A stretch of DNA of 64,000 nt. Origin: an uncultured bacterium (lineage in GTDB: Bacteria; Eisenbacteria; RBG-16-71-46; CAIMUX01). Position 1 is the first letter of the stretch, and each line of letters begins with the position of its first letter. The notes below the pieces were generated by a model. That model was not told the origin of the DNA and searched no databases. It worked only from the letters and a program-made list of their open reading frames with translations. The DNA is taken from contig CAZWSC010000078.1 in NCBI GenBank assembly GCA_964636385.1, positions 42,874 through 106,873 of the forward strand. The letters run 5' to 3'. Positions 1 to 64,000 of the stretch are shown here, one piece after another. The position numbers and the translations under genes are program-made.

Positions 1-17
1 GGTTTAACGCAAGGGGT

Positions 18-1016
18 GTGACAGCACCCGGCTTCTCACCGGGCCAGTACAGGCAGATTCTGCTCGAAGGGCCATTGCGCAGTGTCAACTGGATCATCCG
101 CAATCACGGACGGGCCGAGGACGCCTGGAGGGTCCCGCCCGATGCAGGCCCCCTTTTCCCGGCATCAATCGCCGATCAGGAGATGCAGGAAAGCGCGTTG
201 AGCCCGGTGCGGTCAAGGCACTTCATCAACTCCGACTTCCGCCCGGTGGGCTATGTACACACTGTCGCGTTCTGGAGCCACTTCACGGCAGCAGGCCGGA
301 CGGCCGCGTTCAGATGGATACTCAGGGTCGAGCCCTGGTGGATGGTCCCGGTGCTGGTGATCCTGCTTCTCGGGGCCGTGATCCTCAGGCGTCCGGCAGC
401 CGTGCGTTCGGGAGCAGGGATCGGGAGGTATCCGCTTCTGGCCGCGGTCTTCACAACCGGTCTCTCCACGATGACGCTTCAGATAGCGCTCCTGTTCGCC
501 TTCCAGGCTGTATACGGCTTTGTGTACGAGATGATCGGGGCGATCGTCGGAGGCTTCATGGCGGGTCTGGCGGCTGGCACCCTGGCGACCCTGCGCTTCG
601 TGCGCCTGAAGTCGGACACGCGGATTCTAATGCTTGTTCAACTCGCGATCGCACTCTGCGCCGGGTTGATTGCACTGGCCCTGCCCCTGTCGGGCGGCAT
701 AGCGTCACCGTCTCTTCAGCTGGCGCTGTTCCTGGGTGTCACCTTCATTGCGGGCTTCCTGAACGGTGTTGACTTCCCGCTTGCCGCGGCCTGTTTCCAT
801 GCGCTCGATGGAAAGGCCGAGCGTGCGACAGGGACCGTGTACGGGGTCGAGCTCTTTGGCGCGTGCTGCGGCGCCCTGCTCGCCGGGGTCATGGTCGCGC
901 CGGTTCTGGGGGTTGGCGCGTGCTGCTGGCTTGCCGCCATTGGGAATGGTGCGGCGTTTCTGGTACTGTTGATCTCCGGAGGCGCGCATGGAGCACCCAA
1001 AGGACAGGCTGCATGA
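18..1016 (+). CDS. Polytopic membrane protein, probably 5'-truncated by the window edge (the frame is open upstream of the GTG at 18)
   Basis: No in-frame stop between position 1 and 18. Residues ~110-330 are hydrophobic and look like multiple TM helices. No recognisable catalytic motif. Confidence 0.4.
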   Translation: MTAPGFSPGQYRQILLEGPLRSVNWIIRNHGRAEDAWRVPPDAGPLFPASIADQEMQESALSPVRSRHFINSDFRPVGYVHTVAFWSHFTAAGRTAAFRWILRVEPWWMVPVLVILLLGAVILRRPAAVRSGAGIGRYPLLAAVFTTGLSTMTLQIALLFAFQAVYGFVYEMIGAIVGGFMAGLAAGTLATLRFVRLKSDTRILMLVQLAIALCAGLIALALPLSGGIASPSLQLALFLGVTFIAGFLNGVDFPLAAACFHALDGKAERATGTVYGVELFGACCGALLAGVMVAPVLGVGACCWLAAIGNGAAFLVLLISGGAHGAPKGQAA

Positions 1017-2178
1017 AGATGACGCCGGAAGTGCGTCCGGCCGGGAGGATCGGGCCCGGAGGGAATTCCTGAAGTCAGGGCTGGCCGGCCTGGGCGCGCT
1101 GTGCCTGAGCGCTGCACCAAGTCCCCCGCACAAGACTGCCGCGCAGTCCACGAAGCGCGGGTTTGTGGGCCGCCGGGAGTCGCCCTGGTTCCGCCCGCTG
1201 GAACGCGATCACGTCGAGTGCACTCTCTGCCCGAGAGGCTGCCGTATTGCCCCGGGCAGGCGCGGTCACTGCAGGGTGCGTGAGAACCGGGGTGGAACCG
1301 GGGAGACCCTGGTCTACGGCACACCCAGTCTCGTTCAACTCGACCCGGTGGAGCGGAAGCCGTTCTTCCATGTCCAGCCCGGAACCAGGGCGCTGTCCGT
1401 CTCGACTTCGGGTTGCCCGCTCGAATGCGCATTCTGCGAGGTCTGGGACCTGGCACTCGTCTCGCCGGAGGATGTCTACGCGTATGACCTGCCTCCGGAG
1501 AGGGTCGTCGAGCACGCCATCGAGGCGGGCGCCAGGTCCGTAAGCTATGCGTTCGGGGAACCGGTCGCCTTCTTCGAGTACGCATACGACACGGCCGTCC
1601 TCGCCAGGCGCGCCGGCCTGCTGAACCTGGTTCACACTAGCGCCTACATGAACCCCGGGCCGCTCGGGCAAATGGCGGATGCGATCGACGCGGTGAACGT
1701 GGATCTCAAGGGGTTCGATCCCCGGTTCTACCGGGAGCACTGCGGGGCGGAGCTCGAGCCTGTGCTCCACAATCTGCGGCTGCTCAGAAAGGCCGGCGTG
1801 CATATCGAGATCACGAACCTGCTGATCCCGTCGCTAAACGACGACATCCAGGTTCTGCGCAGCATGATCCGGTGGATCCGCGACGAGCTCGGGCCGCACA
1901 CTCCCCTGCACTTCGCCCGTTTCTACCCGCTGTACAAGCTTGCAAATCTGCCTCCCACTCCCGTCTCCACGCTGGACCGGGCGCGCGATGCCGCACTCGA
2001 AGAGGGGATGGAGTTCGTCTATGTCGCGCGTGTGACCGGACACGAGGGGGAGAAGACCTACTGCCCGTCCTGCGGGCAGACCGTGATCGACCGCCTTGGC
2101 TTCGTCGTGGAGGAAGTGCGCCTGAACGATGGATGCTGCGCGTACTGCGGCAGGGAGATAGCCGGCCTCTGGGGATGA
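988..2178 (+). CDS. Radical SAM enzyme, AmmeMemoRadiSam (AmrS) / PFL-activase-like, with an N-terminal twin-arginine (Tat) signal
   Basis: Tat motif RREFLKSGLAGLGALCLSAAP. AmrS-type N-terminal Cys motif CTLCPRGCRIAPGRRGHCRVR. Radical SAM CX3CX2C in GCPLECAFCEVW. GGAGG sits 5 nt before the ATG. Confidence 0.8.
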   Translation: MEHPKDRLHEDDAGSASGREDRARREFLKSGLAGLGALCLSAAPSPPHKTAAQSTKRGFVGRRESPWFRPLERDHVECTLCPRGCRIAPGRRGHCRVRENRGGTGETLVYGTPSLVQLDPVERKPFFHVQPGTRALSVSTSGCPLECAFCEVWDLALVSPEDVYAYDLPPERVVEHAIEAGARSVSYAFGEPVAFFEYAYDTAVLARRAGLLNLVHTSAYMNPGPLGQMADAIDAVNVDLKGFDPRFYREHCGAELEPVLHNLRLLRKAGVHIEITNLLIPSLNDDIQVLRSMIRWIRDELGPHTPLHFARFYPLYKLANLPPTPVSTLDRARDAALEEGMEFVYVARVTGHEGEKTYCPSCGQTVIDRLGFVVEEVRLNDGCCAYCGREIAGLWG

Positions 2179-2207
2179 CGCGCGCTATGTGAATGGACGG
2201 GGATTTG

Positions 2208-3260
2208 TCAGCCGCGGCGGCGGAAGATGCCGTACTGCGACAGGGAGCGCTGATCCAGGTTGGTGAGTCCGGCGTCGATCGCCCAGTTCATGGCCTCCAC
2301 GAACTCCCTCGGAGTTATGGCGCGTGCAATCGCCTCGTGCTCGAAGGCGCGGTGCTCCACCCGGTACTGCGACATTATGTTCACGTACGTGGACGCGGGC
2401 AGGTTCTCCGCAACCCACTCGACGAATTGCCGCGTTCCGGCCACGTGGTTGGGCATCACGAGGTGGCGGATCATGAGACCGCGCTCGGCGATGCCCTGGG
2501 CGTCCGTGGCCAGCACACCCACCTGGCGGTGCATTTCCAGGACTGCCGCCTGTGCCGCCCCAGGGTAGTCCTCGGCGCTTCCGAGATACCTGCGGGCATT
2601 GGCGCCATCCATCATCTTGAGGTCCGGCAGGTATATGTCCACGATGCCGTCGAGAAGGCGGAGGATCTCCACGCGCTCATACCCGCCCGTGTTGTAGCAG
2701 ATCGGGAGGCGCAAGCCCTGCTGCATGGCCATCCTCGTTGCGCGGAGGATGTGAGGCATTACATGAGTGGGAGTCACGACGTTGATGTTCAGGCATCCGA
2801 TCCTCTGCAGGGAGAGCATCATCCCGGCGAGCTCCTGGTCGTCGATCTGCCTTCCCCTGCCCTCGTGGGCGATCGGCCAGTTCTGGCAGAAGACGCATCG
2901 GAGGTTGCAGTTGGATAAGAAGATCGTGCCCGATCCGCCTCCTCCCACCAGCGGGAGCTCCTCGCCGAAATGGGGCTGGGCCGAGTTCACAACCACACGC
3001 TGAGGGGCCCTGCAGATGCCGACCTCGCCGCGCAGCCTGTTCACGCCGCAGCGGCGCGGGCAGAGGTCGCATTGCTCGAGGTGGGTGAAGGCTTCCTCCA
3101 CGCGTGAGGCGAAGAGGCCCTGTTCCTCAAGGTCGAGATACGCCGGGTGTTTGTGGGTGTGGGGCGCCGACCGGGATTCCGGAAGGCCGGAGCCGTTGAG
3201 CAGCAGTGAGCCCCCCAGGAGCGCCGTGCTCTTCATGAACAGACGTCGTGACAGATTCAT
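2208..3260 (-). CDS. Second radical SAM enzyme, a paralog of 988-2178 (AmrS/PflA-like), also with a Tat signal
   Basis: Tat motif SRRLFMKSTALLGGSLLL. CDLCPRRCGVNRLRGEVGICR. CX3CX2C in NCNLRCVFCQNW. I chose the ATG at 3260 (MNLSRR) with GGAAGGA upstream. The ORF track's GTG at 3287 is the alternative. Confidence 0.8.
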   Translation of the reverse strand: MNLSRRLFMKSTALLGGSLLLNGSGLPESRSAPHTHKHPAYLDLEEQGLFASRVEEAFTHLEQCDLCPRRCGVNRLRGEVGICRAPQRVVVNSAQPHFGEELPLVGGGGSGTIFLSNCNLRCVFCQNWPIAHEGRGRQIDDQELAGMMLSLQRIGCLNINVVTPTHVMPHILRATRMAMQQGLRLPICYNTGGYERVEILRLLDGIVDIYLPDLKMMDGANARRYLGSAEDYPGAAQAAVLEMHRQVGVLATDAQGIAERGLMIRHLVMPNHVAGTRQFVEWVAENLPASTYVNIMSQYRVEHRAFEHEAIARAITPREFVEAMNWAIDAGLTNLDQRSLSQYGIFRRRG

Positions 3261-3302
3261 GGCATGCGATTCCTTCCACGGCCCCACACACCGGGCAGTG
3301 TA

Positions 3303-3899
3303 CTACATCCCCGGCGACAGCCCGAGCTCTTCCGGGATCGACTGCATCGCATCCGCCACAAGCATGACGTGTTCGTCGAAACTGACTCCCAGTTCCTCCA
3401 TGCCCTGCGCCACTTCATCCCGGTTTACGCTGCGGGCAAATGCCCTGTCCTTCAGCTTCTTGCGCACAGAGCCCGGCTTCAGCCCCGCCAGCGTCTGTCC
3501 CGGGCGTACCAGGGCTACGGCCATGAGGAATCCGCACAGCTCGTCGACTGCGAACAGCGTCTTCTCGACAAGCCGGTTGCGGGGGACGCCCGTGTACGAG
3601 GCGTGTGAAAGGATCGCCCTGCGGAAGTCCTCGGGGTAGCCGCGTTCGGCAAGGATCTTCCCGCCCATGGTGGGGTGTTCAGGCGCCTGAGGGTGAATTT
3701 CGTAGTCGAAGTCGTGCAGCAGCCCGACGAGCCCCCAGTAGTGCTCGTCCACCTCGGGGTCGCCCGGGTTGTCGGCAGCATACCTGCGGGCGTACGCCCG
3801 CATGGCGGCCTCGACTGCATAGGCATGCCGCCTGAGGCTCTCTGAACTTGTGAACTCGTGCAGAAGCGCCAGGGCTTCGCTCCGGTCGGGTAACGGCAT
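3303..3899 (-). CDS. HD/HDIG-domain metal-dependent phosphohydrolase
   Basis: LHDFDY and H...HD motif spacing typical of the HD superfamily. Start is MPLPDRSE, with GAGGAGG 5 nt upstream. Confidence 0.7.
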   Translation of the reverse strand: MPLPDRSEALALLHEFTSSESLRRHAYAVEAAMRAYARRYAADNPGDPEVDEHYWGLVGLLHDFDYEIHPQAPEHPTMGGKILAERGYPEDFRRAILSHASYTGVPRNRLVEKTLFAVDELCGFLMAVALVRPGQTLAGLKPGSVRKKLKDRAFARSVNRDEVAQGMEELGVSFDEHVMLVADAMQSIPEELGLSPGM

Positions 3900-4010
3900 T
3901 GGAACCTCCTCGTTCCGGACCAACACTCTGAATACTGCCCGGTACGGAGCCTGCACCGCAAGGGCGTGAAGCGGGAACAGGCCGGAGCGAAGGGGAGATG
4001 CAGTCTACGC

Positions 4011-4328
4011 TCAGGTGCAGAGACGCCAGATGCCGTATGCGATCAGGCCAAGTATCGCAAGCGGCAGCAGGACAACCGCAATCCCGATGGCGATGGCAGG
4101 CAGGGCGGCAACCATTATGCCCGCCGTCACAAGACCGAGAACCGGGCCCACCACCAGCCCAAGGACGGCAAGAGCGATCGCTCCGACTGCCACTCCGAGG
4201 ATTGCCCCGAGTATGTGGAACGGAAGCAGGACGATGTGGAGCACGAAACGAAGCAGCACGAGCAGGCCGAGTACCGGCAGGATGAGCAGTGCCGCCACAA
4301 GCAGAAATAGGAGTGAAAACTCGATCAT
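4011..4328 (-). CDS. Small hydrophobic membrane protein (~105 aa, 3-4 TM)
   Basis: The internal ATG (MIEFSLLFLLVAALLIL...) is followed by continuous hydrophobic helices. The upstream part of the long ORF is non-hydrophobic and lacks an RBS. Confidence 0.45.
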   Translation of the reverse strand: MIEFSLLFLLVAALLILPVLGLLVLLRFVLHIVLLPFHILGAILGVAVGAIALAVLGLVVGPVLGLVTAGIMVAALPAIAIGIAVVLLPLAILGLIAYGIWRLCT

Positions 4329-4353
4329 CTCATGGCTCCCGGTTCGATCTTCT

Positions 4354-4382
4354 GATCGGGTGTTCGTCAGATGTGCCCGATC
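4354..4382. repeat. 7-bp inverted repeat (GATCGGG...CCCGATC) with a 15-nt spacer in the 278-bp intergenic region between the small membrane protein gene and the LKR gene
   Basis: Read directly from the sequence. Coordinates approximate to +/-1. Confidence 0.25.
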
Positions 4383-4606
4383 AGATGACCCAGGCGATCC
4401 GATCTGGTACGCGATCCCTGACCGACCACGTACGAGTATACAGACAGCCGGGTTTCCTATTCTACTGCCTGGGCGGGTTTTCATCCCGTCCTGTCTGTCA
4501 CGTCGTCGGCTTTTCACTGAGCTTGACTCCCGACAATCGTGGCTCATAACATAAGGCCTTATTCTCGAACAGGATGCTGGGCAAGTAGCGGGAGGGGGGC
4601 AGTGGA

Positions 4607-5920
4607 ATGGGGAACATCCTCGGGATCCGCAGGGAGGACAAGAACCAGTGGGAACGGCGTGTCCCCCTGATCCCTGCCGATCTGGATATCCTCCAGAGAT
4701 ATAGCGGGTTGCAGTTCCTGGTGCAGAGCTCCCCCATCAGGGTATTCACGGATGGGGACTATCGCGGGAAGGGCCTGGAGGTCGTCGAGGATCTGTCCGC
4801 AGCTTCCATCGTATTGGCTGTCAAGGAGATACCGATAGGGCTGCTGGCCCCGGGCCGCGTCTATGTCTACTTCAGCCACGTCATCAAGGGCCAGAAGTAC
4901 AACATGCCGATGCTGCGGCATCTATTGCAGACAGGCTCCACCCTCATCGATTACGAGCGGATTACCGACGACAACCAGCGCCGCCTCATCTTCTTCAGCC
5001 TGCAGGCCGGCCAGGCCGGGATGATCGAGACACTCTGGGCTGTCGGACAGAGGCTCAGGTCCCGGGGGATGCAGACCCCCCTCTCGGCAGTGCGGCATGC
5101 CTACGAGTACGACGGTCTGTCGACGGCAAAGGAACACCTCGCCGAGATCGGCAGGGAGATCGAGGCGGAGGGCATGGGTGCAGGGCCGCGACCCCTGGTG
5201 ATCGGCATCGCCGGATACGGTAATGTGGCCGCGGGCTGCAGGGAGATTCTGGACTGCCTTCCCGTGCCCGAGGTGGCGGTGGCAGACCTCCCGGGAGCAG
5301 CGGCGGGTGGCCCGGGCGCCCCCCCGATGATCAGGGTCACATTCCGCGAAGAGCACATGGCCGAGCCGCTCGCACCAGGCGCCAGTTTCGAGCTGCAGGA
5401 TTACTACCGGCATCCGGAGAAGTACCGGGGGAGCTTCGAGACACACCTCCCGCATCTGGATGTCCTGATGAGCACGATCTACTGGGATGAGCGGTATCCG
5501 CGCCTGATTACGCGGGAGTGGACGAAGAGACACTACGGACAGGGTGCGGAGGCGCGACTGCAGGTGATCGGGGACATCAGCTGCGACATCGAGGGCGGAG
5601 TGGAACTGACGCTGAAGACTACGATGCCGGATGAGCCATGCTATGTATACGATCCCCGCAAGGACTCCGTGCGCACGGGTGTGGAGGGCACCGGCATTGT
5701 GATCATGGCGGTGGACAACCTGCCATGCGAGCTGCCGAGGGAGGCGTCCACCCACTTCAGCGGGGTTCTGCGCGACATGGTGGCCGATCTCGCGGCTGCC
5801 GACTGGGCGGCCGATTTCGACGCACTCGAACTGCCGGGGCACCTGAAGCGGGCTGTCATCGTGCACAGGGGGCAGCTGACGCCGGATTACGCCTACTTGA
5901 GCAGACATCTGGAGGGTTGA
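4607..5920 (+). CDS. Lysine-ketoglutarate reductase (saccharopine dehydrogenase, L-lysine-forming), AlaDH/PNT-fold
   Basis: N-terminus GIRREDKNQWERRVPLIP matches the LKR domain of eukaryotic AASS (RREDxNxWERRAPL). GGGAGG RBS upstream. Confidence 0.8.
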   Translation: MGNILGIRREDKNQWERRVPLIPADLDILQRYSGLQFLVQSSPIRVFTDGDYRGKGLEVVEDLSAASIVLAVKEIPIGLLAPGRVYVYFSHVIKGQKYNMPMLRHLLQTGSTLIDYERITDDNQRRLIFFSLQAGQAGMIETLWAVGQRLRSRGMQTPLSAVRHAYEYDGLSTAKEHLAEIGREIEAEGMGAGPRPLVIGIAGYGNVAAGCREILDCLPVPEVAVADLPGAAAGGPGAPPMIRVTFREEHMAEPLAPGASFELQDYYRHPEKYRGSFETHLPHLDVLMSTIYWDERYPRLITREWTKRHYGQGAEARLQVIGDISCDIEGGVELTLKTTMPDEPCYVYDPRKDSVRTGVEGTGIVIMAVDNLPCELPREASTHFSGVLRDMVADLAAADWAADFDALELPGHLKRAVIVHRGQLTPDYAYLSRHLEG

Positions 5921-5997
5921 TTCGCAAGCGGACGGCTTTACGGCCCGTACCGCGCACTTGAAGGCCGGGAACGGCAGCGTCTCTACGGGAGGATCGC

Positions 5998-7323
5998 ATG
6001 AAGAAGGTTCTGATTCTCGGGGCTGGACTGGTCGCACGTCCGCTGGTTCGCTATCTGCTGGACAAGGGTTACCACCTCACCCTGGCCACGCGCACGGTGT
6101 CCAAGGCCGAGAAGATGCTGGAGGGCCACCCGAACGGAGTTGCCTATCCCCTGAATCTTCAGGACGAGACGAAGCTGGAGGAGTACATCCGCGGCTGCGA
6201 TCTGGCCATCAGCCTTGTTCCCCCGGCGCTTCATCCGGTGGTGGCGCGCATCTGCATCCGGAACAGGAAGCACATGGTCACGACCAGCTACGTATCTGAT
6301 GAGATGCAGAAGCTGGATGGCCCGGCCCGGGAGGCCGGTGTCACGGTCGTCAACGAGATCGGTGTCGACCCGGGGATCGACCACATGTCGGCCATGCGGA
6401 TCATCGATGCGGTAAAGGCCAGGGGCGGGACGATTGAGTCGTTCAAGTCCTACTGCGGAGGGCTGCCGGCTCCGCAGCACAATGACAATCCGTTCGGGTA
6501 CAAGTTCTCGTGGGCGCCCCGCGGCGTGCTTCTGGCCAGCCGGAACGGCGCGCAGTACATACAGGACGGACGAAGGGTTGCGGTTCAGCCGGAGCGGCTC
6601 TTCCGTGACATGCACGTTCTGCAGGTCGAAGGCTTCGGCGACTTCGAGGCCTATCCGAACCGCGACTCCATCTCCTACGTCGATGTGTACGGTCTGAAGG
6701 GGATCCAGACCATCTTCCGTGGAACGCTGCGGAACATGGGCTGGTGCGACACGCTGTACAACTTCCGCAAACTCGGCTTCCTCGAACTCGAGGAGATGGA
6801 CGTCAAGGGGATGACCTATGCGGACCTCACCGCCAGGATCCTTGGCGCCTCTGCAGGTGGGAATCTGCGGGAAGCTGCGGCCCGGAAGGCCGGCATTCCT
6901 GTCGACGCGCTTCCCTGCTGGAATCTCGACTGGCTGGGGATGTTCTCGGACCGGAAGCTCTCCGTGGACAGGATCAGCCCCCTCGATGCGATGGGCGAGC
7001 TGATGTTCGAGAAGCTGGCGTACAAACCGGGCGAGCTGGATCTCATCGTCCTCTACCACGACTTCCGCGCTGCCTATCCGGATGGCAGGAAGGAGCGGAT
7101 CGTCTCGAAGATGATCGACTTTGGAATCGAGGGGGGCGACTCCTCGATGGCCCGGACTGTATCCCTGCCTGCGGCCATTGCGACGCACATGATACTGAAG
7201 GGCGAGATAACCGGGCACGGCGTGCTGCGTCCCGTAATGGGCAATGTGTACAACCCGGTCCTGGATGAGCTGGCGAGGATGAACATCACCTGCGAGGAGC
7301 ACACGGAGGAGTTCCGGCCGTAA
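5998..7323 (+). CDS. Saccharopine dehydrogenase (L-glutamate-forming), SDH domain
   Basis: N-terminal Rossmann VLILGAGLVARPLVRYL. Sacchrp_dh-like C-terminal region. GGGAGG sits 5 nt before the ATG. Directly downstream of the LKR gene. Confidence 0.8.
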   Translation: MKKVLILGAGLVARPLVRYLLDKGYHLTLATRTVSKAEKMLEGHPNGVAYPLNLQDETKLEEYIRGCDLAISLVPPALHPVVARICIRNRKHMVTTSYVSDEMQKLDGPAREAGVTVVNEIGVDPGIDHMSAMRIIDAVKARGGTIESFKSYCGGLPAPQHNDNPFGYKFSWAPRGVLLASRNGAQYIQDGRRVAVQPERLFRDMHVLQVEGFGDFEAYPNRDSISYVDVYGLKGIQTIFRGTLRNMGWCDTLYNFRKLGFLELEEMDVKGMTYADLTARILGASAGGNLREAAARKAGIPVDALPCWNLDWLGMFSDRKLSVDRISPLDAMGELMFEKLAYKPGELDLIVLYHDFRAAYPDGRKERIVSKMIDFGIEGGDSSMARTVSLPAAIATHMILKGEITGHGVLRPVMGNVYNPVLDELARMNITCEEHTEEFRP

Positions 7324-7461
7324 CCCGGCTTGAGTCGGTGGGCCAGCCCCGATTGCGCGCGAAAGCCGTGACGGGACGCCGGATCCGGCATGTGTCCGCG
7401 GGCCGGCCCGCATGCGACGGGATTCCAGCGGGCCGGGACCAGCAGACAGCAGGGAGGCCGG

Positions 7462-8604
7462 ATGGCTCAGGAGCGCTTCTACGCCACCATAGGAGTCGGC
7501 GTCGAGCAGATCGTCAGCCGTGAGCTGGAGGCGCTTGGGATCGGGGTGGCGCGAATCGAGCCCGGCCGCGTGCGTTTCGAGGGCGGACTGGAGGACCTGT
7601 ACCGCTCTGTCATACACCTCCGATCGGCTTCCAGGGTGATCCGAGAGCTCGAGTTCCGTGAGATCGGCGCAGAGACCGACATCTACGACACTGTCCGGGA
7701 GATCGACTGGTCGCCCTGGTTGAACCCGGACATGACCTTCAAGGTCACATTCAACGTCCACTCGTCGCTTCTCCAGAGCACGCGGTTCGGGATGTACAGG
7801 ATCAAGGATGCGATCTGCGACCAGTTCGTGGAACGCACGGGGCGAAGGCCGTCCGTTGACGTGGAGTCGGCGGATCTCTGCGTGAACTGCTACCTTGAGA
7901 ACCGGCGCTTCTCCGTGGGACTGGACGGTGCGGGAGCGCCCCTTCACATGCGTGGCTACCGTGTCGAACTCCACGAGAGCAGCCTCAGGGAGCACCTCGC
8001 AGCCGCGATGGTACTGCAGTCCGGCTGGGATCCGGCCGGCCCGCTGCACGATCCCTTCTGCGGATCAGGAACCATCCTCATAGAAGCCGCAATGATCGCC
8101 ACGCGGACGCCTCCGACGATAAGGCGCAGGCGCTTCGGCTGCATGTCATGGCCCGACTTCGATCGGGCGAGGTTCCGCGAACTCCGCTCCGAGGCCGCGG
8201 CGGCGATTCTTCCGGCAGAAGGCCTGCGGATCACCGGCGCAGACCGTTCCGCGAAGTGGGTTGATGCAGCCGCTGCGAACGCAAGAGCAGCCGGGTTTGG
8301 CGATGTCATACGCCTGACGGTCCGGGATGTCGGCGAGATGCGCCTCGAGCCCGGATCGTGGGTTGTGACGAACCCTCCGTATGGCAGGCGAATCGGCGAC
8401 GAGGCGATGCATACCCCGGCATGGAACGCATTCCGCGAGCGCCTGCTGGAGAGCCCTGGCGTGCACGCCGCCGTTCTGGCCGCCGAGGAGGGGTTCGAGA
8501 AGGCTTTCCGCCTGAAGCCGTTCAAGCGGAACCGGATGAACAACGGGCCGATTCAGTGCACCCTCGCCCAGTACAGGATCCGCGAGCGGGAGCAGGGCGT
8601 GTAG
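7462..8604 (+). CDS. THUMP-domain class I SAM-dependent RNA methyltransferase (RlmL/Trm14-like)
   Basis: THUMP-like N-terminal region and methyltransferase motifs (DPFCGSGTILIEAA; VTNPPYGRR = N/DPPY motif IV). AGGGAGG RBS before MAQERF. Confidence 0.75.
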   Translation: MAQERFYATIGVGVEQIVSRELEALGIGVARIEPGRVRFEGGLEDLYRSVIHLRSASRVIRELEFREIGAETDIYDTVREIDWSPWLNPDMTFKVTFNVHSSLLQSTRFGMYRIKDAICDQFVERTGRRPSVDVESADLCVNCYLENRRFSVGLDGAGAPLHMRGYRVELHESSLREHLAAAMVLQSGWDPAGPLHDPFCGSGTILIEAAMIATRTPPTIRRRRFGCMSWPDFDRARFRELRSEAAAAILPAEGLRITGADRSAKWVDAAAANARAAGFGDVIRLTVRDVGEMRLEPGSWVVTNPPYGRRIGDEAMHTPAWNAFRERLLESPGVHAAVLAAEEGFEKAFRLKPFKRNRMNNGPIQCTLAQYRIREREQGV

Positions 8605-8678
8605 TCCCGTCAGGCGGAACATGTGGCGCTGCCCGCGCAGGATGGAACACGGCGGTTGTCGGAGAGAACGACGGCGAC

Positions 8679-9746
8679 TCAGGCTGGCTTCGCCTCCCGG
8701 TCCTCCTCCTGCTCGATCATGAAGCGAAGCGCTGCGAACACCAGCAGGTTCAGCCCGAGTCCCAGCAGCCCAAGCCACTCGATCTGGTAGAAGACGAAGA
8801 CCTGGGTCAGAAGAAGGGACACGAGGACCGACTGCTGGAAGCGTCTCAGCCCGAGCAGCCGGTTCCCGAAGATCGACAGCGCGCCAAGGGCGATGAACAC
8901 CCAGGACAGGATGCCCGAGCCGAACTGCAGCCACTGCACGGCTGTATAAGAAGCCGTGTCCGGCGGCAGCGTGCTGACCAGCGGCACCGTGAGCCACCGC
9001 TCGCCGCCCACCGGCAGCAGGCGCACAAGGACCGCGAGCCTCCCGAGGTCGAGCAGGAACCGGAGCATGAAGAAGCCGACGATGCCCCGCACGAACCAGC
9101 GACCCTCCGCCAGCCTCCTGTATGACGACACCGCAGCCTGCAGAATCCTGGTGATCAGCCCTGCGCGTGGTTCCGGGGCAATCTCTGCCTGCATGAGGAT
9201 CTCCCGCAGGCTCCTTGTGATATGCCCCTCCTGGTCCGCACCTTCGAGGTGCCGAAGTGCACGCGCCTGCTCGTGGCCGTCCAGATCCCCGCGGATGACC
9301 TCGGTGACCTCCTGCAGCGCGTTAGCGAGGTGCTCCTCGCCGCTTGCCGCCGGCTGCCTGCGGTGTATCGACCGGGCGGCCAGGTAGATGAGCACGAGGG
9401 ACGCGTAGATCAGCGCCACGGCCGGCTGGTAGAAGTAGTCGTTGTCGTGGGTGACGAACTTGCCTATCTCGTCGATGAACGTTCCGAAGCCGAGGCCTCC
9501 CAGAAACGCCCCCCACTGCTTCGGGGTCCTTCCGATGAAGGAGAGCAGGATCACGATGCCGCCAAGCATCAGCAGCCCCCCCCAGAACATGTGGGCGATA
9601 TGCAGGGAATCGCCCCCCAGCTTTGGATACCCCGCCACGGCCAGGAAGAATCGGATCGACAGGATGGCAGCCACTGCGGCCACGAGCATCAGATCGAGGC
9701 GTCTGCCCGCCTCGAAGTCGCGCAGCCAGGGAGCGTGGGAGGTCAT
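8679..9746 (-). CDS. Hypothetical polytopic membrane protein
   Basis: Several hydrophobic segments with a central soluble region. No known motif. Start is MTSHAPW, with GGAAGG upstream. Confidence 0.5.
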   Translation of the reverse strand: MTSHAPWLRDFEAGRRLDLMLVAAVAAILSIRFFLAVAGYPKLGGDSLHIAHMFWGGLLMLGGIVILLSFIGRTPKQWGAFLGGLGFGTFIDEIGKFVTHDNDYFYQPAVALIYASLVLIYLAARSIHRRQPAASGEEHLANALQEVTEVIRGDLDGHEQARALRHLEGADQEGHITRSLREILMQAEIAPEPRAGLITRILQAAVSSYRRLAEGRWFVRGIVGFFMLRFLLDLGRLAVLVRLLPVGGERWLTVPLVSTLPPDTASYTAVQWLQFGSGILSWVFIALGALSIFGNRLLGLRRFQQSVLVSLLLTQVFVFYQIEWLGLLGLGLNLLVFAALRFMIEQEEDREAKPA

Positions 9747-9845
9747 GATTGCCGTACCTTCCTGCTCCTCAGTGGGAGCCTGCCTTCCCGGCACAACGGC
9801 CGCCTGCTGACGAGGCCACGCATCCGAATGGCGGCCAGGTGTCGC

Positions 9846-10496
9846 CTACCTCACCCGGAACCTCTCCACGCCCAGTTCGACCGCGAGCTTCCTCGAGGCT
9901 TCGATCTCCTCCTGTGTAAGCGCAAACCCCACAACCGACGCCTGGACGTCGCGGAACACATGCGGAGCTCTTCGCAGAAAGTCGAGCATCGCTTCCCAGA
10001 ACATCACGGGCGGCGGGGGTTCCGCGGCCGCCACTTCCGGAACGGGCGACATCCGCAACGCCTGTGGGAACGGCCGGCTCACCTCCATGTAGCGCCCCGG
10101 GTCCGGCGCGTTCAGCGAAACCGACACGGCATCCACCGCGGCGGAGAGCTCCGGCAGGATGTCACGGCCGTGTATCAGGCAGGCATGTCCGTTCGTGTTC
10201 AGGCGGATCCGGGCACCTTCCGACCGCAGTTGCGCGGCAGCTTCGCTGATCAGGTCGAGACGGAAGGTCGGCTCCCCGAACCCGCACCAGATGAACTCCC
10301 CGAAGGCCGTGACTCCTCCGATTGCGCTGATGGCCTCGAGGAGGTCCGCCAGCGTCGGCTCCGGCCCTCCCCACAGCACCGCATCGCCGAGGCCCGGCCC
10401 TCGCTGCCTGATGCAGAAGGAACAATGGTTGGTGCAGCGGTTGGTGGGATTGAGGTAGAGACGGCCCGGATCGCCATAGCTGTACACGTAGTCCAT
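9846..10496 (-). CDS. Small radical SAM protein (TatD-associated radical SAM, TIGR04038-like)
   Basis: MDYVYSYGDPGRLYLNPTNRCTNHCSFCIR has a CX3CX2C with the aromatic residue typical of this small (~215 aa) family. AGGGA RBS. Confidence 0.65.
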   Translation of the reverse strand: MDYVYSYGDPGRLYLNPTNRCTNHCSFCIRQRGPGLGDAVLWGGPEPTLADLLEAISAIGGVTAFGEFIWCGFGEPTFRLDLISEAAAQLRSEGARIRLNTNGHACLIHGRDILPELSAAVDAVSVSLNAPDPGRYMEVSRPFPQALRMSPVPEVAAAEPPPPVMFWEAMLDFLRRAPHVFRDVQASVVGFALTQEEIEASRKLAVELGVERFRVR

Positions 10497-10695
10497 CGCG
10501 GAATCCCTTTCTTGAAGATCCGGCAAAGGCCGGAACCATGCAGGCAGCTTATGCGGATGCCCGTTGGCAATCAACCGCCCCGGATCGGGCATGCGCGTCA
10601 TCCCGGCATGCGGGTGGGCAGCTTGCCCGGACCACGGCTCCGGTCTATCCTCCAGGGGAGTCTGCACGCAGCACAAAGTCAACCGCGGAGGCGTC

Positions 10696-13119
10696 ATGAG
10701 CACAGCAGCACCTTCGATCAGGCCTTTCCCGTTCTCACCGCGACGCGCCCGCTTCATCGACGTAACCGCCGCCGAGCCAGGCGGGATGCCGCGTGGGGGC
10801 AGGGCTCCTGCGGAGTCACTGACCCTGTTCGACCTGGTCTACCGTACCCTCTGCGCAATCCTATACAACTACGTGCCCACATCCGGTCATCCGGGAGGGA
10901 GCATATCCTCGGGCCGGATCGTGGCGTCGTTGCTCTTCGATGCGATGGACTACGACTTCTCCCAGCCCGACAGGCCCGGGGCCGACCTGATCTCGTACGC
11001 AGCGGGGCACAAGGCGATGGGCCTGTATGCGATGTGGGCCCTGCGCAACGAGGTTGTCCGCGTGGGCGCGCCCGATCTGCTCCCCGCGGAGAAGATGCAG
11101 CTGAGGCTCGAGGATCTGCTCGGCTTCCGTCGGAATCCGGTCACATCCACGCCGCTCTTCACGAAACTCCACTCCCGTCCACTCGACGGACACCCCGCGC
11201 CCCTGGTCCCCTTCGTGAGGCTGGCTACGGGCGCCTCAGGTGTGGGTGTGCCGGCATCCCTCGGGCTGGCCCTGGCGGCGATGGATCTGTATGGCCTCGG
11301 ATCGGCTCGCGATCCCGGCGGACGCGGTTCCGTCCCGAAGGTGCACATCATCGAGGGAGAGGGCGGGATGACAGCAGGCCGGGTGTCCGAGGCGATGGCG
11401 ATGGCCGCCACCGCCTGCCTGGGCAACGCGGTCATGCATCTCGACTGGAACCAGGCCTCGATCGACTCCGACCGCGTGTGCGCGTACGCCGGCCGGCCAG
11501 GCGATTACGTGCAGTGGAACCCGGCGGAGTTCGCGTATCTCCACGACTGGAATGTGATCCGCGTACAGGACGGCAGCGACTTCTCCCAGGTTCTGGTTGC
11601 ACAGAGGCTGGCAGCGGAGGTGATGAACGATCAGCCCACCTGCATCGTGTACAGAACGGTGAAGGGATGGCGCTACGGGATCGAGGGGTGCAGATCTCAC
11701 GGCGCCGGCCACGCGTTCTGCTCCGAAGAGTTCTACGCAAGTCTCAGACCCTTCGAAGATGAATTCGGCGTCACATGCCCGCGATTTTACGGAGGGGAGA
11801 GTCCGGAACGCCTGGAGCAGGCCTTCTGGGACACCCTCATGGTTGTGAGGCAGGCTGTGGAGTCGCGCAGGGACTGGGCGACAGGCCTGGCTGCCAGGCT
11901 GGAGGAGTCGCGCCGCCGCCTGGAATCGCACAACAGGATGATCACCGCCGACATGCCGGACTCCTCGCTTCTGTACAACGACTCGATCAGGCCCGACGAG
12001 ACGCCGGATGAACTAAGGCTGGAGCCGGGCTCAGCGACCACCCTGCGCGCGGTGCTGGGAGACGCGCTGAACCACCTCAACAGGCACTGCCGTGGCGCCA
12101 TCCTGGCAACTGCGGCGGACCTGTGCGGATCGACCAGCATCGCCAATGTCAACAAGGGATACCCGAGCGGCTTCTACAACGCAGTCGACAACCCGGGATC
12201 GCGCCTCATTGCATGTGGCGGTATCTGCGAGGACGCGATGGGGGCGCTCATGACGGGTGTGTCCGCTTACGGGCGACACGCGGGCGTGTCATCTTCATAC
12301 GGCGCGTTCATCGCCCCGCTGCAGCATGTGGCGGCCAGGCTGCACGCCATCGGGCAACAGAATCGCAGGGAGCTGACCGGGGAGGCGTACAACCCCTTTA
12401 TCATGGTCTGTGCCCACGCAGGGCTCAAGACCGGGGAAGACGGACCCACACATGCCGATCCGCAGCCCCTGCAGCTACTGCAGGAGAACTTCCCGTCCGG
12501 GGCGGCGATCACCCTCACTCCGTGGGAACCACGGGAGGTGTGGCCTCTGCTGGTCGCTGCGCTTAAGATGCGGCCTGCTGTCATAGCACCGTTCGTGACG
12601 AGGCCGGAGGAGAGGGTGCCGGATCGCAGGGCACTCGGAATCCCTCCGGCCTCCGAGACTGTACAAGGCATCTGCGCATGGAGGCGGGCTGACGCCGGAA
12701 AGCGCCCATATCACGGGACGATTGTCCTGCAGGGAAGCGGCGTCGCGTATGAGTTCGCGGAGTGCGTCCTGCCCGAGATCGGCAGGCAAGGTCTCAACAT
12801 GAACGTCTTCTACATTTCCAGCACGGAGTTGTTCCTGATGCTGCCGCAGGAGAGGAGGGAAGAGATCTTCCCGGCCGCCCTGGCCGGCGAGGCGATGGGA
12901 ATCACCGACTTCACGCTGCCGACGCTCTTCCGCTGGGTCGCCTCGGAACAGGGGCGGGAGCGGAGCCTGCATCCCTTCAGATCAGGGCGGTACCCCGGCA
13001 GCGGCCCGGCCCACGCGGTCATGCGGGAAGCCGGACTGGATGGACGCAGTCAGCTGGATTCAGTGCTTGCCTATGCCGAGGCTTGTGAAAGGCGCGGAGG
13101 TCCTGACAATGATGCATGA
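10696..13119 (+). CDS. Transketolase-family thiamine-diphosphate enzyme (long form, ~807 aa)
   Basis: SGHPGGSISSGRIVASLLF and GHKAMGLYAMWAL (TPP-binding N-domain). EGEGGMTAGRVSEAMAMA (GDGxxxEG motif). GGAGG RBS before MSTAAPS. Confidence 0.7.
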   Translation: MSTAAPSIRPFPFSPRRARFIDVTAAEPGGMPRGGRAPAESLTLFDLVYRTLCAILYNYVPTSGHPGGSISSGRIVASLLFDAMDYDFSQPDRPGADLISYAAGHKAMGLYAMWALRNEVVRVGAPDLLPAEKMQLRLEDLLGFRRNPVTSTPLFTKLHSRPLDGHPAPLVPFVRLATGASGVGVPASLGLALAAMDLYGLGSARDPGGRGSVPKVHIIEGEGGMTAGRVSEAMAMAATACLGNAVMHLDWNQASIDSDRVCAYAGRPGDYVQWNPAEFAYLHDWNVIRVQDGSDFSQVLVAQRLAAEVMNDQPTCIVYRTVKGWRYGIEGCRSHGAGHAFCSEEFYASLRPFEDEFGVTCPRFYGGESPERLEQAFWDTLMVVRQAVESRRDWATGLAARLEESRRRLESHNRMITADMPDSSLLYNDSIRPDETPDELRLEPGSATTLRAVLGDALNHLNRHCRGAILATAADLCGSTSIANVNKGYPSGFYNAVDNPGSRLIACGGICEDAMGALMTGVSAYGRHAGVSSSYGAFIAPLQHVAARLHAIGQQNRRELTGEAYNPFIMVCAHAGLKTGEDGPTHADPQPLQLLQENFPSGAAITLTPWEPREVWPLLVAALKMRPAVIAPFVTRPEERVPDRRALGIPPASETVQGICAWRRADAGKRPYHGTIVLQGSGVAYEFAECVLPEIGRQGLNMNVFYISSTELFLMLPQERREEIFPAALAGEAMGITDFTLPTLFRWVASEQGRERSLHPFRSGRYPGSGPAHAVMREAGLDGRSQLDSVLAYAEACERRGGPDNDA

Positions 13120-13151
13120 CGCGGCGGACAGGCGATGATCGGGGCCGGGAA

Positions 13152-13793
13152 ATGAGCAACGAAGACATCCTGAGTTCACTCAGCGCCGGTCCCGGGGTCG
13201 AAGTGGTTGTGAAGGGGTCCCGCTTCCTCGGCCAGGCCTTTCCCGCTGATTCGGAGGAGGAGGCACTTGAGGTCCTGGGCGGAGTCAGACGCCGCCATCA
13301 CGATGCCACCCACCACTGCTGGGCCTTCCGTCTCTGCGAGTTCGAAGATCCGCACGAGCGGCACAGCGACGACGGCGAGCCGTCCGGTTCGGCGGGAGCG
13401 CCGATCCTCGGAAGCCTGCGCCGGGCCTCTGTTGTCCGCGCGCTCGTTGTCGTAACCCGCTACTTCGGGGGTGTGAAGCTCGGCACCGGCGGGCTGACGC
13501 GCGCCTACGGAGAGGCTGCCCGCTGCGCTGTTGATGCGTCTCCCGAACGTGTTCTGCTGCGCGTCACCGACCTGGAGATCCGTGCCGAGTATGCCCAGCT
13601 GGGAGTGGTCGAGACGATCCTGGCCCGCTCAGGCGGCGCAATCCGGGAGGTGCAGCGGGTCTTTGAGCCGAACCCGCTCTTCCGGGTGGCGGTTCTGCGC
13701 GGATCAACCAGGGCGTTACGGGAGGAGCTTGTCCATGCTTCCGCCGGGAGACTCCACCTGAGTGCTCTCGGGGACAGGATCGCTGAGAAGTGA
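13152..13793 (+). CDS. yigZ: YigZ/IMPACT-family protein (UPF0029)
   Basis: KGSRFLGQA...HHCWAF...DDGEPSGSAGAPIL...RYFGGVKLGTGGL are signature YigZ motifs. The alternative start 13116 overlaps the upstream stop as ATGA. Confidence 0.75.
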   Translation: MSNEDILSSLSAGPGVEVVVKGSRFLGQAFPADSEEEALEVLGGVRRRHHDATHHCWAFRLCEFEDPHERHSDDGEPSGSAGAPILGSLRRASVVRALVVVTRYFGGVKLGTGGLTRAYGEAARCAVDASPERVLLRVTDLEIRAEYAQLGVVETILARSGGAIREVQRVFEPNPLFRVAVLRGSTRALREELVHASAGRLHLSALGDRIAEK

Positions 13794-13879
13794 GGAGTAC
13801 TTCCGCCATCAGACGCGAGGACGGAGTCGTATCATTTCGGTCTGGATGCGGCGCGTGCATCCTGTGGTAAAGTCCTCCC

Positions 13880-15925
13880 ATGGTCGCAATGCCGCCGATT
13901 CGGCATCCCTGGAGGAATCCCGCTGTCGCGCAGATCGTGATCTGCCTCATCGCCGCATTTTCCTCGCCCCCCGGCGCCCATGCGGGGCCCCCGGTCCCGG
14001 ATCCGGTGCACAGGGCTGAGATTCTGGAGACGACACACCATGTGCCCCGCCCTCGTGACGCAGGGACTGCGACTCCTCATGATCGGATGACATCCGCTGT
14101 TCATGACCCCCGGGACGACTATGACGTCCGCTACATCGAACTCGACCTGGACCTCACGGACCTGGATCGTGAGTACATGACGGGAAGGGTCATGATCGAC
14201 CTGGACTGCCTTGCAGACGGCCTCGACCTGATAGCCCTGGACTTCGACGGAGAGTTCGAGATCGGCGCCATCCTGGTTGACGGGGTGGAGTCGGCTTGCT
14301 CATGGGATCAGGGCAGCTTGCAGATCGAAATGCCCGAACCGGCGGTACTCGGCGGGTCGCATCGCGTGGAAGTGGAGTACGAAGGACTTCCCGCGGGCCC
14401 GCGGTTCAGGTACGACACGTATGCGGATGAGGCCTGGATATGGACCCTCTCCCAGCCGGAGTGGGCCCGCACATGGTGGCCGTGCAAGGACAGGCCCGAC
14501 GATAAGGCCGACAGCGCCCGCGTCCGCATAACCGTGCCCGACTGGATGACCGCTACATCGGTGGGAACCCTGGAGTCGCTGGACTACCCGGTCCCGGGCG
14601 CCGCTGCGTTCACATGGTTCGAGCGCTATCCGATCGCGCCTTACCTGATCTCCGTGACGGCCGGCAACTTCGTCCTGCTTGATGAGATGTACGAGGATCC
14701 CGCCGGCTGGTCGCTGCCGCTGCACCACTACGTATTCGATGACCTGGTGGACAAGGCCAGGGAGGACTTCAACATCGCGCCCGGGGCCATGCGGATCTTC
14801 TCCGAGGCGTTCGGTCCGTATCCCTTCCTGGGGCAGAAGTATGGGGTTACTCTGTTCGGTTGGCCCGGGGCCATGGAGCACCAGTGCAACACGTCATACG
14901 GTTACAGGCTGGTTGACGGCCGGCACACCTATGACTGGATCTATGTTCACGAACTGGCGCACATGTGGTGGGGCAACGCTGTCACCTGCGCCACCTGGGC
15001 AGACATCTGGCTGAACGAGGGGCTTGCCTCATGGAGCGAGGCATACTGGTGGGAGCAGGTGTACGGACCGGAAGCCTACCGGGAGTATATGACAGGGACC
15101 CAGGTCGTCCGGGACCCCAGCGGTCCTCTGTACAATCACGAGCGATGGTTTGACGTCAACACCATCTATAACAGGGGGGCATGGGTAGTGCACATGCTGC
15201 GGGGCGCCCTCGGGGACAGTCTTTTCTTCCGTGCCCTTGCGGATTACAGGGAGTTGTACGAGGGATCCTCGGTCACGACAGCACAGTTCCAGGCATCCCT
15301 TGAGGCTTCGACCGGGATGAGTCTGGACTGGTTTTTCGAGTCGTGGGTTCATGGAGTGGACAGGCCGCACTACGAGTTCTCCCACACCTACGAACCGGAT
15401 GCCGGTCCCGGGTCGGCCGGGCGCCTGAGAATGCGGCTGGACCAGGTTCAGACATCAGCCGGGCACTTCACCATGCCTGTCACCATTCGCGTGATCGGCC
15501 CCGGGGGCGGCGACTTCAGGTTCTGGAACGACCCAGACAGCAGGGACTTCGTGATCGACCTTCCCGGCCCGCCGGAGGCTGTGATCCTCGACCCTGATGA
15601 CTGGATCCTGAAGAACGTGAGGACCTCCGGGTATGGTCTGCCGGTCTTGCGCACCCAGCCGAGTCCGTTCGTGCGGTCGGCGCGTATCACACGTTCAGGC
15701 AGGGGAACCGGGCCGACTGAGTGGAGGATTGTCAGTGTGCATGGAAGAGAGGTCGCGCACGGAGTGACACCAGCCCCTCCGCCGGGAAGCCTTCGAAGCT
15801 GGGTCTGGGATGGAAAAGGTCCGGACGGCAGGCGCCTGCCGTCCGGAGTGTACTTCATCCACACCAGCCTGCCCGTGGATCCTGCAGCTCCGCCCGTCTC
15901 AGGCCGGCTGGTCCTGCTGAACTGA
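13880..15925 (+). CDS. Secreted M1-family zinc aminopeptidase with a T9SS (Por) C-terminal sorting domain
   Basis: Signal peptide. GAMEH (GAMEN-like) and HELAHMWWG...E (HEXXH-X18-E). C-terminus ...SWVWDGKGPDGRRLPSGVYFIHTSL...GRLVLLN resembles a T9SS CTD. Confidence 0.85.
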   Translation: MVAMPPIRHPWRNPAVAQIVICLIAAFSSPPGAHAGPPVPDPVHRAEILETTHHVPRPRDAGTATPHDRMTSAVHDPRDDYDVRYIELDLDLTDLDREYMTGRVMIDLDCLADGLDLIALDFDGEFEIGAILVDGVESACSWDQGSLQIEMPEPAVLGGSHRVEVEYEGLPAGPRFRYDTYADEAWIWTLSQPEWARTWWPCKDRPDDKADSARVRITVPDWMTATSVGTLESLDYPVPGAAAFTWFERYPIAPYLISVTAGNFVLLDEMYEDPAGWSLPLHHYVFDDLVDKAREDFNIAPGAMRIFSEAFGPYPFLGQKYGVTLFGWPGAMEHQCNTSYGYRLVDGRHTYDWIYVHELAHMWWGNAVTCATWADIWLNEGLASWSEAYWWEQVYGPEAYREYMTGTQVVRDPSGPLYNHERWFDVNTIYNRGAWVVHMLRGALGDSLFFRALADYRELYEGSSVTTAQFQASLEASTGMSLDWFFESWVHGVDRPHYEFSHTYEPDAGPGSAGRLRMRLDQVQTSAGHFTMPVTIRVIGPGGGDFRFWNDPDSRDFVIDLPGPPEAVILDPDDWILKNVRTSGYGLPVLRTQPSPFVRSARITRSGRGTGPTEWRIVSVHGREVAHGVTPAPPPGSLRSWVWDGKGPDGRRLPSGVYFIHTSLPVDPAAPPVSGRLVLLN

Positions 15926-15985
15926 TCCCGCCTGGTCCACCGCGTCCCCGATTCTCCTGCGGAACGCGGACCGCCGGGGCGCAGA

Positions 15986-16561
15986 TCAGGAGATCTCGCT
16001 CAGAAGGCTGTTCAGCTTCTCACCGGATGAGTCCAGCAGTTCCTTGTGCAGGCTGCGGCCATGGGAGTCCATGGTGACCACGGCGGGGTAGTCCTCCACC
16101 TCGAACTCCCAGATCGCCTCGGGGCTGCCGAACTTCTCGAGGAGATGCACGCCGCGAACGGCGGTGACCCGCTCTGCCAGGACCTGTGCGGCGCCTCCGA
16201 CGGTGTGCAGGTAGACGCACCCGAACTCCTGGCAGGCCTGGAGCGTCTTCGCGCCCATACCTCCCTTGCCGATCACGCCGCGGATCCCGTGGTCACGGAT
16301 CACATCGTACTCGTAGGGTTCTTCACGGCCCGAAGTGGTGGGTCCCGCCGCCTTCACGACCCAGACCCCCTTCTCCTTAACCACCACCGGCCCGCAGTGG
16401 TAGATCATGCCGTTGCTCATGTCGACGGGCGAGGGATTGCCGTCGAAGAGGTACTTGTGTACTGCATCGCGGCCTGTGAAGATGAGCCCAGTGATCTCGA
16501 CGAGGTCACCCACCCTCAGACTGCGGATTGCTTCTTCGGTAAAAGGCGCTTCCAGACGCAT
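15986..16561 (-). CDS. Fe-S hydro-lyase beta subunit (class I fumarate hydratase / L(+)-tartrate dehydratase beta)
   Basis: Matches the C-terminal domain of class I fumarase (GKGGMGAKTLQACQEFGCVYL). ATG at 16561 has AGGAG 8 nt upstream. The track's start at 16612 is TTG. Confidence 0.8.
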   Translation of the reverse strand: MRLEAPFTEEAIRSLRVGDLVEITGLIFTGRDAVHKYLFDGNPSPVDMSNGMIYHCGPVVVKEKGVWVVKAAGPTTSGREEPYEYDVIRDHGIRGVIGKGGMGAKTLQACQEFGCVYLHTVGGAAQVLAERVTAVRGVHLLEKFGSPEAIWEFEVEDYPAVVTMDSHGRSLHKELLDSSGEKLNSLLSEIS

Positions 16562-16621
16562 GATCGCAACTCCTGTCCTGCCGGCCGCATGTGCCGCCGG
16601 CATGTTCGTCAACAGCCCGGG

Positions 16622-17812
16622 CTAGTACAGCCAGCTCTTGATGGTTCCGTCGGCCCGGAGCTCCGCGCCCTGGCGCCTGAAGGCCCAGCACATGTATGAC
16701 ACACTGACGAAGAACGAGGCCGGCAGCCTGTTGAGCGCGCCGATCTTGCAGCCCAGCAGAGTGGAAGCGCCGCCGAACCCCATCGGACCGATGCCCAGGG
16801 CATTCGCCTTGGTGAAGACCCTCTTCTCCAGCGCCGCCAGCTCCGGATTCGGGTTTGTGTCATCCAGCGACCTGAGCAGCTGCTCCTTGGATTCCGCATA
16901 TCCCGTGGCCCTGTCGCCTCCGACGCAGACCCCGAGGATCCCGGGTCCGCATCCCTTGCCCTGCGCCTGATAGACGGCGTCAAGTATGCACTTCTCCACA
17001 CCGGCCAGGTCACGGCCGGCGCCGAGTCGCCCGTAGGGTAAGGAGTACTGGATGCCGCAGTTCTCGCAACCGCCGCCCTTTAGGATCAGGCGGATCTCCA
17101 GGCCCGAACGGTTCCACTGCCGGATGTGGTAGACAGGAGAGCCGGGACCGAGATTGTTGCCCGAGTTCTTTCCTGTGAGGGAATCCACCGAGTTCTGCCT
17201 CAGGTAGCCCACCTCTGTTGCCTTTATCACGGCCTGCTCGGCGGAGCGGCGAAGCATCCCTTCGTCGAATCCGCGGGGCGCCTTGATGTAGAAGAGGATC
17301 GACCCCGTGTCCTGGCACAGGGGAAGGCTGTTCGCCCTGGCCAGGTCGATGTTTTCGTCGATGATCTTCATCGCCCAGATGGCGTTTGAGTCGGGAGCTT
17401 CGGAGTCCCGCGCCCTGTTCATCGCGCGCGCAACGTCATCGGGCAGATCTGCGGACGTCTTGCGCACGATCTCCAGAAACGCCGCGCGAAGGGCGGCGGG
17501 TGTCATACCCACAGCAGCGGCCTTTGAGGCTTTCTTCGCGGGTTTGACAGCCATGGCCCGTGCAGCTGCCTTCCTCGCGGGCGCCTTGGCGGAGGCTTTA
17601 ACAGCTGGCCTGGTCTTCTTCACGGGTGTCTTCGCCGCGGGCCTGGCCTTGCCGACAGGCGCCTTCTTCGCGGCTGACGGTCTGGCTGAAGCCTTGACTG
17701 CGGCCTTCCTGCCCCCGCTTCGCGCAGCGGAGGGCCTGGCGGTCTTTTTGCGTGTGGTGGTCTTCTTCGGGGCGGCGCGTCGCCCTGCACTCGACCCAGA
17801 GGCTTTTTGCAT
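16622..17812 (-). CDS. Fe-S hydro-lyase alpha subunit (class I fumarase/tartrate dehydratase alpha) with a ~100-aa N-terminal Lys/Ala/Pro-rich histone H1-like extension
   Basis: The catalytic part (CQDTGSILFYIKA...GGGCENCG...) is a typical alpha subunit. Upstream in-frame KAAVKASARPSAAKKAPVGKARPAAKTPVKKTRPAVKASAKAPARKAAARA. GGGGAG sits 9 nt before the ATG at 17812 and a TATAAC -10-like box lies upstream, supporting translation of the tail. A shorter start at 17506 lacks an RBS. Confidence 0.7.
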   Translation of the reverse strand: MQKASGSSAGRRAAPKKTTTRKKTARPSAARSGGRKAAVKASARPSAAKKAPVGKARPAAKTPVKKTRPAVKASAKAPARKAAARAMAVKPAKKASKAAAVGMTPAALRAAFLEIVRKTSADLPDDVARAMNRARDSEAPDSNAIWAMKIIDENIDLARANSLPLCQDTGSILFYIKAPRGFDEGMLRRSAEQAVIKATEVGYLRQNSVDSLTGKNSGNNLGPGSPVYHIRQWNRSGLEIRLILKGGGCENCGIQYSLPYGRLGAGRDLAGVEKCILDAVYQAQGKGCGPGILGVCVGGDRATGYAESKEQLLRSLDDTNPNPELAALEKRVFTKANALGIGPMGFGGASTLLGCKIGALNRLPASFFVSVSYMCWAFRRQGAELRADGTIKSWLY

Positions 17813-17970
17813 GCCTGTCATCTCCCCTCGCGTTATACCGACACTTCGTGGACTGCTGGATCATTGCGGCTGCCGGGCGTAGTGTCAAGCCAGCCTTGTC
17901 CGGAGCACCGTGAACCGGCAGGGGTTCGGACAGGCTTGTTATCCCGGAAAGATTGCGGGGCTCTCTGGAG

Positions 17971-18618
17971 TCAGGCTACGCGGATGCTTCCGTCTTCCTG
18001 CGGTGGATCCATGGCTGCGGCTTCACGGACCGGGGATCTCACCTCGAGAAGTGTCGGTCCGCCCGCAGACATGGGGAGGTCCAGCCACTGCAGCGTGAGC
18101 ACGTCTCCAGGGTTGAAGAGCCGGCTGACCGTCCCCGCCGTGGCTTCATCCAGCCTGAAGAAGATCTCTGCAGATGTCTCCGGGAGGCTGGAGGCCGTCA
18201 GCGGCCAGGAGTGGCCGGGATCATCCCCGTCGGTCACACTCAGATGCAGACCCCACTGATGCGGCTCGTCCTGGATCAGGCGGCATGGACCCTGGCTGAT
18301 CATCACGGGGCGGAGTCCGGCCCGGTGTCCCATAACTGACCATGCTCTGGCCAGATACGCGGACATGACCATGATCCCCATGACGCAGTTGAAGCCCCCG
18401 ATGATTACCATCAGGGTCCGGAAGCTGGGAGTGTCGAGAGGCAGAAACGGCACTGTCTCAAGCCAGCCCGGAAATGACGCCGTGATCGCGAAGTACCCCA
18501 TTGCCCCGAAGGCGACGGCCAGCACAAGCCCTGTTGTGGCGATAACCAGGGGGAGGAGCATTCCGGGCGGCTGCAGGGTGATCGAGTCTGTCCTGTGGAT
18601 GTAGACGGGCGTCCTCAT
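17971..18618 (-). CDS. Hypothetical membrane protein
   Basis: Three or four hydrophobic helices (LLPLVIATTGLVLAVAFGAMGYFAI; LMVIIGGFNCVMGIMVM). No known motif. Confidence 0.4.
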   Translation of the reverse strand: MRTPVYIHRTDSITLQPPGMLLPLVIATTGLVLAVAFGAMGYFAITASFPGWLETVPFLPLDTPSFRTLMVIIGGFNCVMGIMVMSAYLARAWSVMGHRAGLRPVMISQGPCRLIQDEPHQWGLHLSVTDGDDPGHSWPLTASSLPETSAEIFFRLDEATAGTVSRLFNPGDVLTLQWLDLPMSAGGPTLLEVRSPVREAAAMDPPQEDGSIRVA

Positions 18619-18819
18619 GGTACTGGGATCGGCAGGGATCCCGGGGGGCTTGATGCAAAACACCGGCTGGTGTGAAGGCGGCTGCCCGGTTCACAAGGAA
18701 GCTCTGGTGGCCGCGCATGAAGACAGAGGACCGCGTGTCAGGATGTCCGGGTGTCCGTGGCCGGGGAAGTGCGCGGATTGTCGAGAACGGACGCCGGGAG
18801 CTGCTGTCGATCACCGGGC

Positions 18820-19896
18820 CTATCTGTAGATCGTCTTCAGCCTGCTCCATGATGTTTCGACCTGGCTGAACTCGCAGGGCGACGGTATGCAGGAGACTCC
18901 CTCTCCCATGAAGACTCCCCCGGCGTCCAGGCACTCGCCCCACTTCAGCAGTCGGCAATCCAGACCGAGGCAGCAGGCTCCTTCTCCGGGGACGCACGGA
19001 TTCGGCCAGCAGACAGTGTTGTCCCCATGGTAGACGTAACCGAATGCCTCGCAAGTGGCCCTGGTCTGGATGATGCATCGTCCCTGGGGTGTACAGCAGG
19101 CACCGGTGATGGTGTGCCCCCCGCAGGGATTGTAACCGTCGCGGCCGAAGCCGAGTTTGCCAAGACCTTCGACACGATCGACGACCACCGGGATGGAGTC
19201 ATCACCAAAAACCGGCCAGCCCTGGCTTGGATGCTCTGCTATCTCCACGGTATTGCCGGAGTACACATAGCTGGCGAACCACAAAACCTCGTTGATCTGC
19301 GAAGTGAGAGGATCGTCGACCCATACGATGCCTACGCCGGTGCCGTCTCGCGGCCAGCCGTTGCTCTCGAGGACGAACGGAGCATTCGTTCCCCATGCAA
19401 AGGGTTCGACAAGTGGGCTGGAGTACCTCATTCCGAAGGTCACTGCCATAACCGTGGGCCAGGAGAATCCGTCGAACACGGCAAGCACGTAGTAGACGAT
19501 TTCGTCCACCTCCCCTGGCGTACCATCGATGCGGGTTATGGCGTGTTCACAGTCGTAGAGCTCGGCATAACTGCTGTAATCGATTCCGCTGGTGTAGATG
19601 AGAGACGGGTTGGCGTGAAGGATGAGCATTCCGCCTTCGTTGACCCCGCCGGAGGCATGAGGACTCCACGCGCAAAGAGCGATGAGCAGTGAAATGGATA
19701 GATCCCGAATCCGTTTGAACCGACAGCAGTCGGATGGCCTTCGTTCGGATGGGGTGGTTGTAACGGTTTCCGGCGGGCAGGGCTGCGGTTGGGGGGTACC
19801 TGCCCGGTGTCGGGCAGAGAGGCACGGGCCCGCCGGGTGTCGATACGGTATGACAGAACTGCCGCCCAAGGATGTGGAGTGGTGTTGACTGCGCAA
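18820..19896 (-). CDS. Cys-rich secreted or membrane-anchored protein with two tandem ~40-aa six-Cys repeats. Start codon uncertain
   Basis: Hydrophobic signal-like segment RIRDLSISLLIALCAWSPHASGG at residues ~65-88, with no in-frame ATG/GTG/TTG just before it. C-terminal repeats NPCGGHTITGACCTPQGRC...CWPNPC and NPCVPGEGACCLGLDC...CIPSPC. Confidence 0.5.
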   Translation of the reverse strand: MRSQHHSTSLGGSSVIPYRHPAGPCLSARHRAGTPQPQPCPPETVTTTPSERRPSDCCRFKRIRDLSISLLIALCAWSPHASGGVNEGGMLILHANPSLIYTSGIDYSSYAELYDCEHAITRIDGTPGEVDEIVYYVLAVFDGFSWPTVMAVTFGMRYSSPLVEPFAWGTNAPFVLESNGWPRDGTGVGIVWVDDPLTSQINEVLWFASYVYSGNTVEIAEHPSQGWPVFGDDSIPVVVDRVEGLGKLGFGRDGYNPCGGHTITGACCTPQGRCIIQTRATCEAFGYVYHGDNTVCWPNPCVPGEGACCLGLDCRLLKWGECLDAGGVFMGEGVSCIPSPCEFSQVETSWSRLKTIYR

Positions 19897-20000
19897 GGTC
19901 TCTCCGATCAGGAAGCGCCCCGGCGATTCCCCGGGCCAAGCATATCATCCCGTCCGTGACGGAGTACACCCGCGGGGGCCGGCGGTTCAGGGGAGATTCA

Positions 20001-20981
20001 CTACAGCAGTCCGAGAACCTTCCTGACCTCCGCCATGGTCTCCCGGGCGATGGCCCGGGCACGCCTTCCGCCCTCCTCCAGAATCTCCTCGACCATGCCG
20101 GGGGAGCTTTCGAGGTCGGCGGCCTTCGCCTGGATCGGCTCAAGGGTGGCCATCAGGTTCCTGTGCAGCATCTTCTTGCAGTCCACACACCCGATCCCCG
20201 CGATGCGGCACTCCCTGTCAACCGTGGCGATCGTCTCCTCGTCGGAGAAGTTCCGGTGCAGGGTGAAGATATTGCAGATGCCGGGGTCTCCTGGATCGGT
20301 CCGGCGCTTCCGGTTCTCATCTGTCATCGCCGGGGCCAGCTTCTTCCAGACAGAGTCGGAGCCCTCCAGAACCCCGATGTAGTTGTTGAGGGACTTGCTC
20401 ATCTTGCTTCTGCCGTCCATTCCCATGATCCGCCCCCCCTCCCTCGGGACAAGCTGTGCGGGCTCGGGGAACACCCCGGCGAAGCGGGCGTTGAACTTCC
20501 GGGCAATCTCCCTGGTCAGTTCAATGTGCTGAACCTGATCCTCACCGACAGGGACCGCCACGGCCTTGTACAGGAGAATGTCGGCTGCCTGAAGCACCGG
20601 ATAGGTGAAGAGGCCGGCGTTGATATTGTCCTCGTGCTGGCGGCTCTTCTCCTTGAACTGTGTCATCCTGGAAAGGTCGCCCATGGGGGTGACGGTGTTG
20701 AGGATCCAGGCAAGCTCTGTGTGCTCCGGTACGTGTGACTGAACGAACAGGGTGCATAGCGCGGGGTCCAGGCCGCAGGCAATGTTCACCCTTGCAGCAT
20801 CCAGGATCCTCTGCTTCATGGACTGAACATCGTACTGGATTGTAACGGCATGGTAGTCGACGACGCAGAATATGCACTCATACCGATCGAGGAGTTTAAC
20901 CCAGTTGCGGATTGCCCCGCAGTAGTTCCCTATGTGAATGTCGCCACTGGGCTGAATGCCGCTGAAGAGAAAGGGCTTCAC
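20001..20981 (-). CDS. trpS: Tryptophan--tRNA ligase
   Basis: HIGH-type motif (SGIQPSGDIHIGNY) and KMSKS. Length and overall fit to class I TrpRS. Confidence 0.9.
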   Translation of the reverse strand: MKPFLFSGIQPSGDIHIGNYCGAIRNWVKLLDRYECIFCVVDYHAVTIQYDVQSMKQRILDAARVNIACGLDPALCTLFVQSHVPEHTELAWILNTVTPMGDLSRMTQFKEKSRQHEDNINAGLFTYPVLQAADILLYKAVAVPVGEDQVQHIELTREIARKFNARFAGVFPEPAQLVPREGGRIMGMDGRSKMSKSLNNYIGVLEGSDSVWKKLAPAMTDENRKRRTDPGDPGICNIFTLHRNFSDEETIATVDRECRIAGIGCVDCKKMLHRNLMATLEPIQAKAADLESSPGMVEEILEEGGRRARAIARETMAEVRKVLGLL

Positions 20982-21093
20982 CTGAACCTCCCGATGCGCC
21001 CCCGGCAGCCGTGCATGGCAGGACCGGTGAGCCGGGGCAGAAAGACGGGGAACGGAAAAGCCCGCCCCCCGTCACATGTGTCATTCGATTTGG

Positions 21094-21603
21094 CTAGCGG
21101 ACGGCAAGTTCGACGAGCTTCGCGATCTTCTCGTACCGGCGGAGGCTGATGTTCGGGTTGTACTTCAGAAGGAGTTCCCGAAGATCGGCACAGAATGTCG
21201 AGTGGCTTGCCTGGCGAACCACCCTCTTGCTCCGCTTGCGGGCAACCTTGCGGGGCCTGGACAACCTTGCGACCGGCGCGGCCGCAGCGACCGGCTTGCG
21301 AACCGCCTTGCGCGCGACCTTCCTCACGGCCTTCTTCGCCTTGCGGGCCACCTTGCGTACGGCCTTCTTCCGGGCCGGACCGGCAACCACGATCCTCGCA
21401 CCCTTGCGCCGGCCACGGCTGATACCGGCCTTCCTCGCCTTGTTGTTTACTGTGGGGAGCGAGACGCCGTGCTTGTGGGCGATCTCGCGATAGCTGAGCT
21501 TGCCTGCCCTGATGTCGGCTATGATCGCCTTTTCCCGCTTCAGCAGGTCGATCTTTCCGGTACTTCTGGTCCGAGTGGTCCTTCTCGCCTTTGATGCCTT
21601 CAT
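21094..21603 (-). CDS. Small DNA-binding protein: N-terminal helix-turn-helix followed by histone H1-like KKAVRKVARKA repeats
   Basis: LSYREIAHKHGVSLPTVNNKARKAG looks like an HTH. Then ARKKAVRKVARKAKKAVRKVARKAVRKPVAAAAP. GGAAGGAG sits 8 nt before the ATG at 21603. Confidence 0.55.
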   Translation of the reverse strand: MKASKARRTTRTRSTGKIDLLKREKAIIADIRAGKLSYREIAHKHGVSLPTVNNKARKAGISRGRRKGARIVVAGPARKKAVRKVARKAKKAVRKVARKAVRKPVAAAAPVARLSRPRKVARKRSKRVVRQASHSTFCADLRELLLKYNPNISLRRYEKIAKLVELAVR

Positions 21604-22102
21604 GGCTGTCACTCCTTCCGGTTCCTTGCACGACCGCGCAACCAAGTCAACTTCTGCATCCTCCAGGGGACTCGGTGTCTCTCCGTCAACCAGGTGTCAG
21701 CCGGGCTGACAGGCGCGCCGTGCCGGTGCCTTCCGAGGCATGGAGGATGCACACGACATTGGATGCAGTATGGAAAGACTCCGCATGTGTGTCAACCTGC
21801 TTATAACAGATTTCGAGCAATAACCGGCATGGATCGTGTGCATTGGCGTTGGAAATTGATAATCGAACGTAGTGGTGATGGTGAGCCGGATGTCCCGCAT
21901 ATCGGCCTTGTACTTCACACATGATTCCTGCCCATTCGACCGGTACAGGTGTGTGTTGCCTTCGCAGTGTTCGGCAGGTGCGTGGAAGGGTCTGAACCTG
22001 CGTTCCGCTCTGCGCATGGAAATGCGATGACACGGAGGTGCCGTCTGAGTACTCTTCCTGGAATGCCCGGTTGGTCCCGGTGCGGACAGGAGGTGTAGCC
22101 TT

Positions 22103-23899
22103 ATGATCTCCGGGGGGAGTCACCCGCAGCAAGAGGAGAGGGCCGTTCAACTGGAGGTTGATTTCACTGCCGAAGTGAAGAGTCCGGAAGCCATGGCTGC
22201 TGCCGCGCGCGCCGGTGCGGCCAGAAGGAAGGAGCAGAAACGCGCGCCTTCCGGCAAAGCCACCCCGGATCCAACATCGACCAGAGGCGACTCCGCCACT
22301 GTCCGCGGCAGGGGAAGGCGTCGTGCCCGGGATTCAAAACCGTTGTCGGCCAAGGAGATGGCTTCCAGGCAGCGGGATATCTCGGTATCGGAGTTTTTTT
22401 CCAAAAACCGCCATCTCCTGGGCTTTGACAACCCCTCCAAGGCGCTCCTCACAACAGTGAAGGAAGCTGTGGACAACTCCCTGGACGCCTGCGAGGAAGC
22501 AGGTATTCTTCCGGACCTGCAGGTGGAGATCAGGCGCGTGGCAGAGGATCGTTACGCTGTTGCTGTACAGGACAACGGCCCGGGAATAGTGCGCAGCCAG
22601 GTGCCCAGGATATTCGGGAGGTTGCTGTACGGTTCGAAGTTCCACAGCCTGAAACAGAGCCGGGGGCAGCAGGGGATCGGCATCTCCGCCGCAGGCATGT
22701 ACGGTCTGATGACAACCGGCAAGCCGATACGCGTGATCTCGAGAACCGCCGCGAAAAGCCCTGCACACCTTTTCGAGCTGGTCATCGACACGGTCAGGAA
22801 CGAGCCGGAGCTGCTGGTGGATACGGAGGTGGAGTGGGATCAGGATCACGGCACGCGCGTCGAGATCACCCTCCAGGGGACGTACAAGAGGGGCCGCCAT
22901 TCGGTGGATGGCTATCTCAAGCAGATCGCCATTGCCAATCCGCACGCCCGGATCATCTACCATCCGCCGGAGCCGGAGGAGGGGCCGGTTCTGCTGGACA
23001 GGGTTTCCTCAGAGCTGCCGCCGGAACCGATCGAGATCAAACCGCATCCCCACGGTGTTGAGCTCGGACTGCTCCTGAAGATGCTGAAGGAGACCCGGGA
23101 GAGGCATCTCGCGCAGTTCCTCAACAGGGAGTTTTCCAGAGTGAGCCCCAGGGCGGCGGGGGAGATGCTCGAAGCGTCCGCCCTGTCCGCCAGGACGCGG
23201 CCGTCAAGGCTGTCAAACGGGGATGCGGAGCGTCTGCACGGGGCGATGACGCAGGCGAAGATCATGGCCCCGCCGGCGGACTGCGTCTCCCCGATCGGAG
23301 AGGAGCTTCTCTTCAGGGCCCTGAAGCAGGATGTGGAGACGGACTTCTACACATCCGTGACTCGTCCTCCCTCCGTGTACAGGGGCAATCCATTCCAGAT
23401 TGAGGTCGGCATGGCCTACGGTGGGCGCCTGCCGCAGGATGAAACCATAACGCTGTACCGATATGCAAACCGGGTTCCACTGCAGTATCAGCAGTCGGCC
23501 TGTGCGATTACAAAGGCAGTTCTGAGCATCGACTGGAAGAAGTACCACCTGTCCCAGGCCAGGGGAGCCCTCCCCGCAGGGCCGCTCATCCTGGTTGTGC
23601 ACATCGCATCCGTATGGGTGCCGTTCACATCCGAATCGAAGGAGGCGGTGGCGCACTATCCCGAGATCATACGCGAGATCAGGCTCGCTCTGCAGGAGGC
23701 CGGAAGGCGCGTCGGGGCGCACATAGGCAGGGTCAGGCGGGCGAAGGAAGAGGGCAAGAAGCGGTCGTACATACAGAAGTACATTCCCCACATCGGTTAT
23801 GCGCTGCAGGAGATCCTGGGGCTCAAGGATCCCGAGAGGGACAGCACGATCGAGATCCTGACCGACGTGTTGGAGAAGAGCCGGACTCAGCCGGGGTAA
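22103..23899 (+). CDS. top6B: DNA topoisomerase VI subunit B (GHKL/Bergerat ATPase) with a ~85-aa basic N-terminal extension
   Basis: SVSEFFSKNRHLLGFDNPSKALLTTVKEAVDNSLDA, KPHPHGVE and YRGNPFQIEVGMAYGG...LYRYANRVPLQY align with archaeal Top6B. AGGAGG sits 9 nt before the ATG at 22103. The internal ATG at 22358 has no spacer after its SD. Confidence 0.85.
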   Translation: MISGGSHPQQEERAVQLEVDFTAEVKSPEAMAAAARAGAARRKEQKRAPSGKATPDPTSTRGDSATVRGRGRRRARDSKPLSAKEMASRQRDISVSEFFSKNRHLLGFDNPSKALLTTVKEAVDNSLDACEEAGILPDLQVEIRRVAEDRYAVAVQDNGPGIVRSQVPRIFGRLLYGSKFHSLKQSRGQQGIGISAAGMYGLMTTGKPIRVISRTAAKSPAHLFELVIDTVRNEPELLVDTEVEWDQDHGTRVEITLQGTYKRGRHSVDGYLKQIAIANPHARIIYHPPEPEEGPVLLDRVSSELPPEPIEIKPHPHGVELGLLLKMLKETRERHLAQFLNREFSRVSPRAAGEMLEASALSARTRPSRLSNGDAERLHGAMTQAKIMAPPADCVSPIGEELLFRALKQDVETDFYTSVTRPPSVYRGNPFQIEVGMAYGGRLPQDETITLYRYANRVPLQYQQSACAITKAVLSIDWKKYHLSQARGALPAGPLILVVHIASVWVPFTSESKEAVAHYPEIIREIRLALQEAGRRVGAHIGRVRRAKEEGKKRSYIQKYIPHIGYALQEILGLKDPERDSTIEILTDVLEKSRTQPG

Positions 23900-23968
23900 T
23901 AGCACGGCCGTCGGGGAACGCCCCTGGTTCCCTGGCGGAATCCGGGCAGGGACGACAGGAGCATCGGG

Positions 23969-25114
23969 ATGGCAGCTGGACGCAGGAATCGCAAGGACAT
24001 CAGGCAGAAGAACGAGGAGAAGGACAGGCAGACTCTGTCCCTAATCTCCGGGACCGCGGGGGAGATACACACCCGCGTGCTCAAGAGGCGCAAGCCGGAC
24101 CTGCGGTTCCCGGTTCGTGCGTTGTCGAATGTGAGCTACTCGGAGAAGAACGGATACCTGGAGATAGGGAAGGCGAAGAAGGTACGGACACTCACCGTGA
24201 ACACCGTGAAAGCGTTTGCCCAGACGCTGAGAATGATGTCCCTCTCGAAGAGTCTGATCGAGACCAACGACTTCGCGACCAAGAGGGACGCGTACTACCA
24301 GTCGAAGAACTGGGGCGAGGCGATGTTCCAGGATCAGCCCGAGTCGGATACCGTCATGGACGACATCGAGGCCCTCTTCTCTGTTCACAACGTCAGCCGC
24401 GAGCAGCTTCGCTTCATACCGGACGAGCACGGCGGAGCCGTTGCGGGCGAGCTGGTGGTCCTGGATCCCGATCTGGAATCCGGACGCGTCGAACGCATCG
24501 ACTGCACACGATTCGGCTCGGGCGCCTATTCCATCCCGGGTTCCGTGGAACAACTATCCTTCGAGACGGATGCCGGGTTCATCCTGGCCATTGAGACGGG
24601 CGGTATGTTCCAGAGGCTGCAGAATCACAAGTTCTGGGCGAAAGCCAACTGCATCCTGGTGTCGATGGGGGGCGTTCCCACCCGCGCCACCAGGCGGTTC
24701 ATCCGCAAGCTTTCGGACGAGAGGAAGATCCCGGTCTACGCGTTCGTTGACTGCGATCCCTACGGGATCTCCAACATCTACCGCACGCTCAAGGTGGGCA
24801 GCGGCAATGCCGCCCACATCAACCGCTTCTTCTGTGTTCCACAGGCCAGGTTCCTCGGGGTCACGCCGCGCGACATCGTGGAGTACAAGCTCCCGACCCA
24901 TCCCCTGAAGGAGGTGGACGTGAAGCGTGCGAAGGATGCGATAAGAAACGATCCGTTCTTCAGGCACCACAAGCCGTGGGTGAAGGCGATGAGCGAACTC
25001 CTGAAGATGGGTGTTCGCGCCGAACAGCAGGCCCTTGCGAAGTGGGGACTGAACTACGTGATCGAGGAGTACCTGCCGGCGAAGCTGGCAAATCCCAGGC
25101 TGTTCCTGCCCTAG
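23969..25114 (+). CDS. top6A: DNA topoisomerase VI subunit A (Spo11-like, Toprim)
   Basis: Toprim acidic motif YAFVDCDPYGISNIY. Spo11/Top6A-like winged-helix region. AGGAG RBS. Immediately downstream of top6B. Confidence 0.85.
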   Translation: MAAGRRNRKDIRQKNEEKDRQTLSLISGTAGEIHTRVLKRRKPDLRFPVRALSNVSYSEKNGYLEIGKAKKVRTLTVNTVKAFAQTLRMMSLSKSLIETNDFATKRDAYYQSKNWGEAMFQDQPESDTVMDDIEALFSVHNVSREQLRFIPDEHGGAVAGELVVLDPDLESGRVERIDCTRFGSGAYSIPGSVEQLSFETDAGFILAIETGGMFQRLQNHKFWAKANCILVSMGGVPTRATRRFIRKLSDERKIPVYAFVDCDPYGISNIYRTLKVGSGNAAHINRFFCVPQARFLGVTPRDIVEYKLPTHPLKEVDVKRAKDAIRNDPFFRHHKPWVKAMSELLKMGVRAEQQALAKWGLNYVIEEYLPAKLANPRLFLP

Positions 25115-25200
25115 CCGGTCTGGTCCGTCCGGGCCGGCCCTCACCTCCGGGCGGCTATGAGGATTGCGCCTGTCGCCCGGCACAAGCCGAAGGAGGGGCC

Positions 25201-26247
25201 ATGCCGTCGCGCTCTCTTACACTGCTGATGCTGTCCGCGATCGTACTCGCGGTACTGGCCCTGTCGGTCTGGCAGAGGGCTGCCGAGGATGCAGGCGCAC
25301 CGGTGCAGCGGACCATCACCCCGATCATAATGGGAACAACGTGCCGGCTTACAGTTGTCGGACGCCCCGATCTCGTCGATTCGGCCCTGGAGAAGGCCTT
25401 TGCCGAGTTGGCGGAGGTCAACCGCCTGGCTTCGACCTATGACCCTCAAAGTCCCCTGAGCCTGTTCAACGCGGCACCGGCGGATGCCGGGTTCCTGCTG
25501 GATCCTCCGCTTCTCGATGTCATGCGCGTATCGCTGGAATTCTCGGTGAGGACGGGAGGGGCCTTCGACATCACGATGAGGCCCCTCGGATTGCTCTGGA
25601 GGGAATCCGGAAAGGCGGGACTGCTGCCATCCGATGCCTCGATCGACTCCGCGCTTGCCCTGGTTGGACACGAAAGCCTGGTGCTGGGCGACTCCACGGC
25701 GACCAGGACCATTGAGGGGATGCAGGTGTCGCTGGACGCCATCATCAAGGGATATGCCGTGGATCAGGCGTTGAAGGCGATGCAGGATGCGGGAATGTCG
25801 GCCGGGCTGGTGGAGGTCGGCGGCGACCTCGCCTGTTTCGGAGCCCCGCCCGGTGCGCAGGGGTGGAGGATCGGCGTGCAGGACCCATGGGCGGAGAGGA
25901 ACATCGGGGTGCTGCAGGTTCCTCCGGAGGGGATCCCCTCCATCGGCATCTGCACCTCCGGCAACTACCGCAGATTCGTGGAGATCGAAGGCGTCCGCTA
26001 CAGCCACATCGTGGATCCCCGCACAGGTCGGCCTGCTGATGCCATACCGGGCGTAACGGTTATCGCACCCGACGCAATGACGGCCGATGCGTGGGCCACC
26101 GCTCTATCGGTTCTGTCAGTCGGGGAAGGGCGCCTGCTTGTGGAAGCCGAGCCGGGAGTGGAGGCGCTCTGGATCGGAGGGAGCGAGTCGGATCCCCGGA
26201 TGGAGGAGAGCCGGGGGTTTTCCGGGTATTGGGCGAACAGCCGGTAG
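25201..26247 (+). CDS. apbE: FAD:protein FMN transferase (ApbE family), exported
   Basis: Signal/TM MPSRSLTLLMLSAIVLAVLALS. ApbE-like regions (GAFDITMRPLGL; IIKGYAVDQAL; ICTSGNYRRF). Confidence 0.75.
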   Translation: MPSRSLTLLMLSAIVLAVLALSVWQRAAEDAGAPVQRTITPIIMGTTCRLTVVGRPDLVDSALEKAFAELAEVNRLASTYDPQSPLSLFNAAPADAGFLLDPPLLDVMRVSLEFSVRTGGAFDITMRPLGLLWRESGKAGLLPSDASIDSALALVGHESLVLGDSTATRTIEGMQVSLDAIIKGYAVDQALKAMQDAGMSAGLVEVGGDLACFGAPPGAQGWRIGVQDPWAERNIGVLQVPPEGIPSIGICTSGNYRRFVEIEGVRYSHIVDPRTGRPADAIPGVTVIAPDAMTADAWATALSVLSVGEGRLLVEAEPGVEALWIGGSESDPRMEESRGFSGYWANSR

Positions 26248-26347
26248 GTGGGAGCGATGGATCTCGCGTGCGGATACTGCGGTCTCGGGCAGTACCATCC
26301 GGGAGTCCCCGGCTGCGGCACCGGGGATGCGCGCAGATCATGCGGAC

Positions 26348-28012
26348 TCAGCCGGCCCCGCTGCTGCCCCCGCCTCCGGCACCGCCGGCGCCTCCCGCTG
26401 CCGCACTGCCTCCGGCAGTAACCGTTGATGTGACCACGGCTAGGGTGGCGGCCGTGTCCCACGATCCGTCTTCCAGGCGGGGCAGCCACACCGGAGCCTG
26501 AATGCCCCAACGGTTGGCGGCCCGGGTCCATTTCTTCGCGCAGCCAAAGGTCACGGCGTAGGGGAGCCAGGCAACATACCGGTCCTCGTCAAGGGGAGTC
26601 TTCCCGCCGGCAGCCTGCTTCAGGTACTCGCCGAACCCCTTCCACTGGCGGGCGCGGTCCCGTCCTACGGCTGTCCAGAGCGGGAAGGCCTGGGAGGCGA
26701 TCCCGAAGGCCGCCGCCGGCAGCAGGAGTGCTGCGGGAATGGCGAACCCCGCAGCCCCTGCCCATCCGATGAGCAGGATGTTCAGCAGCACCAGGACGAG
26801 GCCGGCAAGGAGCAGTATCACTCCGCAAGTGGCCAGCAGGCGTCGGGCTTCCCGTCCCGCCGGGTCCAGGTCCCCCCTCCGTTCCAGCTCTCCCAGCAGC
26901 GCCTTTCGGCAGACCGGCTGCGACTTGAGCAGGCGTTTCTGCGCTTTGGACCACTTGATCGACTCGCCGGCCCCGGCCTGCCCGAAGATCGAATCCAGGA
27001 GGACCGACTCCCATTCCTCCGCAGGCGGAACGCCGAGCCTCACGAGGTCCGGGGGCTTTCCCTTCTTCTTCGGGCCCTTGCTTTCCTTTGCGAAGCGGAC
27101 GGATCCCGCACGTCCAAGGTCAAAAAGAATCGCCACGATCTGGCTTGTCCACGCATTCCCGTGAACCAGGGATCCTGACAGGGCTGCCGGAAGCTTCTCC
27201 GGCGGCTGCGGGATGATGGGAGGCTTTCCCCCGAGGGATGCTGATGCGCCCGGGCTGAGCCGCGCTTTCATCCGGCGCCACATCTGTACAAGCATGGCAA
27301 GCCCGCCCAGGAAGATCGCGCCCGCAACAGCCAGGATGTAGGGCGTCCTGGCGCCCCTTGCCTTCTCGGCCAGCTGCCACGATGCCGTGGAAGCGGCAGG
27401 CAGAAGATCCGCCCAGTCTGCCCGTACGCGCAGGGTCGTCTCGGGCGGCAACCGCCGGGGGCCGATCAGGAAACCCTCGTCCACGGGCTGGATGGGGGCT
27501 GCAGAAGGCTCTGTGGCGATCTCGACCGGTGCGGGAACACGCGGACCGCGCATCAGCAGGGCATCCGCGTGATCTATGCGGTACGGCCTGTCATAGGGGA
27601 AGAGATTCCAGCGCAGTACCGAGCGTCCGTCCCTGATTTCTGCGGCTCCCAGCGCCTGGTATTCCAGAACGAAGGTGCGCGTTGTGTCGCGGATCGGTTC
27701 GAAGCGCCACATAACCTCGAGGAGACGGCGGCGCTGCTTGAGCTGGGGTGATTCCGATGCGCTGATGAACTCGATCCCGTCCGTGCGATCGGTCGGTATG
27801 CCGCGAAAGAAGTAGGTGAACTCTCCGCCCTCGAAGCGGATCCTGACGGTTTCGCGAACGTGCAGGTCGCCGCTGCCGGCGATTGTGATCTCGGTCCTGT
27901 AGTGCTCGGCGAAGTAGGTCTTGTCAGCCCCATCGGTCGGGGCCGTGCAGAGGCAGAGGGCCAGGAGGAGCAGCGCCGTGGAAAACCGGCGGATGAGGAT
28001 GCGCGTTATCAT
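26348..28012 (-). CDS. DUF2207-family membrane protein with a Gly/Ser/Ala-rich C-terminal tail
   Basis: N-terminal signal, large extracytoplasmic domain, TM helices, YVAWLPYAVTFG motif, GGSAAAGGAGGAGGGGSSGAG tail. Confidence 0.6.
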   Translation of the reverse strand: MITRILIRRFSTALLLLALCLCTAPTDGADKTYFAEHYRTEITIAGSGDLHVRETVRIRFEGGEFTYFFRGIPTDRTDGIEFISASESPQLKQRRRLLEVMWRFEPIRDTTRTFVLEYQALGAAEIRDGRSVLRWNLFPYDRPYRIDHADALLMRGPRVPAPVEIATEPSAAPIQPVDEGFLIGPRRLPPETTLRVRADWADLLPAASTASWQLAEKARGARTPYILAVAGAIFLGGLAMLVQMWRRMKARLSPGASASLGGKPPIIPQPPEKLPAALSGSLVHGNAWTSQIVAILFDLGRAGSVRFAKESKGPKKKGKPPDLVRLGVPPAEEWESVLLDSIFGQAGAGESIKWSKAQKRLLKSQPVCRKALLGELERRGDLDPAGREARRLLATCGVILLLAGLVLVLLNILLIGWAGAAGFAIPAALLLPAAAFGIASQAFPLWTAVGRDRARQWKGFGEYLKQAAGGKTPLDEDRYVAWLPYAVTFGCAKKWTRAANRWGIQAPVWLPRLEDGSWDTAATLAVVTSTVTAGGSAAAGGAGGAGGGGSSGAG

Positions 28013-29019
28013 GATCCGCAGGCCGGCCATAGCCAGGCGGCTCCACGCACGCCGCTGGAGTCGCCATGCCTTGCCCTGACGAGCCTCGTGTCCACCCGGT
28101 CGGAGAAGACCCATGTCGACCACAGCCTGGGCACATGCTCGCATATGCTGTTCAGGTTGGACATCCCTCCGGCGAGGACTATGACATCAGGATCGAGCGT
28201 GTTGATGACCGATGCCAGCGCCCTGGCGAGCCTGTCGGCGTAGCGTCTGAGCGCTCCCTGGGCTGTCGGGTCTCCGGCCTGGGCCGCCCGGTCGATGGCG
28301 ACCGGATCCACATCTTCGCTGTCCATCTCGTACCTGCTGTGCAGCCTGCTGTCGGATGAGGAGAGGGACTCCAGGTAGTCGCGGACGAGACCCGGCCCGG
28401 AGAGGAATGTCTCTATGCAACCCGTACGGCCGCAATAGCAGGAGCAGCCCGGCAACTCGTCCATGGAAGGCCAGGGGAGGGGGTTGTGACCCCATTCCCC
28501 CGCGATCGCGTTCGGGCCCTTGAGCACCCTTCCGTCCACGACAATGCCCCCGCCGGTGCCTGTGCCGAGGATCACGCCAAAGACAACTCCTGCGCCCTCT
28601 GCGGCGCCGTCGACCGCCTCGGAGAGGGTCATGCAGTTCGCGTCGTTCGCGAAGCGGAGCGGACGGCCCAGCAGCGCCTCGAGATCCCGCGCCATCGGCC
28701 GGCCGTTCAGCCAGGTTGAGTTGGCGTTCTTGACGAGTCCCGTAGCCGGCGAGATAGCCCCGGGCGTGCCTATGCCGACTGTGGCGGTTGAGGCGGGCTC
28801 CACGGGAAAGGATGCGGCATCCATCGCGAAGGAGTTGCCTGTGGGTGCGTACTTCGCGCTGCCGGTCTCGGCTTCGCCCACAAGCGCGGCAATCGCCTTC
28901 AGGGTTCCCTCGTAATCCCCGCGTGGGGTGGGAACCCTCTTGCGGAAGAGGACGCTGCCGTCATCCGCAAGGGCTATGCACTCGATCTTGGTGCCGCCTA
29001 AGTCAATTCCGATTCGCAT
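28009..29019 (-). CDS. ROK-family sugar kinase (fructokinase / N-acetylglucosamine kinase-like)
   Basis: MRIGIDLGGTK. ROK zinc motif CYCGRTGCIET. Glycine-rich ATPase motifs. Confidence 0.75.
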   Translation of the reverse strand: MRIGIDLGGTKIECIALADDGSVLFRKRVPTPRGDYEGTLKAIAALVGEAETGSAKYAPTGNSFAMDAASFPVEPASTATVGIGTPGAISPATGLVKNANSTWLNGRPMARDLEALLGRPLRFANDANCMTLSEAVDGAAEGAGVVFGVILGTGTGGGIVVDGRVLKGPNAIAGEWGHNPLPWPSMDELPGCSCYCGRTGCIETFLSGPGLVRDYLESLSSSDSRLHSRYEMDSEDVDPVAIDRAAQAGDPTAQGALRRYADRLARALASVINTLDPDVIVLAGGMSNLNSICEHVPRLWSTWVFSDRVDTRLVRARHGDSSGVRGAAWLWPACGS

Positions 29020-29082
29020 CGCATCAAGTAGAAGCTCAGGAGGGCTGCGGGTCAAGGAAATGACGGTCCCGTGCCCGCAGGA

Positions 29083-30033
29083 TCATCCAGTGGCACCCGG
29101 TCGCGGGGATCTGCCGAAGGCCCTGCGAAGGCCTCTCCCCATGACCGCTGCCAGTCCTCGTTTCGCCTTCATCCTTCGCATCAGTTCCGGGAGGGCGGCT
29201 CGCATTGCATCCTCTCCCGCCTGCACCAGATCATCCACAGCCCAGAAGTTGGCCCAGTGGAAGTCCCCCACGTCGGGTGTCACGACCAGGTCGGCATCCC
29301 TCAGCACCAGCCTGTTCAGACGATCCCGCGCTATCTGGTCTGCGCGCATCAGGATCTCGATGCCGGTCCGGTAGTCGTCCCTGGTGTGGGTTCGTGAGGG
29401 GAGGTCCAGGGCCAGCACGAAATCGGCTCCCAGCTCACGGCAGACGCTCACCGGCACCCGATACGGCCCGCCGCCGTCCACGAGAAGAGCCTCATTCGTG
29501 GCCAGTGGAGGGAAGACGCCGGGGATGGCGCTGCTCGCATACACGGCATCCACCAGCTCTCCGCTCCGGAAGATGCATGGTTCGCCCGTTATCAGATCCA
29601 CCGCTACGCACGCGAACGGGAGACGGAGGTCCTCAACCCGGTCGGTGTCGAAGAACCTTCGCAGTGGGGCGCGAAGCACGGCTGCGTCCTGCAGCGCCGG
29701 AGAGGTGAAGGTGCGGAACTTGAGAACCCGCCGCTGGATCGCATGGCCAAGCTCCAGGATGAGGTTGCGGTCCTTCTCCCCGGGATCATCCTCCTGAAAT
29801 GGCTTCAAGCTCGCTTTCAGTTTCGGGTCTTCGATGTATTCGCGGATCTTTCGGTCAACGGACTCGGCACTGAGCGAATCTGCGTACAGCGCCCCGATTA
29901 TTGCACCCATACTTGTTCCGGCCACGCATGCCGGGCGGACTCCGGCTTCTTCCAGAACGGCGAGCGCGCCGATGTGCGCAAGTCCGCGCGCTCCTCCGCT
30001 GCCCAGCGCCAGCCCCAGGCGAATCACCAGCAC
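29083..30033 (-). CDS. Patatin-like phospholipase
   Basis: GSGGARG oxyanion hole. GTSMG (GXSXG). Catalytic Asp in the DGG motif (LVDGGG). Confidence 0.75.
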   Translation of the reverse strand: MLVIRLGLALGSGGARGLAHIGALAVLEEAGVRPACVAGTSMGAIIGALYADSLSAESVDRKIREYIEDPKLKASLKPFQEDDPGEKDRNLILELGHAIQRRVLKFRTFTSPALQDAAVLRAPLRRFFDTDRVEDLRLPFACVAVDLITGEPCIFRSGELVDAVYASSAIPGVFPPLATNEALLVDGGGPYRVPVSVCRELGADFVLALDLPSRTHTRDDYRTGIEILMRADQIARDRLNRLVLRDADLVVTPDVGDFHWANFWAVDDLVQAGEDAMRAALPELMRRMKAKRGLAAVMGRGLRRAFGRSPRPGATG

Positions 30034-30064
30034 CCCTCCCGGTTATGGACCGTGTGTCCGCTGT

Positions 30065-30850
30065 TCAGCGCCCCTTCGCTTCTCCGGTCATCGGCACGAA
30101 CCGGACGGGAACTGCGCGCCTTTCCATCACTGATCCGTCCTGTGCCTTCTCCACCAGTATCAGATGCTGAAACTGGTCACCCACGGGGATGACCATCCTT
30201 CCCCCTGGAGCCAGCTGATCCACCAGGGGTTGTGGCACATGATCCGGCGCGGCAGCGACGATGATGCAGTCGAATGGCGCATGCTCCGGCCAGCCGCGGT
30301 ATCCGTCGCCCTGCCGCACCTCCACATTCTCGTAGCCGAGCCGCTTCAGCCTTTCGGCCCCCTCCACTGCGAGTTCAGGCAGGATCTCGATGCCGTAGAC
30401 CTGATTGGTCAGTTCGGCCAGGATGGCGGCCTGGTAGCCCGAACCTGTTCCTATGTCCAGCGCGCGGTCTCCCGGCTCGGGCCTTACGAGCTCAGTCATC
30501 AGGGCGACGATGTACGGCTGTGAGATCGTCTGTCCGTGCCCTATCGCCAGCGGACGATCGTCGTATGCCTGATCACTGAGGGCATCCGGTACGAACTTCT
30601 GCCGGGGGACCCTGCCCATCACCTCAAGGACCCGCGGATCCTCGATACCCCTGGCCTGAATGTGGTGTGTCACCATCAGTGCGCGACGGAGGTCATGAAT
30701 GGCCTCCTCCGATACGCCTTCATCCTCCGCACCGGCAGTCGGAACAGCATCGGTGTCCGATTCGGCATGCGGGTATGCCTGCGGGGAAATCGCGGGGAAG
30801 AAGGCGGCAATCGACACGGGAATCCAGTGCAGGAGCTGCGATTGTGCCAC
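30065..30850 (-). CDS. pcm: Protein-L-isoaspartate O-methyltransferase, possibly exported (signal-like N-terminus)
   Basis: PCMT motifs (ALDIGTGSGYQAAILAEL; VIPVG). GTG start preceded by GGGAGGG-TAAC. Hydrophobic N-terminus LLHWIPVSIAAFFPAISPQAYP. Confidence 0.75.
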   Translation of the reverse strand: MAQSQLLHWIPVSIAAFFPAISPQAYPHAESDTDAVPTAGAEDEGVSEEAIHDLRRALMVTHHIQARGIEDPRVLEVMGRVPRQKFVPDALSDQAYDDRPLAIGHGQTISQPYIVALMTELVRPEPGDRALDIGTGSGYQAAILAELTNQVYGIEILPELAVEGAERLKRLGYENVEVRQGDGYRGWPEHAPFDCIIVAAAPDHVPQPLVDQLAPGGRMVIPVGDQFQHLILVEKAQDGSVMERRAVPVRFVPMTGEAKGR

Positions 30851-31041
30851 GTTACCCTCCCGGTTACGGGGCCGGATCTGCTGAACGTGCTTCCCGCAGT
30901 ATCTGGGGGAGGCCGGGCTTAAGCAAGGGGTCCGGGCAGTGGGGCTGTCCGGACCGGCTGTTGCGACCCGGTGCCCGCAGACCGTCATGCAGTAGTAGAG
31001 GCGCGGGCAGGATCGGGCTATCTTCCGAAGAGGTGCGCCGC

Positions 31042-31578
31042 ATGATCCCTGCCCTGCGAAAGGAAGAGCTGATGCTGGACGCAGAAGAGATTGTACGAAA
31101 GCTGGATCTGAAACTGCACCCGGTCGAGGGCGGGTACTTCTCCGAGACCTACAGGTCGGAGGAGACGCTGCGCACGGGCCGGTCGGGTCAGCGACACCGG
31201 GACAGCAGATCACTGGCAACCGCCATCTACTACCTTCTCAAGCCTGGAACAGTCTCTTCCCTGCACAGGCTTGCCGGAGATGAGCTGTTCCACTTCTACC
31301 TGGGCGATCCCGTGGAGATGCTTCAGCTCCATCCGGGAGGCAGGTCGCGTCTGCTGGTTCTCGGGACGGATCTGGAAGCCGGGATGCGGCCGCAGGTCCT
31401 CGTGCCCCGGGGTGTGTGGCAGGGATCGCGCCTGGTTCCGGGCGGAAGGCTGGCGCTCCTGGGCACAACCATGGCACCGGGCTTCGATCCCGACGACTAC
31501 GAGCAGGGGGAGTTCGGGGTGCTGTCCGCAGCCTGGCCGCAACACCGGGATCTGATCCGGACCCTGCTGCCGGGCTGA
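31042..31578 (+). CDS. Cupin-domain protein (DUF985/cupin_5-like)
   Basis: Size and beta-rich composition. GYFSETYRS...GDELFHFYLGDPVEM pattern of the DUF985 cupin. Confidence 0.5.
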   Translation: MIPALRKEELMLDAEEIVRKLDLKLHPVEGGYFSETYRSEETLRTGRSGQRHRDSRSLATAIYYLLKPGTVSSLHRLAGDELFHFYLGDPVEMLQLHPGGRSRLLVLGTDLEAGMRPQVLVPRGVWQGSRLVPGGRLALLGTTMAPGFDPDDYEQGEFGVLSAAWPQHRDLIRTLLPG

Positions 31579-31626
31579 TCCTCCCGGCGGATGCGCCCTG
31601 TCACGTGCAGTGTGCGGGGCCGTCGT

Positions 31627-32526
31627 TCACTCGTCCGAGCTCTGGATGGGGCCGAACCCCTCGCCAAGAACCTCCTTGGCCGGGGCGATCGTAACGAAGG
31701 AGTGCGGGTCGATCTCGGCCAGAATCCGCTTCAGTCGGATTACCTCGTTCGATGCCAGGACAACCAGCAGCACCGGACGGGAAACGCGGCTGAATCCGCC
31801 CCGCGCCTCCAGAAAGGTCACGCCGCGGTTGAGGCGCTCGAAGACCGCCTTGCACACCTCTTCCTGCCTCCCGGTGATTATGAGTGCGGCGCGGGTGTGT
31901 GCGAATCCCTCCTGTACAAGATCCAGAACGCGCGCGGAGACGAATGCGAGGGCCAGTGCAACCATCACAGCCTCCATGCCGAACTGGAACGCAGCCGCCC
32001 CGAAGATGATCGCGTTCATCAACAGCAGGGACTGGCCGATCGGAAAGCCCAGAAACCGCCTTGCCAGCCGGGCCAGCACATCAGTCCCGCCGGTGGTTCC
32101 CCTGCCCCGGAAGACGAGCCCCAGCCCGACGCCGTCCACCAGCCCCCCGTAACAGATGATGAGAAGGCGGTCGCTGGTCGGGGAGGTCAGGTACGGGGCG
32201 GTGAGATCGATCCCGAATGACAGGACCGCCACCGCCACCGCTGTCCGTATGAAGAAGCGCAGCCCTCCCGCGTGGCGCCATCCCAGGTAGAGCAGCGGTA
32301 CGTTCATCACGAGAACGGCCATGCCGACCGGAACGTTGATCAGCGAGTGCAGCAGAATCGCCACGCCCGTGACTCCGCCGGCTACCACGTCGTTCGGCAC
32401 GAAGAACAGGTTGGTTCCAACGGCCACGAGCATCGAACCGATGATGATCTGGGCATAGTCGAAGACCACCTCGTGGAGCCTGGGCTTCCTGAAGACGGTG
32501 GAGGACGTCACGGCCTGCATCTTCAA
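31627..32526 (-). CDS. YitT-family membrane protein (DUF161 + DUF2179)
   Basis: N-terminal TM domain with GGTTGGTD. C-terminal DUF2179-like soluble domain. Confidence 0.65.
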   Translation of the reverse strand: MKMQAVTSSTVFRKPRLHEVVFDYAQIIIGSMLVAVGTNLFFVPNDVVAGGVTGVAILLHSLINVPVGMAVLVMNVPLLYLGWRHAGGLRFFIRTAVAVAVLSFGIDLTAPYLTSPTSDRLLIICYGGLVDGVGLGLVFRGRGTTGGTDVLARLARRFLGFPIGQSLLLMNAIIFGAAAFQFGMEAVMVALALAFVSARVLDLVQEGFAHTRAALIITGRQEEVCKAVFERLNRGVTFLEARGGFSRVSRPVLLVVLASNEVIRLKRILAEIDPHSFVTIAPAKEVLGEGFGPIQSSDE

Positions 32527-32536
32527 GGGAGGTACC

Positions 32537-33226
32537 TCATCTGCGGCCTGTGACCTCTTCAGCGATCACCCTGGCCTTGTAGGCGAGATTGGAGGCGCCT
32601 GTGACATCGCCACGGGCGAGTGCCTCCCGGGCCTGCTGTACAAGGCCGAGGGATGTCTCGAGCTTGTCGCGCTGAGCCTGGGGAAGCGCGCGCAGGGCGG
32701 AACGACGGGCCAGCGAGTCGGCCAGCGCGATGTCGCGCAGGGCCGTCCGCTCCATCCGCAGGCGCGACGATGGAGGCAGGTCGACGGCTATCTCCGGAGG
32801 CGCCGGCTGCGGAAGGGTGACAGCGGGTGCACCTAGCGAATCGCTCGGACCGGGAGATAGGGAGTCGAGGATGGCACGATATGCTGCTGCCGCCGCGGAG
32901 TCGGCCGTTGCGAGGTAGGCGGCGACGGCGGCCGAATCTGCGGTTGCCGGTGGGCGAGGCGAAACGACCGGTTCTGCAGGCCGGGGCAGTGGTGTCGCCT
33001 CAACCGGGCCGAAGACCATGGGCCATGGGCGCACCACAGGTTCGCGCCGGAGGGTGTCCGACGGAGTTGCCGCGGTGGCGTCCTCATGCAGCAAAGCAGG
33101 CTTCTCCGGGGGAGGCGGCCCCACTGTGGGAGAGGGTCCCGGATTCGGCAGGGGCAGACATCCGCCTGCCGCAGTCGCCAGCAGGAGCCACCGGGCGATC
33201 CCCCGAGTTCCCTGCCGCTTCCTCAT
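32537..33226 (-). CDS. Pro/Ala-rich lipoprotein, hypothetical
   Basis: Signal with lipobox LLLATAAGGC. Low-complexity Pro-rich linker. Confidence 0.5.
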   Translation of the reverse strand: MRKRQGTRGIARWLLLATAAGGCLPLPNPGPSPTVGPPPPEKPALLHEDATAATPSDTLRREPVVRPWPMVFGPVEATPLPRPAEPVVSPRPPATADSAAVAAYLATADSAAAAAYRAILDSLSPGPSDSLGAPAVTLPQPAPPEIAVDLPPSSRLRMERTALRDIALADSLARRSALRALPQAQRDKLETSLGLVQQAREALARGDVTGASNLAYKARVIAEEVTGRR

Positions 33227-35046
33227 GATTGCTCCCTGAAGTTCTCTGCGGCAGGTATACGGACAACGACGGTGGTCCCGGATCCCGGACGCGACCGGAT
33301 TTCCACCTCGCCGTTGTGCATCTCCACTGCCTGCCGCACAAGTGCCAGGCCGACTCCGGTTCCGCCATCCTTCGTTGTGAAGTAGAGGTCGAAGACCTTG
33401 TCCATGTTCTCTTCCGGGATGCCGGGTCCCGTGTCTTCGATCTCAAGGCAGAGTTCGCCGTTCTCGGGACGGCCGCGTACCATCACGTTTCCCTCCCTGG
33501 ACGGTGTGGCCTGGATCGCGTTGCGTATCACGTTCTGGATCGCCTGTCGCAGGACTTCCCGGTCCGCCATGATCTGTGGCAATGGAGACTCCACCTGAAG
33601 TTCCAGATCGAGCCCCGCAAGGTTCGCCTCAGCCTCCTGGGTGCGGCGTATCTCGTTCAGCAGGTCGTCCGGCCGAACAGGATTCGGGTTCATGCGCTGC
33701 AGCCTGGCCACCTTGAGGAATCCGCTCACGGCCCGCTGCAGGCGTTGAATCTCCTCGCTCGCGACGGCCACGTGTTCTGTTATCTCCTGTGGGGGCATGT
33801 CCGGGTCGCTCCGAAGAATCCCGAGTTCGAAGTTGATCGACTGAAGGGGATTCCTGATCTCATGCGCCACGCCCGCAGCCATCTGGGCCAGGCGCGAGAG
33901 CACACGGGACTGGTCCACTACCGTGTGCAGGCGCCTGAGGGCGCCCATCTCCTTGATCTCGACAACAACGCCGTCAGCCCCTTCCGGGTCGGTTGTCCTG
34001 GTCCCGACCGCCACGTGGCCGAGTCCCGGTCCGTCACCGGGAAGGGCGACTGTGAGGCTTGGGATATCCTCGCGGAGCAGTGCCTCGGCGAGAAGTCTTA
34101 CCGGGTGGTCTGCACCAAGCGCGCTGTCCAGCGGCCTGCCCACAGCGGAACTGTCCAGGCCCAGGACTCTCTCAGCCGGGCCGTTGATCAGGATGATCAC
34201 ACAGTTCGAGTCGAGGGTCAGTACCCCATCGCCCAGCATCTCCATCGTGGTCCGGATCGTTCCATCCCTGTTCGATCTTTCCCGGGAGATCTGCTCGCTG
34301 AGCAGGTTCAGGTCGCGGGCAAGCCGGCTGAACTCATCCACTCCCGACTCCGGTATCCGGTCCTGGAGCCGGCCTTCGCGCAGCGCGGCGATCCCCGCCT
34401 CAAGGCGCCTGAACCTGCCCCGGATCGCAGCGGCCATTACGAGACCGACGAGTATCGCGAGGGAGATCTGGACAGTGGCCACCTTCAGGCTTCTTCTGAA
34501 GACCTCGTCAACGCGTTCATTGAGGAGCGTGCCCGCGATCCCGACCCTGATCGAGCCGAACGGGATTCCACCCAGAAGGAGCGGGACCTTGTCCTCGTAG
34601 AATCTGGGTGACCGGCGCAGGCTTGTCAGAAGCGACGCCGCCTCCCGGATGCTTCGCGCCCTGGGCATTTCGGGAGTCGGCCCGAGCCTCCTTCCGACCT
34701 GGTCCGGAGTCGTGTGAGCCAGGGCGGTACCTTCCGTGTTACACAGGGCTATGTACACGACGGACGGCGCCTTGGCCAGGGCGGCCTGCAGGAAGAGGTT
34801 CAGCCTCTCGTCTCCCCGCAGGGCCTCGGCCGGATCCCTGCCGGGTGTCCTGACGAGGTGGCCGATCTGGAGGAGGAGCGTCTGCGCGATCACGTCGCTC
34901 TCCGTCGACGCCCCTTCCGCCGCAAGGCGCACCACGCTTGCCATCTCCAGGAATCCGGACACCAGGATCACGACTGTAACGAGGACCAGAAGGACGATGA
35001 TCTGCCGTGGTCCCCAACCCATCCTCATTGCCCATCCTCCCGCCAC
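33223..35046 (-). CDS. Sensor histidine kinase (TM, HAMP, PAS-like, HisKA, HATPase_c)
   Basis: H-box HEIRNPLQSINFELGIL. N, G1, G2 boxes (RNAIQAT; IEDTGPGI; GGTGVGLALV). Two TM segments. Overlaps the upstream RR stop by 22 nt. Confidence 0.85.
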   Translation of the reverse strand: MAGGWAMRMGWGPRQIIVLLVLVTVVILVSGFLEMASVVRLAAEGASTESDVIAQTLLLQIGHLVRTPGRDPAEALRGDERLNLFLQAALAKAPSVVYIALCNTEGTALAHTTPDQVGRRLGPTPEMPRARSIREAASLLTSLRRSPRFYEDKVPLLLGGIPFGSIRVGIAGTLLNERVDEVFRRSLKVATVQISLAILVGLVMAAAIRGRFRRLEAGIAALREGRLQDRIPESGVDEFSRLARDLNLLSEQISRERSNRDGTIRTTMEMLGDGVLTLDSNCVIILINGPAERVLGLDSSAVGRPLDSALGADHPVRLLAEALLREDIPSLTVALPGDGPGLGHVAVGTRTTDPEGADGVVVEIKEMGALRRLHTVVDQSRVLSRLAQMAAGVAHEIRNPLQSINFELGILRSDPDMPPQEITEHVAVASEEIQRLQRAVSGFLKVARLQRMNPNPVRPDDLLNEIRRTQEAEANLAGLDLELQVESPLPQIMADREVLRQAIQNVIRNAIQATPSREGNVMVRGRPENGELCLEIEDTGPGIPEENMDKVFDLYFTTKDGGTGVGLALVRQAVEMHNGEVEIRSRPGSGTTVVVRIPAAENFREQS

Positions 35047-36476
35047 CGTCCGGCCCTGCGGTTACGCAATGCCTCACGGACTCCGTAACGGTTGAGCTTC
35101 GAATGGAGTGTCTTGGCGCTGATGCCGAGCATGGCGGCGGTCCGGGTCTTGTTGTCAGCGCAGTGTGCAAGAGTCTCCAGTATGACCTGTCTCTCGACAG
35201 CCTCCAGCGGCGCTCCGATCGGGATTCTGAGGCTGCTGTTGCCGGCTCCGCCCGGGACCGGGCTGACGTGTGCCTTGCGCGGGTCCTGGCTCTGAAGGAC
35301 TGCCGGAGGGAGGTACTCGGGCCGGATCTCATCCCCCTTGCACAGGATCACGGCACGCTGTACGGCGTTGCGGAGTTCACGCACATTGCCGGGCCAGTCA
35401 TAGCTCCGCATCGCTTCCATTGCGTCGATCGAGAAGCCGGCCACGGATCGGTTGTTCTCGTGCGCATACTCGCTTAGAAAGGCCTGTGCAAGAAGCGGGA
35501 TGTCCTCCATGCGCTCCCTGAGCGACGGCATCTGAAGCGTGAATACATTCAGCCGGAAGTAGAGATCCTCGCGCAGGGTTCCGTTGGACAGTCGTTCGTT
35601 GACGGAGACATTGGTTGCGGACAGAACGCGGACATCGACCGGGATCTCCCTGGATCCGCCGATCCGGCGGACCCGGTTGTCTTCCAGAACCCGCAGCAGC
35701 TTGCTCTGCAGGGAGACCGGCATCTCGGCGATCTCGTCCAGGAACAGGGTCCCCTGGTGGGCCAGCTCGAACACACCGGGACGGGTTGCATTGGCGGAGG
35801 TGAACGCCCCTCTTTCATGTCCGAGGATCTCGCTCTCGAGCAGGGTTTCGGGAATCGCGGCGCAACTGATTGCAACGAATCGATTGGAGGCGCGCGGACT
35901 CATACTGTGCAGTGTTCGCGCCACGACCTCCTTGCCGGTGCCGCTATCCCCTGTGATCAGAACCGGCGCCGATGAAGGTGCGATCTGGTCGATCATCCTG
36001 TAGATGGAGATCATGGCCGGTGAGCGCCCGATGAGTCTCTGGTACCTTCCGCTGCGCTCCATCTCCCGCCGGAGGAACCGCACCTCCTGGCGCATGGCCG
36101 AGCGCTCGAGACCCTTGCGGATGACGGTCTCCAGGCGTTCGGGCTCAACGGGCTTGGTGAGATAGTCGTACACACCACGGCGGGTGGCCTCCACCGCGCT
36201 GTCGATCGTGCCGTGCGCCGTCAGGACGACCGTGGTTGACTCTATGCCGTGATCGTTCAGATCAGCGATGAGGTCGATGCCGGAACGTCCAGGAAGCTGC
36301 AGGTCGGTGATCACGAGATCGGGTGTCCGCTCCAGCGCGATCTGCAGTGCCGTTTCGGCATCCGCTGCGAGGTCAACCGTGTGACCGAGGCCGCTGACGA
36401 TCCGTGCCAGGCCCTTACGGATCGGCTCTTCGTCATCAACGACCAGGATGCGTCTGGGTGTGTCGAGTGTTTCCAT
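35025..36476 (-). CDS. Sigma-54-dependent response regulator (NtrC family: REC, AAA+ sigma54-activation, Fis-type HTH)
   Basis: ILVVDDEEPIR...DLVITDLQLP. Walker A GDSGTGKE. GAFTSA (GAFTGA variant). ESELFGHE-like. C-terminal HTH. Confidence 0.9.
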   Translation of the reverse strand: METLDTPRRILVVDDEEPIRKGLARIVSGLGHTVDLAADAETALQIALERTPDLVITDLQLPGRSGIDLIADLNDHGIESTTVVLTAHGTIDSAVEATRRGVYDYLTKPVEPERLETVIRKGLERSAMRQEVRFLRREMERSGRYQRLIGRSPAMISIYRMIDQIAPSSAPVLITGDSGTGKEVVARTLHSMSPRASNRFVAISCAAIPETLLESEILGHERGAFTSANATRPGVFELAHQGTLFLDEIAEMPVSLQSKLLRVLEDNRVRRIGGSREIPVDVRVLSATNVSVNERLSNGTLREDLYFRLNVFTLQMPSLRERMEDIPLLAQAFLSEYAHENNRSVAGFSIDAMEAMRSYDWPGNVRELRNAVQRAVILCKGDEIRPEYLPPAVLQSQDPRKAHVSPVPGGAGNSSLRIPIGAPLEAVERQVILETLAHCADNKTRTAAMLGISAKTLHSKLNRYGVREALRNRRAGRWREDGQ

Positions 36477-36727
36477 TTCCGCAGTTTCCCGGCAGGGTCC
36501 GTGCGCTCCAGTCCTGATATGTCACTGCATCGAGATGCGGCACAGGGTTGAAGCAGCCAGAAGATAGCACGTGGCGCTATCAATGCGAGGGGAAATTCCG
36601 TAACAGTGTGAAGTTTCTACAGAGTCAGAATAGGAGTATCCTTGCAGATCCAGGGGCCACCACGGAGTTGTCAGCTTATATCTTCCTGTGGTTCAACATG
36701 TTGCAGAATGCTCTGGTGTCCGGGGTA

Positions 36728-36745
36728 TTGGCACGCCGCTTGACA
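36728..36745 (+). promoter_or_regulatory. Sigma-54-like -24/-12 motif (TGGCAC-N5-TTGAC) inside the 718-bp non-coding region upstream of the NtrC-type regulator operon
   Basis: TTGGCACGCCGCTTGACA read from the sequence. The -12 element is imperfect (GA instead of GC) and no + strand gene lies immediately downstream. Confidence 0.15.
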
Positions 36746-37194
36746 CACGGTATGCCGAAGTGTACCCATGACGGGTTTGTCTCGGGTGGAAGTATCGAAA
36801 CACACCGGGGATCGCGGCAACAAGAAATGACCTGTGGTGGTTGGCCCTGCCGGCGCCACGCGATCCCGGATCTTCTCCCGATCGAGTCCGTCGCGCTGTT
36901 TGCCCTTCATGGCTGAATCGTCCAAAGCTGTCAGCGGCGCCGTCCGCCTGGGCGAAGCAGACGAGGCCTTGGAGACGGGTGTGGCGGTGTACGAATCGCC
37001 CTGGTAGACCGGACCTGGCGTGCTTGCATCGGGCGCGTGGTACGGGCTGCACCCCTCCCCATCGCCTCCCTGCCATCCCCGGGTGGACGGCGCCGCTTTT
37101 CCATGCGTGCTTGCGGCCTGGCAATCCGCCCCCGACGAGGGCGATTTGCGAGGCCGCACCCGCGAAGCGAACCCGAGACGCGCGCGCCCGGCCT

Positions 37195-39723
37195 CTACAG
37201 CCCGATCCCCAGGAGCGATCCCGCCTGGTAGACAACGGCCGAGATCAGGAACGCCAGCAGGGTAAGGCCGAAGAACTGCATCATGGGCCACTTCCAGGAT
37301 CCACTCTCCTGCCTGGTGACCGCAAACGTGGCCATGCAGGGTGTGCCGATGAGGGTGAAGAGCAGAATGGACAGGCCCGCCAGAGGCGGATACGTGGCGC
37401 GCAGCCTCTCCCGCAGCATCTCCTTGTCCTCGGTGTCGTCCGAACCCACGGAGTGGACGATGCTCAGCTGGGCGACGAAGACCTCCTTTGCCGCAAACGA
37501 GCCGAGAAGCGCGGTCCCGATCTTCCAGTCGAATCCCATCGGGCGGAGAGCCGGCTCCATGAAGCGTCCGATCCTCCCCGCCGTGGAGTGGGCCAGCTCT
37601 TCCGCACCCTTGGACGCCGCAAGCTCCCTCATCGCGTCTTCATGCGGCCCGCGCATCTCATCCAGGTAGCGTACGGCCGCCTCGAAGGTGCCCGGGTCCT
37701 CGAAACGAAGGGCATCCAGCCCTGACTGAAGCGACAGGAGCCTCATGGCTTCGCCACGCGATCCGATCCCCGAATCGCCCAGGAATCCGACGAGTTCATC
37801 GCGCGTGCTCCCGACCAGGCTTGCGGCCGAGAGGAAGGCTGTGAGCCTCTGCCCGCCGGGAAGGCTCTGCAGTGAGTCCAGCGTCGCTTCGAAGCGGGCC
37901 CCGGCGGAGGCGAATCCACCCTCGTGTGGATGGTACAGGGCCTGGGTGCGCTCCATATCCAGCTTGGCGCGGACGGCGGACCGGAGAAGGTCGGAATCCT
38001 CAGGAAGGTTCATGAGATGATTCAGGCTCCCGGCTTTCTCCACCAGTGCGAGCTCGGCTGCGGCCGCTTCCGCATCGTAATCACGCCCGTACTCGGAGAT
38101 GCGCGGGAAGGCGGAGAGCACCCACAGGATCACGGAAATCGCGAGGATGATGGTTCCCGCTTTGCGGAGGTAAAGCCATGCCCGTTCCCACATGTGGATC
38201 AGCATCCCCTTCACGGTGGGCAGGCGATAGGGCGGGACCTCCATCACGAAGGGTGTCGACGGGCCCCTGAATATGGTCGCCCGAAGCAGCTTCGCCAGCA
38301 CGATGGCGAGCACGATCCCGATTATGTATATGAGCCACAGGACCGGGCCCTGCATGTGGGGTGGGAAGAAGGCCGGGATTATCAGTGCGTATATGGTCAA
38401 ACGCGCTCCGCAGCTCATCAGCGGGACAACCATGAGGGTGGTCAGGCGGTCTCTCCGGCTTTCCAGGGTGCGCGTGGCCATCACGGCAGGAACCGTGCAC
38501 CCGAAGCCGATGACCATCGGGATGAAGCTCTTCCCGTGCAGCCCGATCCTGTGCATCAGCCCGTCCAGGATGAAAGCGGCGCGCGCCATGTATCCCGAAT
38601 CCTCCAGCAGCGCGATTGCCAGGAAGAGGATCACTATGTTGGGCAGGAAGACTATCACGCCTCCCACTCCGCCGATGATCCCATCCACGAGTAGCGAGAG
38701 CAGCAGGCTGTCGCTACCCCGGGGCCACAGACTGGTCAGGAATGAGGCCAGGTAGGAGAAACCATGGTCGATTCCGTTCATCAGTGGCTCGCCCAGGGCG
38801 AAGGTGGCATGAAAGACCAGGTACATCATCGCGAGGAAGATGGGTATGCCCAGCGCGCGGTTTGTGAGAACCAGGTCCACGGTGTCCGAAAGGGTGTGCC
38901 TGGTTTCCACCGTGGAACGGACGGCCTCCTGGCAGGCCCCGGATATGAAGCCGTAGCGCCGTTCGGCAATGATCACCTCGGGGTTGTCCCCGAAGACCCT
39001 GCGGATCCTGGCAGCGCCCTTGTCGACGGCATCACGGATTCGGGGGGAGTTCAGCACCTCCCGCACCTGGGGGTCGTTCTCGAGCAGCTTCACGGCCGAC
39101 CACCGCGGGGAAATGCCTGCCGGGGCCGGATGACCCTCGAGTATCTCCACGAGTTTCCCGATCTCCTGCTCGATCTCCCGCCCGTAGTCGACCGTCGGCC
39201 CGTCACCGCCTGTTCCGACCTTCGCGAGGTCGGCGGTGGCCAGGACCGAATCGAGCAAGTCCTCGATCCCCTCGCCCTTCGATCCCACCGTGGGAACAAG
39301 CGGCACTCCGAGGAGGCGTGAAAGGGCATCAAGGTCGAACTCCAGCCCTTCAGCCCTGGCCAGGTCGCTCTTGTTGAGGGCCAGGACCAGGGGGAGGCCG
39401 AGCTCCATCAGTTGTACAGCCAGATAGAGGTTCCGCTCGATATTGGAGGAGTCAACGACATGGACGACCACATCCGGTGGATGGTCGATGAGGAAGTCGC
39501 GGGCCGCGGTCTCTTCCGGGGAGTAGGCGGTCAGGCTGTAGGTGCCGGGGAGATCGACGATGCGGATATCGCGATCCCGGTGCCGCCGCGTCCCCTCGGT
39601 GATCTCCACGGTCACACCGGGGTAGTTGGCAACATGCTGGTGCTTCCCGGTGAGCCGATTGAAGAGGGTGCTTTTCCCGGAGTTCGGGTTTCCGGCCAGC
39701 GCGATCGTTGTGCCTGTGCTCAT
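37195..39723 (-). CDS. feoB: Ferrous iron transporter FeoB (long form, 842 aa)
   Basis: G-protein motifs (ALAGNPNSGKSTLFN; DLPG). Polytopic gate domains. Immediately downstream of feoA. Confidence 0.9.
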   Translation of the reverse strand: MSTGTTIALAGNPNSGKSTLFNRLTGKHQHVANYPGVTVEITEGTRRHRDRDIRIVDLPGTYSLTAYSPEETAARDFLIDHPPDVVVHVVDSSNIERNLYLAVQLMELGLPLVLALNKSDLARAEGLEFDLDALSRLLGVPLVPTVGSKGEGIEDLLDSVLATADLAKVGTGGDGPTVDYGREIEQEIGKLVEILEGHPAPAGISPRWSAVKLLENDPQVREVLNSPRIRDAVDKGAARIRRVFGDNPEVIIAERRYGFISGACQEAVRSTVETRHTLSDTVDLVLTNRALGIPIFLAMMYLVFHATFALGEPLMNGIDHGFSYLASFLTSLWPRGSDSLLLSLLVDGIIGGVGGVIVFLPNIVILFLAIALLEDSGYMARAAFILDGLMHRIGLHGKSFIPMVIGFGCTVPAVMATRTLESRRDRLTTLMVVPLMSCGARLTIYALIIPAFFPPHMQGPVLWLIYIIGIVLAIVLAKLLRATIFRGPSTPFVMEVPPYRLPTVKGMLIHMWERAWLYLRKAGTIILAISVILWVLSAFPRISEYGRDYDAEAAAAELALVEKAGSLNHLMNLPEDSDLLRSAVRAKLDMERTQALYHPHEGGFASAGARFEATLDSLQSLPGGQRLTAFLSAASLVGSTRDELVGFLGDSGIGSRGEAMRLLSLQSGLDALRFEDPGTFEAAVRYLDEMRGPHEDAMRELAASKGAEELAHSTAGRIGRFMEPALRPMGFDWKIGTALLGSFAAKEVFVAQLSIVHSVGSDDTEDKEMLRERLRATYPPLAGLSILLFTLIGTPCMATFAVTRQESGSWKWPMMQFFGLTLLAFLISAVVYQAGSLLGIGL

Positions 39724-39729
39724 CTGCGG

Positions 39730-40131
39730 CTAGCCCACCATGACTCTCTGGGCCACACCGCGGCCCAGGACCACCCTGCTTCCCTTGACAGACACCATGA
39801 ACGGGCCGCGTGATGCATTACGCAGGACCTCGATCTCAGCGCCCGGAACGAGCCCCATTGCGGCAAGACGTGCCGCGCACTCGCGTCCCGTATGGAGGGC
39901 GAGGAGTTTCACCTTTCGTCCGGCGCCGACCATGGCCAGAGGTACTCCCGAAACCCCCGGCCTGGCAGACCGGGCCTCGCCGGGGGGGGGAACGGGGCAT
40001 GGGTTGGGGCCGGATCCGCCTCCATCTCCCTCTGCCGCGCAGGCACGCCAGGAGCAGCCATCGTGCAGCATGCAGTCCCCGGGGACGATCGCGGCGTCTT
40101 CCGCCTCGAAGCGATCATGTTCGCCCGGCAT
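39730..40131 (-). CDS. feoA: FeoA-domain protein with an N-terminal Cys-containing extension
   Basis: C-terminal KVKLLALHTGRECAARLAAMGLVPGAEIEVL...RVVLGRG is a FeoA/SH3-like domain. GGAAGGAGG sits 5 nt before the ATG at 40131, so it would overlap the dtxR stop by 17 nt. N-terminus carries DCMLHDGCSWRAC. Alternative start at 39933. Confidence 0.6.
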   Translation of the reverse strand: MPGEHDRFEAEDAAIVPGDCMLHDGCSWRACAAEGDGGGSGPNPCPVPPPGEARSARPGVSGVPLAMVGAGRKVKLLALHTGRECAARLAAMGLVPGAEIEVLRNASRGPFMVSVKGSRVVLGRGVAQRVMVG

Positions 40132-40630
40132 GCCTGCCTCCTTCCCCGACCTGCTCCGCACAGGCATCGAGGCACGCTTCGCAACGCTCGTCGGGATGGA
40201 AGCCCTCCGATTCCCCTTTCGTCCAGGATGCGTGTGCAATCGGGCACGCTTCGAAGAACTCAGCCAGGTCTACCAGCCTTTCGAGCAGGGAACGCGTCAT
40301 CGCATGTTCCATACGGCATGCAGCTTCGTCAGCCTCATCCTCCTCGATCCGGAGCACACGGACGAAGAAATCCCGGAGGATCTCATGGCGGCGAACGACC
40401 TCGGCACCCAGGGCACGGCCCCTCTCCGTAAGTGTGACCAGGTCATAAGGCGCGTAGTGGATCATTCCCCGGTCAGCCAGGACCCGCAGGGCCCCCGTCA
40501 CTGATGACTGGTTGACCTTGAGCCGGTCGGCTATGTCCTTGGGCCTTGCCGCCTGCTTCCGGGAGACTATGTGGAAGATCGCCTCCAGGTAGTCTTCCTG
40601 GCTGTCGCTCAGCCTTGCTGTCTGTGTCAT
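40115..40630 (-). CDS. DtxR/IdeR-family iron-dependent transcriptional repressor with a Cys-rich C-terminal tail
   Basis: N-terminal wHTH (SDSQEDYLEAIF...VTGALRVLADRGMI). Metal-site residues C-x2-E-H (ACRMEH) as in Fe-responsive DtxR/IdeR. The C-terminal C-x21-C-x2-C-x3-C replaces the SH3-like domain. Confidence 0.8.
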   Translation of the reverse strand: MTQTARLSDSQEDYLEAIFHIVSRKQAARPKDIADRLKVNQSSVTGALRVLADRGMIHYAPYDLVTLTERGRALGAEVVRRHEILRDFFVRVLRIEEDEADEAACRMEHAMTRSLLERLVDLAEFFEACPIAHASWTKGESEGFHPDERCEACLDACAEQVGEGGRHAGRT

Positions 40631-40805
40631 GGGTTACCTCCAGATTCTTCGGCAACCCCAAAACATATGGGACCGCCTAACTCGTCGTCAACCTGTGATG
40701 CAGGGAGAATCGTTCCTGTACGGCCACGCATCCGGTCCGCTTGACGTGGGGGTCCCACAACCCATAGCATGACGTGGGTTTCTGAACCACAACCCTGAGG
40801 AGTCC

Positions 40806-42053
40806 ATGGGCGACACATATCCCCGGACGGGTGAGCCGGCTCCCGACACAGTACTGAAGCCGGCAGACCTCTTCGACAAGTGCTTACGATTCAGGCGAGT
40901 GAGGGATGCCCAGGAAGCGGGCCTGTATCCTTACTTCGTGCCGATATCGGGATCCGAGGGTACGGAGGTCTGGATCGATGGCAGGCGCAAGATCATGCTC
41001 GGCTCGAACAACTACCTGGGCCTGACCCACGATCCCCGGGTGATCGAGGCGGGGGAGAAGGCCGCCCGTCAGTACGGGGCGGGCTGTACCGGAAGCCGCT
41101 TTCTCAACGGCACCCTGGACATCCACGAGAAGCTGGAGGAGGAGCTGGCGGGCTTCATGCACAAGCCTGCCGCAATAGTCTTCTCCACGGGATTCCAGAC
41201 GAATCTCGGGATCATCTCCGCCCTGGTCGGGCGCGACGATTCGGTCATCATCGACAAGCTGGATCACGCCTGCATCGTGGACGGCGCGGTGCTCTCGCAG
41301 GGTGCCACGTACCGGTACAGCCACAACGACATGAACCACCTCGAGCGGATGCTGCAGAAGGCGCGGAGGGAGAACCCCAAGGGCGGGATCCTGGTGGTGG
41401 TGGACGGGATCTTCAGCATGGAGGGTGACCTGGCCGATCTCCCCCCGATCGTAGATCTCTGCAGACAGCAGGGTGCGCGCCTGCTGGTTGACGAGGCTCA
41501 CTCGCTTGGGGTCATGGGCCCGACGGGGGCCGGCCTGGCCGAGCACTTCGGCCTGTCGGAGCAGGCCGATCTCCTGATGGGAACATTCAGCAAGTCGTTT
41601 GCATCCATCGGCGGGGTTGCAGCCGGGGATGCCGAGGTCATCAGCTACATCAAACACATGGCCAGGACCATGATCTTCAGCGCATCGATGCCTCCGTTCG
41701 CGGTTGCATCCGTGCGGGAGTGTCTTCGGATCCTGCGCGAGGAGCCGGAACGACGGGAGCATCTGTGGCGTAACACCTCCCGCTGGAAGGAAGGTCTTCT
41801 GTCCCTCGGGTTTAACATCGGCGGCACCAACTCACCGGTCATCCCGATCATCGTGGGTGAGACTGAGAACACCTTCGTCTTCTGGAAGGTGCTCTTTGAG
41901 ATGGGGATATTCTCGAATCCGGTCATCCCCCCTGCAGTTCCGGAGCGGACCTCGAGGATCAGGACCAGCCTTATGGCCACTCACACGGACGAGCTGCTGG
42001 ACGAGGCCCTGGAGATTTTCAAGCAGGCCGGCAGGCGTGTCGGCCTGATATAG
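40806..42053 (+). CDS. spt: Alpha-oxoamine synthase, serine palmitoyltransferase-like (PLP-dependent)
   Basis: AOS family with the PLP-Lys motif GTFSKSFASIGG (TFSKS is Spt-like; BioF has LSKA, Kbl has LGKA). Gene context with bCerS/CerR-like genes. Confidence 0.7.
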   Translation: MGDTYPRTGEPAPDTVLKPADLFDKCLRFRRVRDAQEAGLYPYFVPISGSEGTEVWIDGRRKIMLGSNNYLGLTHDPRVIEAGEKAARQYGAGCTGSRFLNGTLDIHEKLEEELAGFMHKPAAIVFSTGFQTNLGIISALVGRDDSVIIDKLDHACIVDGAVLSQGATYRYSHNDMNHLERMLQKARRENPKGGILVVVDGIFSMEGDLADLPPIVDLCRQQGARLLVDEAHSLGVMGPTGAGLAEHFGLSEQADLLMGTFSKSFASIGGVAAGDAEVISYIKHMARTMIFSASMPPFAVASVRECLRILREEPERREHLWRNTSRWKEGLLSLGFNIGGTNSPVIPIIVGETENTFVFWKVLFEMGIFSNPVIPPAVPERTSRIRTSLMATHTDELLDEALEIFKQAGRRVGLI

Positions 42054-42161
42054 TCCGGGCTGGCCCGGCACGGCATCCGGATCATGTACTCCGGGTGTCG
42101 CGTACGAGAACTCATCGATCGCCCGGGTCGGGGACCGATTCTTCAGCACAGGCGGACACGG

Positions 42162-43307
42162 ATGCCCATTCCGGAGATAGAGATGGTCCCGGTCGAATCC
42201 GGTTCGGATCTCAGGCGCTTCGTGAAGTTCCCATGGAGCGTCTACCGGGACGACCCCAACTGGGTCCCTCCACTGATCGCGGATACCTGCAGGATGCTTA
42301 CGCCCGGCAAACACCCCTTCCACGAGCATGCGGATGTCCAGTGCTTCCTTGCCGTGCGGACCGGTTCGGCGCGGCCCGGACGTGAGGTGATCGGCAGGAT
42401 TGCCGCCATTGTCAACCACCTGCACAATGAGGTTCACGGGGAGAAGACCGGCTTCTTCGGGTTCTTCGAGACCCTGCCCGATCCGACTGTGCCGCCTTTC
42501 CTGTTCGAGGCTGCTGGAGCCTGGCTTCGCGGGAAGGGCATGGAAACCATGCGCGGCCCCGCCTCGTTCTCAGGCAACGAGGAGTGGGGGCTCCTGATCG
42601 ACGGATTCGACCGTCCGCCCATGGTCAAAATGAGCTACAACCCGCCCGGTTACGCCGCCCATGTCGAGTCGTATGGTTTCCGAAAGGCCAGGGATCTTGT
42701 GGCCTACTATCTGGACAACGTGGAGCCTCCGGCCCGTATCGTGCGCGCCGCCGACCGGATGGCCAGGCAGGCGAAGATCACGGTCCGCACAATGGACATG
42801 AAGCACTTTCGCAGGGAGGTGGAACTGGTCCGCGAAATCTACAACGGCGCATGGGAGAAGAACTGGGGTTTCGTCCCGATGACCGAGGCCGAGATCGACC
42901 ATATGGCCAAGGAACTCAAGCCGGTGGTAGACCCGAACCTCGTGGTGTTTGCGGAGGCCGAAGGTAAGCCTGTAGGCTTCGCATTCGCACTGAAGGATGT
43001 GAACCAGGCCTTGAGAAGGGCGAACGGCAGGCTCTTCCCCTTCGGTCTCATCAGGATGCTCATCGCCTCCCGGAAGATACGGGAGGTTCGCGTTCTGACC
43101 CTGGGTGTGCTTCCGGAGTACCGGAACCGGGGTGTGGATTCCCTCATGTCCCTTGCCCTCTTCCGCAAAGGCAGGGAAGGCGGTTATGCAGCCGGGGAGT
43201 TCTCATGGATTCTGGAAGACAACAGGGCAATGCGCAGGGTACTGGAACATATGGGGGCGAGGGTGTACAAGACCTACAGGCTCTATGACATTCCTCTGAA
43301 GCCATGA
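42162..43307 (+). CDS. GNAT-fold N-acyltransferase, bacterial ceramide synthase (bCerS)-like
   Basis: C-terminal acyl-CoA N-acyltransferase motif LGVLPEYRNRGVDSLM. ~380 aa. Located between the Spt-like and CerR-like genes. Start uncertain (42084, 42162 or 42183). Confidence 0.5.
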   Translation: MPIPEIEMVPVESGSDLRRFVKFPWSVYRDDPNWVPPLIADTCRMLTPGKHPFHEHADVQCFLAVRTGSARPGREVIGRIAAIVNHLHNEVHGEKTGFFGFFETLPDPTVPPFLFEAAGAWLRGKGMETMRGPASFSGNEEWGLLIDGFDRPPMVKMSYNPPGYAAHVESYGFRKARDLVAYYLDNVEPPARIVRAADRMARQAKITVRTMDMKHFRREVELVREIYNGAWEKNWGFVPMTEAEIDHMAKELKPVVDPNLVVFAEAEGKPVGFAFALKDVNQALRRANGRLFPFGLIRMLIASRKIREVRVLTLGVLPEYRNRGVDSLMSLALFRKGREGGYAAGEFSWILEDNRAMRRVLEHMGARVYKTYRLYDIPLKP

Positions 43308-44407
43308 AGACTGCCTCTCCAGGGGTGGAGCGCCCGCGGCGCCGGGAACATGCGGCCCGGGACGGGATGCACGGCGAATCCGGTGAGCAGAGTCTCTTCG
43401 CCAGGTCCCACAGGGTTCTGGTCACGGGCGGCACCGGGTTCGTCGGATCGCACCTCGTGGAGAGACTGGTCGCGAGGGGATACAGGGTTCGACTGCTGGT
43501 CCGCAGGACGAGCAGCCTTCACTGGCTTGAAGGAATCCCGGTTGAGCTGGCCTATGGAGATGTCAGGGACAAGGCCTCCCTCTGCGGAGCCTGTGTCGGC
43601 GTCCGCAGCGTGTTCCACTTCGGCGGCCTGACCACGGCATGGCGCTCAAGGGACTTCTTCGATGTGAACGAGGATGGCACCAGGAACCTGGCCGAAGCGC
43701 TGGCCGAGAGAGGTGACCCCGGAGGCTTCTTCGTATACTGCAGCAGCCTTGCGGCAGCCGGTCCGTCGGTTCCGCTGGAGAGGGATCCGGAACCGATCCG
43801 CACCGAGGCGGATCCCGTCACCCCTGTCAGTGCATACGGCCAGAGCAAGCTGGCCGGCGAGGAGGCTCTGCGGGACCTTGCCGATGCGCACAGTACCTTC
43901 CGGCACCTGATCCTGAGGCCGCCAGCGGTCTACGGCCCCCGGGACGGTACAGTTCTCAACCTCTTCCGGCTGGTGAAGCACGGCATTCTGCCGGTGCCCG
44001 ATGTCCCGGTCAGCAGGCTCAGTCTTGTCTACGTGGGCGATCTCGTAGACGCGGCAGTGAGGGGAGCCGATGCCGGTGCGCGCGGAACCTACTACATTAC
44101 CGACGGCGGGCTGTATACCTGGCTGGGCGTTGGCAGGCGGCTGGCGGAGTTCATGGATGTTCAGGTTCGCGTCATCCGGGTCCGCAGGTTCCCGGCCGGG
44201 GTTGCGGCTGCGGGGTCTGAACTCTGGGGCCTGATCACGCGGAATCGTGGCGTCTTCGACCGCGCCAAGGTGGACGATATATGGCAGCCACACTGGACGT
44301 GTTCGCCGGAGAAGGCGCGTAGAGACTGGGGGTATGAAGCCCGCTTCACTCTCGACCTGGGACTCGAAGAAACGCTCAGCTGGTACAGGGAAAACCAATG
44401 GCTCTGA
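43304..44407 (+). CDS. NAD(P)-dependent epimerase/dehydratase-family SDR, ceramide reductase (CerR)-like
   Basis: VLVTGGTGFVGSHL Rossmann motif. YGQSK catalytic YxxxK. ATGA overlap with the upstream gene. An alternative start at 43367 is possible. Confidence 0.6.
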   Translation: MKTASPGVERPRRREHAARDGMHGESGEQSLFARSHRVLVTGGTGFVGSHLVERLVARGYRVRLLVRRTSSLHWLEGIPVELAYGDVRDKASLCGACVGVRSVFHFGGLTTAWRSRDFFDVNEDGTRNLAEALAERGDPGGFFVYCSSLAAAGPSVPLERDPEPIRTEADPVTPVSAYGQSKLAGEEALRDLADAHSTFRHLILRPPAVYGPRDGTVLNLFRLVKHGILPVPDVPVSRLSLVYVGDLVDAAVRGADAGARGTYYITDGGLYTWLGVGRRLAEFMDVQVRVIRVRRFPAGVAAAGSELWGLITRNRGVFDRAKVDDIWQPHWTCSPEKARRDWGYEARFTLDLGLEETLSWYRENQWL

Positions 44408-45405
44408 TGAGGAGGACCGGTACTGTGGTCCTGCCGGAGACGATCGGCTTTTCGGTCGGCAGAACGCGGGGGTACAACCCGACCGATATCCTCGCCATGG
44501 TCTATCTGGCGGGTGTCAGCATCCTGATCCTGGTGGCGGGACGGGAGGCTGCCGGTTGGGGCGTGCGCCTGGCGGTGTATGCCGCCCTGCTGGGTGTGGT
44601 GGCGCTGCTGCGTTTCGTTCCCAGGCGGCTACCGCGCGTGCTCCAGTTCCTGCGCGAGTCCTACACTCTCGCCGCCCTCCCGGTGGCTTACGGTGACCTG
44701 GACTGGCTGAACCGGCTCATCAGCACCGGCTATCACGACGAGCTTGTGATGCGATGGGACCTCGCGCTGTTCGGATCGCATCCTCATCTGTACCTGAGCA
44801 GGATCCTCCCGTATCCGTTCCTCAGCGATCTGCTTCACGCCTGCTATCTTCTCTACATCGCGCTCGTGCCGGTTCTTGGGATAACGCTCTACCTCCAGAA
44901 CAGGGAGCACGCGTTCAGGGTGCTTGCCACCACGGTCACGCTGACCATGTACTCGTGCTACGCGTTCTTCATCGCCCTTCCGGTGCAGGGGCCCTACGAG
45001 TTCCATGGTCGGCCGGAGGGTGTTCCGGGGCTGGTTCCGGACCTGGTGTATGCGATGCTCGACAAGGGATCATCGGTCGGAACGGCCTTTCCCTCTTCGC
45101 ACGTGGCGGGTGCGATCGCGGTTGCGGTCATGTCCACGTGGTTCTCGAGAAGGCTATCTTATGTGATGGTGGTCCTGGCCCTGGGGATTGGAGTTGCAAC
45201 AGTCTACGGTGGATTCCACTACGCCATCGACGCCGTTGCCGGCTTCGCATACGGGCTGGCTCTATCGCTTGCCGGGCCCAGGATTCATGCCGCCTTTCTC
45301 AGGCAGGCCAGGATTCCCCATGTGCATTTCCGCTTTCCACACCTGCGGCTTCGTTGGAAGGAAGCCAGGGCACAGGCAGTGGACCGCCGGCGAAACATCA
45401 TGTGA
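44398..45405 (+). CDS. PAP2-superfamily integral membrane protein (possible sphingolipid head-group transferase or phosphatase)
   Basis: PAP2 motifs C2 PSSH (FPSSHVAGA) and C3 (GFHYAIDAVAG). Six TM helices. 10-nt overlap with the upstream gene. Confidence 0.7.
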   Translation: MALMRRTGTVVLPETIGFSVGRTRGYNPTDILAMVYLAGVSILILVAGREAAGWGVRLAVYAALLGVVALLRFVPRRLPRVLQFLRESYTLAALPVAYGDLDWLNRLISTGYHDELVMRWDLALFGSHPHLYLSRILPYPFLSDLLHACYLLYIALVPVLGITLYLQNREHAFRVLATTVTLTMYSCYAFFIALPVQGPYEFHGRPEGVPGLVPDLVYAMLDKGSSVGTAFPSSHVAGAIAVAVMSTWFSRRLSYVMVVLALGIGVATVYGGFHYAIDAVAGFAYGLALSLAGPRIHAAFLRQARIPHVHFRFPHLRLRWKEARAQAVDRRRNIM

Positions 45406-45607
45406 ATCTCCCCCCGCGCAGTGCTCCGCAGATTCTGATAGAATGCCCCCTCAGCCTTCTATCCGATGCGGGCTGATTCGTGTGGCGGAGGAGAAGGCGG
45501 CGGACACAATGCGATCGAGGCCGGTCCAGTGCAGGCAGAATCGCGGAACCGTGGTCAGGATGGCGGATCGTATCCGGCTCTCATGCCGGGGGAGTCGGGA
45601 GGTCTGA

Positions 45608-46759
45608 GTGAAGGTTCTTCACCTTGACATGGGTCAGGAGTGGAGAGGGGGACAACAGCAGGTTCTCTATCTCACGGAGGGGCTCGAGAAGCGGGGCGTT
45701 GTCTCGGTGGCGGCGCTGGTTCAGGGCAGTCCCCTCGCGAAGAGGCTTCGCGATGAGGATCTTCCGCTGATCGAGCTGCCGGGAGGATCGCCATTCTCAC
45801 CGCGCGTGGTCAGGGCGCTGCACAGGATCCTGGCCGACCGCAACTGGGACGTCATCCACACTCATACGGCCCATGCGCACACACTGGCGCACCTGGCCTT
45901 CCGTCTGCCGCCCGCGCGCCCGTATCACAAGCCTGCGCTCTTCGTCTCGCGACGCGTCGATTTCGTGCCGGCGCGGGATCCCCTGACCCGCCTGAAGTAC
46001 TCCGCTCCGGACCAGCACTTCATCTGCGTGTCCGATGCGATCCGCAGGGTTCTTCACTCCTACGGCGTGCCCGGGGCATTCCTCCACGTGGTGCACTCCG
46101 GCGTGCCGATTCCGGGGTGCCGGAGGGAAGACGATCCACTTCCATCCGAGATCGATCCGTCCTTGCGGATGACTGAGCGGTGCGATCTGCGTGCGGAGCT
46201 TGGCGTCCCGAAGGATGCGGTTCTCCTGGGGAACATTGCCCAGTTCGTGGAGCACAAGGGTCACAGGTTCCTGCTCTCGGCAATGGGTAAGGTCCATTGC
46301 GAGATTCCCTCGGTACATCTGGTGCTTCTCGGTTCCGGCAAGCTGGAGAGGGATCTTCGCAGGCAGGCGGCGGAGCTCGGGCTGGGCGACGCGCTTACCT
46401 TCGCCGGGTTCCGGCCCCAGGTCAGGAGGTACCTTCCGGCAATGGATCTGTTCGTGCTGTCCTCCGTGGAGGAAGGGCTCTGCACATCGCTCCTCGACGC
46501 CCAGGCGGTCGGGCTGCCCGTGGTTGGGACAGAGGCCGGGGGGATTCCGGAGGCGATCAGCGCGGGACACACCGGCCTCCTGGCCCGCACAAGGGATTCG
46601 GACAGTCTGGCCGACGCGATCCTGGAGCTGCTTCGCTCTCCCGACACGCTGCAGAGCATGTCGCGCTCCGGACCGGGCTGGGTGAGGGAGCGGTTCTCAG
46701 TGGACCAGATGGTGGACGGGACACTCGCCGTCTACAGGGAAGTGCTCGGGGCGGGCTGA
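45608..46759 (+). CDS. Glycosyltransferase family 4 (GT-B, retaining)
   Basis: EEGLCTSLLDAQAVGLPVVGTEAGGIPE (EX7E-type GT4 motif). GTG start with GGGAGG 5 nt upstream. Confidence 0.8.
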   Translation: MKVLHLDMGQEWRGGQQQVLYLTEGLEKRGVVSVAALVQGSPLAKRLRDEDLPLIELPGGSPFSPRVVRALHRILADRNWDVIHTHTAHAHTLAHLAFRLPPARPYHKPALFVSRRVDFVPARDPLTRLKYSAPDQHFICVSDAIRRVLHSYGVPGAFLHVVHSGVPIPGCRREDDPLPSEIDPSLRMTERCDLRAELGVPKDAVLLGNIAQFVEHKGHRFLLSAMGKVHCEIPSVHLVLLGSGKLERDLRRQAAELGLGDALTFAGFRPQVRRYLPAMDLFVLSSVEEGLCTSLLDAQAVGLPVVGTEAGGIPEAISAGHTGLLARTRDSDSLADAILELLRSPDTLQSMSRSGPGWVRERFSVDQMVDGTLAVYREVLGAG

Positions 46760-46848
46760 CTCACCGCTGCGGGGGGACGATCGGTGGCGGATGCCTGCCT
46801 CCCGCATGCCCTGGCGATCCGGTGCAGCGCAATCCGCGGTCCAGGGAA

Positions 46849-47367
46849 TCAGCCGCCCTTTTCCTTGCCGGACTCCAGGAGCTTCCTGTATGCATTAACC
46901 GCGAGCTGGTCGCAGCGCTCGTTCTCCTCGTGCCCTGCATGGCCGCGGATCCACTCGAACTGCATCCTGTGAATCCCGGAGAGGCGGCTCAGTTCCTCCC
47001 ACAACTCCCTGTTCTTGACGGGCTTCCTGTCTGCGGTTTTCCAGCCGTTGCGCCGCCAGGAATGGATCCAGCTCTTCATTCCGTCGACGACGTAGCGCGA
47101 GTCGGTAACGACGCGCACCCTGCAGGGCCTCTTCAGCCTGCGGAGCCCCTCGATGACCGCGATCATCTCCATCCGGTTGTTGGTCGTGTCGGGATCGGAC
47201 CCCGAGAGCTCCACCCTCCTGCCGGAATCGCGGCTGATCAGAATCGTGCCCCATCCGCCTGGCCCCGGGTTTCCCGTGCAGGCGCCGTCGGCGTACAGTG
47301 CCACCTCTGCAGCCTCAGCAGTTCCGCCGTCGGCGCCCTTCGGGCCGGCATTGTCTCTCGAGCGCAT
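46849..47367 (-). CDS. rnhA: Ribonuclease HI
   Basis: LYADGACTGNPGPGGWG, TNNRMEM and ...DSRYVVDGMKSWIHSWRRNGW...ENERCDQLA are canonical RNase H motifs (DEDD). Confidence 0.85.
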   Translation of the reverse strand: MRSRDNAGPKGADGGTAEAAEVALYADGACTGNPGPGGWGTILISRDSGRRVELSGSDPDTTNNRMEMIAVIEGLRRLKRPCRVRVVTDSRYVVDGMKSWIHSWRRNGWKTADRKPVKNRELWEELSRLSGIHRMQFEWIRGHAGHEENERCDQLAVNAYRKLLESGKEKGG

Positions 47368-47437
47368 TCTTCCGCCATCTCCCGTCGTCCGCACAGCCGC
47401 TGCCGTCAGTGTGCCGGCAGCGGATGGGCGGAGATCC

Positions 47438-48814
47438 CTACAGGGTGAAGCTGAAGTCCTTCACCAGTGCACCGGGCAGCCGCATGCTGTCGGTCGACCT
47501 GCCGAAGTAGGTGTCCGGTGCCAGGATCATCTCCCGCTCCCGCGTGAGACCCAGCAGATTCTCGCCGAGGACGCGGTAGGCAGTCTCGTCGAAGCGCATC
47601 ACGTTCAGAGGCGCCTTGATCACGCCGTTCTCCACCCAGAAGCAGGCGAAGCGGGTCATCCCGGTGATGCGGCATGCAGGGACGTCGGAGTAGTTCAGGT
47701 AGTGCAGGTTGTTCACGTAGAGGCCCGTACCCAGCTCCTCAAGAATCCCCGCCTGCTCCATCTCTCCGCCGGCCATGTCGATCGACTCCGGGATCTCCCA
47801 CTCCACAGCCCCGTTCGTTTCCACGCCGAACTCCTTTGCCGAGCGTGGGGAGACCAGGCAGTCCTTGTAGGCCCCCTTGTCGATCAGAACCACCTGGTCG
47901 GGTCGGAGGAACCCCTTGGACTGGAAGTTCGGCGCGACGCCTTCCTTCGTGTTCTCCAGGAGAGTCACCAGTGGATTCAGGGTGCGGCCGTCCTCAACCA
48001 TCTTGATCAGGGAGGTCTGCTTGGTACGGTGCGCCTTCAGCCCGAAGCCGCCCCAGCAGACAGTGCCTACGAAGTCGGCCAGGGCCGACGGGGCGAGGTA
48101 TACCCGGTACTTCCCCGGCTCGATCGTCGCGGCCGGCCCGGCAAGAATCGCCAGTTGTTCGCGGGCGGAAGCGAGCTTGGCGGCGAACTCCCGGGGATCC
48201 CAGCGGAAGCCGGCGTATCCGCACTTCACGGCCTTGTCGGCCTCGTGGTAGACGCTCCAGTCCAGGTTGAATGTATAACTGGAGAACCAGCTGCGCTGGC
48301 CCAGCGAGTTGGCGAAGCCGCGGTAGATCCCACCGGATGCCCAGAGGCCCACGACGTCGAGGTCCTTCGCCTGGTCCAGCACCGATGCCATCGTTTCCGG
48401 AGCATCGGGGAGCTCGTTGGTCCCGTGCTGTTCCGACGATCGGACCTCTGTGGCGTACAGCAGATGCGGATCCTCGGGCAGATGCGGGAGTTTCTCGCGG
48501 AGCGATGCGATAAGGGTGTCGATACGCCCCCTGTCGGCGGCAGGATCGCCCGAGAGGGTGATCCCGCCGGCTGCGTGCCGGGCACCGTCTATAAGGTCGA
48601 TCCCGATATCCTTCTGTATAACCGAGCCCGCCTGGCGCACGGAGGCCTTGTTGAAGCGCACGAAATCGGAGTCCTCCGCCTCGAACTGCGAGGTGAAGAC
48701 CTCGCTCCCCTTCAGCTGCCCGGTCATGTGGTCGGCGAGTTCGCAGAAGTACTCCTGCATGGAGGCGCCGGCCCGTGCGGCCGCCCTGTCGGTTCCTGTC
48801 GTGCCTGGATTCAT
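47438..48814 (-). CDS. pmbA: PmbA/TldE-family metalloprotease subunit
   Basis: TldD/PmbA-fold homology. Lacks the HExxxH of TldD. 3-nt gap to the upstream tldD. Confidence 0.8.
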   Translation of the reverse strand: MNPGTTGTDRAAARAGASMQEYFCELADHMTGQLKGSEVFTSQFEAEDSDFVRFNKASVRQAGSVIQKDIGIDLIDGARHAAGGITLSGDPAADRGRIDTLIASLREKLPHLPEDPHLLYATEVRSSEQHGTNELPDAPETMASVLDQAKDLDVVGLWASGGIYRGFANSLGQRSWFSSYTFNLDWSVYHEADKAVKCGYAGFRWDPREFAAKLASAREQLAILAGPAATIEPGKYRVYLAPSALADFVGTVCWGGFGLKAHRTKQTSLIKMVEDGRTLNPLVTLLENTKEGVAPNFQSKGFLRPDQVVLIDKGAYKDCLVSPRSAKEFGVETNGAVEWEIPESIDMAGGEMEQAGILEELGTGLYVNNLHYLNYSDVPACRITGMTRFACFWVENGVIKAPLNVMRFDETAYRVLGENLLGLTREREMILAPDTYFGRSTDSMRLPGALVKDFSFTL

Positions 48815-48817
48815 CGA

Positions 48818-50251
48818 TTACTCCCCTCCGAAGACGTCCACGTTGGTGAAGAGACAGGCGGGCGACGCATGCCCTACCCGTACCACCTGATTCGGCTCAC
48901 CCTTGCCGCAGTTCGGGGTGCCCATCAGCTCCCATGTGCTGCGGTTGCCGACCATCCTGAGGTTGCGCCAGAAGGTGGCAGAGATACCCCGGTAATTGGG
49001 CTTCTTGACGAGGTGGGTCAGCTTTCCGTTCTCGATCATGCGGCCCCATTCCGTTCCGAACTGGAACTTGTTCCGCGAGTCGTCGATCGACCACGAGCAG
49101 TTGGTCTTTACGTAGATCCCCTTCCCGACCGCCGCGATCATCTCGTCCAGTGTCGAGTCGCCGGGCTCCAGGTTCAGGTTCGCCATCCTGTCGATGGGCG
49201 GGCGGTTCCAGCTCTGTGCGCGGGAGTTCGCCACACCGGGGAGCCCGGCGCGGGTCTGCGAGATCACACTCCCCATCGGCCGCTCCAGGATCCCCTTGCG
49301 GATGATGTACTCCTTCGCGGCCGGCACGCCGTCATCGTCCACCGAGAAGCTGACGAACTGGCCGGGGTGCGTGGGATCGTAGGTGACGTTGAGGAGATCG
49401 GATCCGTACCTGTAGCTGCCGAACATGTCCATTGTCACGAAGCTCGTTCCGGCGTAGTTCCGCTCGTCCCCGAGTATGCGGTCCAACTCCAGCGGGTGAC
49501 CTATGGATTCGTGGATCTGCAGGATCATCTGGTCCGGGGCGATCAGGATGTCCATCTCCCCGCCCGGGCAGTTCGGCGCCGAAAGCAGCTCCAGCGCCTC
49601 CTGGGCGATGCGCGGGGCGTCGGTCCGGAACCCGATCTCGTCCAGCACCTCCAGGCCGCCCTGCCGGCAGTATCCGCGGGCGCCCAGCGAGCGTGTCTGT
49701 GTCTCCGAGCCCTCGTTGGCCGTCGCACGCATGGAAGGGATCAGGAACTCGAACCTCTGGTGAGCCTTTCCACCGTCGAGGGTCAGGTAAAGGGTTTCGC
49801 TGCCGACGTGCATGAGGGAGGCATCCCAGTCGACGATTCGGTCGTCGATCTTCAGCCGCTCGCTCTCCTGTCGAAGCATGCCGATCTTGTCCGAGAGCGA
49901 TACCGACTCCCACGGCTTCCCGACCTGGCTCGTCCACTCTGCCTGCGGTTTCGGCATGGCCACCTTCCCGAAATCCACGACGGAACGCCCGGCAGTGCGC
50001 TGCGCCCACTCGAGGGCGCTTCCGGCGGCGCGCTTCAGTCCGGTTTCGGAGAGGTCTGATGTCGCCGCGTATCCCAGACCACCGCCATGTATCACGGTTA
50101 TCATGGCCCCCTCATCCCCGGCGGTATGAACCGGCTGCAGGATGTTCTGGCGGACGCTGATCGCCTCGTATCGCTCGTTTACGTAACGCAGTGAGACGAA
50201 ATCCGCCTTGGGGGCTGTGCGGCGGAAGCGTTCCTCAATTCTGTCTGGCAT
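48818..50251 (-). CDS. tldD: TldD-family metalloprotease
   Basis: HESIGHPLELDRILGDE (HExxxH...E). GMSNT-like motifs. Adjacent to pmbA. Confidence 0.85.
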   Translation of the reverse strand: MPDRIEERFRRTAPKADFVSLRYVNERYEAISVRQNILQPVHTAGDEGAMITVIHGGGLGYAATSDLSETGLKRAAGSALEWAQRTAGRSVVDFGKVAMPKPQAEWTSQVGKPWESVSLSDKIGMLRQESERLKIDDRIVDWDASLMHVGSETLYLTLDGGKAHQRFEFLIPSMRATANEGSETQTRSLGARGYCRQGGLEVLDEIGFRTDAPRIAQEALELLSAPNCPGGEMDILIAPDQMILQIHESIGHPLELDRILGDERNYAGTSFVTMDMFGSYRYGSDLLNVTYDPTHPGQFVSFSVDDDGVPAAKEYIIRKGILERPMGSVISQTRAGLPGVANSRAQSWNRPPIDRMANLNLEPGDSTLDEMIAAVGKGIYVKTNCSWSIDDSRNKFQFGTEWGRMIENGKLTHLVKKPNYRGISATFWRNLRMVGNRSTWELMGTPNCGKGEPNQVVRVGHASPACLFTNVDVFGGE

Positions 50252-50491
50252 ATGGTTCTCCTGAGACCGGATCCGACGGTACACTCACCCGGGGTCCTCC
50301 GCCAGGCGGGTCGTAAGATGGCCCGGTGGAGGGGAATCCGGCAGGCTTGGTCCGGCGTTCCGGCTTGGGGTTTCGGTTGTCCGGTGCGGGCCCGGCCGGG
50401 ACTGCGGAACGGACCAGCGTCACATACTCCGGTCAGTTTCCATTTCCGGGCGGCAAAACGCAAGCCCGGTAGCGGCACTTGTGGGAGCGAG

Positions 50492-51874
50492 TCAGAGCAG
50501 GCCGCCGGCGCGCAGGCCCTGTATCCACAGGGCGACAAGGAGGCACAGGAAGGCTATCCTTCTCGCCATCCCGACGCGGCCGAGGAGCGCGACTCCGGCG
50601 AGTCCCCGTCCGGCAAGCACGGCAATGAACGGCAGGCTCAGCAGGCGAGCGTCGCCCATGCGGCCAGTGACGACCCCGACGGCCATGATGCTCACGATCA
50701 GAAGCGCCAGTGCGCGCTCAATCCCTCCTGCTCCGCGCTGCAGCACCAGCCAGGAAAGCGCGAGGGTGAGGACCGTGCCGTAGAACAGGGCCTGGAACAG
50801 CCTGAACCAGTGCAACCTGTACGGGAACGGATCAGTTGAGCCAGAGTCGCTCATTGGTGAGAAGGCGAAGAATCGGGTAATGCGACTGGACCATACGGAC
50901 GCCAGTCTGCCGGGATGTGTGGCAGCGTATCCGAGGAAATCCTGGAACGCGATCCTGTTCTCTGTGAGGACCATGTTGTCAGGAGCCCTGGCTTCTGCTC
51001 CCGGCAGGGAGTACCTGGCGACCGGCATGTCCGGGACGTTGGCAGCCCGCAGCCTGAGGCCCCATGTGCTCTCCACAAAGACTGGGTGGCCGTGCAGCCT
51101 TGAGGAACGAACGGTCCAGGGGGCGATTACGCAGAAGGCGGCGATAAGCAGGAAGCCGCGGCGCATCCACAGGTCCAGGCAGTTGCCGATCCGGAATGGT
51201 GCGTGACGGCCGATGCGGTGGATCCCGATGTGGGGTTCATCTGCATAGTCGTGAATCCCTCTGACGGCGATCAGGACCAGGACTGGGAAGATGAGGCCAG
51301 TACGCCCGAGGATCGAGCACCCGAGCAGTGCGCCGGCCATAAGGCTCTCCCCGATCCCCGGGATTCCTGGACGGCGGAACCAGGCCAGTACACCAATCGA
51401 CAGCATCAGGCCCAGAATGAGCACCGGCGTAAGGTGCCGGGTTTCGGCCACGGCCTGCGGGAAGAAGGCGATGATGAGGCCGGCCAGAAGGGCGTCACGT
51501 CGCTGAAGCCCGGCGATCCGGGCCAGGGCAACAACCGGCACCACGAGCAGCGATCCGATCAGGGCCTGGGACAGGAGAACGGTGTGGGGGGTATAGCCAT
51601 AGATCCTGTAGAGGATCCCGAGGAAGTACGGGTAGAGCGGGGGAATGCTGGACGAAGGACCAAAGCCGAGTCCGGATGCGATACGCAGGGCATAGCTGTC
51701 AATGACCTGGCCATCTCCGGGGAACGGTGGTGAGTGTTGCAGCACGGCCCACAGACGTACGGCAAGGGCCAGGATCACTAGAAGGAGCACATGGATATCC
51801 CGGGGTGCGCTGTAACCTGCTCCAGACCCGGCAGTGCTGTCTCCATCTCCGACGCTGTTCAACTCATCCCGCAT
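50492..51874 (-). CDS. GT-C fold glycosyltransferase, ArnT/PMT (GT39/GT83)-like membrane protein
   Basis: ~11 TM helices with an N-terminal periplasmic loop, characteristic of ArnT/PMT-like enzymes. ATG at 51874. Confidence 0.55.
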   Translation of the reverse strand: MRDELNSVGDGDSTAGSGAGYSAPRDIHVLLLVILALAVRLWAVLQHSPPFPGDGQVIDSYALRIASGLGFGPSSSIPPLYPYFLGILYRIYGYTPHTVLLSQALIGSLLVVPVVALARIAGLQRRDALLAGLIIAFFPQAVAETRHLTPVLILGLMLSIGVLAWFRRPGIPGIGESLMAGALLGCSILGRTGLIFPVLVLIAVRGIHDYADEPHIGIHRIGRHAPFRIGNCLDLWMRRGFLLIAAFCVIAPWTVRSSRLHGHPVFVESTWGLRLRAANVPDMPVARYSLPGAEARAPDNMVLTENRIAFQDFLGYAATHPGRLASVWSSRITRFFAFSPMSDSGSTDPFPYRLHWFRLFQALFYGTVLTLALSWLVLQRGAGGIERALALLIVSIMAVGVVTGRMGDARLLSLPFIAVLAGRGLAGVALLGRVGMARRIAFLCLLVALWIQGLRAGGLL

Positions 51875-52026
51875 CACGGCCGATTCTACCGGCCCCCCGG
51901 ACCCGGCGAAAGCGGGTAAGCCAGGGGGCAGGCCGGTCGTCCGATTAGGTAGATCCGTCGGGGATGCAGAAGGGGCGGCGATAGGACCGCCGCCCCTCTT
52001 GTCCTGGCTGGATGAAGCGTCAGGGG

Positions 52027-54642
52027 TTACCGCACCCTGAGCAGCCTCACACTCTCCGCCTTGTCCCCTGCCGTCAACCGCGCGAAGTAGACGCCGGTGG
52101 CGACAGAGTTGCCGGCGGCATCCCGTCCGTCCCATGACACCTGATGCGTACCGGCGGGCAGTTCGCCCTCGGAGAGGACGCGAATCTGCCGCCCTGTGGC
52201 GTCATACACCACAACCGAGGCGTCCCGGGCCTCCGGCAGCCCGAAGCGCAGGGTCGTGGATGTGGAGAAAGGATTCGGCTGAGCGGCTTCCAGGCTGACT
52301 ACGGCAGGAACTCCACCGCGGTCCGGCACGCTGCTGGACTCGAACACCGTCAGCCGGATCTGGAGGTGGTCATTCTGGCGCGGGTTGTAGGAGTTCTTCA
52401 GGGTGCCCCGGTAGTTGCCGTCCTCCAGGCCGTGCGAGGAGAAGGTCAGCTGGATGTCCATGCTCTCGCCTTCCGGGATGGAGCCGCTTGAGGGCTCGAA
52501 CGAGAACCAGGAGTCGCTCCCGAAGGTGATGAAGCTGAGGTCGAACTCGAGAACCGATCCGGGATCACCGACGTTGGTGATGGTCAGTGTATCGTGGTGA
52601 ACCGTCATCCCCGGAATGGTGATCTCGAAGACCTCCTCGTTGTACATGGCCGAAGGAACCAGGTCATAGTCGACCAGAATCGTGCTCAGGTAGGGAACTC
52701 TGTTGTAGGCGGTCACGACGAGGTCGATCTCCTCGCCCTCCTGCAGTTCGCCCGTGATCTCGATGACTGCATTGCCGCCGGCATCGGTGAAGCCGGAGCC
52801 GAGGTACATCCCGTTGTAGCTGAGTGCGCAGAGCGCGTCGGCGATGCCGGGTACCTGCAGCGAGTAGGTGGAGGCCTCCGGATCGACGAAGTCTTCGTAG
52901 ACGACCGTCATCGGCTCGGCCGGCTTGTTGCGGAAGCGCAGGGCCGGGTCGCCGAAAAGAGTCCATGCCCGGAACTCGCTTATGCCGGAGCTTCCGTAGA
53001 TATCCATCATCCAGGAGGAACCGTTGAAGCAGATGGAGCCGTAGGTGCGGGCGACATCATCGTAGATCAGCCGGTTGAACTCGATCTGGCCGGCCATCGG
53101 CGGATTCCAGGACATGTTGATGGTGGACGCGTACATGCCTGTCGCGCCCGTGGGCTGGCCGTTGTGGGAGGCGCGCAGCCAGGTCTCGGCGAAACAGGTT
53201 GAATTGGCGAAGTTGCCGTTAACGCAGGCCACGCTGCAGATAATCGGCAGCATGTGTGTGTTTTGAAGGGCGTTTACGTGCGAGTTCGAGAAGCCGGTGG
53301 TCGACCAGCTGGTCGTACTGCCGTGGCCGGTGTAGTTGATGATGGAACGACCGTCGTGCAGAGCGGCCGTTACCTGGCTGGCGGTCGCGCCATATCCGTA
53401 GAACTGATCGATGTGAGTGTATCCGTAGGCCAGCAGGTGGGAGCGGATGAGGTCGACGTGCTGGTGATCGTACAGGCCACCATGGCCCGGTCCCTCGGTC
53501 GAGGCGATCCCGGTGCCCTTCGGGTACCAGTCGTTGCCGGCCAGGAGCGGCTCCTTCTCGTAGTTGACGGTGCGCAGGACCTGGGTCTGCACGTGCGAGA
53601 CGTTCTCGGAACTGAAACGGCCGACGAAGATGTCGGGGTAGCTGTCGCTGCCGGCAAGCAGTGAATAGCTTGGATCCGAGGCAACCGAGCCGACATACAT
53701 CGGCGGGATCTGAGGGGCATCCCCGACCAGCAGCACAAACCCGAGGCGCGGGTCACTCGACTGATCATAGAGATTCTGGATGTAGGCCTTGATCTGATTG
53801 GAGGTGGAGCCGATCTGAGACTTGAGCACCAGTTCGGTGGGGATACCCATCTGGTTACGCCACTCCACCAGAGGCTGCATGGCGCTTTCGAAGCCGTCGA
53901 AGCAGACGATCAGCATCTTGCCGACCTCGGACACCAGCTGATAACGGAGGTTCGCGCCGTAGTTAAGAAAGCGCTCCCGGTAGATGTCGGCGAACTCGGG
54001 CATGACGCTCACGAGGTCGGAGGCGCGCTCGAGTGCGTTGATCCTGGCAGGTCCGCCGGCAACGAGCTCGACCAGCATGTGCGTGCAGACATCCAGGGTG
54101 CCGGTCGACGGCGTGTAGCGGATCGGGTTGAACACGACCGTCTGGCCCCGGAAGTCGCGCAGGATGTATGGATCGCGGGTGAAGGCTTCATCCGCGGGGA
54201 ATGTCCCGGACGAGTTGTAGAACTCGCCGAAAGCATAGGGCACGGTCTCGGGATCGACAGAGCGGAGCAGGTTCCCCTTCGAGGGCACAGGGATGATGCC
54301 GTCAAAGGTGGTGTACTCCGTCGATATGACCCGCAGCTCCATCTCCCGATCCTCAGGGATAATCACACTCCCCGCCGCCAGGGGCAGCTCGGGGAGTCCC
54401 TCCTCGAGGTGCAGGCCCTGGCCAGGCAGGCTGATCCGGGCATACGTGGCTCCATCGATGACAACGTCGGTCATCTCGAATCCGTCCACCCGCAACTCGA
54501 GCACTATCCGGTCAGGAGTAGATTCGACCAATGACACGACTGCCCCGTCCCGCCCTCCGAGGCTGACCCAGGTCGCGAGCGCCGGAGCGGCCGCGATGAG
54601 AATGCCGAGGACCAGGATGATCGAGGTCGAAAGCTTCTTCAT
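52027..54642 (-). CDS. Secreted peptidase C25 (gingipain-like) with a T9SS C-terminal sorting domain
   Basis: Signal MKKLSTSIILVLGILIAAAPALA. Gingipain propeptide-like N-domain. Catalytic YTGHGS (His) and ICSVACVNGNF (Cys). CTD PNPFSTSTTLRFGLPE...VSWDGRDAAGNSVATGVYFARL...LLRVR. Confidence 0.8.
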   Translation of the reverse strand: MKKLSTSIILVLGILIAAAPALATWVSLGGRDGAVVSLVESTPDRIVLELRVDGFEMTDVVIDGATYARISLPGQGLHLEEGLPELPLAAGSVIIPEDREMELRVISTEYTTFDGIIPVPSKGNLLRSVDPETVPYAFGEFYNSSGTFPADEAFTRDPYILRDFRGQTVVFNPIRYTPSTGTLDVCTHMLVELVAGGPARINALERASDLVSVMPEFADIYRERFLNYGANLRYQLVSEVGKMLIVCFDGFESAMQPLVEWRNQMGIPTELVLKSQIGSTSNQIKAYIQNLYDQSSDPRLGFVLLVGDAPQIPPMYVGSVASDPSYSLLAGSDSYPDIFVGRFSSENVSHVQTQVLRTVNYEKEPLLAGNDWYPKGTGIASTEGPGHGGLYDHQHVDLIRSHLLAYGYTHIDQFYGYGATASQVTAALHDGRSIINYTGHGSTTSWSTTGFSNSHVNALQNTHMLPIICSVACVNGNFANSTCFAETWLRASHNGQPTGATGMYASTINMSWNPPMAGQIEFNRLIYDDVARTYGSICFNGSSWMMDIYGSSGISEFRAWTLFGDPALRFRNKPAEPMTVVYEDFVDPEASTYSLQVPGIADALCALSYNGMYLGSGFTDAGGNAVIEITGELQEGEEIDLVVTAYNRVPYLSTILVDYDLVPSAMYNEEVFEITIPGMTVHHDTLTITNVGDPGSVLEFDLSFITFGSDSWFSFEPSSGSIPEGESMDIQLTFSSHGLEDGNYRGTLKNSYNPRQNDHLQIRLTVFESSSVPDRGGVPAVVSLEAAQPNPFSTSTTLRFGLPEARDASVVVYDATGRQIRVLSEGELPAGTHQVSWDGRDAAGNSVATGVYFARLTAGDKAESVRLLRVR

Positions 54643-54775
54643 AGATCCATCCCCCAGTTCTGTGAATCTGACCTTTATCAGTTCTGCCGCACATCATTGC
54701 GCGGGCAAAGCCGTGCAGATGGCAGACATCACCCCCTACCTTGCGAGTGATGCCCTGCGAAGACACAGGTAAGCC

Positions 54776-54795
54776 TCGTCTATTATATCATTATT
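54776..54795 (-). promoter_or_regulatory. Candidate -10 element (TGATATAAT, extended -10-like) upstream of the C25 peptidase gene
   Basis: AT-rich island (plus-strand tattatatcattatt) in otherwise GC-rich DNA, ~135 nt upstream of the start codon at 54642. Confidence 0.2.
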
Positions 54796-54881
54796 CCCTG
54801 CGGGTTGGAAGTTCTTAGAGTGTGCGGATTGGCCATCACCCAGGGCGGAAACGGGATTGGGCCGTGGGGGCAGTGTGGTCT

Positions 54882-55874
54882 TCAGAAGGGTCCGTCGGTC
54901 CCGGTTGGTTCGAGATCCTCATCACCTTCCGGGAAGTCCAGCATCAGGGCATCGGCATCGTCCTGTGATGCCGCATCATTATGACTCCCTTCGGGATCCC
55001 CATCCGAGCCGTTGCCATCGACAACGTCTCCGACGCTTGCGAGCACGATCCTGTCCTCTGGGGGAGACCCCGGGTCGGGCCGCCGGTTGGTCACAGCGGT
55101 AGAGTAGCTGGACAGGACATGGAGCTGGTGCTCTATCTCCTTGATTTGTAACTGTTTGCGCCGAATATTCTTCTTCGTTTCCAGGATCCGGTCACGGAGT
55201 GACTCCGAACGTTCGGCATCTGCCCTGTGCCGTTGCCGTTCCTGCTCGAGTTCGCTCAGCAATTCCCTGATCGACTGTTGGGTTTCCGCGGGGGCCATCG
55301 TTAGCTGGCTCTGCATGATCCTGAGTCTCTGTGCTTCCCGCCTGTTCCTGGCCATGCGTTCGGCGAGGTCCCTCCCGACGTTGCAGGACTCCTGGAACGC
55401 CCGCTGAATCTCTTCGTAGTCCGCGCATACCCCGACCTGAATCGCCCGCTTCTGTCGCTGGAGTCTCTGCTTCAGGTGGGCCGGATCGCTGGACTCGATG
55501 ACTTCCAGGAGCAGATGTCTCATCGACTCGGGGTTCACTGGCTTGGCAAGGAATCCTTCTGGCGGGATCGGCAGCCTTCTGGCTGCCCTGATCCGCGCTG
55601 GAGTCGGAGATGCCGTCATCATGACTGCGGGCACGCTACACCAACGAGGGTGTGCCTCGAGCTGTTCCAGAAGGCAGATTCCATCCATGGATGGGAGCAT
55701 CACGTCCAGGAGCATCACGTCCGGAAGAGCGATCGATTCGAGTCCCTCGATGAGATGCATCGGATCGTTCAGCAGGGATGGCTCGAACGGGCCTGCGCTC
55801 AGGATCTTCCTGTACAGCCGCCCCTGGACGGGATCATCTTCGAGAATCAGAACACGGTGCCTTCTGGGAGCCAT
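54882..55874 (-). CDS. Orphan response-regulator receiver protein with a coiled-coil and an acidic C-terminal tail
   Basis: REC motifs (VLILEDD; LLDVMLP; MMTA; LAKP). Heptad-rich Gln/Arg/Glu region. Asp/Glu-rich C-terminus. No DNA-binding output domain. Confidence 0.7.
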   Translation of the reverse strand: MAPRRHRVLILEDDPVQGRLYRKILSAGPFEPSLLNDPMHLIEGLESIALPDVMLLDVMLPSMDGICLLEQLEAHPRWCSVPAVMMTASPTPARIRAARRLPIPPEGFLAKPVNPESMRHLLLEVIESSDPAHLKQRLQRQKRAIQVGVCADYEEIQRAFQESCNVGRDLAERMARNRREAQRLRIMQSQLTMAPAETQQSIRELLSELEQERQRHRADAERSESLRDRILETKKNIRRKQLQIKEIEHQLHVLSSYSTAVTNRRPDPGSPPEDRIVLASVGDVVDGNGSDGDPEGSHNDAASQDDADALMLDFPEGDEDLEPTGTDGPF

Positions 55875-55940
55875 TGTCGCGAAACCTCTCGTTCAGATGT
55901 ACAGCAGTCTGATCGGATCTCTGGTTCTGCATCCTGAGGA

Positions 55941-64000: not shown

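Follow-up and report, generated by a model that had tools for sequence, protein, structure and literature searches.

Two linked radical SAM enzymes with conserved Tat-type signals and a fused MFS/spermidine-synthase-like partner

Radical SAM enzymes constitute one of the largest enzyme superfamilies and are treated as obligately cytoplasmic, because they depend on SAM and a low-potential reductant and must be protected from oxygen. [quoted passage not shown] In the 64-kb stretch of DNA analysed here (the window), two convergent genes, A and B, encode radical SAM proteins that each begin with a Tat-type signal, raising the question of whether such enzymes can work on the outer side of the membrane. 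Here we find that A and B form a conserved module with a third gene, M, and we consider it somewhat probable that they are Tat-exported radical SAM enzymes acting outside, beside the M protein. The best reading of M-A-B is an undescribed extracytoplasmic SAM-dependent module; we found no paper describing it, no precedent for SAM outside the cytoplasm and no paper on exported radical SAM enzymes, and in the literature searched no radical SAM enzyme appears among the described Tat substrates.

A and B belong to different radical SAM families

Gene A (988..2178, + strand) encodes 396 aa and is preceded by GGAGG at 978..982, 5 nt before its ATG. Gene B (2208..3260, − strand) encodes 350 aa and converges on A, the two stop codons lying 30 nt apart (2178 versus 2208). 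The longest ORF of B runs from GTG 3287; its supported start is ATG 3260, with GGAAGGA at 3277..3271, and the identical 350-aa protein was called by NCBI/JGI (P0511). A 342-aa version of B, beginning at M9, was predicted by one gene caller.

The first-pass annotation had described a convergent radical SAM pair sharing an N-terminal CxxCPxxC...C motif. This was borne out: both ORFs were confirmed, and none of the cysteines varies among 120 homologs of each protein. In A, an N-terminal four-Cys motif (C78-x2-C81-P-x2-C85...C95; 1219..1272, + strand), an auxiliary metal or cluster site, precedes the radical SAM cluster motif C143-x3-C147-x2-C150 (1414..1437, + strand), which falls within the PF04055 match, and ribbon-like C-terminal Cys pairs (C359, C362 ... 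C384, C387; 2062..2148, + strand); all three are invariant in the 120 homologs, which have the same length as A. B carries an N-terminal C64-x2-C67-P-x2-C71...C83 motif (3012..3071, − strand) and the cluster motif C118-x3-C122-x2-C125 (2886..2909, − strand), both invariant in 121 sequences. The invariance of these catalytic cysteines argues that both proteins are maintained as enzymes. Both also matched PF04055 above its cut-off of 29.5 bits (A, 64.6; B, 39.0), as had been anticipated.

The proposed AmmeMemoRadiSam type (TIGR04337) applied to A, which scored 324.9 bits against a cut-off of 220, with a match beginning at residue 67; all 120 homologs of A matched as well. It did not extend to B (18.3 bits), which lies outside TIGR04337. 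Judged by sequence, A and B represent two different radical SAM families, and calling them paralogs is valid at the superfamily level only: the closer relationship implied earlier comes down to 27% identity confined to the first 147 residues (E = 5e-6).

A resembles AmrS, whose TIGR04337 family is biochemically uncharacterised, in its N-terminal CxxCxxxC...C motif, its CX3CX2C motif and its pairs of C-terminal Cys residues. The canonical members compared here (L007-L023) lack the N-terminal signal, and several are followed immediately by Memo or a Memo+AMMECR1 fusion, whereas A has a Tat signal and, instead of Memo/AMMECR1, B and M as partners. Memo and Memo+AMMECR1 genes adjoin the non-Tat relatives L009, L011 and L014; tblastn with Memo and Memo-AMMECR1 queries found none in the window or in related Tat-type loci, in agreement with the first-pass annotation, and such genes may lie elsewhere in the genome. 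Membership of A in the three-gene AmmeMemoRadiSam system was rejected, as the co-occurrence with AMMECR1 (TIGR04335) and Memo (TIGR04336) that defines it was not found at these loci.

The catalytic domain of B belongs with short (~300 aa) cytoplasmic 'putative pyruvate formate lyase activating enzyme' proteins, which we take to be the COG1313/PflX-type group and among which no characterised member was found. At E ≤ 1e-30 this group comprises 1,049 cluster representatives, which share the CxxCPxxC motif. Comparison with pyruvate formate-lyase activating enzyme (PDB 3C8F; TIGR02493/TIGR02494) gave 14% identity, and glycyl-radical activase models scored far under their cut-offs, at best 50.9 bits for A (TIGR02494, cut-off 174) and 22 bits for B. 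Compared with those activases, the proteins described here have an extra N-terminal four-Cys motif and an export signal, and the M-A-B module holds no glycyl-radical-enzyme-like gene.

Tat-type signals are conserved among homologs of both proteins

The A signal region (residues 1-52; 988..1143, + strand) comprises an n-region, the twin arginine R24-R25 (1057..1062), EFLK, an h-region from S30 to A43 and a predicted signal-peptidase-I site, TAA↓Q53, and reads ...DRA-R24R25-EFLK-SGLAGLGALCLSAA-PSPPHKTAA↓QS. That of B (residues 1-30; 3171..3260, − strand) runs from MNLS through R5R6 (3248..3243), LFMK and the h-region STALLGGSLLL to NGSGLPESR. The combinations ARREFLK, SGLAGLGALCLSAA and TAA↓Q in A, and SRRLFMK and STALLGGSLLL in B, fit the Tat pattern, in which S/T-R-R-x-F-L-K leads into a moderately hydrophobic h-region and a c-region bearing a cleavage or lipobox site. 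Under a Tat-like rule (RR/KR, x-hydrophobic-hydrophobic, then at least 12 uncharged residues with a mean hydropathy of at least 1.0), both proteins passed, making up two of the four that did so among 176 window ORFs of at least 150 aa; of 4,800 shuffled N-termini, 40 passed (under 1%).

The pattern [RK]R-x-F-L, followed by a hydrophobic stretch, sits at the same place in about 95% of the 120 homologs of each protein, with RR or KR in 115/120 for A and 114/120 for B. R25 of A is at least 90% conserved within the family consensus RRxFLKAGAxGxCALCLxG....AxAQ, as are R5, R6 and F8 of B in 121 sequences. Among the fetched loci, RR/KR was likewise present in 85 of 89 A ORFs and 51 of 55 B ORFs, with RK or NR in its place in the remaining ORFs. 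An A-x-A-[QHG] site follows in 64 of 120 A homologs, and a Cys marks the end of the h-region in 52 of 120 B homologs, 19 of which have a classical lipobox; Thioalkalivibrio paradoxus B has the canonical lipobox ILAAC, and Dehalococcoidales A has IVGC. Some B homologs are named 'twin-arginine translocation signal domain-containing protein' by NCBI. The earlier claim that both proteins carry twin-arginine signals, and not by chance, stands up well here, and homologs keep the motif in place rather than starting downstream of it.

Tat-signal HMMs were the only short-motif models to match the two N-termini, and all matches fell under the cut-off: PF10518, a curated Tat model, gave 14.4 bits for A (cut-off 22.7) and 12.7 for B, and TIGR01409 gave 14.4 bits for B (cut-off 16.7), a level roughly reached by about 20 of 121 B homologs. 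About a quarter of A-family members have KR or RK instead of RR, a proportion unusually high for true Tat substrates.

In both proteins the N-terminal extension is an add-on and not part of the fold. The A signal region is not covered by the TIGR04337 match, TIGR04337 relatives that lack a Tat signal begin 20-40 aa ahead of the Cys motif, and the 90 A sequences of Tat type group into a single clade that excludes 13 sequences without the signal. Among the best 150 B-family representatives, the majority are ~300 aa long, lack the extension and have the Cys motif within the first 40 residues; a Tat-like N-terminus occurs in only 3 of the 150, and the Tat-bearing clade is a small A-linked subset. 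In the AF2 model of B, residues 16-35 have a pLDDT below 50 and the fold starts at around residue 40. No tat genes were found in the window or the fetched loci, an observation that is uninformative for Tat dependence.

M combines a transporter fold with a domain predicted to face outward

The membrane protein upstream of A, previously noted as a neighbour, is in fact the 3' end of the conserved partner M (1..1016, + strand; the last ~338 codons, covering the end of the outward domain and TM8-TM14). The start of A overlaps the end of M by 29 nt. The full gene (2347..4773 of locus L001) encodes ~808 aa that form a complete MFS transporter fold and, flanked by two extra helices, a spermidine-synthase-like domain; MFS and SpeE folds were both recognised. 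Its AF2 model (pLDDT 91.4, pTM 0.92) shows 7 TM helices, the domain and another 7 TM helices. Loops predicted to be cytoplasmic carry a mean of 22.6 K+R versus 2.4 for the other loops, in 120/120 orthologs, and the spermidine-synthase-like domain is predicted from this topology to face outward.

Conservation in the domain is complete or nearly so at the Rossmann and acidic motifs (G306-G308, G311, E328, D330, D360, D378, D381), and a D-x-P-D/E-P acidic motif is kept. The cosubstrate of M is uncertain, because the dcSAM-selective loop GGGDGG reads GGG(L/M)RG, the Asp being lost and the Arg at least 90% conserved. M matched the fused MFS/spermidine synthase model NF037959 (53 bits, cut-off 40), and its residues 16-417 resemble PRK03612 (140 bits, under the cut-off of 472). 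It departs from these families in being a 14-TM, ~810-aa form in which two additional central helices flank the inserted SpeE-like domain, in its altered GGGDGG loop and in its linkage to two Tat-signal radical SAM genes; our literature search found no functional study of such proteins. The best structural matches of its TM part are amine or drug exporters. Assignment of M as a spermidine synthase or polyamine aminopropyltransferase was rejected (TIGR00417, 86.7 bits versus 249.6; PRK00811, 92.2 versus 260). Among PADLOC defence-system models, A and B had no matches and M matched only through its Rossmann part, to mad2.

The M-A-B arrangement recurs across phyla

The order M>A>B< was found in loci L001-L005, L024-L027, L108 and L109, and this M→A←B arrangement recurs across five or more phyla, among them Spirochaetota, Planctomycetota, Desulfobacterota, Chloroflexota and Gammaproteobacteria (T. 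paradoxus), with M and A overlapping or abutting across loci. Across 26 metagenome or genome loci with at least 3 kb on each side, B was adjacent in 21 and M was present in 14. In many loci of the more distant A clade, no M lies within 3-4 kb. The HD phosphohydrolase gene, earlier offered as context, is not conserved next to the A-B pair. The module encodes no conserved reductant.

Discussion

A periplasmic or membrane-anchored location had been suggested for A and B, and export to the outer side of the membrane is also the reading that their sequences best support. On this model, A and B would each belong to a subclade in which a complete signal for Tat export had been gained. Both would fold and gain their Fe-S clusters in the cytoplasm, so that they would leave folded, through Tat rather than Sec. 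In most lineages, cleavage by signal peptidase I at AxA↓Q would set A free, and A in some lineages, together with B, would be lipid-anchored or held by the signal. The two enzymes would then work next to M on the outer surface of the cytoplasmic membrane, with the transporter half of M most plausibly carrying an amine substrate, a SAM-type cosubstrate or both across to the trans side, where the M domain and both enzymes could modify an envelope or extracellular substrate. More tentatively, M may be a dedicated MFS exporter of SAM or a SAM-derived cosubstrate, supplying both its own outward transferase domain and A and B. The three would jointly perform radical chemistry on the envelope or on an extracellular substrate in numerous anaerobes and soda-lake bacteria, which would make this the first radical SAM system to operate outside the cytoplasm. 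The objection, raised at the outset, that SAM is cytoplasmic would be answered in part by M, given that its SAM/dcSAM-type domain is itself modelled as outward-facing.

Tat-exported Fe-S enzymes such as [NiFe]-hydrogenase small subunits, reductive dehalogenases and HiPIP offer a parallel in cytoplasmic cofactor insertion, a twin-arginine signal, export as folded holo-protein and subsequent release or anchoring, but none of them requires a cytoplasmic cosubstrate such as SAM. Radical SAM chemistry also serves a function outside the cytoplasm in systems such as anaerobic sulfatase maturase and HXS, an antiphage system (PMC13128918). There the enzyme is cytoplasmic and the matured product is exported, whereas A and B themselves carry the signal.

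Alternatively, the Tat-like N-termini may be vestigial or re-purposed, as a membrane tether or a docking/proofreading handle, leaving A and B in the cytoplasm at the inner membrane face near the cytoplasmic loops of M, where SAM and ferredoxin/flavodoxin are available. This would suit the dependence of radical SAM chemistry on SAM and a low-potential donor, and twin-arginine remnants are known on the non-exported proteins NarG and NapF; unlike those remnants, however, the signals of A and B have a full n-h-c architecture with signal-peptidase-I or lipobox sites, which are meaningful only on the trans side. The sub-threshold Tat HMM scores, the common KR and RK variants of A and the failure of the literature search to find papers on exported radical SAM enzymes also speak for unused signals, as does the presence of the module in T. 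paradoxus, an aerobe in which O2-labile clusters would face an oxidising periplasm. Even so, a hydrophobic N-terminal helix after positive charges would orient the C-terminal domain outward, the sole conserved partner has its enzymatic domain predicted outside, and two unrelated linked families gained the same kind of signal. We regard a cytoplasmic location as unlikely, though worth serious consideration.

A different possibility, which we judge quite improbable, is that A and B are exported without catalytic SAM turnover outside, either as single-use proteins with pre-bound SAM (a stoichiometric 'activase' on M or another exported protein) or as Fe-S redox or structural subunits, with M moving a non-SAM cargo such as polyamine. 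Tat does carry folded, cofactor-bound proteins, and a conserved reductant is missing from the module; every cluster-binding and core residue is nevertheless invariant in both families, fitting real enzymes. The nearest relatives in structure and sequence, glycyl-radical activases, act on a protein partner, but the module offers no partner resembling a glycyl-radical enzyme and the activase models fall far short. Similarly, the TM part of M best matches amine or drug exporters, yet the outward domain keeps a nucleotide-cosubstrate site, which speaks for the availability of a SAM-like molecule outside.

That the starts were mis-called, or that the hydrophobic N-termini arose by chance in GC-rich DNA, with the real starts downstream of RR, can be dismissed as highly improbable: the in-frame GTG (V59) just before the conserved domain of A, the M9 start called for B and the long spurious ORF extensions typical of high-GC DNA are outweighed by RR, h-region and cleavage-type sites kept at the protein level in homologs 47-90% identical from several phyla, by Shine-Dalgarno-like sequences before the upstream ATGs of both genes, by the shuffled controls and by the long forms called by NCBI/JGI.

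If the predicted Tat export of A and B holds, a widespread, tightly linked module would overturn the assumption that radical SAM enzymes are confined to the cytoplasm. SAM or a derivative would be delivered across the membrane, a periplasmic low-potential electron source would exist, and some envelope or extracellular molecule would be made by radical chemistry. Should export fail, the locus would still show complete Tat-like signals put to an unusual second use on cytoplasmic enzymes. With export, the TIGR04337, PFL-activase-like and 'fused MFS/spermidine synthase' families would gain a concrete, testable context, for which Thioalkalivibrio paradoxus ARh 1 and Desulfonatronovibrio hydrogenovorans are cultured hosts of the module.

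Genes A and B and their families

Gene A (window 988..2178, plus strand) encodes a 396-residue radical SAM protein, with GGAGG at 978..982 ahead of its ATG and a 29-nt overlap between its start and the end of the gene before it. Gene B converges on it from the minus strand and ends at 2208, the two stop codons lying 30 nt apart in the ORF listing of the window. The longest B frame opens at GTG 3287, but support favours ATG 3260: GGAAGGA (3277..3271) precedes this codon, and translation from it gives exactly the 350-residue protein that NCBI/JGI annotate on a contig of 134,605 nt (P0511). The N termini read MEHPKDRLHEDDAGSASGREDRA-RR-EFLK-SGLAGLGALCLSAA-PSPPHKTAA↓QSTKRGF for A and MNLS-RR-LFMK-STALLGGSLLL-NGSGLPESR for B, and both proteins carry the CxxCPxxC...C and CX3CX2C motifs. 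The convergent genes, RR signals and Cys motifs described in a first-pass annotation therefore stand, with a corrected start for B.

A belongs fully to TIGR04337, the family of AmmeMemoRadiSam radical SAM enzymes (324.9 bits, cut-off 220), the match starting only at residue 67. The first-pass annotation had proposed comparing both proteins with this family and with the radical SAM Pfam family; B reached the Pfam model (39 bits) but scored 18 bits on TIGR04337, and it reached no NCBIfam model. As the two proteins align only over their N-terminal 147 residues (27% identity, E 5e-6), the earlier term 'paralogs' holds only at superfamily level: they belong to two families of the PFL-activase-like branch and not close paralogs. 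In a PDB sequence search, A retrieved PFL-AE only (E 1e-5) and B had no match. Identity as glycyl-radical activases was rejected for both, with scores far below the cut-offs and no GRE partner.

The PFL-activase-like family to which B belongs is uncharacterised. Searching the catalytic domain of B exhaustively against 1.84 billion cluster representatives showed this family to be large (1049 representatives at E≤1e-30). A typical representative has about 300 amino acids and its Cys motif inside the first 40 residues, and thus no N-terminal extension. Tat-like N termini occur in just 3 of the 150 best representatives. One other, P0361, has a Sec-like hydrophobic N terminus (MKSCFRWAALGLCPFLPGVLAAGL...) with no twin-arginine signal, which would be odd for an Fe-S enzyme.

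Tat-type signals are conserved in both families

The best 120 homologs each of A and B are of query-like length. The A alignment has the consensus RRxFLKAGAxGxCALCLxG....AxAQ, with R25 at least 90% conserved, and the B alignment reaches at least 90% at R5, R6 and F8. RR or KR is present in 115/120 A homologs (87 RR, 28 KR), with A-x-A-[QHG] after the h-region in 64 and a lipobox in 9, and in 114/120 B homologs (112 RR, 2 KR), where a Cys ends the h-region in 52, including 19 with a classical lipobox. This looser motif count replaced a first Tat-like rule that under-counted B (87/120), chiefly where a Lys directly precedes the Cys or Gly that ends the h-region ('LLKAC', 'LLLKG'). The survey thus bears out the conserved RR N termini anticipated in the first-pass annotation; the downstream starts that it had named as counter-evidence do not appear, since these homologs cover the N terminus and keep the motif.

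In independently fetched DNA loci, the motif is present and correctly spaced from the Cys motif in 85/89 A ORFs and 51/55 B ORFs, the exceptions having RK or NR in the same position. Shuffled N termini satisfied the Tat-like rule in <1% of trials, and 4/176 long window ORFs did so, A and B among them. An RR-hydrophobic stretch following an internal Met in a PMT_2 (dolichyl-phosphate-mannose-type glycosyltransferase) ORF at 50492..52135 (minus strand) also met the rule, and is probably a transmembrane segment and not a signal. Non-Tat TIGR04337 relatives (L007-L023, 33-45% identical) start 20-40 residues ahead of the Cys motif with neither RR nor an h-region, and in a neighbour-joining tree of catalytic cores, 90 Tat-type A sequences form one clade separate from 13 non-Tat sequences. 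Mis-called starts or chance are excluded for practical purposes.

To judge by sequence, the signals in complete genomes look textbook: MPVTRRTFLKRMAVAGGAGILAAC for B and ...LARRQTLKAGVGGLCALCLARVGIGLAPAGA↓Q for A in Thioalkalivibrio paradoxus, and NRRVFLKASAGIVGMLCLSSIVGC for A in a Dehalococcoidales genome. Some B homologs are already labelled Tat-signal proteins by automatic annotation. In the B model, residues 16-35 have pLDDT <50 and the ordered domain begins at about residue 40; the N-terminal extension is predicted to lie outside the fold. Many A h-regions contain a conserved CxxC (GACALCL).

When the window N termini alone were searched, curated Tat HMMs were the sole matches, yet sub-threshold (14.4 versus 22.7, 12.7 versus 22.7 and 14.4 versus 16.7 bits). 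Over whole families, TIGR01409, an insensitive count, recovered 20/121 B sequences and was not among the top 25 families for A. In the A-family N termini (P0001-P0120; L026, L046, L093), RR gives way to KR (28/120) and RK (for example ITRKEFI of Desulfonatronovibrio) far more often than in B (2/120), a frequency unusual for true Tat substrates and a remaining weakness of the Tat reading. Queries with E. coli TatA and TatC found no match in the window or the fetched loci and were uninformative.

A and B belong to a conserved three-gene module

The membrane protein noted earlier beside the pair (window 18..1016) is the last third of an 808-residue gene, M (L001 2347..4773), cut by the window edge. 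The order M>A>B< (arrowheads give strands) recurs, with M and A overlapping or abutting and the flanks otherwise unrelated, in four Spirochaetales MAGs recovered from the sediments of soda lakes (L002-L005), contigs from ENA (L024) and JGI (L027), another contig with A and B products placed in Planctomycetes by NCBI (L025), Desulfonatronovibrio hydrogenovorans (L026), and two complete genomes, those of Thioalkalivibrio paradoxus ARh 1 (L108; CP007029.1, around 2.696-2.701 Mb) and of a Dehalococcoidales bacterium (L109). A metagenome scan seeded by the A alignment gave 80 further loci. Among the 26 loci with at least 3 kb on either side, taken from the scan and other Tat-type loci, B adjoins A in 21 (as A>B<, B<A> or B>A>) and M is present in 14, where it lies upstream or the order is A>B<M> or B>A>M>. 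Wherever the contig has room, A homologs at least 55% identical to that of the window show M>A>B<. The conserved three-gene module spans at least five phyla. When all ORFs of 90 loci were clustered, A, B, M and shadow ORFs alone recurred, and no precursor-peptide candidate emerged. A known defence system was rejected as an identity for the module.

The HD phosphohydrolase, saccharopine-pathway and RlmL-like neighbours were rejected as partners for lack of conservation beside the pair. The HD-domain gene (3303..3956, minus strand), earlier listed as a neighbour, ends 43 nt upstream of the B start on the same strand, so that B may be co-transcribed with it here; it is absent beside the pair even in the closest relatives. 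The other non-conserved neighbours include a THUMP/RlmL-like methyltransferase and adjoining AlaDh_PNT-type and saccharopine dehydrogenase genes (4607..5920 and 5998..7323), a saccharopine-pathway-like couple unlinked to the module in other genomes. An 846-residue ORF at 9222..11762 (plus strand) has no Pfam match at E≤0.001. At L108 1547..7715, in Thioalkalivibrio paradoxus, the module lies beside large glycosyltransferase genes (GT2 and a GT2-GT1 fusion) and a class I methyltransferase, neighbours not conserved elsewhere but compatible with an envelope-polysaccharide context.

Among the non-Tat relatives, Memo (TIGR04336, 249 bits) lies directly downstream in L009 and L014, and a Memo+AMMECR1 fusion in L011. 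Neither Memo nor AMMECR1 was found in the 64-kb window or the Tat-type loci examined, as had been noted for the surroundings of the pair. A thus belongs to the TIGR04337 protein family but is not a member of the AmmeMemoRadiSam three-gene system.

M carries a SpeE-like domain predicted to face outward

M belongs to NF037959, 'fused MFS/spermidine synthase', with 53 bits against a cut-off of 40, and reaches PF01564 over residues 289-411; its best 120 homologs have about 800-870 amino acids and are at least 46% identical. A confident AF2 model (pLDDT 91.4, pTM 0.92) orders seven TM helices, a beta/Rossmann domain (residues ~237-580) and seven further TM helices, as modelled a 12-TM MFS fold with two extra central helices bearing a SpeE-like domain. 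The 6+6 internal repeat is collinear but weak by hhalign (E 0.012), and the closest structural matches of the transporter part are amine and cationic-drug exporters. MFS proteins have cytoplasmic termini and a cytoplasmic central loop, so one extra helix on each side would shift the domain to the trans side of the membrane. This outward placement agrees strongly with the positive-inside rule: across 120 M orthologs, K+R averages 22.6 in loops predicted to be cytoplasmic versus 2.4 in the opposite loops, and the inside count is the higher in 120/120.

The domain retains the motifs of its cosubstrate site: G306-G308, G311, E328, D330 and D360 are invariant and D378, P380 and D381 nearly so. The dcSAM-selective GGGDGG loop is replaced by GGG(L/M)RG, with the Arg conserved; by analogy with aminopropyltransferases, the domain may therefore accept SAM rather than decarboxylated SAM. 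M as a bona fide spermidine synthase was rejected.

A model for radical SAM enzymes at the outer face of the membrane

For each of the three independent proteins of the module, the catalytic part is predicted to lie exposed at the outer face of the cytoplasmic membrane, through Tat-type signals in A and B and through topology in M. Since Fe-S cluster insertion takes place in the cytoplasm, Tat is the route that any exported radical SAM enzyme must take, and the signals on A and B are of exactly this type. A and B would be made as holo-proteins and exported by Tat; cleavage at AxA↓Q would free A, whereas B, and A in some lineages, would be lipid-anchored or signal-anchored, and both would work beside M. 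We consider this chain as a whole, from holo-protein to action beside M, somewhat probable. On the simplest reading, M would deliver cosubstrate and/or substrate. The objection that SAM is cytoplasmic, raised in the first-pass annotation, is softened by the presence in M of an outward domain with a conserved SAM/dcSAM-type site fused to a transporter. The observation made in that annotation is confirmed and its interpretation supported in part.

No electron donor is conserved in the module. A Syntrophobacterales MAG (L006 6467..7375 and 7884..9047) has a Tat-type A homolog (RRTFLRNSAGALALLSLPALPAPARA↓QA) with neither B nor M within 8 kb, and about 500 nt upstream of it lies a NapH-like polytopic polyferredoxin with four Fer4_5 repeats and Fer4, which might carry electrons across the membrane to a radical SAM enzyme on the far side. 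Thioalkalivibrio paradoxus is an aerobe, and cluster survival there remains unexplained by the mechanism.

NarG and NapF are cytoplasmic proteins with twin-arginine remnants. By that precedent, the signals might not be used for export, with A and B acting at the cytoplasmic face, where the enzymology fits; complete n-h-c signals with peptidase-I or lipobox sites, together with the predicted outward domain of M, speak against this, and we regard it as rather unlikely. That A and B are exported but are single-turnover or non-catalytic proteins seems less likely still. An annotation artefact is highly improbable, being contradicted by the conservation of the signals, the shuffle controls and the relatives without the extension. 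All functional statements on A, B and M, including the outward placement that we favour, derive from computation.

In known systems linking radical SAM chemistry to the periplasm, such as HXS, the enzyme stays cytoplasmic and its product is exported (PMC13128918), whereas here the enzymes themselves carry the signal. Full-text literature searches found nothing on exported radical SAM enzymes or this module, and no paper that deals with fused MFS/spermidine synthases or with what the AmmeMemoRadiSam system does. Membership of the pair in a conserved three-gene module, every part of which points outward from the cell membrane, makes the finding more interesting than its first description suggested. 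The cultured hosts Thioalkalivibrio paradoxus ARh 1 and Desulfonatronovibrio hydrogenovorans would allow simple and decisive experiments; if export and SAM delivery are real, they would represent a mode of radical SAM biology that is new in kind.

Follow-up and report, generated by a model that had tools for sequence, protein, structure and literature searches.

A polybasic N-terminal tail on a putative class I fumarate hydratase alpha subunit of an Eisenbacteria-like lineage

Two-subunit class I [4Fe-4S] fumarate hydratases, represented by the alpha and beta subunits of MjFH from Methanocaldococcus jannaschii (PDB 7XKY) and by FH from Leishmania major (LmFH; PDB 5L2R), are the closest known enzyme system to the protein considered here. 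In native MjFH the cluster is held by Cys60, Cys182, and Cys269, which are positions 73, 195, and 282 of chain 7xky_A (10.1101/2022.09.03.506457). Fumarase activity also matters at or for DNA in the DNA-damage response, where class II enzymes act in yeast, human, and Bacillus subtilis and the class I enzymes FumA and FumB in Escherichia coli: after damage, fumarase and DNA co-localise in B. subtilis (PMC5711358), and the E. coli class I fumarases take part through effects of fumarate and alpha-ketoglutarate on AlkB (10.1101/2020.08.04.232652). Our literature searches yielded nothing relevant on H1-like or lysine-rich tails of fumarases, or on the fumarase of Bacteriovorax.

Tails of this kind have been described on MLDS of Rhodococcus lipid droplets, PhaF and PhaM of PHA granules, AlgP of polyP granules, mycobacterial Ku, and HupB; these PAKKA- or KPAA-type H1-like tails anchor cargo other than chromatin on granules or on the nucleoid. 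The Lys-rich PAKKA tail of MLDS binds DNA without sequence specificity, and this binding is abolished by Lys-to-Glu exchange (PMC5504291); the PAKKA tail of Ku likewise binds DNA regardless of sequence (PMC3553676), and the KPAA domains of AlgP and PhaF bind DNA and position granules (PMC9239181).

The enzyme core

The window, that is the whole 64-kb stretch of DNA that we analysed, contains on its minus strand a 399-aa ORF (16622..17821) that encodes a basic N-terminal tail and, continuing in the same frame, an entire class I Fe-S hydro-lyase alpha domain. The Fumerase model PF05681 matches aa 116–385 (profile positions 5–268 of 270, E 1e-68, 231.9 bits, cut-off 25), so the residues ahead of about aa 106 are extra. 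The description of the ORF in an earlier note made from the DNA letters, with some 100 Lys/Ala/Pro-rich residues in frame ahead of the alpha domain, is therefore borne out. The enzyme is encoded by two adjoining features:

16622..17506, minus strand: class I Fe-S hydro-lyase (fumarate/tartrate family) alpha core, stop codon included (PF05681, TIGR00722, 7xky_A)
15986..16561, minus strand: beta subunit (Fumerase_C), 191 aa, with AGGAG 8 nt 5' of the ATG (PF05683, TIGR00723; Shine-Dalgarno [SD] duplex -6.9 kcal/mol)

The beta-subunit gene lies directly 3' of the alpha-subunit gene, and its product matches PF05683 (E 6.5e-53) and TIGR00723 (170.9 against a cut-off of 145.15). The alpha core scores 191.1 with TIGR00722 (ttdA_fumA_fumB; cut-off 100.65), aligns with 7xky_A at 31% identity (HMMER, E 1e-34), is modelled by AlphaFold2 with a pLDDT of about 90, and is matched by Foldseek to 7xky_A (E 1e-23, TM(target) 0.89) and also to 5l2r_A. 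In the HMMER alignment the cysteines of LCQDTG, GKGCGPG, and YMCWAF fall on positions 73, 195, and 282 of 7xky_A, and these cluster Cys and the catalytic Asp of CQDTG are invariant across 34 homologues. The protein thus has in common with MjFH the alpha fold, the three cluster Cys, and the CQDTG motif with its Asp, and it too is accompanied by a beta subunit, encoded next to it. It differs as follows. MjFH alpha has about 5 native residues ahead of the aligned region, whereas the alpha subunit of the window has about 100 polybasic residues that are predicted to be disordered, and the position of the active-site His (His257 of MjFH, His334 of LmFH) is a Leu within an invariant NRLPAS motif. All NCBIfam equivalogs score the alpha core under their cut-offs, including the fumarate hydratase model NF004885 (193.6 against 276) and the L-tartrate dehydratase TtdA model NF006084 (151.1 against 365). 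Given these scores and the Leu at the His257 position, we can only infer the substrate, and we assign the gene product, as alpha subunit, to the two-subunit class I [4Fe-4S] hydro-lyases; it is most like fumarate hydratase, its substrate being putative.

Start site and reading frame of the tail

Comparison of the window with two closely related loci, L084 (93% core identity) and L085 (84%), and analysis of the DNA at and upstream of the tail gave the following features:

17507..17812, minus strand: 102-residue polybasic N-terminal tail, rich in K/A/P/R and free of Asp and Glu, net charge +31 (composition; frame kept in L084 and L085; AlphaFold2)
17705..17821, minus strand: more conserved tail segment, MTGMQxAxGSSxGRRxA..KK...RSGGRK (window versus L084)
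17810..17812, minus strand: probable start codon, M4 of the 399-aa ORF (9-nt spacer; MTGMQ kept in the window, L084, and L085)
17822..17829, minus strand: Shine-Dalgarno GAGGGGAG, identical in the window, L084, and L085 (anti-SD duplex -8.3 kcal/mol for ATG 17812)
17860..17888, minus strand: promoter-like site TTGACA-17 nt-AATGAT, 5' of the long form (sigma-70-like match, invariant in the window, L084, and L085)
17598..17864, minus strand: off-frame 88-aa ORF over the tail DNA, an artefact (called in L001, with similar calls in L084 and L085)

The two related loci keep 105–111 in-frame tail codons, and their tail indels comprise whole codons (1 and 6). Tail substitutions between the window and L084 number 17, 13, and 34 at the three codon positions (chi-square about 11.7, p about 0.003). 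The first 39 residues contain about three differences between these two loci, and the remaining tail is 27–45% different. GC3 in the tail DNA does not discriminate frames (0.70 in the fumarase frame versus 0.72 in one other frame), and because the sense strand is T-poor several frames are open. However, tails are also found in AT-rich genomes, where open frames do not come free: a clade-B locus (see below) of 42% GC has an open K-rich frame of 80 codons from the first ATG after a stop, which argues against an accidental open frame. A Met within -20 to +5 of the core start is absent in 37 of 42 tailed homologues; the window is among the five that have one, its junction reading GMTPAAL as in L084 (AMTPAAL in L085).

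The GGGGAG that the earlier note had placed 5' of the long form with a 9-nt spacer is present and conserved, but it abuts the first ATG (17819..17821) and its spacing fits the second, so the likely start is ATG 17812 rather than 17821. The SD of ATG 17812 is among the best 7% of all window ATGs (window-wide mean -3.8 kcal/mol). The window, L084, and L085 share GCTTGACA and CGCAATGATCC without change, and the DNA farther upstream diverges. TTGACA-17-AATGAT is the only sigma-70-like match in the 2.2 kb from 15900 to 18100 (0.1 expected from shuffles), no promoter-like site lies within the tail DNA, and this conserved pair displaces as -10 box the previously proposed TATAAC, which is not conserved in L085. 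The claim that ATG 17506 lacks a ribosome-binding site also needs correction, as it has a weak SD match of -3.2 kcal/mol (versus -8.3 at ATG 17812); this match is not conserved, the value being +0.2 in L084 and -6.6 kcal/mol in L085.

Homologues carry the name fumarate hydratase at JGI and NCBI, and the public gene calls for the closest relatives are 294–317 aa long. Orthologues that uniformly start at MTPAAL had been named beforehand as the observation that would speak against a translated tail, and the public calls give this appearance only. P0002 starts at MTPAAL on a contig that ends 15 nt upstream, and P0001, P0003, and P0004 are short because the gene caller gave their tail DNA to an off-frame ORF; the short calls are thus artefacts of contig ends or of off-frame ORF calls. 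We rejected the off-frame ORF 17598..17864(-) as a gene, because it is a shadow ORF of T-poor DNA and the substitution pattern fits the fumarase frame instead, and likewise the antisense ORF 17307..17882(+), a shadow ORF of the T-poor sense strand. In practical terms, gene calls in GC-rich genomes trim such tails or assign them to spurious off-frame ORFs, so such appendages are under-counted in protein databases. Taken together, the maintained frame, the whole-codon indels, the codon-position pattern, the conserved SD and promoter-like site, the clade-wide presence of tails, and the lack of a junction Met in most tailed homologues indicate that the tail is very probably translated, as the earlier note had supposed.

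Composition and distribution of the tail

The tail is about 102–105 residues long (102 when counted from M4) and from M4 consists of A32 K20 R11 S9 P9 G6 T6 V6 M2 Q1, with no Asp or Glu and a pI of about 12. It contains one exact PAKKA, one TPVK (S/TPxK), two AKKA, and three P-x-[KR]-[KR] motifs (PVKK, PARK, and PAKK). AlphaFold2 gives residues 1–100 a pLDDT of 39–52 without secondary structure, and the tail is accordingly predicted to be intrinsically disordered. It belongs by these properties to the compositional class of PAKKA/S-TPKK-type lysine-rich tails (K/A/P-rich, acid-free, disordered, and motif-bearing), a class that is not a homology family. Its resemblance to Hc1- or AlgP-type domains, which the earlier note had pointed out, stands for composition and does not extend further: a Pfam search with the tail returned no family even at E<=10, the gathering scores of Hc1 and Hc2 (PF07432 and PF07382) are not reached, TRF at a score of 30 detects no tandem repeat between 17450 and 17900, and the tail contains no KPAA and hence no long tandem KPAA-type array as in AlgP and PhaF. 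Chlamydial Hc1 and Hc2 share the Lys/Ala-rich basic composition of the tail, but they are free-standing nucleoid-condensing proteins, whereas the tail is an enzyme appendage without a profile match. Three clade-B tails (P0071, P0106, and P0119) score 25.1, 21.4, and 17.3 bits with HC2 against a cut-off of 40 (E 2e-5 to 5e-3).

The tails of MLDS, PhaF, PhaM, AlgP, Ku, and HupB are, like that of the window, Lys/Ala/Pro-rich, strongly cationic, predicted to be disordered, and placed at the end of a folded domain with another job (PMC5504291, PMC9239181, PMC3553676). The known tails are, however, C-terminal and often built of regular tandem repeats, whereas the tail of the window is N-terminal, non-repetitive, and richer in Arg, and its cargo is a soluble enzyme of central metabolism rather than a granule or DNA-repair protein. 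Profile-level homology between the tail and these PAKKA/KPAA tails was not found. A tail-only query against a collection of 5.8 billion proteins gave no significant match; this approach fails because low-complexity segments are filtered out and the starts of close relatives are mis-called. We scanned all six frames of the 64 kb for stretches of 40 residues without a stop that have K+R >=25%, K >=10%, D+E <=5%, and A+P >=30%. Three segments passed, namely the tail, part of a small helix-turn-helix (HTH) protein (21094..21645, minus strand), and a 45-residue segment at 485..619(-) that barely passes the thresholds. Of the three, only the fumarase tail and the segment of the HTH protein are long lysine-rich tracts, which argues that the tail is not background composition.

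Tails are present in 43 of the 121 closest protein clusters, with a length of 52–180 aa, a median net charge of +0.29 per residue, and 0–4 acidic residues. Clade A (Eisenbacteria-like), which includes the window, and clade B (Bacteriovorax-like) are the two clades in which all properly called members are tailed. Across both clades K+R amounts to 20–54%, Asp and Glu are almost lacking, and A and P are abundant, and sequence and length drift freely; the tails of some homologues (e.g., P0006) have AKPV/AKPAP repeats. Polybasic N-terminal tails also occur on the more diverged representatives P0123, P0128, P0130, and P0207. Many close relatives are tail-less, including orthologues at 65–70% identity with the same invariant core residues. 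In a neighbor-joining (NJ) bootstrap analysis of 100 replicates clade B was recovered in 100 and clade A in 71, and the two never grouped together. A single origin of all tails is therefore rejected at the level that an NJ bootstrap can test, and the tree points to more than one gain or loss of the tail; an alternative history, formally possible, is that an ancient ancestor was tailed and that the tail was then lost several times. The recurrence in separate lineages, with composition maintained across both clades, argues that the tail is under selection rather than an accident. A fusion with a neighbouring H1-like gene was also considered and rejected, as a scan of 80 related loci (506 kb) gave no K-rich ORF directly 5' of tail-less fumA. 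An HTH protein 1.5–3.5 kb upstream is the only K/R-rich neighbour that recurs in these loci; its tract and the tail are of too low complexity for homology to be established.

Possible roles of the tail

We give about an even chance to the reading that the protein is a polycationic-tailed hydro-lyase alpha subunit whose tail is an electrostatic tether to a polyanion, most probably chromosomal DNA. The tail would then be a sequence-independent tether comparable to the bacterial PAKKA/KPAA tails and to the histone H1 C-terminal domain, and would hold the folded alpha2-beta2 enzyme on the nucleoid rather than leaving it to diffuse freely. A plausible purpose would be to keep fumarate and malate under local control close to DNA, and a nucleoid fumarase would be a hard-wired form of the DNA-damage-response role reported for B. 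subtilis fumarase and for E. coli FumA and FumB; alternatively, the tether may serve simple anchoring or partitioning. The link to those fumarases is conceptual only, since they have no DNA-binding appendage and their recruitment is conditional or absent, whereas the tail described here would be constitutive and covalent. FumA-type [4Fe-4S] enzymes are oxidant-labile, and if they sat on DNA, the iron that they release could end up beside it, which argues against an obvious benefit of a DNA tether in aerobes. A bolder version, in which an H1-like tail hard-wired an Fe-S fumarase to the chromosome at least twice independently (in the Eisenbacteria-like and Bacteriovorax-like lineages) and local nucleoid fumarate/malate chemistry is the selected trait, seems doubtful to us. 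We note as a separate observation that the other comparable lysine-rich tract of the window sits on an HTH protein, which we counted toward the DNA-binding analogy.

Among the alternatives, a tether to a polyanion other than DNA survives best, although we consider it unlikely. The ligand would be polyP granules or RNA and ribosomes, possibly in condensates that concentrate the enzyme. AlgP, with a tail of the same K/P/A-rich composition, localises to polyP granules in vivo (PMC9239181), and the sequence does not discriminate between polyanions; the tail has one PAKKA and one TPVK and no sequence-specific motif. However, most of the bacterial K/A/P tails that have been characterised bind DNA when assayed in vitro, and the part of the neighbourhood surveyed showed no gene for a polyP kinase or for granules beside the locus.

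It is distinctly less probable that the sublineage of the window makes two isoforms, one tailed from ATG 17812 and one tail-less from the junction ATG 17506, and thereby two enzyme pools. The junction Met, which the window, L084, and L085 all retain and which is rare among tailed proteins, would fit such an arrangement, as would its moderate SD in L085; on the other hand, the SD at 17506 is average for the window and absent in L084, the tail contains no promoter-like site, and retention of a Met across three close relatives may be chance.

More improbable still is that the tail serves the enzyme itself as an entropic bristle or solubility aid, a partner for the acidic beta subunit, or a cationic cloud for fumarate and malate dianions or for anionic membrane lipids near succinate dehydrogenase. 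The charges are suggestive in this respect (beta subunit pI 5.4 and net -8, alpha core mildly basic, tail +31), and recurrence on the same enzyme in separate lineages hints at an enzyme-specific reason. Tails of 52–180 residues with free length and sequence, however, go far beyond the needs of docking or steering, tail-less orthologues keep the same invariant core residues, and a membrane role is opposed by the lack of an amphipathic or hydrophobic element (F/W/Y/C/I/L/M/H make up 4 of 110 residues). Finally, translation from ATG 17506 behind a frame left open by accident in T-poor, GC-rich DNA is very improbable, because the short public calls and the non-discriminating GC3 that would favour it are outweighed by the artefacts behind those calls and by the coding evidence given above.

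Should nucleoid tethering prove real, the enzyme would offer a natural instance in which an H1-like disordered region brings a TCA-cycle enzyme onto bacterial DNA. The eukaryotic DNA-damage response recruits fumarase to chromatin, and in the bolder version given above the tail would be the bacterial equivalent, in covalent form. The enzyme would join the granules, lipid droplets, and repair factors that have so far been the cargoes attached to polyanions by bacterial K/A/P tails. Bacteriovorax stolpii, whose protein P0085 belongs to clade B, is a cultivated species, and deletion or charge reversal of the tail in this species would then make the debated connection of fumarase with DNA damage accessible to genetics.

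Enzyme core and beta subunit

The gene for the Fe-S fumarase-type alpha subunit (fumA) is followed by that for its beta subunit (fumB):

16622..17821 (-), fumA, open for 399 codons
15986..16561 (-), fumB, Fumerase_C match (E 6.5e-53), 60-nt gap after fumA, AGGAG 8 nt before its ATG

The Pfam Fumerase domain (PF05681) is complete at residues 116–385 of FumA (E 1e-68), and the NCBIfam domain model TIGR00722 scores above its cut-off. Among solved structures, sequence matching recovered a single relative, the alpha chain of the two-subunit fumarate hydratase from Methanocaldococcus jannaschii (MjFH; 7xky_A, E 1e-34), with which the alignment begins at query residue 114. The core as modeled by AlphaFold2 (pLDDT ~90) superposes on this chain with a TM of 0.89. 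The cysteines of LCQDTG, GKGCGPG, and YMCWAF align with MjFH Cys60, Cys182, and Cys269, respectively, which the structural paper assigns to the [4Fe-4S] cluster (10.1101/2022.09.03.506457), and are invariant across 34 homologs. Profile, fold, cluster cysteines, and partner subunit all place the core in the class I Fe-S hydro-lyase alpha family. Because the Pfam and 7xky_A alignments, the fold, and the cluster cysteines all lie in the downstream core, the residues before ~106 are an appendage on a normal-looking enzyme, in agreement with the earlier note, which had described an in-frame tail of about 100 residues before a normal enzyme domain.

On sequence grounds, assignment of the core as a fumarate hydratase proper is not secure. 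None of the NCBIfam equivalog models reached its own cut-off with FumA (fumarate hydratase, 193.6 against 276; L-tartrate dehydratase, 151.1 against 365). MjFH His257, substitution of which (H257N) lowers catalytic efficiency 28–44-fold (10.1101/2022.09.03.506457), corresponds to a Leu within an NRLPAS motif that is invariant in the subfamily (residues 361–366 counted from M4, the second ATG; within the core, 16622..17506 (-)). A different His (229) is invariant in the subfamily instead, and the subfamily may differ from canonical fumarase in substrate specificity.

Probable translation of the tail

The public call for the identical protein P0001 is 310 aa, and those for its nearest relatives are 294, 294, and 317 aa, which at face value leaves the tail untranslated. 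The earlier note had proposed that orthologs starting at the core Met would argue against the tail; however, the short calls have other origins. The P0002 contig ends 15 nt upstream of the called "start," and on the remaining three contigs the caller placed an off-frame ORF of 88–112 aa across the tail DNA:

17598..17864 (-), in the window
531..845, in L084, a locus of a relative
2694..3032, in L085, a second such locus

The tail DNA is T-poor with several frames open, and GC3 has no power to separate them. Truncation of the fumarase to 294–317 aa by public callers is a systematic artefact of T-poor, GC-rich, low-complexity coding sequence.

In L084 (core identity 93%) and L085 (84%) the fumarase frame continues for 105–111 codons to the same MTGMQ start, and in the codon alignment the tail indels comprise 1 and 6 whole codons. 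Differences between the window and L084 at codon positions 1/2/3 number 17/13/34 in the tail (chi-square ~11.7, p ~0.003) and 14/11/76 in the core. Tail residues 1–39 are nearly invariant, and beyond residue 39 amino acids change ~3.6 times faster than in the core. The Shine-Dalgarno sequence GAGGGGAG, identical in all three relatives (window, L084, L085), precedes the second ATG (17812) by 9 nt, and its anti-SD pairing of -8.3 kcal/mol for that ATG is among the top 7% of window ATGs. The 9-nt spacer given in the earlier note fits this ATG rather than that at 17821, and 17812 is the likely start. Farther upstream lies a single promoter-like site:

17888..17860 (-), TTGACA-17-AATGAT, the only one in 2.2 kb (0.1 expected)

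The three relatives share both hexamers without change, while sequence farther upstream diverges; the TATAAC previously suggested as the promoter box is not conserved in L085. Finally, 37 of 42 tailed homologs have no Met between residues -20 and +5 of the core start, so that their tails must be translated for these proteins to exist. Taken together, these signatures make translation of the tail highly probable and its absence correspondingly improbable.

Composition, distribution, and evolution

Counted from M4, the tail has 102 residues (A32 K20 R11 S9 P9 G6 T6 V6), a net charge of +31, a pI of ~12, and no Asp or Glu. An exact PAKKA and a TPVK each occur once, a search for tandem repeats in the tail found none, and AlphaFold2 predicts no structure (pLDDT 39–52). 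When all six frames of the entire 64-kb window were scanned for acid-free stretches rich in K, R, A, and P, three segments emerged, namely the fumA tail, a repeat (RKKAVRKVARKAKK) in the first protein below, and the second entry:

21094..21645 (-), small HTH protein, weak Sigma70_r4_2 match (E 4e-4)
485..619 (-), 45 residues, thresholds barely passed

The tail composition differs from the genome background.

In a survey of the window protein and the 120 clusters (90% identity) closest to it, 43 proteins had an N-terminal extension of at least 40 residues and K+R of at least 20%. The 42 tails measured are 52–180 residues long, with a median net charge of +0.29 per residue and 0–4 D+E residues. 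In neighbor-joining trees (288 columns; taxon labels from MAG titles) they occupy two whole clades. Clade A, which includes the window, has R/K/A/P-rich tails, and its genome-resolved members L003 and L005 are labeled Candidatus Eisenbacteria. Its neighborhood, shared with the window, comprises Topo VI A/B, the HTH K/R-rich protein, trpS, a 215-aa protein, fumA, fumB, an M1 peptidase, an Impact_N-family protein (PF01205), and a transketolase. Clade B, which includes Bacteriovorax stolpii, has tails of 31–54% Lys, AT-rich genomes, and a gene neighborhood unlike that of clade A. In its locus L086 (42% GC) the K-rich frame opens at the first ATG past a stop and is the sole such tract within 21 kb.

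Bootstrap values are 100 for clade B and 71 for clade A, and the two never group jointly (0/100); tail-less sequences are 65–70% identical to the window versus 58–62% for clade B. A single gain or loss of the tail does not, therefore, account for its distribution. Nor is it simply a habit of the phylum, because L006, L009, and L012 have the clade A neighborhood with a tail-less fumA. Searching the core against 1.84 billion 50%-identity representatives identified diverged alpha subunits (50–59% identity) with polybasic N-terminal tails, namely P0128 (52%; ~65 K/R/A/P-rich residues), P0123 (KKKV repeats), and P0130 and P0207 (short tails), which suggests further lineages. In all, the survey covered the 120 nearest clusters and 150 representatives. 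As far as sequence comparison reaches, the tail is shown to be selected for composition, not sequence.

Other appendages also occur. P0142 has a 260-residue non-basic N-terminal fusion instead, and Silvanigrellaceae-type loci (L043, L045, L049, L053, L058, L077) encode, immediately before the core, a conserved Pro/Lys-rich extension of 22–32 residues (MKVPKMATNPKAPLKTPPPVPATHTKL), which occupies the position of the tail but is much shorter and of a different kind.

Neighborhood and proposed function

The surrounding genes include:

17971..18663 (-), membrane-like protein of 215–230 aa, no Pfam match
18820..19896 (-), 358-aa ORF with a Cys-rich C-terminal half, no Pfam match, between trpS and the fumA neighborhood
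22103..23899 (+), Topoisomerase VI B subunit (Topo-VIb_trans, E 1e-59)
23969..25114 (+), Topoisomerase VI A subunit (TOP6A Toprim, E 3e-59)

The membrane-like protein is a conserved upstream neighbor of fumA in L085 and L087. The Topo VI pair lies on a bacterial, Eisenbacteria-like contig and also in the syntenic locus L087; the N terminus of its B subunit is extended by a basic, Arg-rich segment. The HTH protein carries a K/R/A-rich repeat (RKKAVRKVARKAKKAVRKVARKAVRK) after the HTH match and has syntenic homologs upstream of trpS/fumA in L087, L005, L006, and L012, some in genomes with a tail-less fumA; this protein may be a lineage-specific nucleoid-associated one.

The earlier note had likened the tail to Hc1 and AlgP. 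No profile test gave membership in Hc1, Hc2, or AlgP, and judged by sequence the tail can be placed only with the H1-like PAKKA/S-TPKK tails, a class defined by composition; it would work like them, but it is N-terminal, non-repetitive, and on a metabolic enzyme. In Rhodococcus MLDS, a PAKKA tail links lipid droplets to genomic DNA and Lys-to-Glu substitution abolishes binding (PMC5504291), and in mycobacterial Ku such a tail modulates DNA binding (PMC3553676). By analogy, the K/A/P tail would bind polyanions without sequence specificity and park the alpha2-beta2 enzyme (stoichiometry borrowed from MjFH) on the nucleoid, and nucleoid tethering is the most economical model.

The main rival is polyP or RNA as ligand: AlgP sits on polyphosphate granules, the even spacing of which needs its KPAA domain, but AlgP-type domain peptides also bind DNA in vitro (PMC9239181). 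Dual isoforms could arise in the window's sublineage through its conserved junction Met (ATG 17506), which the earlier note held to lack an RBS; the SD match there is weak in the window (-3.2 kcal/mol) and scores +0.2 in L084 and -6.6 in L085. An electrostatic role intrinsic to the enzyme is a further, less probable rival.

Nucleoid tethering would bear on known links between fumarase and DNA damage. Bacillus subtilis fumarase co-localizes with DNA after damage and acts via malate (PMC5711358), and the class I enzymes FumA and FumB of Escherichia coli act in the DNA-damage response via fumarate/alpha-ketoglutarate effects on AlkB (10.1101/2020.08.04.232652). Speculatively, a class I enzyme covalently tethered to the nucleoid would hard-wire this link. 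Full-text literature searches turned up no paper describing a fumarase that bears a tail of this kind. The enzyme and the tail type are each already known; what is new is that they are combined, that whole clades conserve the arrangement, that it recurs in separate lineages, and that gene calls systematically lose it.

Follow-up and report, generated by a model that had tools for sequence, protein, structure and literature searches.

The Cys-rich repeat gene on the minus strand at 18820..19896 of the window (the complete stretch of 64,000 nt that was analysed, with a G+C content of 63.6%) is intact and, at a rough probability of 0.65, encodes a 358-aa precursor that is translated from a TTG at 19896 and carries a Sec signal peptide behind a long leader. 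The ORF given in the initial annotation was confirmed, with 358 codons plus a TAG stop codon (18820..18822), and its first codon is the TTG. It had been described as lacking a canonical start ahead of the signal-like segment. This holds for the region just upstream of the hydrophobic stretch, as there is no ATG, GTG or TTG between codons 10 and 90, but it is wrong for the ORF as a whole, which opens with a TTG that is preceded by a Shine-Dalgarno (SD) sequence. We infer that translation starts at this SD-preceded TTG, which would be an ordinary answer to the puzzle of the start.

The gene lies 105 nt downstream of trpS (20001..20981, PF00579) and is followed by a conserved, unannotated membrane-protein gene (17971..18663), and further downstream by the gene for a fumarase alpha-subunit (16622..17821, PF05681). 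Pfam and NCBIfam scans of the membrane-protein neighbour returned nothing relevant. A search of 5.8 billion proteins yielded 16 matches to the Cys-repeat protein, including an identical database entry of 269 aa (P0001), P0002 (75% identity, from locus L001), P0003 (77%, from locus L002) and P0004 (43%, from locus L003). Two additional loci, L004 and L005, were found by a genome scan (46–49% identity), the latter being labelled Candidatus Eisenbacteria. The order trpS, Cys-repeat gene, membrane-protein gene is common to five of the six loci (window and L001–L005), the sixth being L003, a short contig on which trpS was not called. The fumarase gene is reached only in L002, L004 and L005 (and in L006, the window's own duplicate), and the neighbourhoods of three distant homologs (L007, L008, L009) have no conserved partner gene in common. 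Metagenome contigs scanned with a protein pattern and with a DNA pattern of the conserved SD region gave no match by either, and nothing was found by an Rfam scan of positions 18500–20300 at E<=1.

Start codon and upstream region

The frame contains three canonical start codons, namely TTG at codon 1 (19896), TTG at codon 10 (19869) and ATG at codon 90 (19629), together with near-cognate ATT codons at codons 63 (19710) and 68 (19695). Of the canonical ones, only the first (19894..19896, minus strand) has an SD sequence, GGAGAG at 19900..19905, which ends 3 nt upstream of the start and has its GGAG core 5 nt upstream. No SD sequence was detected before the TTG at 19869, the ATT codons at 19710 and 19695, or the ATG at 19629. 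SD sequences of the GGAG type are found in most long genes of the window. The block GATCGGAGAGAnCTTGCG, which holds the SD sequence and then the TTG, is conserved in the window, L001 and L002.

The whole spacer between trpS and the gene is well conserved in these three loci, with the successive blocks GGGTGTACTC, TGnTATGCT, GGGGAATCG and GATCGGAGAGAnCTTGCG. The non-coding block GGGTGTACTC (19962..19971, minus strand) lies between the trpS stop codon and the gene, is identical in all three, and may represent a −35-side promoter element. The second block, which reads TGaTATGCT in the window (19939..19947, minus strand), resembles an extended −10 element and could conceivably have a promoter role. 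A consensus promoter scan called no promoter, at these blocks or elsewhere. A terminator scan reported a single terminator-like site, located inside the coding sequence and at chance level.

Among the relatives, L002 is the most informative for the start. Its TTG opens a signal peptide directly (MRTRLICVLLATILIL...), being followed at once by MRTRLICVLLATILILPSS...AVAG|ANEGG, so that the complete leader is a textbook signal peptide, MRTRLICVLLATILILPSSRTPAVAG|ANEGG. Because the signal peptide of L002 begins immediately at this codon, we regard the SD-preceded TTG as a working start of the gene family. The more distant loci have a comparable arrangement, GGAGG-n4-TTG in L003 and L005 and GGAGG-n4-GTG in L004, and their first 12 codons are conserved as MLRDxxIRERxS. 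Over these 12 codons L003 and L004 differ at 8 codons, 5 of these differences being synonymous third-position changes. In L001, the conserved in-frame SD sequence and TTG lie 62 codons upstream of an ATG that adjoins the h-region; this ATG has no SD sequence and is one codon off the position of the window's ATT at 19710. Given an ATG immediately before its h-region, this relative could also use a downstream start. For the window gene, the TTG at 19896 would be the only ordinary route to a functional product, because a protein with 14 Cys needs the signal-peptide core, which is conserved and in frame, and no other canonical start with an SD sequence precedes it. The rare start codon considered in the initial annotation would have to be one of the two ATT codons, which lack an SD sequence while that of the TTG is conserved.

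Public gene calls place the start at the internal ATG (codon 90, 19627..19629, minus strand), which gives the 269-aa protein P0001. This begins with MLILHANPSL and so is devoid of a signal peptide. Residues upstream of this ATG (G84, N86, G89) are invariant or nearly so in the family. Judged from the sequence, the public start is a mis-annotation that removes the signal peptide.

Predicted signal peptide and N-terminal extension

The hydrophobic stretch had been noted about 65 residues into the ORF, and indeed LSISLLIALCAW occupies residues 66–77. It is the h-region of a predicted Sec-type signal peptide core covering residues 61–83 (19648..19716, minus strand), with KRIRD (61–65) as n-region and SPHASG (78–83) as c-region, and it aligns with the signal peptides of homologs at an A-x-A|G-P-N junction. 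After the c-region comes the mature N-terminus G84-x-N86-x-x-G89...H94, which is invariant in the family. Short classical leaders with the ending A-x-A|G-[PKR]-N are present in most relatives, and as the c-region and the conserved mature N-terminus align with these, cleavage is predicted at A81-S82-G83|G84. By inspection of the sequence, the window protein has the n-, h- and c-regions expected of a signal for signal peptidase I. It departs from such signals in position, as these are found at the extreme N-terminus, usually with an n-region of <10 residues, whereas here the h-region starts at residue 66; L002 shows the usual placement. An n-region of 60 residues is unusual for a Sec signal peptide. 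Processing as a lipoprotein by signal peptidase II is unlikely, since the sequence deviates from the lipobox [LVI][ASTVI][GAS]C (I-A-L-C75 has Leu at −1). C75 is not conserved, the corresponding sequences being ILIALSTV in L001 and ILILPSS in L002.

Residues 2–60 (19717..19893, minus strand) form an extension that is rich in Pro, Ser, Arg and Thr and is predicted to be disordered (pLDDT <50 in the AF2 model). Its charge is net positive, with 7 K+R against 3 D+E in residues 1–60. Extensions of 36–76 codons between start and h-region occur in the window and in four other loci, and the extension is absent from L002. In the window and L001, a run of 60 in-frame codons without a stop separates the SD sequence and TTG from the basic n-region, and the length of the leader differs between the two by just one codon. 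No stop codon interrupts the reading frame between start and mature domain in any of the five extension-bearing loci, and in four independent lineages the start shares its frame with the mature domain. The openness of the extension alone is weak evidence, because all three forward frames are free of stop codons across it, and shuffled sequences stay open with P of about 0.3–0.6 (about 0.3 per locus).

The extension shows no clear coding signature. Its GC content by codon position is flat (0.59/0.65/0.60, compared to 0.57/0.49/0.72 in the rest of the gene), and the identity between the window and L001 is 30% in the extension against 77% in the mature part. Between L003 and L005, dN/dS is 0.57 in the extension, a value not significantly below 1, compared to 0.33 for the mature part. 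The extension evolves fast and under hardly any constraint. It is probably dispensable, as judged from L002, a close relative without the extension that begins its signal peptide at the same TTG. An origin of the extension as a repeated or mobile element was discarded, as blastn and tblastn comparisons with the window and all loci gave chance matches only; a weak “RHRAG” similarity of 17–27 nt to L003 and L005 had E-values of 0.8–2.8. Folding of the leader RNA revealed no structured element (z = +0.46).

An independent Logan assembly of SRR1179191 (L006) matches the window without any difference over 3810 nt, and dN/dS in the mature part is 0.17 versus L001 and 0.13 versus L002, so that this part is under strong purifying selection. 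On both grounds we reject a frameshift, an assembly error and a pseudogene. A sequencing or assembly frameshift had been among the explanations offered initially; it would disconnect the signal peptide from its initiation codon, as would a lost start, and either might be suspected from the stretch between codons 10 and 90 that is devoid of ATG, GTG and TTG while a close relative has an ATG there. We give this hardly any credence, as the long in-frame architecture recurs in four other loci and the frame is kept in four lineages. The initial annotation had further suggested that a homolog with a signal peptide starting at an ATG that is absent here would reveal a pseudogene or an assembly error. 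Such an ATG formally exists in L001, but it has no SD sequence and L001 retains the in-frame SD sequence and TTG 62 codons upstream, and for this reason we do not take it as a sign of a pseudogene. A real initiation site downstream, at one of the ATT codons (19710 or 19695, as mutated counterparts of the ATG in L001) or at the ATG at 19629, with the 60 upstream codons as an untranslated leader, is quite unlikely. It would agree with the close positional match of the L001 ATG to the ATT at 19710, with an extension that is not conserved and has no coding-type excess of GC at third positions, and with the choice of 19629 by gene callers. However, neither the ATT codons nor the ATG in L001 have an SD sequence, the ATG at 19629 lies inside the conserved mature domain and would give a Cys-rich product without a signal peptide, and, as no stop codon intervenes, the in-frame SD sequence and TTG would translate the extension anyway. 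In addition, L002 shows the TTG to be a functional start in the family.

The main rival to a cleaved signal, a type II signal-anchor, shares the start at 19896. In that case, a basic N-terminus of 65 residues would stay in the cytoplasm and an uncleaved segment would tether the ectodomain to the inner membrane, as the initial annotation had proposed for a membrane-anchored protein. A start far upstream agrees with that proposal, as do the length and positive charge of the N-terminus, to which KRIR contributes, the helix that AF2 places at residues 58–75, and the hydrophobic stretches of L003 and L005, which are much longer (about 40 residues). The h-region of the window protein has just 12 residues, though. 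It precedes Pro79 and the small residues A81 and G83 at −3 and −1, which form a site that coincides with the family-conserved A-x-A/G before G-x-N-x-x-G, where short classical signal peptides of the family end; L002 opens with a plain signal peptide at this very start. We therefore consider the anchor unlikely, and the sequence suggests instead that the signal peptide is cleaved and that its n-region is exceptionally long. A Tat-type signal, with export of the already folded protein, is very improbable. Tat signals are long and have a twin-arginine motif (S/T-R-R-x-F-L-K) directly ahead of the h-region, and the motifs S-R-R-P-F-L-A in the extension of L004 and D-R-R-M-A-A adjoining the h-region of L001 would suit such a signal, but the window protein has RFKRIRD before its h-region, with the only RR (SERRPSD) 13 residues upstream and followed by polar residues, and such a motif is missing from L002, L003 and L005 as well. 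Also speaking against Tat are the 14 Cys of the cargo and the short signal peptides of the Sec type that most paralogs carry.

With the preferred start at 19896 and a cleaved Sec signal, translation would give the 358-aa precursor, in which residues 2–60 would be a disordered basic extension, in effect a very long n-region, and residues 61–83 a conventional Sec signal. Sec would export the protein, signal peptidase I would cleave it ahead of G84, and the 14 Cys would then be oxidised in the periplasm, presumably to three disulfides per repeat plus a C116–C258 bond that ties a beta-sandwich to the stalk formed by the repeats. The beta-sandwich, which is cohesin-like, would presumably be a binding module, the two six-Cys hairpin-helix repeats may act as a rigid spacer, and the terminal tail of the TWGxIKxxYR type could serve as a tag for sorting to, or retention in, the envelope.

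Domains of the mature protein

The mature protein has 275 aa and consists of three parts: the beta-sandwich, two six-Cys repeats and a terminal tail. The protein probably is a secreted, disulfide-stabilised, envelope-associated binding protein; anything more specific would be conjecture. The window protein matched no Pfam or NCBIfam family at E<=10.

The N-terminal domain (residues 84–258; 19123..19647, minus strand) is modelled as a beta-sandwich with a cohesin-like fold (pLDDT about 85 in AF2). A HMMER search with residues 84–256 against 1.84 billion cluster representatives retrieved 741 proteins at E<=1e-3, 419 of them at E<=1e-10. In relatives, the domain usually follows directly after the signal peptide, sometimes in 2–4 copies, and it also occurs inside proteins of up to 3939 aa. 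We define the family by the N-domain motifs G-x-N-x-x-G...H, WP..G.G and DDS.P..D...G..GF, in combination with one or more six-Cys repeats and, at the C-terminus, W-[GS]-x-[ILV]-K-x-x-[YF]-[RK]. The window protein belongs to it, having the AGPNxGGxLxxH domain, the GACC repeat and the TWGxIKxxYR-type ending with all invariant columns present. In a set of 242 aligned domains, C116 and C258 are both present in 222 and both missing in 10, while C116 occurs alone in 10 and C258 alone in none. This covariation suggests a C116–C258 disulfide that closes the beta-sandwich domain.

The two six-Cys modules that had been described earlier were found at residues 265–301 (18994..19104, minus strand; GACC-x5-C-x7-C-x13-C-x4-C) and 306–341 (18874..18981, minus strand; GACC-x4-C-x7-C-x13-C-x4-C), and they match each other in BLASTP with an E-value of 2e-5. 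Two details of that description need correction. The long gap is x13 rather than x10, giving (G)ACC-x4/5-C-x7-C-x13-C-x4-C, and the Cys of “NPC” is not part of the module, as C258 lies outside the repeat and covaries with C116 in the beta-sandwich domain. Among 11 homologs, there is little or no variation at the six Cys of either module. An AF2 model of the repeats on their own has a mean pLDDT of 81, with about 90 in the repeat cores, and each module is modelled as a beta-hairpin, a short helix and a further strand.

The view that the repeat fits no known family has held up, with no Pfam or NCBIfam match at E<=10 and no significant fold match in the PDB (Foldseek E>1), and the expectation of a disulfide-rich extracytoplasmic protein is likewise supported. 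Multi-repeat relatives gave no Pfam or NCBIfam family at E<=1, and curated models of Cys-rich bacterial repeats (e.g. the Myxococcus Cys-rich repeat, DUF4215) did not match. A profile search of PDB sequences returned iRhom (E 5e-4) and SusC (E about 1), weak matches that we judged to be compositional.

The C-terminal tail and comparison with known systems

After the last Cys, the protein continues for 17 residues with the tail EFSQVETSWSRLKTIYR-COOH (18823..18873, minus strand). Its core, W350–R358 (18823..18849, minus strand), is a local variant of [ST][ST]WGxIKxx[YF][RK]-COOH, as the window protein ends in WSRLKTIYR-COOH; the close clade has Ser after the Trp and almost all other relatives have Gly. 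The repeat-only relative P0014, used as a query, retrieved 177 proteins, and every organism name given by a source was Candidatus Eisenbacteria. The motif W-[GS]-x-[ILV]-K-x-x-[YF] is located <=7 residues from the C-terminus in 102 of 135 proteins, 91 of the 135 ending exactly at [YF][RK]. The tail is also present in 58 of the 150 best relatives of the N-domain, some of which have no Cys repeat, so that in all about 160 of 285 related proteins have it at or near the C-terminus. The consensus of the region is C-D-P-N-P-C-P-P-V-P-T-E-x-T-T-W-G-x-I-K-A-x-Y-R-COOH, and 68 of the proteins have the Trp 10 residues downstream of their last Cys. The tail is found on proteins with different passenger domains (the “AGPN” domain, PPC, DUF7901, DUF3344), and several genomes encode more than one tail-bearing protein. 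The contig of L004, for example, also encodes P0032, and the locus-tag pair ACFL6M_05435 and ACFL6M_02175 belongs to one genome. We found no mention of the tail in the literature, including that on Eisenbacteria signal peptides, type IX secretion and Cys-rich repeats.

In 33 relatives the tail motif is missing and the protein ends instead with a C-terminal domain of the type IX secretion system (T9SS) type (GVYF...R..VVLR), for which PF18962 or PF13860 was found on example relatives. The tail and such domains (Por_Secre_tail PF18962, FlgD_ig-type PF13860) thus occupy the same position in paralogs of the same lineage, following either the last Cys repeat or the N-terminal passenger domain that they share, a pattern suggestive of an equivalent sorting function for the tail. 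As the T9SS-type domain takes this place in paralogs whose passenger domain is the same, the tail may be a tag for sorting to, or retention in, the cell envelope, as far as its position and conservation can indicate. The two differ in kind, as the T9SS domain is a beta-sandwich of about 75–100 residues and the tail has about 10–19 residues, the two never co-occurring in the 33 relatives; the T9SS models PF18962, PF13860 and TIGR04183 do not match the window protein. Tentatively, and at less than even odds, the tail could be an undescribed C-terminal sorting or anchoring signal of an Eisenbacteria-lineage pathway parallel to T9SS, with the window gene encoding a substrate, and with the GACC repeat and the “AGPN” beta-sandwich as new extracellular families.

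The N-terminus is reminiscent of the extended signal peptide region (ESPR) of autotransporters and two-partner-secretion proteins, in that an extension precedes otherwise normal Sec n-, h- and c-regions and a long leader would be removed upon export. The ESPR motif is conserved and has about 25 residues, whereas the extensions described here have 36–76 residues, are of low complexity, are hardly conserved and are absent in one close relative. No Pfam or NCBIfam model of a signal extension matches the window protein. The likeness of the beta-sandwich to the cohesin modules of cellulosomal scaffoldins (PDB 2vo8, 2xdh, 1ohz) is one of fold, which is common also to Ig-like and CBM-like sandwiches such as YcnI and pilin domains; sequence identity is 6–15%, the Pfam cohesin model (PF00963) does not match, and no dockerin partner was identified. 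The six-Cys modules differ from EGF-like and knottin-like repeats and from the iRhom homology domain, all of which gave sub-significant matches (Foldseek E>1) that plausibly reflect Cys composition, and the spacing CC-x4/5-C-x7-C-x13-C-x4-C is found in no Pfam or NCBIfam repeat.

These results correct a public mis-annotation, as the 269-aa database protein starts inside the mature domain. A Sec signal behind a 60-residue, probably dispensable leader can mislead gene callers and secretome predictors when GC-rich, uncultured lineages are annotated; the phylum of this bacterium is not known to have a cultured representative. The start-codon part is ordinary, and the more interesting point is the set of uncatalogued domains together with the tail. 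The beta-sandwich (apart from its likeness at fold level), the six-Cys repeat and the terminal decapeptide are uncatalogued in Pfam, NCBIfam and the PDB, and they belong to an Eisenbacteria-centred family of secreted proteins with several hundred cluster representatives. The alternation of the tail with T9SS C-terminal domains on the same passengers provides a testable lead to a new protein-sorting signal.

Start-site calls, upstream spacer and leader variants

The public gene calls for the Cys-repeat gene of the window miss its N-terminal part. In the window gene's own database entry (P0001), the NCBI, JGI and Logan calls all begin at an internal ATG (window 19627-19629, minus strand), and the protein as called has 269 aa and no signal peptide. 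The call for the homolog in L002, the locus of a close relative, likewise begins internally (P0003), in this case at a GTG (MAGANEGG...).

The spacer between trpS and the Cys-repeat gene (window 19906-20000, minus strand; 105 nt) is better conserved between the window and the loci of the close relatives, L001 and L002, than are codons 1-60 of the gene itself. Its conserved blocks are GGGTGTACTC, TGnTATGCT and GGGGAATCG. The spacer may be an extended -10 promoter; a consensus promoter scan made no call within it, and a comparison with Rfam gave no match.

Leaders of the homologs in two more distant loci have features of their own. The signal region in L003 (290-345) contains a 15-nt unit that occurs three times in tandem and encodes SAAL(T/I); the hydrophobic leader that results is unusually long, at about 40 residues. 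In L004 (3701-3985), the extension between the start and the h-region of the signal peptide comprises 76 codons and carries a Tat-like motif, S-R-R-P-F-L-A, that is located 13 residues upstream of the h-region and is found at this locus only.

Neighbouring genes

A membrane-protein gene (window 17971-18663, minus strand) lies directly 3' of the Cys-repeat gene, and this arrangement occurs in all six of the syntenic loci. The encoded proteins (215-253 aa) contain two or three stretches of hydrophobic residues, and their C-terminal domain is conserved (...GPCRL(I/V)QD.P..WGL...); neither Pfam nor NCBIfam has a match for the protein. The gene is absent beside distant homologs of the Cys-repeat gene in the neighbourhoods inspected.

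The fumarate hydratase alpha subunit (window 16622-17821, minus strand; PF05681 at residues 116-385) has an N-terminal extension of about 115 residues, which is Lys/Ala/Pro-rich and histone-H1-like. This extension is also found in the counterparts from L004 (5717-7024) and L005 (5620-6930), where it starts with MMNR(R/K)K. In L002 and in the duplicate of the window from a Logan assembly (L006) it has been split or shortened by gene callers. A further case of such basic low-complexity segments within the lineage is a small sigma-70 region-4-like HTH protein (window 21094-21645, minus strand; weak PF08281 match), the middle of which is repetitive and Lys/Arg/Ala-rich (AVRKVARKAKKAVRKVARKAVRK); its gene is kept 5' of trpS in L005.

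Alternative C-terminal endings on the Cys repeats

The six-Cys GACC repeats are also found joined to other conserved C-terminal endings (P0030, P0033, P0059, P0093, P0106, P0133; P0013, P0015, P0071). One group of proteins ends in ...N.QGCPL[HNRLK], at times plus one residue, and another has dockerin-like D-x-N-x-D-G repeats at its end, with G-x-C or F-C-P as the last residues. This variety of endings suggests that the GACC repeat is a general stalk module, paired with several alternative C-terminal tags.

Follow-up and report, generated by a model that had tools for sequence, protein, structure and literature searches.

A basic helix-turn-helix protein family encoded divergently from the topoisomerase VI operon in Candidatus Eisenbacteria, a candidate chromatin-type protein

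Several bacterial proteins carry repeats rich in Lys and Ala (and Pro), for example AlgP of Pseudomonas (PMC9239181) and, in their tails, the actinobacterial HupS and HupB (PMC9756944). Lysine repeats are also found at the C-terminus of Streptomyces TopA (PMC5714199), and the myxobacterial CarD has an H1-like or HMGA-type domain (PMC2919716). Polycationic tails raise the DNA affinity of topology proteins, namely of Streptomyces TopA (PMC5714199) and of HupS (PMC9756944). Plant topoisomerase VI (topo VI) depends on BIN4 and RHL1, a pair of small accessory proteins that bind DNA, and according to a recent survey bacteria are without a counterpart of RHL1 or BIN4 (PMC11302465). Topo VI prefers DNA crossings and bends (PMC5922973). 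Here we describe a small basic protein whose gene lies beside a bacterial topo VI operon.

The window, i.e., the whole 64-kb stretch of DNA that was analysed, comes from an uncultured bacterium. The name HTH-KA was given to the 169-aa basic helix-turn-helix (HTH) protein encoded by the ORF 21094-21603 on the minus strand. The gene and its neighbours are located as follows:

20001-20981, minus strand: trpS, downstream of HTH-KA on the same strand
21039-21073, minus strand: terminator-like 12-bp G+C hairpin (from the fold) followed by UUUCU, 22 nt past the HTH-KA stop codon and before trpS
21094-21603, minus strand: HTH-KA coding sequence, 169 aa, from the ORF and its translation (stop codon at 21094-21096)
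22103-23899, plus strand: top6B, 598 aa (Pfam Topo-VIb_trans, E=1e-59, and HATPase_c)
23969-25114, plus strand: top6A, 381 aa (Pfam TOP6A-Spo11_Toprim, E=3e-59, TP6A_N and Topo_VI_alpha)

Translation of the ORF gave a protein identical to the sequence quoted in the original prediction, which had been made from this DNA alone. A 183-aa version with a TTG start was unsupported. The start kept in all homologues is the ATG at 21603, which in each of them lies 38–56 codons ahead of the invariant VSLPTV motif. The strong ribosome-binding site (RBS) claimed for the gene is present (GGAAGGAG), and an equivalent AAGGAG/GGAGG box was found in 22/22 orthologous loci. The gene is real and conserved, with 98 homologues. 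In comparisons with relatives whose proteins are 88% and 80% identical to HTH-KA, dN/dS was 0.11–0.21 at dS of 0.55–0.68; therefore, the HTH-KA gene is under purifying selection. An unconserved ORF or disrupted neighbours had been named as signs of a pseudogene, and it turned out that the ORF is conserved and the neighbours are intact housekeeping genes. HTH-KA is single-copy within the 64-kb window, and the relatives have one copy per locus.

The 98 relatives were found in a search of 5.8 billion protein clusters. All of them are 102–237 aa long and are named 'hypothetical' or generic HTH; an organism is given for four of the 98, and all four are Candidatus Eisenbacteria. When 1.84 billion representatives were searched exhaustively with a profile, only 27 clusters were obtained at E <1e-30, and past these the search reaches unrelated multi-HTH proteins. 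Scanning one genome per GTDB species gave 22 HTH-KA loci, 11 of which are titled Candidatus Eisenbacteria (today the phylum Candidatus Eiseniibacteriota), the others being metagenome-assembled genomes (MAGs) and one 1.8-kb contig labelled Verrucomicrobiota. All named members of the HTH-KA family, which is unannotated and counts about 100 sequence clusters, belong to Candidatus Eisenbacteria, and its loci all come from MAGs of one uncultured phylum. This restriction to one phylum was absent from the original prediction. In the literature, we found no paper that treats Eisenbacteria and topo VI together.

To describe the protein, we used a 37-sequence alignment and an AlphaFold2 model built with that alignment. 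Both agree on four parts, the first of which is a basic, disordered N-terminus. After it come the following elements:

21424-21555, minus strand: three-helix HTH domain, aa 17-60, with the recognition helix LPTVNNKARKAG
21397-21423, minus strand: basic arm ISRGRRKGA, aa 61-69, which resembles an AT-hook and immediately follows the recognition helix
21205-21396, minus strand: polycationic low-complexity linker, aa 70-133, containing a tandem repeat of 33 bp x 2
21097-21204, minus strand: C-terminal two-helix hairpin, aa 134-169 (helices 135-148 and 154-168, pLDDT ~88)

The three HTH helices (residues 17–33, 38–45 and 49–58) were modelled with a pLDDT >90, which bears out the predicted N-terminal HTH, with the Pfam HTH matches being sub-threshold. 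The alignment contains 23 invariant columns, most of which belong to the HTH, and the recognition helix is invariant. Among the 98 homologues, conservation peaks in the HTH and in the C-terminal hairpin, and the indels of the linker are in-frame. In the basic arm, R63 and R66 are invariant and G64 is nearly so, and distant members carry RPRGRRP. AT-hooks, Lsr2 and Hin contain RGR motifs that act in the minor groove, and by analogy we infer a minor-groove role for the RGRR arm.

Residues 61–133 (73 aa) include 30 Lys/Arg, 16 Ala and no Asp/Glu. The whole protein has 54 Lys/Arg versus 8 Asp/Glu, a pI of 12.0 and a net charge of about +46. The pLDDT of the linker is low in the AlphaFold2 model, and across the family its length varies from 47 to 112 aa and its K+R content from 28 to 46%, with many in-frame indels. 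The tandem KKAVRKVARKA repeats noted earlier are real, but their 'run' is short and consists of two copies and a partial third: Tandem Repeats Finder gave a period of 33 bp with 2.0 copies at 21304-21370 and 85% matches. The description 'histone-H1-like' holds for the composition. It does not hold for the fold, as the H1 globular domain is absent, nor for the basic residues, since Arg outnumbers Lys family-wide (median K/(K+R) 0.36). Neither an H1/H5 winged-helix domain nor homology to AlgP, Hc1 or HupB was found in Pfam and NCBIfam, the folded part being the three-helix HTH. The C-terminal element is conserved as had been supposed, with F137 and P150 invariant in the alignment, but according to the model and the alignment it is a two-helix hairpin rather than a single helix. 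This hairpin may serve in self-association or in the docking of a partner. P0146, a distant member of 113 aa, consists of the HTH and the C-terminal hairpin almost without a basic linker, which points to a folded core that is older than the polycationic spacer.

Comparison with known families gave no match of HTH-KA above threshold in Pfam or NCBIfam; the HTH was detected at sub-threshold level only. The best HTH match of the window protein was Pfam Sigma70_r4_2 (PF08281; E=3.5e-4, 20.6 bits vs a cutoff of 25.7), and PF04545 scored 16.6 bits vs a cutoff of 24.1. Sigma70_r4_2 was also the most consistent match, being found in 36/37 members at E up to 0.1 with a best E of 6.4e-6, and one homologue (P0019) has a precomputed PF08281 hit. 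We rejected HTH-KA as a sigma factor: the scores are below the gathering cutoffs, and the 169 aa hold no region 2 or other Pfam domain. The HTH resembles generic folds only, i.e., sigma region 4, recombinase, TrpR and GcrA, and Foldseek against PDB and BFVD gave nothing below E 0.01. In contrast to the class of sigma-70 region 4.2, LuxR-CsgD and Hin-resolvase HTH domains, the window protein and most of the members checked remain below the Pfam cutoffs, and HTH-KA is without sigma regions 1–3, a receiver domain or a recombinase catalytic domain. An HTH module of the HTH-KA type also ends a 325-aa protein encoded beside a Zorya defence system.

HTH-KA shares with AlgP, HupS, HupB, TopA and CarD polycationic low-complexity repeats without acidic residues, attached to a folded module. 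Like those repeats, the HTH-KA segment would be expected to give sequence-independent DNA affinity, and its link to topology would be as in TopA and HupS. However, there is no sequence homology between HTH-KA and AlgP, HupS, TopA or CarD, and Arg in HTH-KA is at least as frequent as Lys. The basic segment of HTH-KA is an internal linker between folded domains, whereas that of the AlgP/HupS/TopA type is a terminal tail. The folded partner also differs, being a sigma-4/recombinase-type HTH instead of HU, CarD_TRCF or a topoisomerase.

Caulobacter GcrA (PDB 5yiu, 7ye1; PF07750) is similar to HTH-KA in size (173 vs 169 aa) and in layout, which in both proteins comprises an N-terminal HTH-type DNA-binding domain, a disordered linker and a C-terminal helical domain. 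The two also have a similar sequence pattern, GLSxxxIAxxxG-V...V..K..R.GLS.R. The C-terminal domain of GcrA is a protein-interaction domain that binds sigma-70 domain 2, and that of HTH-KA is unrelated to it in sequence. Unlike HTH-KA, GcrA is alphaproteobacterial and unlinked to topo VI. Membership of HTH-KA in the GcrA family was rejected: PF07750 matched none of the 37 members at E up to 0.1, and the hhalign probability was 4.9%. No GcrA chains were present among the PDB sequence matches to HTH-KA at E up to 1. The bridging nucleoid proteins H-NS, Lsr2 and Rok resemble HTH-KA in their modular design, in which a flexible linker joins a small helical domain to a DNA-binding domain that bears an RGR-type arm. 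Such a design in HTH-KA would allow DNA bridging. However, the domain order is reversed, and there is no sequence or fold homology. As for BIN4 and RHL1, they and HTH-KA are small DNA-binding-type proteins whose presence tracks topo VI; no homology between them is expected, and the association of HTH-KA is known from gene order only.

The original prediction placed the gene about 500 bp from top6B and in divergent orientation. The gap from ATG to ATG is 499 bp, and both top6B and top6A were confirmed by Pfam. A search for homologues with conserved synteny to top6BA, proposed at the same time, gave the divergent pairing in 22/22 informative loci, a count that comprises long contigs, GTDB loci and the window and leaves out L019 and L025, which are too short. 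The top6B-top6A pair lies divergently upstream of HTH-KA in 6/6 long contigs obtained by exact-protein look-up and at every GTDB locus with enough upstream DNA. Identity across the syntenic loci is 63–74% for Top6B, 73–85% for Top6A and 35–49% for HTH-KA. The genes past top6A vary between loci (ApbE, Rce1-like, BrkB, YjbQ). On the other side, trpS follows HTH-KA in 17/21 informative loci and the fumarase genes lie a few kb beyond; in L005 and L027 an MFS gene is inserted between HTH-KA and trpS. The neighbourhood is fairly stable overall, and the sole junction unbroken in all loci is that of HTH-KA and top6B. The hairpin at 21039-21073 is under the terminator-scan threshold because its U-tract is weak. 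Its position after the stop codon suggests that the HTH-KA gene is probably mostly monocistronic.

We also examined the linkage starting from topo VI. Scanning metagenomes gave 80 top6B loci at 51–66% identity, about 52 of which are informative, with >1.1 kb upstream. HTH-KA was detected by HMM in 0 of these 80 loci, and the same pipeline recovered 30/30 positive controls. All 80 loci fall outside the HTH-KA clade, and the scan shows restriction to one clade. In the Top6B tree (neighbour-joining, a simple distance tree with no bootstrap), the HTH-KA-bearing loci form one clade, and in its sister clade a ComM/YifB-like gene precedes top6B. The single clade, together with the absence outside it, argues for one origin of HTH-KA, at the root of this Top6B clade, and the gene has apparently been beside top6B ever since. 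Co-occurrence is one-way: the HTH-KA genes with enough flank are all beside top6BA, and topo VI outside the clade is without HTH-KA. Part of the linkage may be gene order inherited within one phylum, since trpS and the fumarase genes are largely syntenic too.

Upstream of the coding sequence, the region shared with top6B contains the following elements:

21604-21766, minus strand: 5' leader of 163 nt, strongly constrained in the alignment of three relatives
21612-21619, minus strand: Shine-Dalgarno sequence GGAAGGAG, 8 nt upstream of the HTH-KA ATG
21767-21795, minus strand: sigma-70 promoter of HTH-KA, with -35 TTGACA at 21790-21795, a 17-nt spacer and -10 CATACT at 21767-21772
22027-22055, plus strand: putative weaker promoter of top6B, read by eye (ATGACA, 17 nt, TACTCT)

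Each locus has exactly one sense TTGACA-N15-19-xAxxxT site (22/22), located 120–326 nt ahead of the ATG. The -35 box is a perfect TTGACA in all 22 loci and is accompanied by an xATACT-type -10. The whole 64-kb window contains two such sites, and the other one fronts fumarase alpha. In the three-way alignment, the relatives share the xTGACA hexamer and a GTAC core of the candidate top6B promoter. This candidate is not among the sites reported by the promoter scan, and its assignment to top6B is tentative. A consensus promoter and a strong RBS favour an abundant HTH-KA protein, an estimate drawn from the quality of these two signals.

The constrained 5' leader had not been noticed in the original prediction. 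Its length is 163 nt in the window and 91–297 nt elsewhere. Between the window and the 88% and 80% relatives, the leader is 91–95% identical, i.e., it differs at 5–9% of positions, and the synonymous sites differ by 39–45%; the leader evolves 5–8 times slower than synonymous sites. Outside the leader, the intergenic region is barely alignable in the three-way alignment. Leader identity was also higher than the identity of 4-fold sites in 5/5 further pairs, two of which (L011/L012 and L014/L015) are close. For the leaders of a sister subclade (L023, L026, L027 and L029), RNAalifold gave a structure of 27 pairs in five helices, with pairing in 89.8% of cells and compensatory changes on both sides of 11 pairs. 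These pairing values were reached by 0/500 shuffles, and slid controls were at most 56% paired. A covariance model of the four leaders found a fifth, independent one in L019 (65 bits, E ~1e-15), at the expected place and with the same hairpins built from different sequences; the covariation covers five sequences only, and these data also yielded the structure itself. The covariance model R1, built on the leader of the window type, recovered no equivalent from distant loci, where only the RBS-proximal part was matched weakly; therefore, a family-wide common leader architecture is not supported. Folded as a single sequence, the window leader is unexceptional (z = -1.1), and no Rfam families were found in the window region and eight related loci. 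An upstream ORF of 20 codons from the ATG at 21757 was rejected: an RBS is lacking, and the changes that it shows in the 80% relative are non-synonymous. The 5' leader is probably a structured RNA.

Two further gene products of the window have basic extensions. In fumarase alpha (16622-17821, minus strand), a Lys/Ala-rich tail had been reported; the extension is present, about 105 aa long, and is located at the N-terminus. The basic N-terminal region of Top6B was confirmed as an extension of about 90 aa, which carries the motif QLEVDF. Because fumarase alpha and Top6B here also have basic tails, the basic tail of HTH-KA may be a habit of the lineage instead of the mark of a nucleoid protein.

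We propose, with a probability of roughly 45%, that HTH-KA is an abundant chromatin-type DNA-binding protein, which controls its own synthesis via its leader and has a functional tie to topo VI. Given a net charge near +46 and a layout in two modules, we infer sequence-tolerant DNA binding with bending or bridging. The invariant three-helix HTH would read the major groove, the RGRR arm would occupy the adjacent minor groove, and the linker of 50–110 residues without acidic residues would add a strong sequence-independent affinity for DNA. The C-terminal hairpin might pair two HTH-KA molecules or dock a partner, and two DNA-binding heads could thereby coat, bend or bridge DNA. Synthesis of the protein would be ensured by the consensus sigma-70 promoter and the strong RBS, with post-transcriptional tuning via the long conserved structured leader, probably by feedback. 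The HTH-KA gene would share a bidirectional control region with the topo VI operon, and HTH-KA may set top6BA transcription from this region and/or shape the DNA substrate of topo VI. E. coli Fis, which sets the transcription of gyrase and topA, is a model for such control of top6BA. The head-to-head position since the family arose suggests that HTH-KA most likely acts in the same process as topo VI.

It is possible, but doubtful, that HTH-KA is instead a dedicated sequence-specific local regulator of top6BA and itself, with a linker that merely boosts affinity. A small HTH gene divergent from an operon is the classic arrangement of a regulator and its target, as Korbel et al. reportedly described in 2004 for conserved divergent HTH genes. 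The divergent synteny in 22/22 loci, the invariant recognition helix and the long intergenic regions (about 250–1000 bp across loci) fit this arrangement. We searched 20–22 orthologous upstream regions with exact k-mers, k-mers with 1–2 mismatches and a Gibbs sampler, and no phylum-wide operator motif was found in them beyond the promoter hexamers and the RBS, which counts against a narrow operator-type regulator. The k-mer and Gibbs signals were at or barely above shuffled controls; the Gibbs motif TTGTACA had an IC of 9.8 vs 7.6–8.6 in the null. TGTACA palindromes (TTGTACAA) are 9-fold enriched upstream (1.2 per kb vs 0.14 per kb elsewhere) and keep the same place within a given subclade; in L010, L015 and L016, for instance, this is +36/37 relative to the -35 box. 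However, they occur in 11/22 loci, and the window is without TGTACA. A repeat search of 21604-22102 showed a 10-bp inverted repeat (21747-21756 / 21834-21843) that flanks the HTH-KA promoter, but its upstream arm decays in the 80% relative, and those copies of the repeats that lie by the top6B promoter are unconserved in close relatives. A degenerate operator for HTH-KA in the shared region is possible. In addition, HTH-KA is without a sensor domain, and a consensus promoter with a strong RBS would be unusual for a regulator of the low-copy type. Could HTH-KA act on the enzyme itself, as a stoichiometric accessory factor of topo VI that docks via the C-terminal hairpin and supplies DNA binding or bridging like BIN4/RHL1? 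We consider this unlikely. The strict co-location with top6BA and the origin at the root of a single Top6B clade are consistent with such a role, and the two small DNA-binding partners that plant topo VI needs have no known bacterial counterpart (PMC11302465). The crossings or bends that topo VI prefers (PMC5922973) could be made by a two-headed bridging protein. The short conserved QxxhxF motif in the basic, disordered N-terminal tail of Top6B, found in 15/22 loci vs 8/68, could be a docking site. But this motif is also present in the sister clade without HTH-KA and therefore predates HTH-KA, and we take it to look more like a beta-clamp-binding motif. Besides, subunits are usually co-transcribed whereas HTH-KA is divergent, and among 1.84 billion representative proteins the C-terminal domain is never fused to Top6A or Top6B. 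By analogy, HTH-KA would be a BIN4/RHL1-like partner on the DNA side of topo VI, dimeric or hairpin-docked, which presents crossings and whose level is set by a new class of leader; we would not expect this to prove correct.

Two readings leave out topo VI. In one of them, HTH-KA is a general nucleoid or nucleic-acid-binding protein, and its adjacency to top6BA is inherited order without functional meaning. The block of top6BA, HTH-KA, trpS and fumAB is largely syntenic in the phylum, and a family of one phylum offers few independent events; an RNA-binding or trpS-related role would also be compatible with the Arg-rich protein and the structured mRNA leader. However, adjacency to top6B alone is found in all loci, compared to 17/21 for trpS and variable genes past top6A. 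Moreover, the terminator-like hairpin parts HTH-KA from trpS, and the MFS insertion in L005/L027 separates the two genes. This makes a meaningless adjacency quite improbable in our estimate. In the other reading, HTH-KA is the remnant of a mobile element, i.e., a small-terminase- or recombinase-like HTH fragment without a host function. PHROG 1206 'terminase small subunit' does match HTH-KA weakly at residues 27–151 (E=4e-8, 29/37 members), and P0146, the distant relative, sits in a phage-like contig with 37% GC. The PHROG 1206 match spans the HTH and the biased basic linker; therefore, the bias may contribute to it. Against this reading, the gene is under purifying selection, and its position is fixed amid housekeeping genes phylum-wide, with no phage genes nearby. 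No match to HTH-KA was obtained by tblastn in 50,697 phage genomes, and the significant BFVD Foldseek matches include no terminase, only generic HTH proteins. The protein also has no catalytic or terminase oligomerisation domain. An origin from a phage packaging module was rejected, HTH-KA being flanked by top6B and trpS, and not by a large terminase, in the window and in the relatives. Selection, the fixed context, the phage-genome tblastn and the BFVD search effectively refute the reading as a prophage remnant or terminase.

The reading that we favour for HTH-KA is still that of an abundant chromatin-type protein coupled to topo VI. The occurrence of topo VI in bacteria is sporadic and its role there is unclear, and HTH-KA would give it a testable candidate partner or a topology-linked regulator. 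It is also the first candidate for a bacterial analogue of plant BIN4/RHL1. The new unannotated family, which combines an HTH, an RGRR arm, a polycationic linker and a helical hairpin, may join the few candidates for chromatin proteins in candidate phyla, and its mRNA leader is selectively constrained and uncatalogued. In the lineage as a whole, basic disordered segments may be added habitually, even to proteins as unlike as Top6B and fumarase. HTH-KA and the topo VI components are small enough for heterologous expression, and an uncultured phylum need be no obstacle to experiments.

Two kinds of symmetric sequence, one in related loci and one in the window, lie near the promoter of the HTH-KA gene, which encodes a basic helix-turn-helix protein and is divergent from top6B-top6A. 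Among the related loci compared, the palindrome TGTACA occurs about 9 times as densely within 450 bp upstream of HTH-KA as in the remainder of the loci, frequently within TTGTACAA. It was found upstream at L010, L014-L017, L022, L023 and L026-L029, and its position is fixed within each subclade, either immediately behind the -10 box or further up, 65-100 bp before the -35 box. TGTACA is absent upstream of HTH-KA in the window, where the early leader has GTGTGCA instead. The core promoter in the window is flanked by a perfect 10-bp inverted repeat:

21747-21756 and 21834-21843, arms ATGCACACGA / TCGTGTGCAT

One arm lies inside the early leader and is unchanged in both close relatives. The other arm, about 40 bp before the -35 box, carries 1 mismatch in one of them and 4 in the other.

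Three features on the HTH-KA strand lie on the other side of the gene:

20001-20981 (-), trpS, downstream of HTH-KA
17860-17888 (-), promoter-like site before the fumarase alpha gene, TTGACA-N17-NANNNT
16622-17821 (-), class I fumarase alpha subunit gene, whose product is extended at the N-terminus by about 105 aa rich in Lys/Ala/Pro

In 17 of the 21 informative loci, the gene that comes after HTH-KA on its strand is trpS. In the window, the 112-bp spacer between the two genes contains a terminator-like hairpin, and at L005 and L027 the two are separated by a gene for an MFS transporter, which runs the opposite way. Besides HTH-KA, fumarase alpha is the sole ORF of the window in which a 30-aa stretch holds 7 or more K together with 7 or more A. 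The site before it is likewise the only further TTGACA-N17-NANNNT in the 64 kb besides that of HTH-KA. Extended fumarase alpha genes (422-435 aa) were again found close to top6BA at L001 and L008; the L005 fumarase alpha has the normal form of 294 aa.

Top6B itself carries a basic N-terminal region:

22103-22380, about 90 disordered residues that extend the N-terminus (Top6B aa 1-92)

Close to the tip of this extension, the sequence QLEVDF (Q-x-x-hydrophobic-x-F) forms a short conserved motif. The extension and motif also occur at L010, L013, L016, L021-L023 and L027-L030, and at L032, L033, L042 and L067 of the sister clade, whose loci are without the HTH-KA gene. The motif was present in 15 of 22 HTH-KA-bearing loci versus 8 of 68 other top6B loci, with fewer than 0.5 expected from shuffling. 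QLEVDF looks similar to the motifs through which bacterial proteins bind the beta sliding clamp, for example QL[SD]LF or QVELEF. It might link topo VI to the replisome or serve as a docking site.

Where HTH-KA is missing from a lineage, the basic tail of DNA-binding type can be far longer and is fused straight onto Top6B. At L037 (3686-5701, sister clade), Top6B has 671 aa, and its 165-aa N-terminal extension consists of tandem repeats with a unit of about 33 aa (…PTPTRRAAKPRAA.PKN.TRQSP..LAKPL…).

The HTH module was also found in two further proteins:

L114-L116 (L114: 6001-6978), P0113, 325 aa, HTH module at the C-terminus
L111, 6001-6342, P0146, 113 aa, distant family member with the HTH and C-terminal hairpin but no basic linker

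The C-terminus of P0113 is a near-identical copy of the HTH module (…LTYREIAKKYNVSLPTVNTKARKAGIVRPRGRR…) within a larger protein. Its gene comes immediately after a Zorya defence cluster of type I (ZorA-like, OmpA, EH_Signature, SNF2 helicase), and both stand in a defence island with HicAB. P0146 is surrounded by numerous small ORFs that all lie on one strand (SprT-like, dCMP deaminase), on a phage-like contig of 37% GC. Therefore, the folded core, that is, the HTH and C-terminal hairpin, is not limited to Eiseniibacteriota, and it may have a connection to phage.
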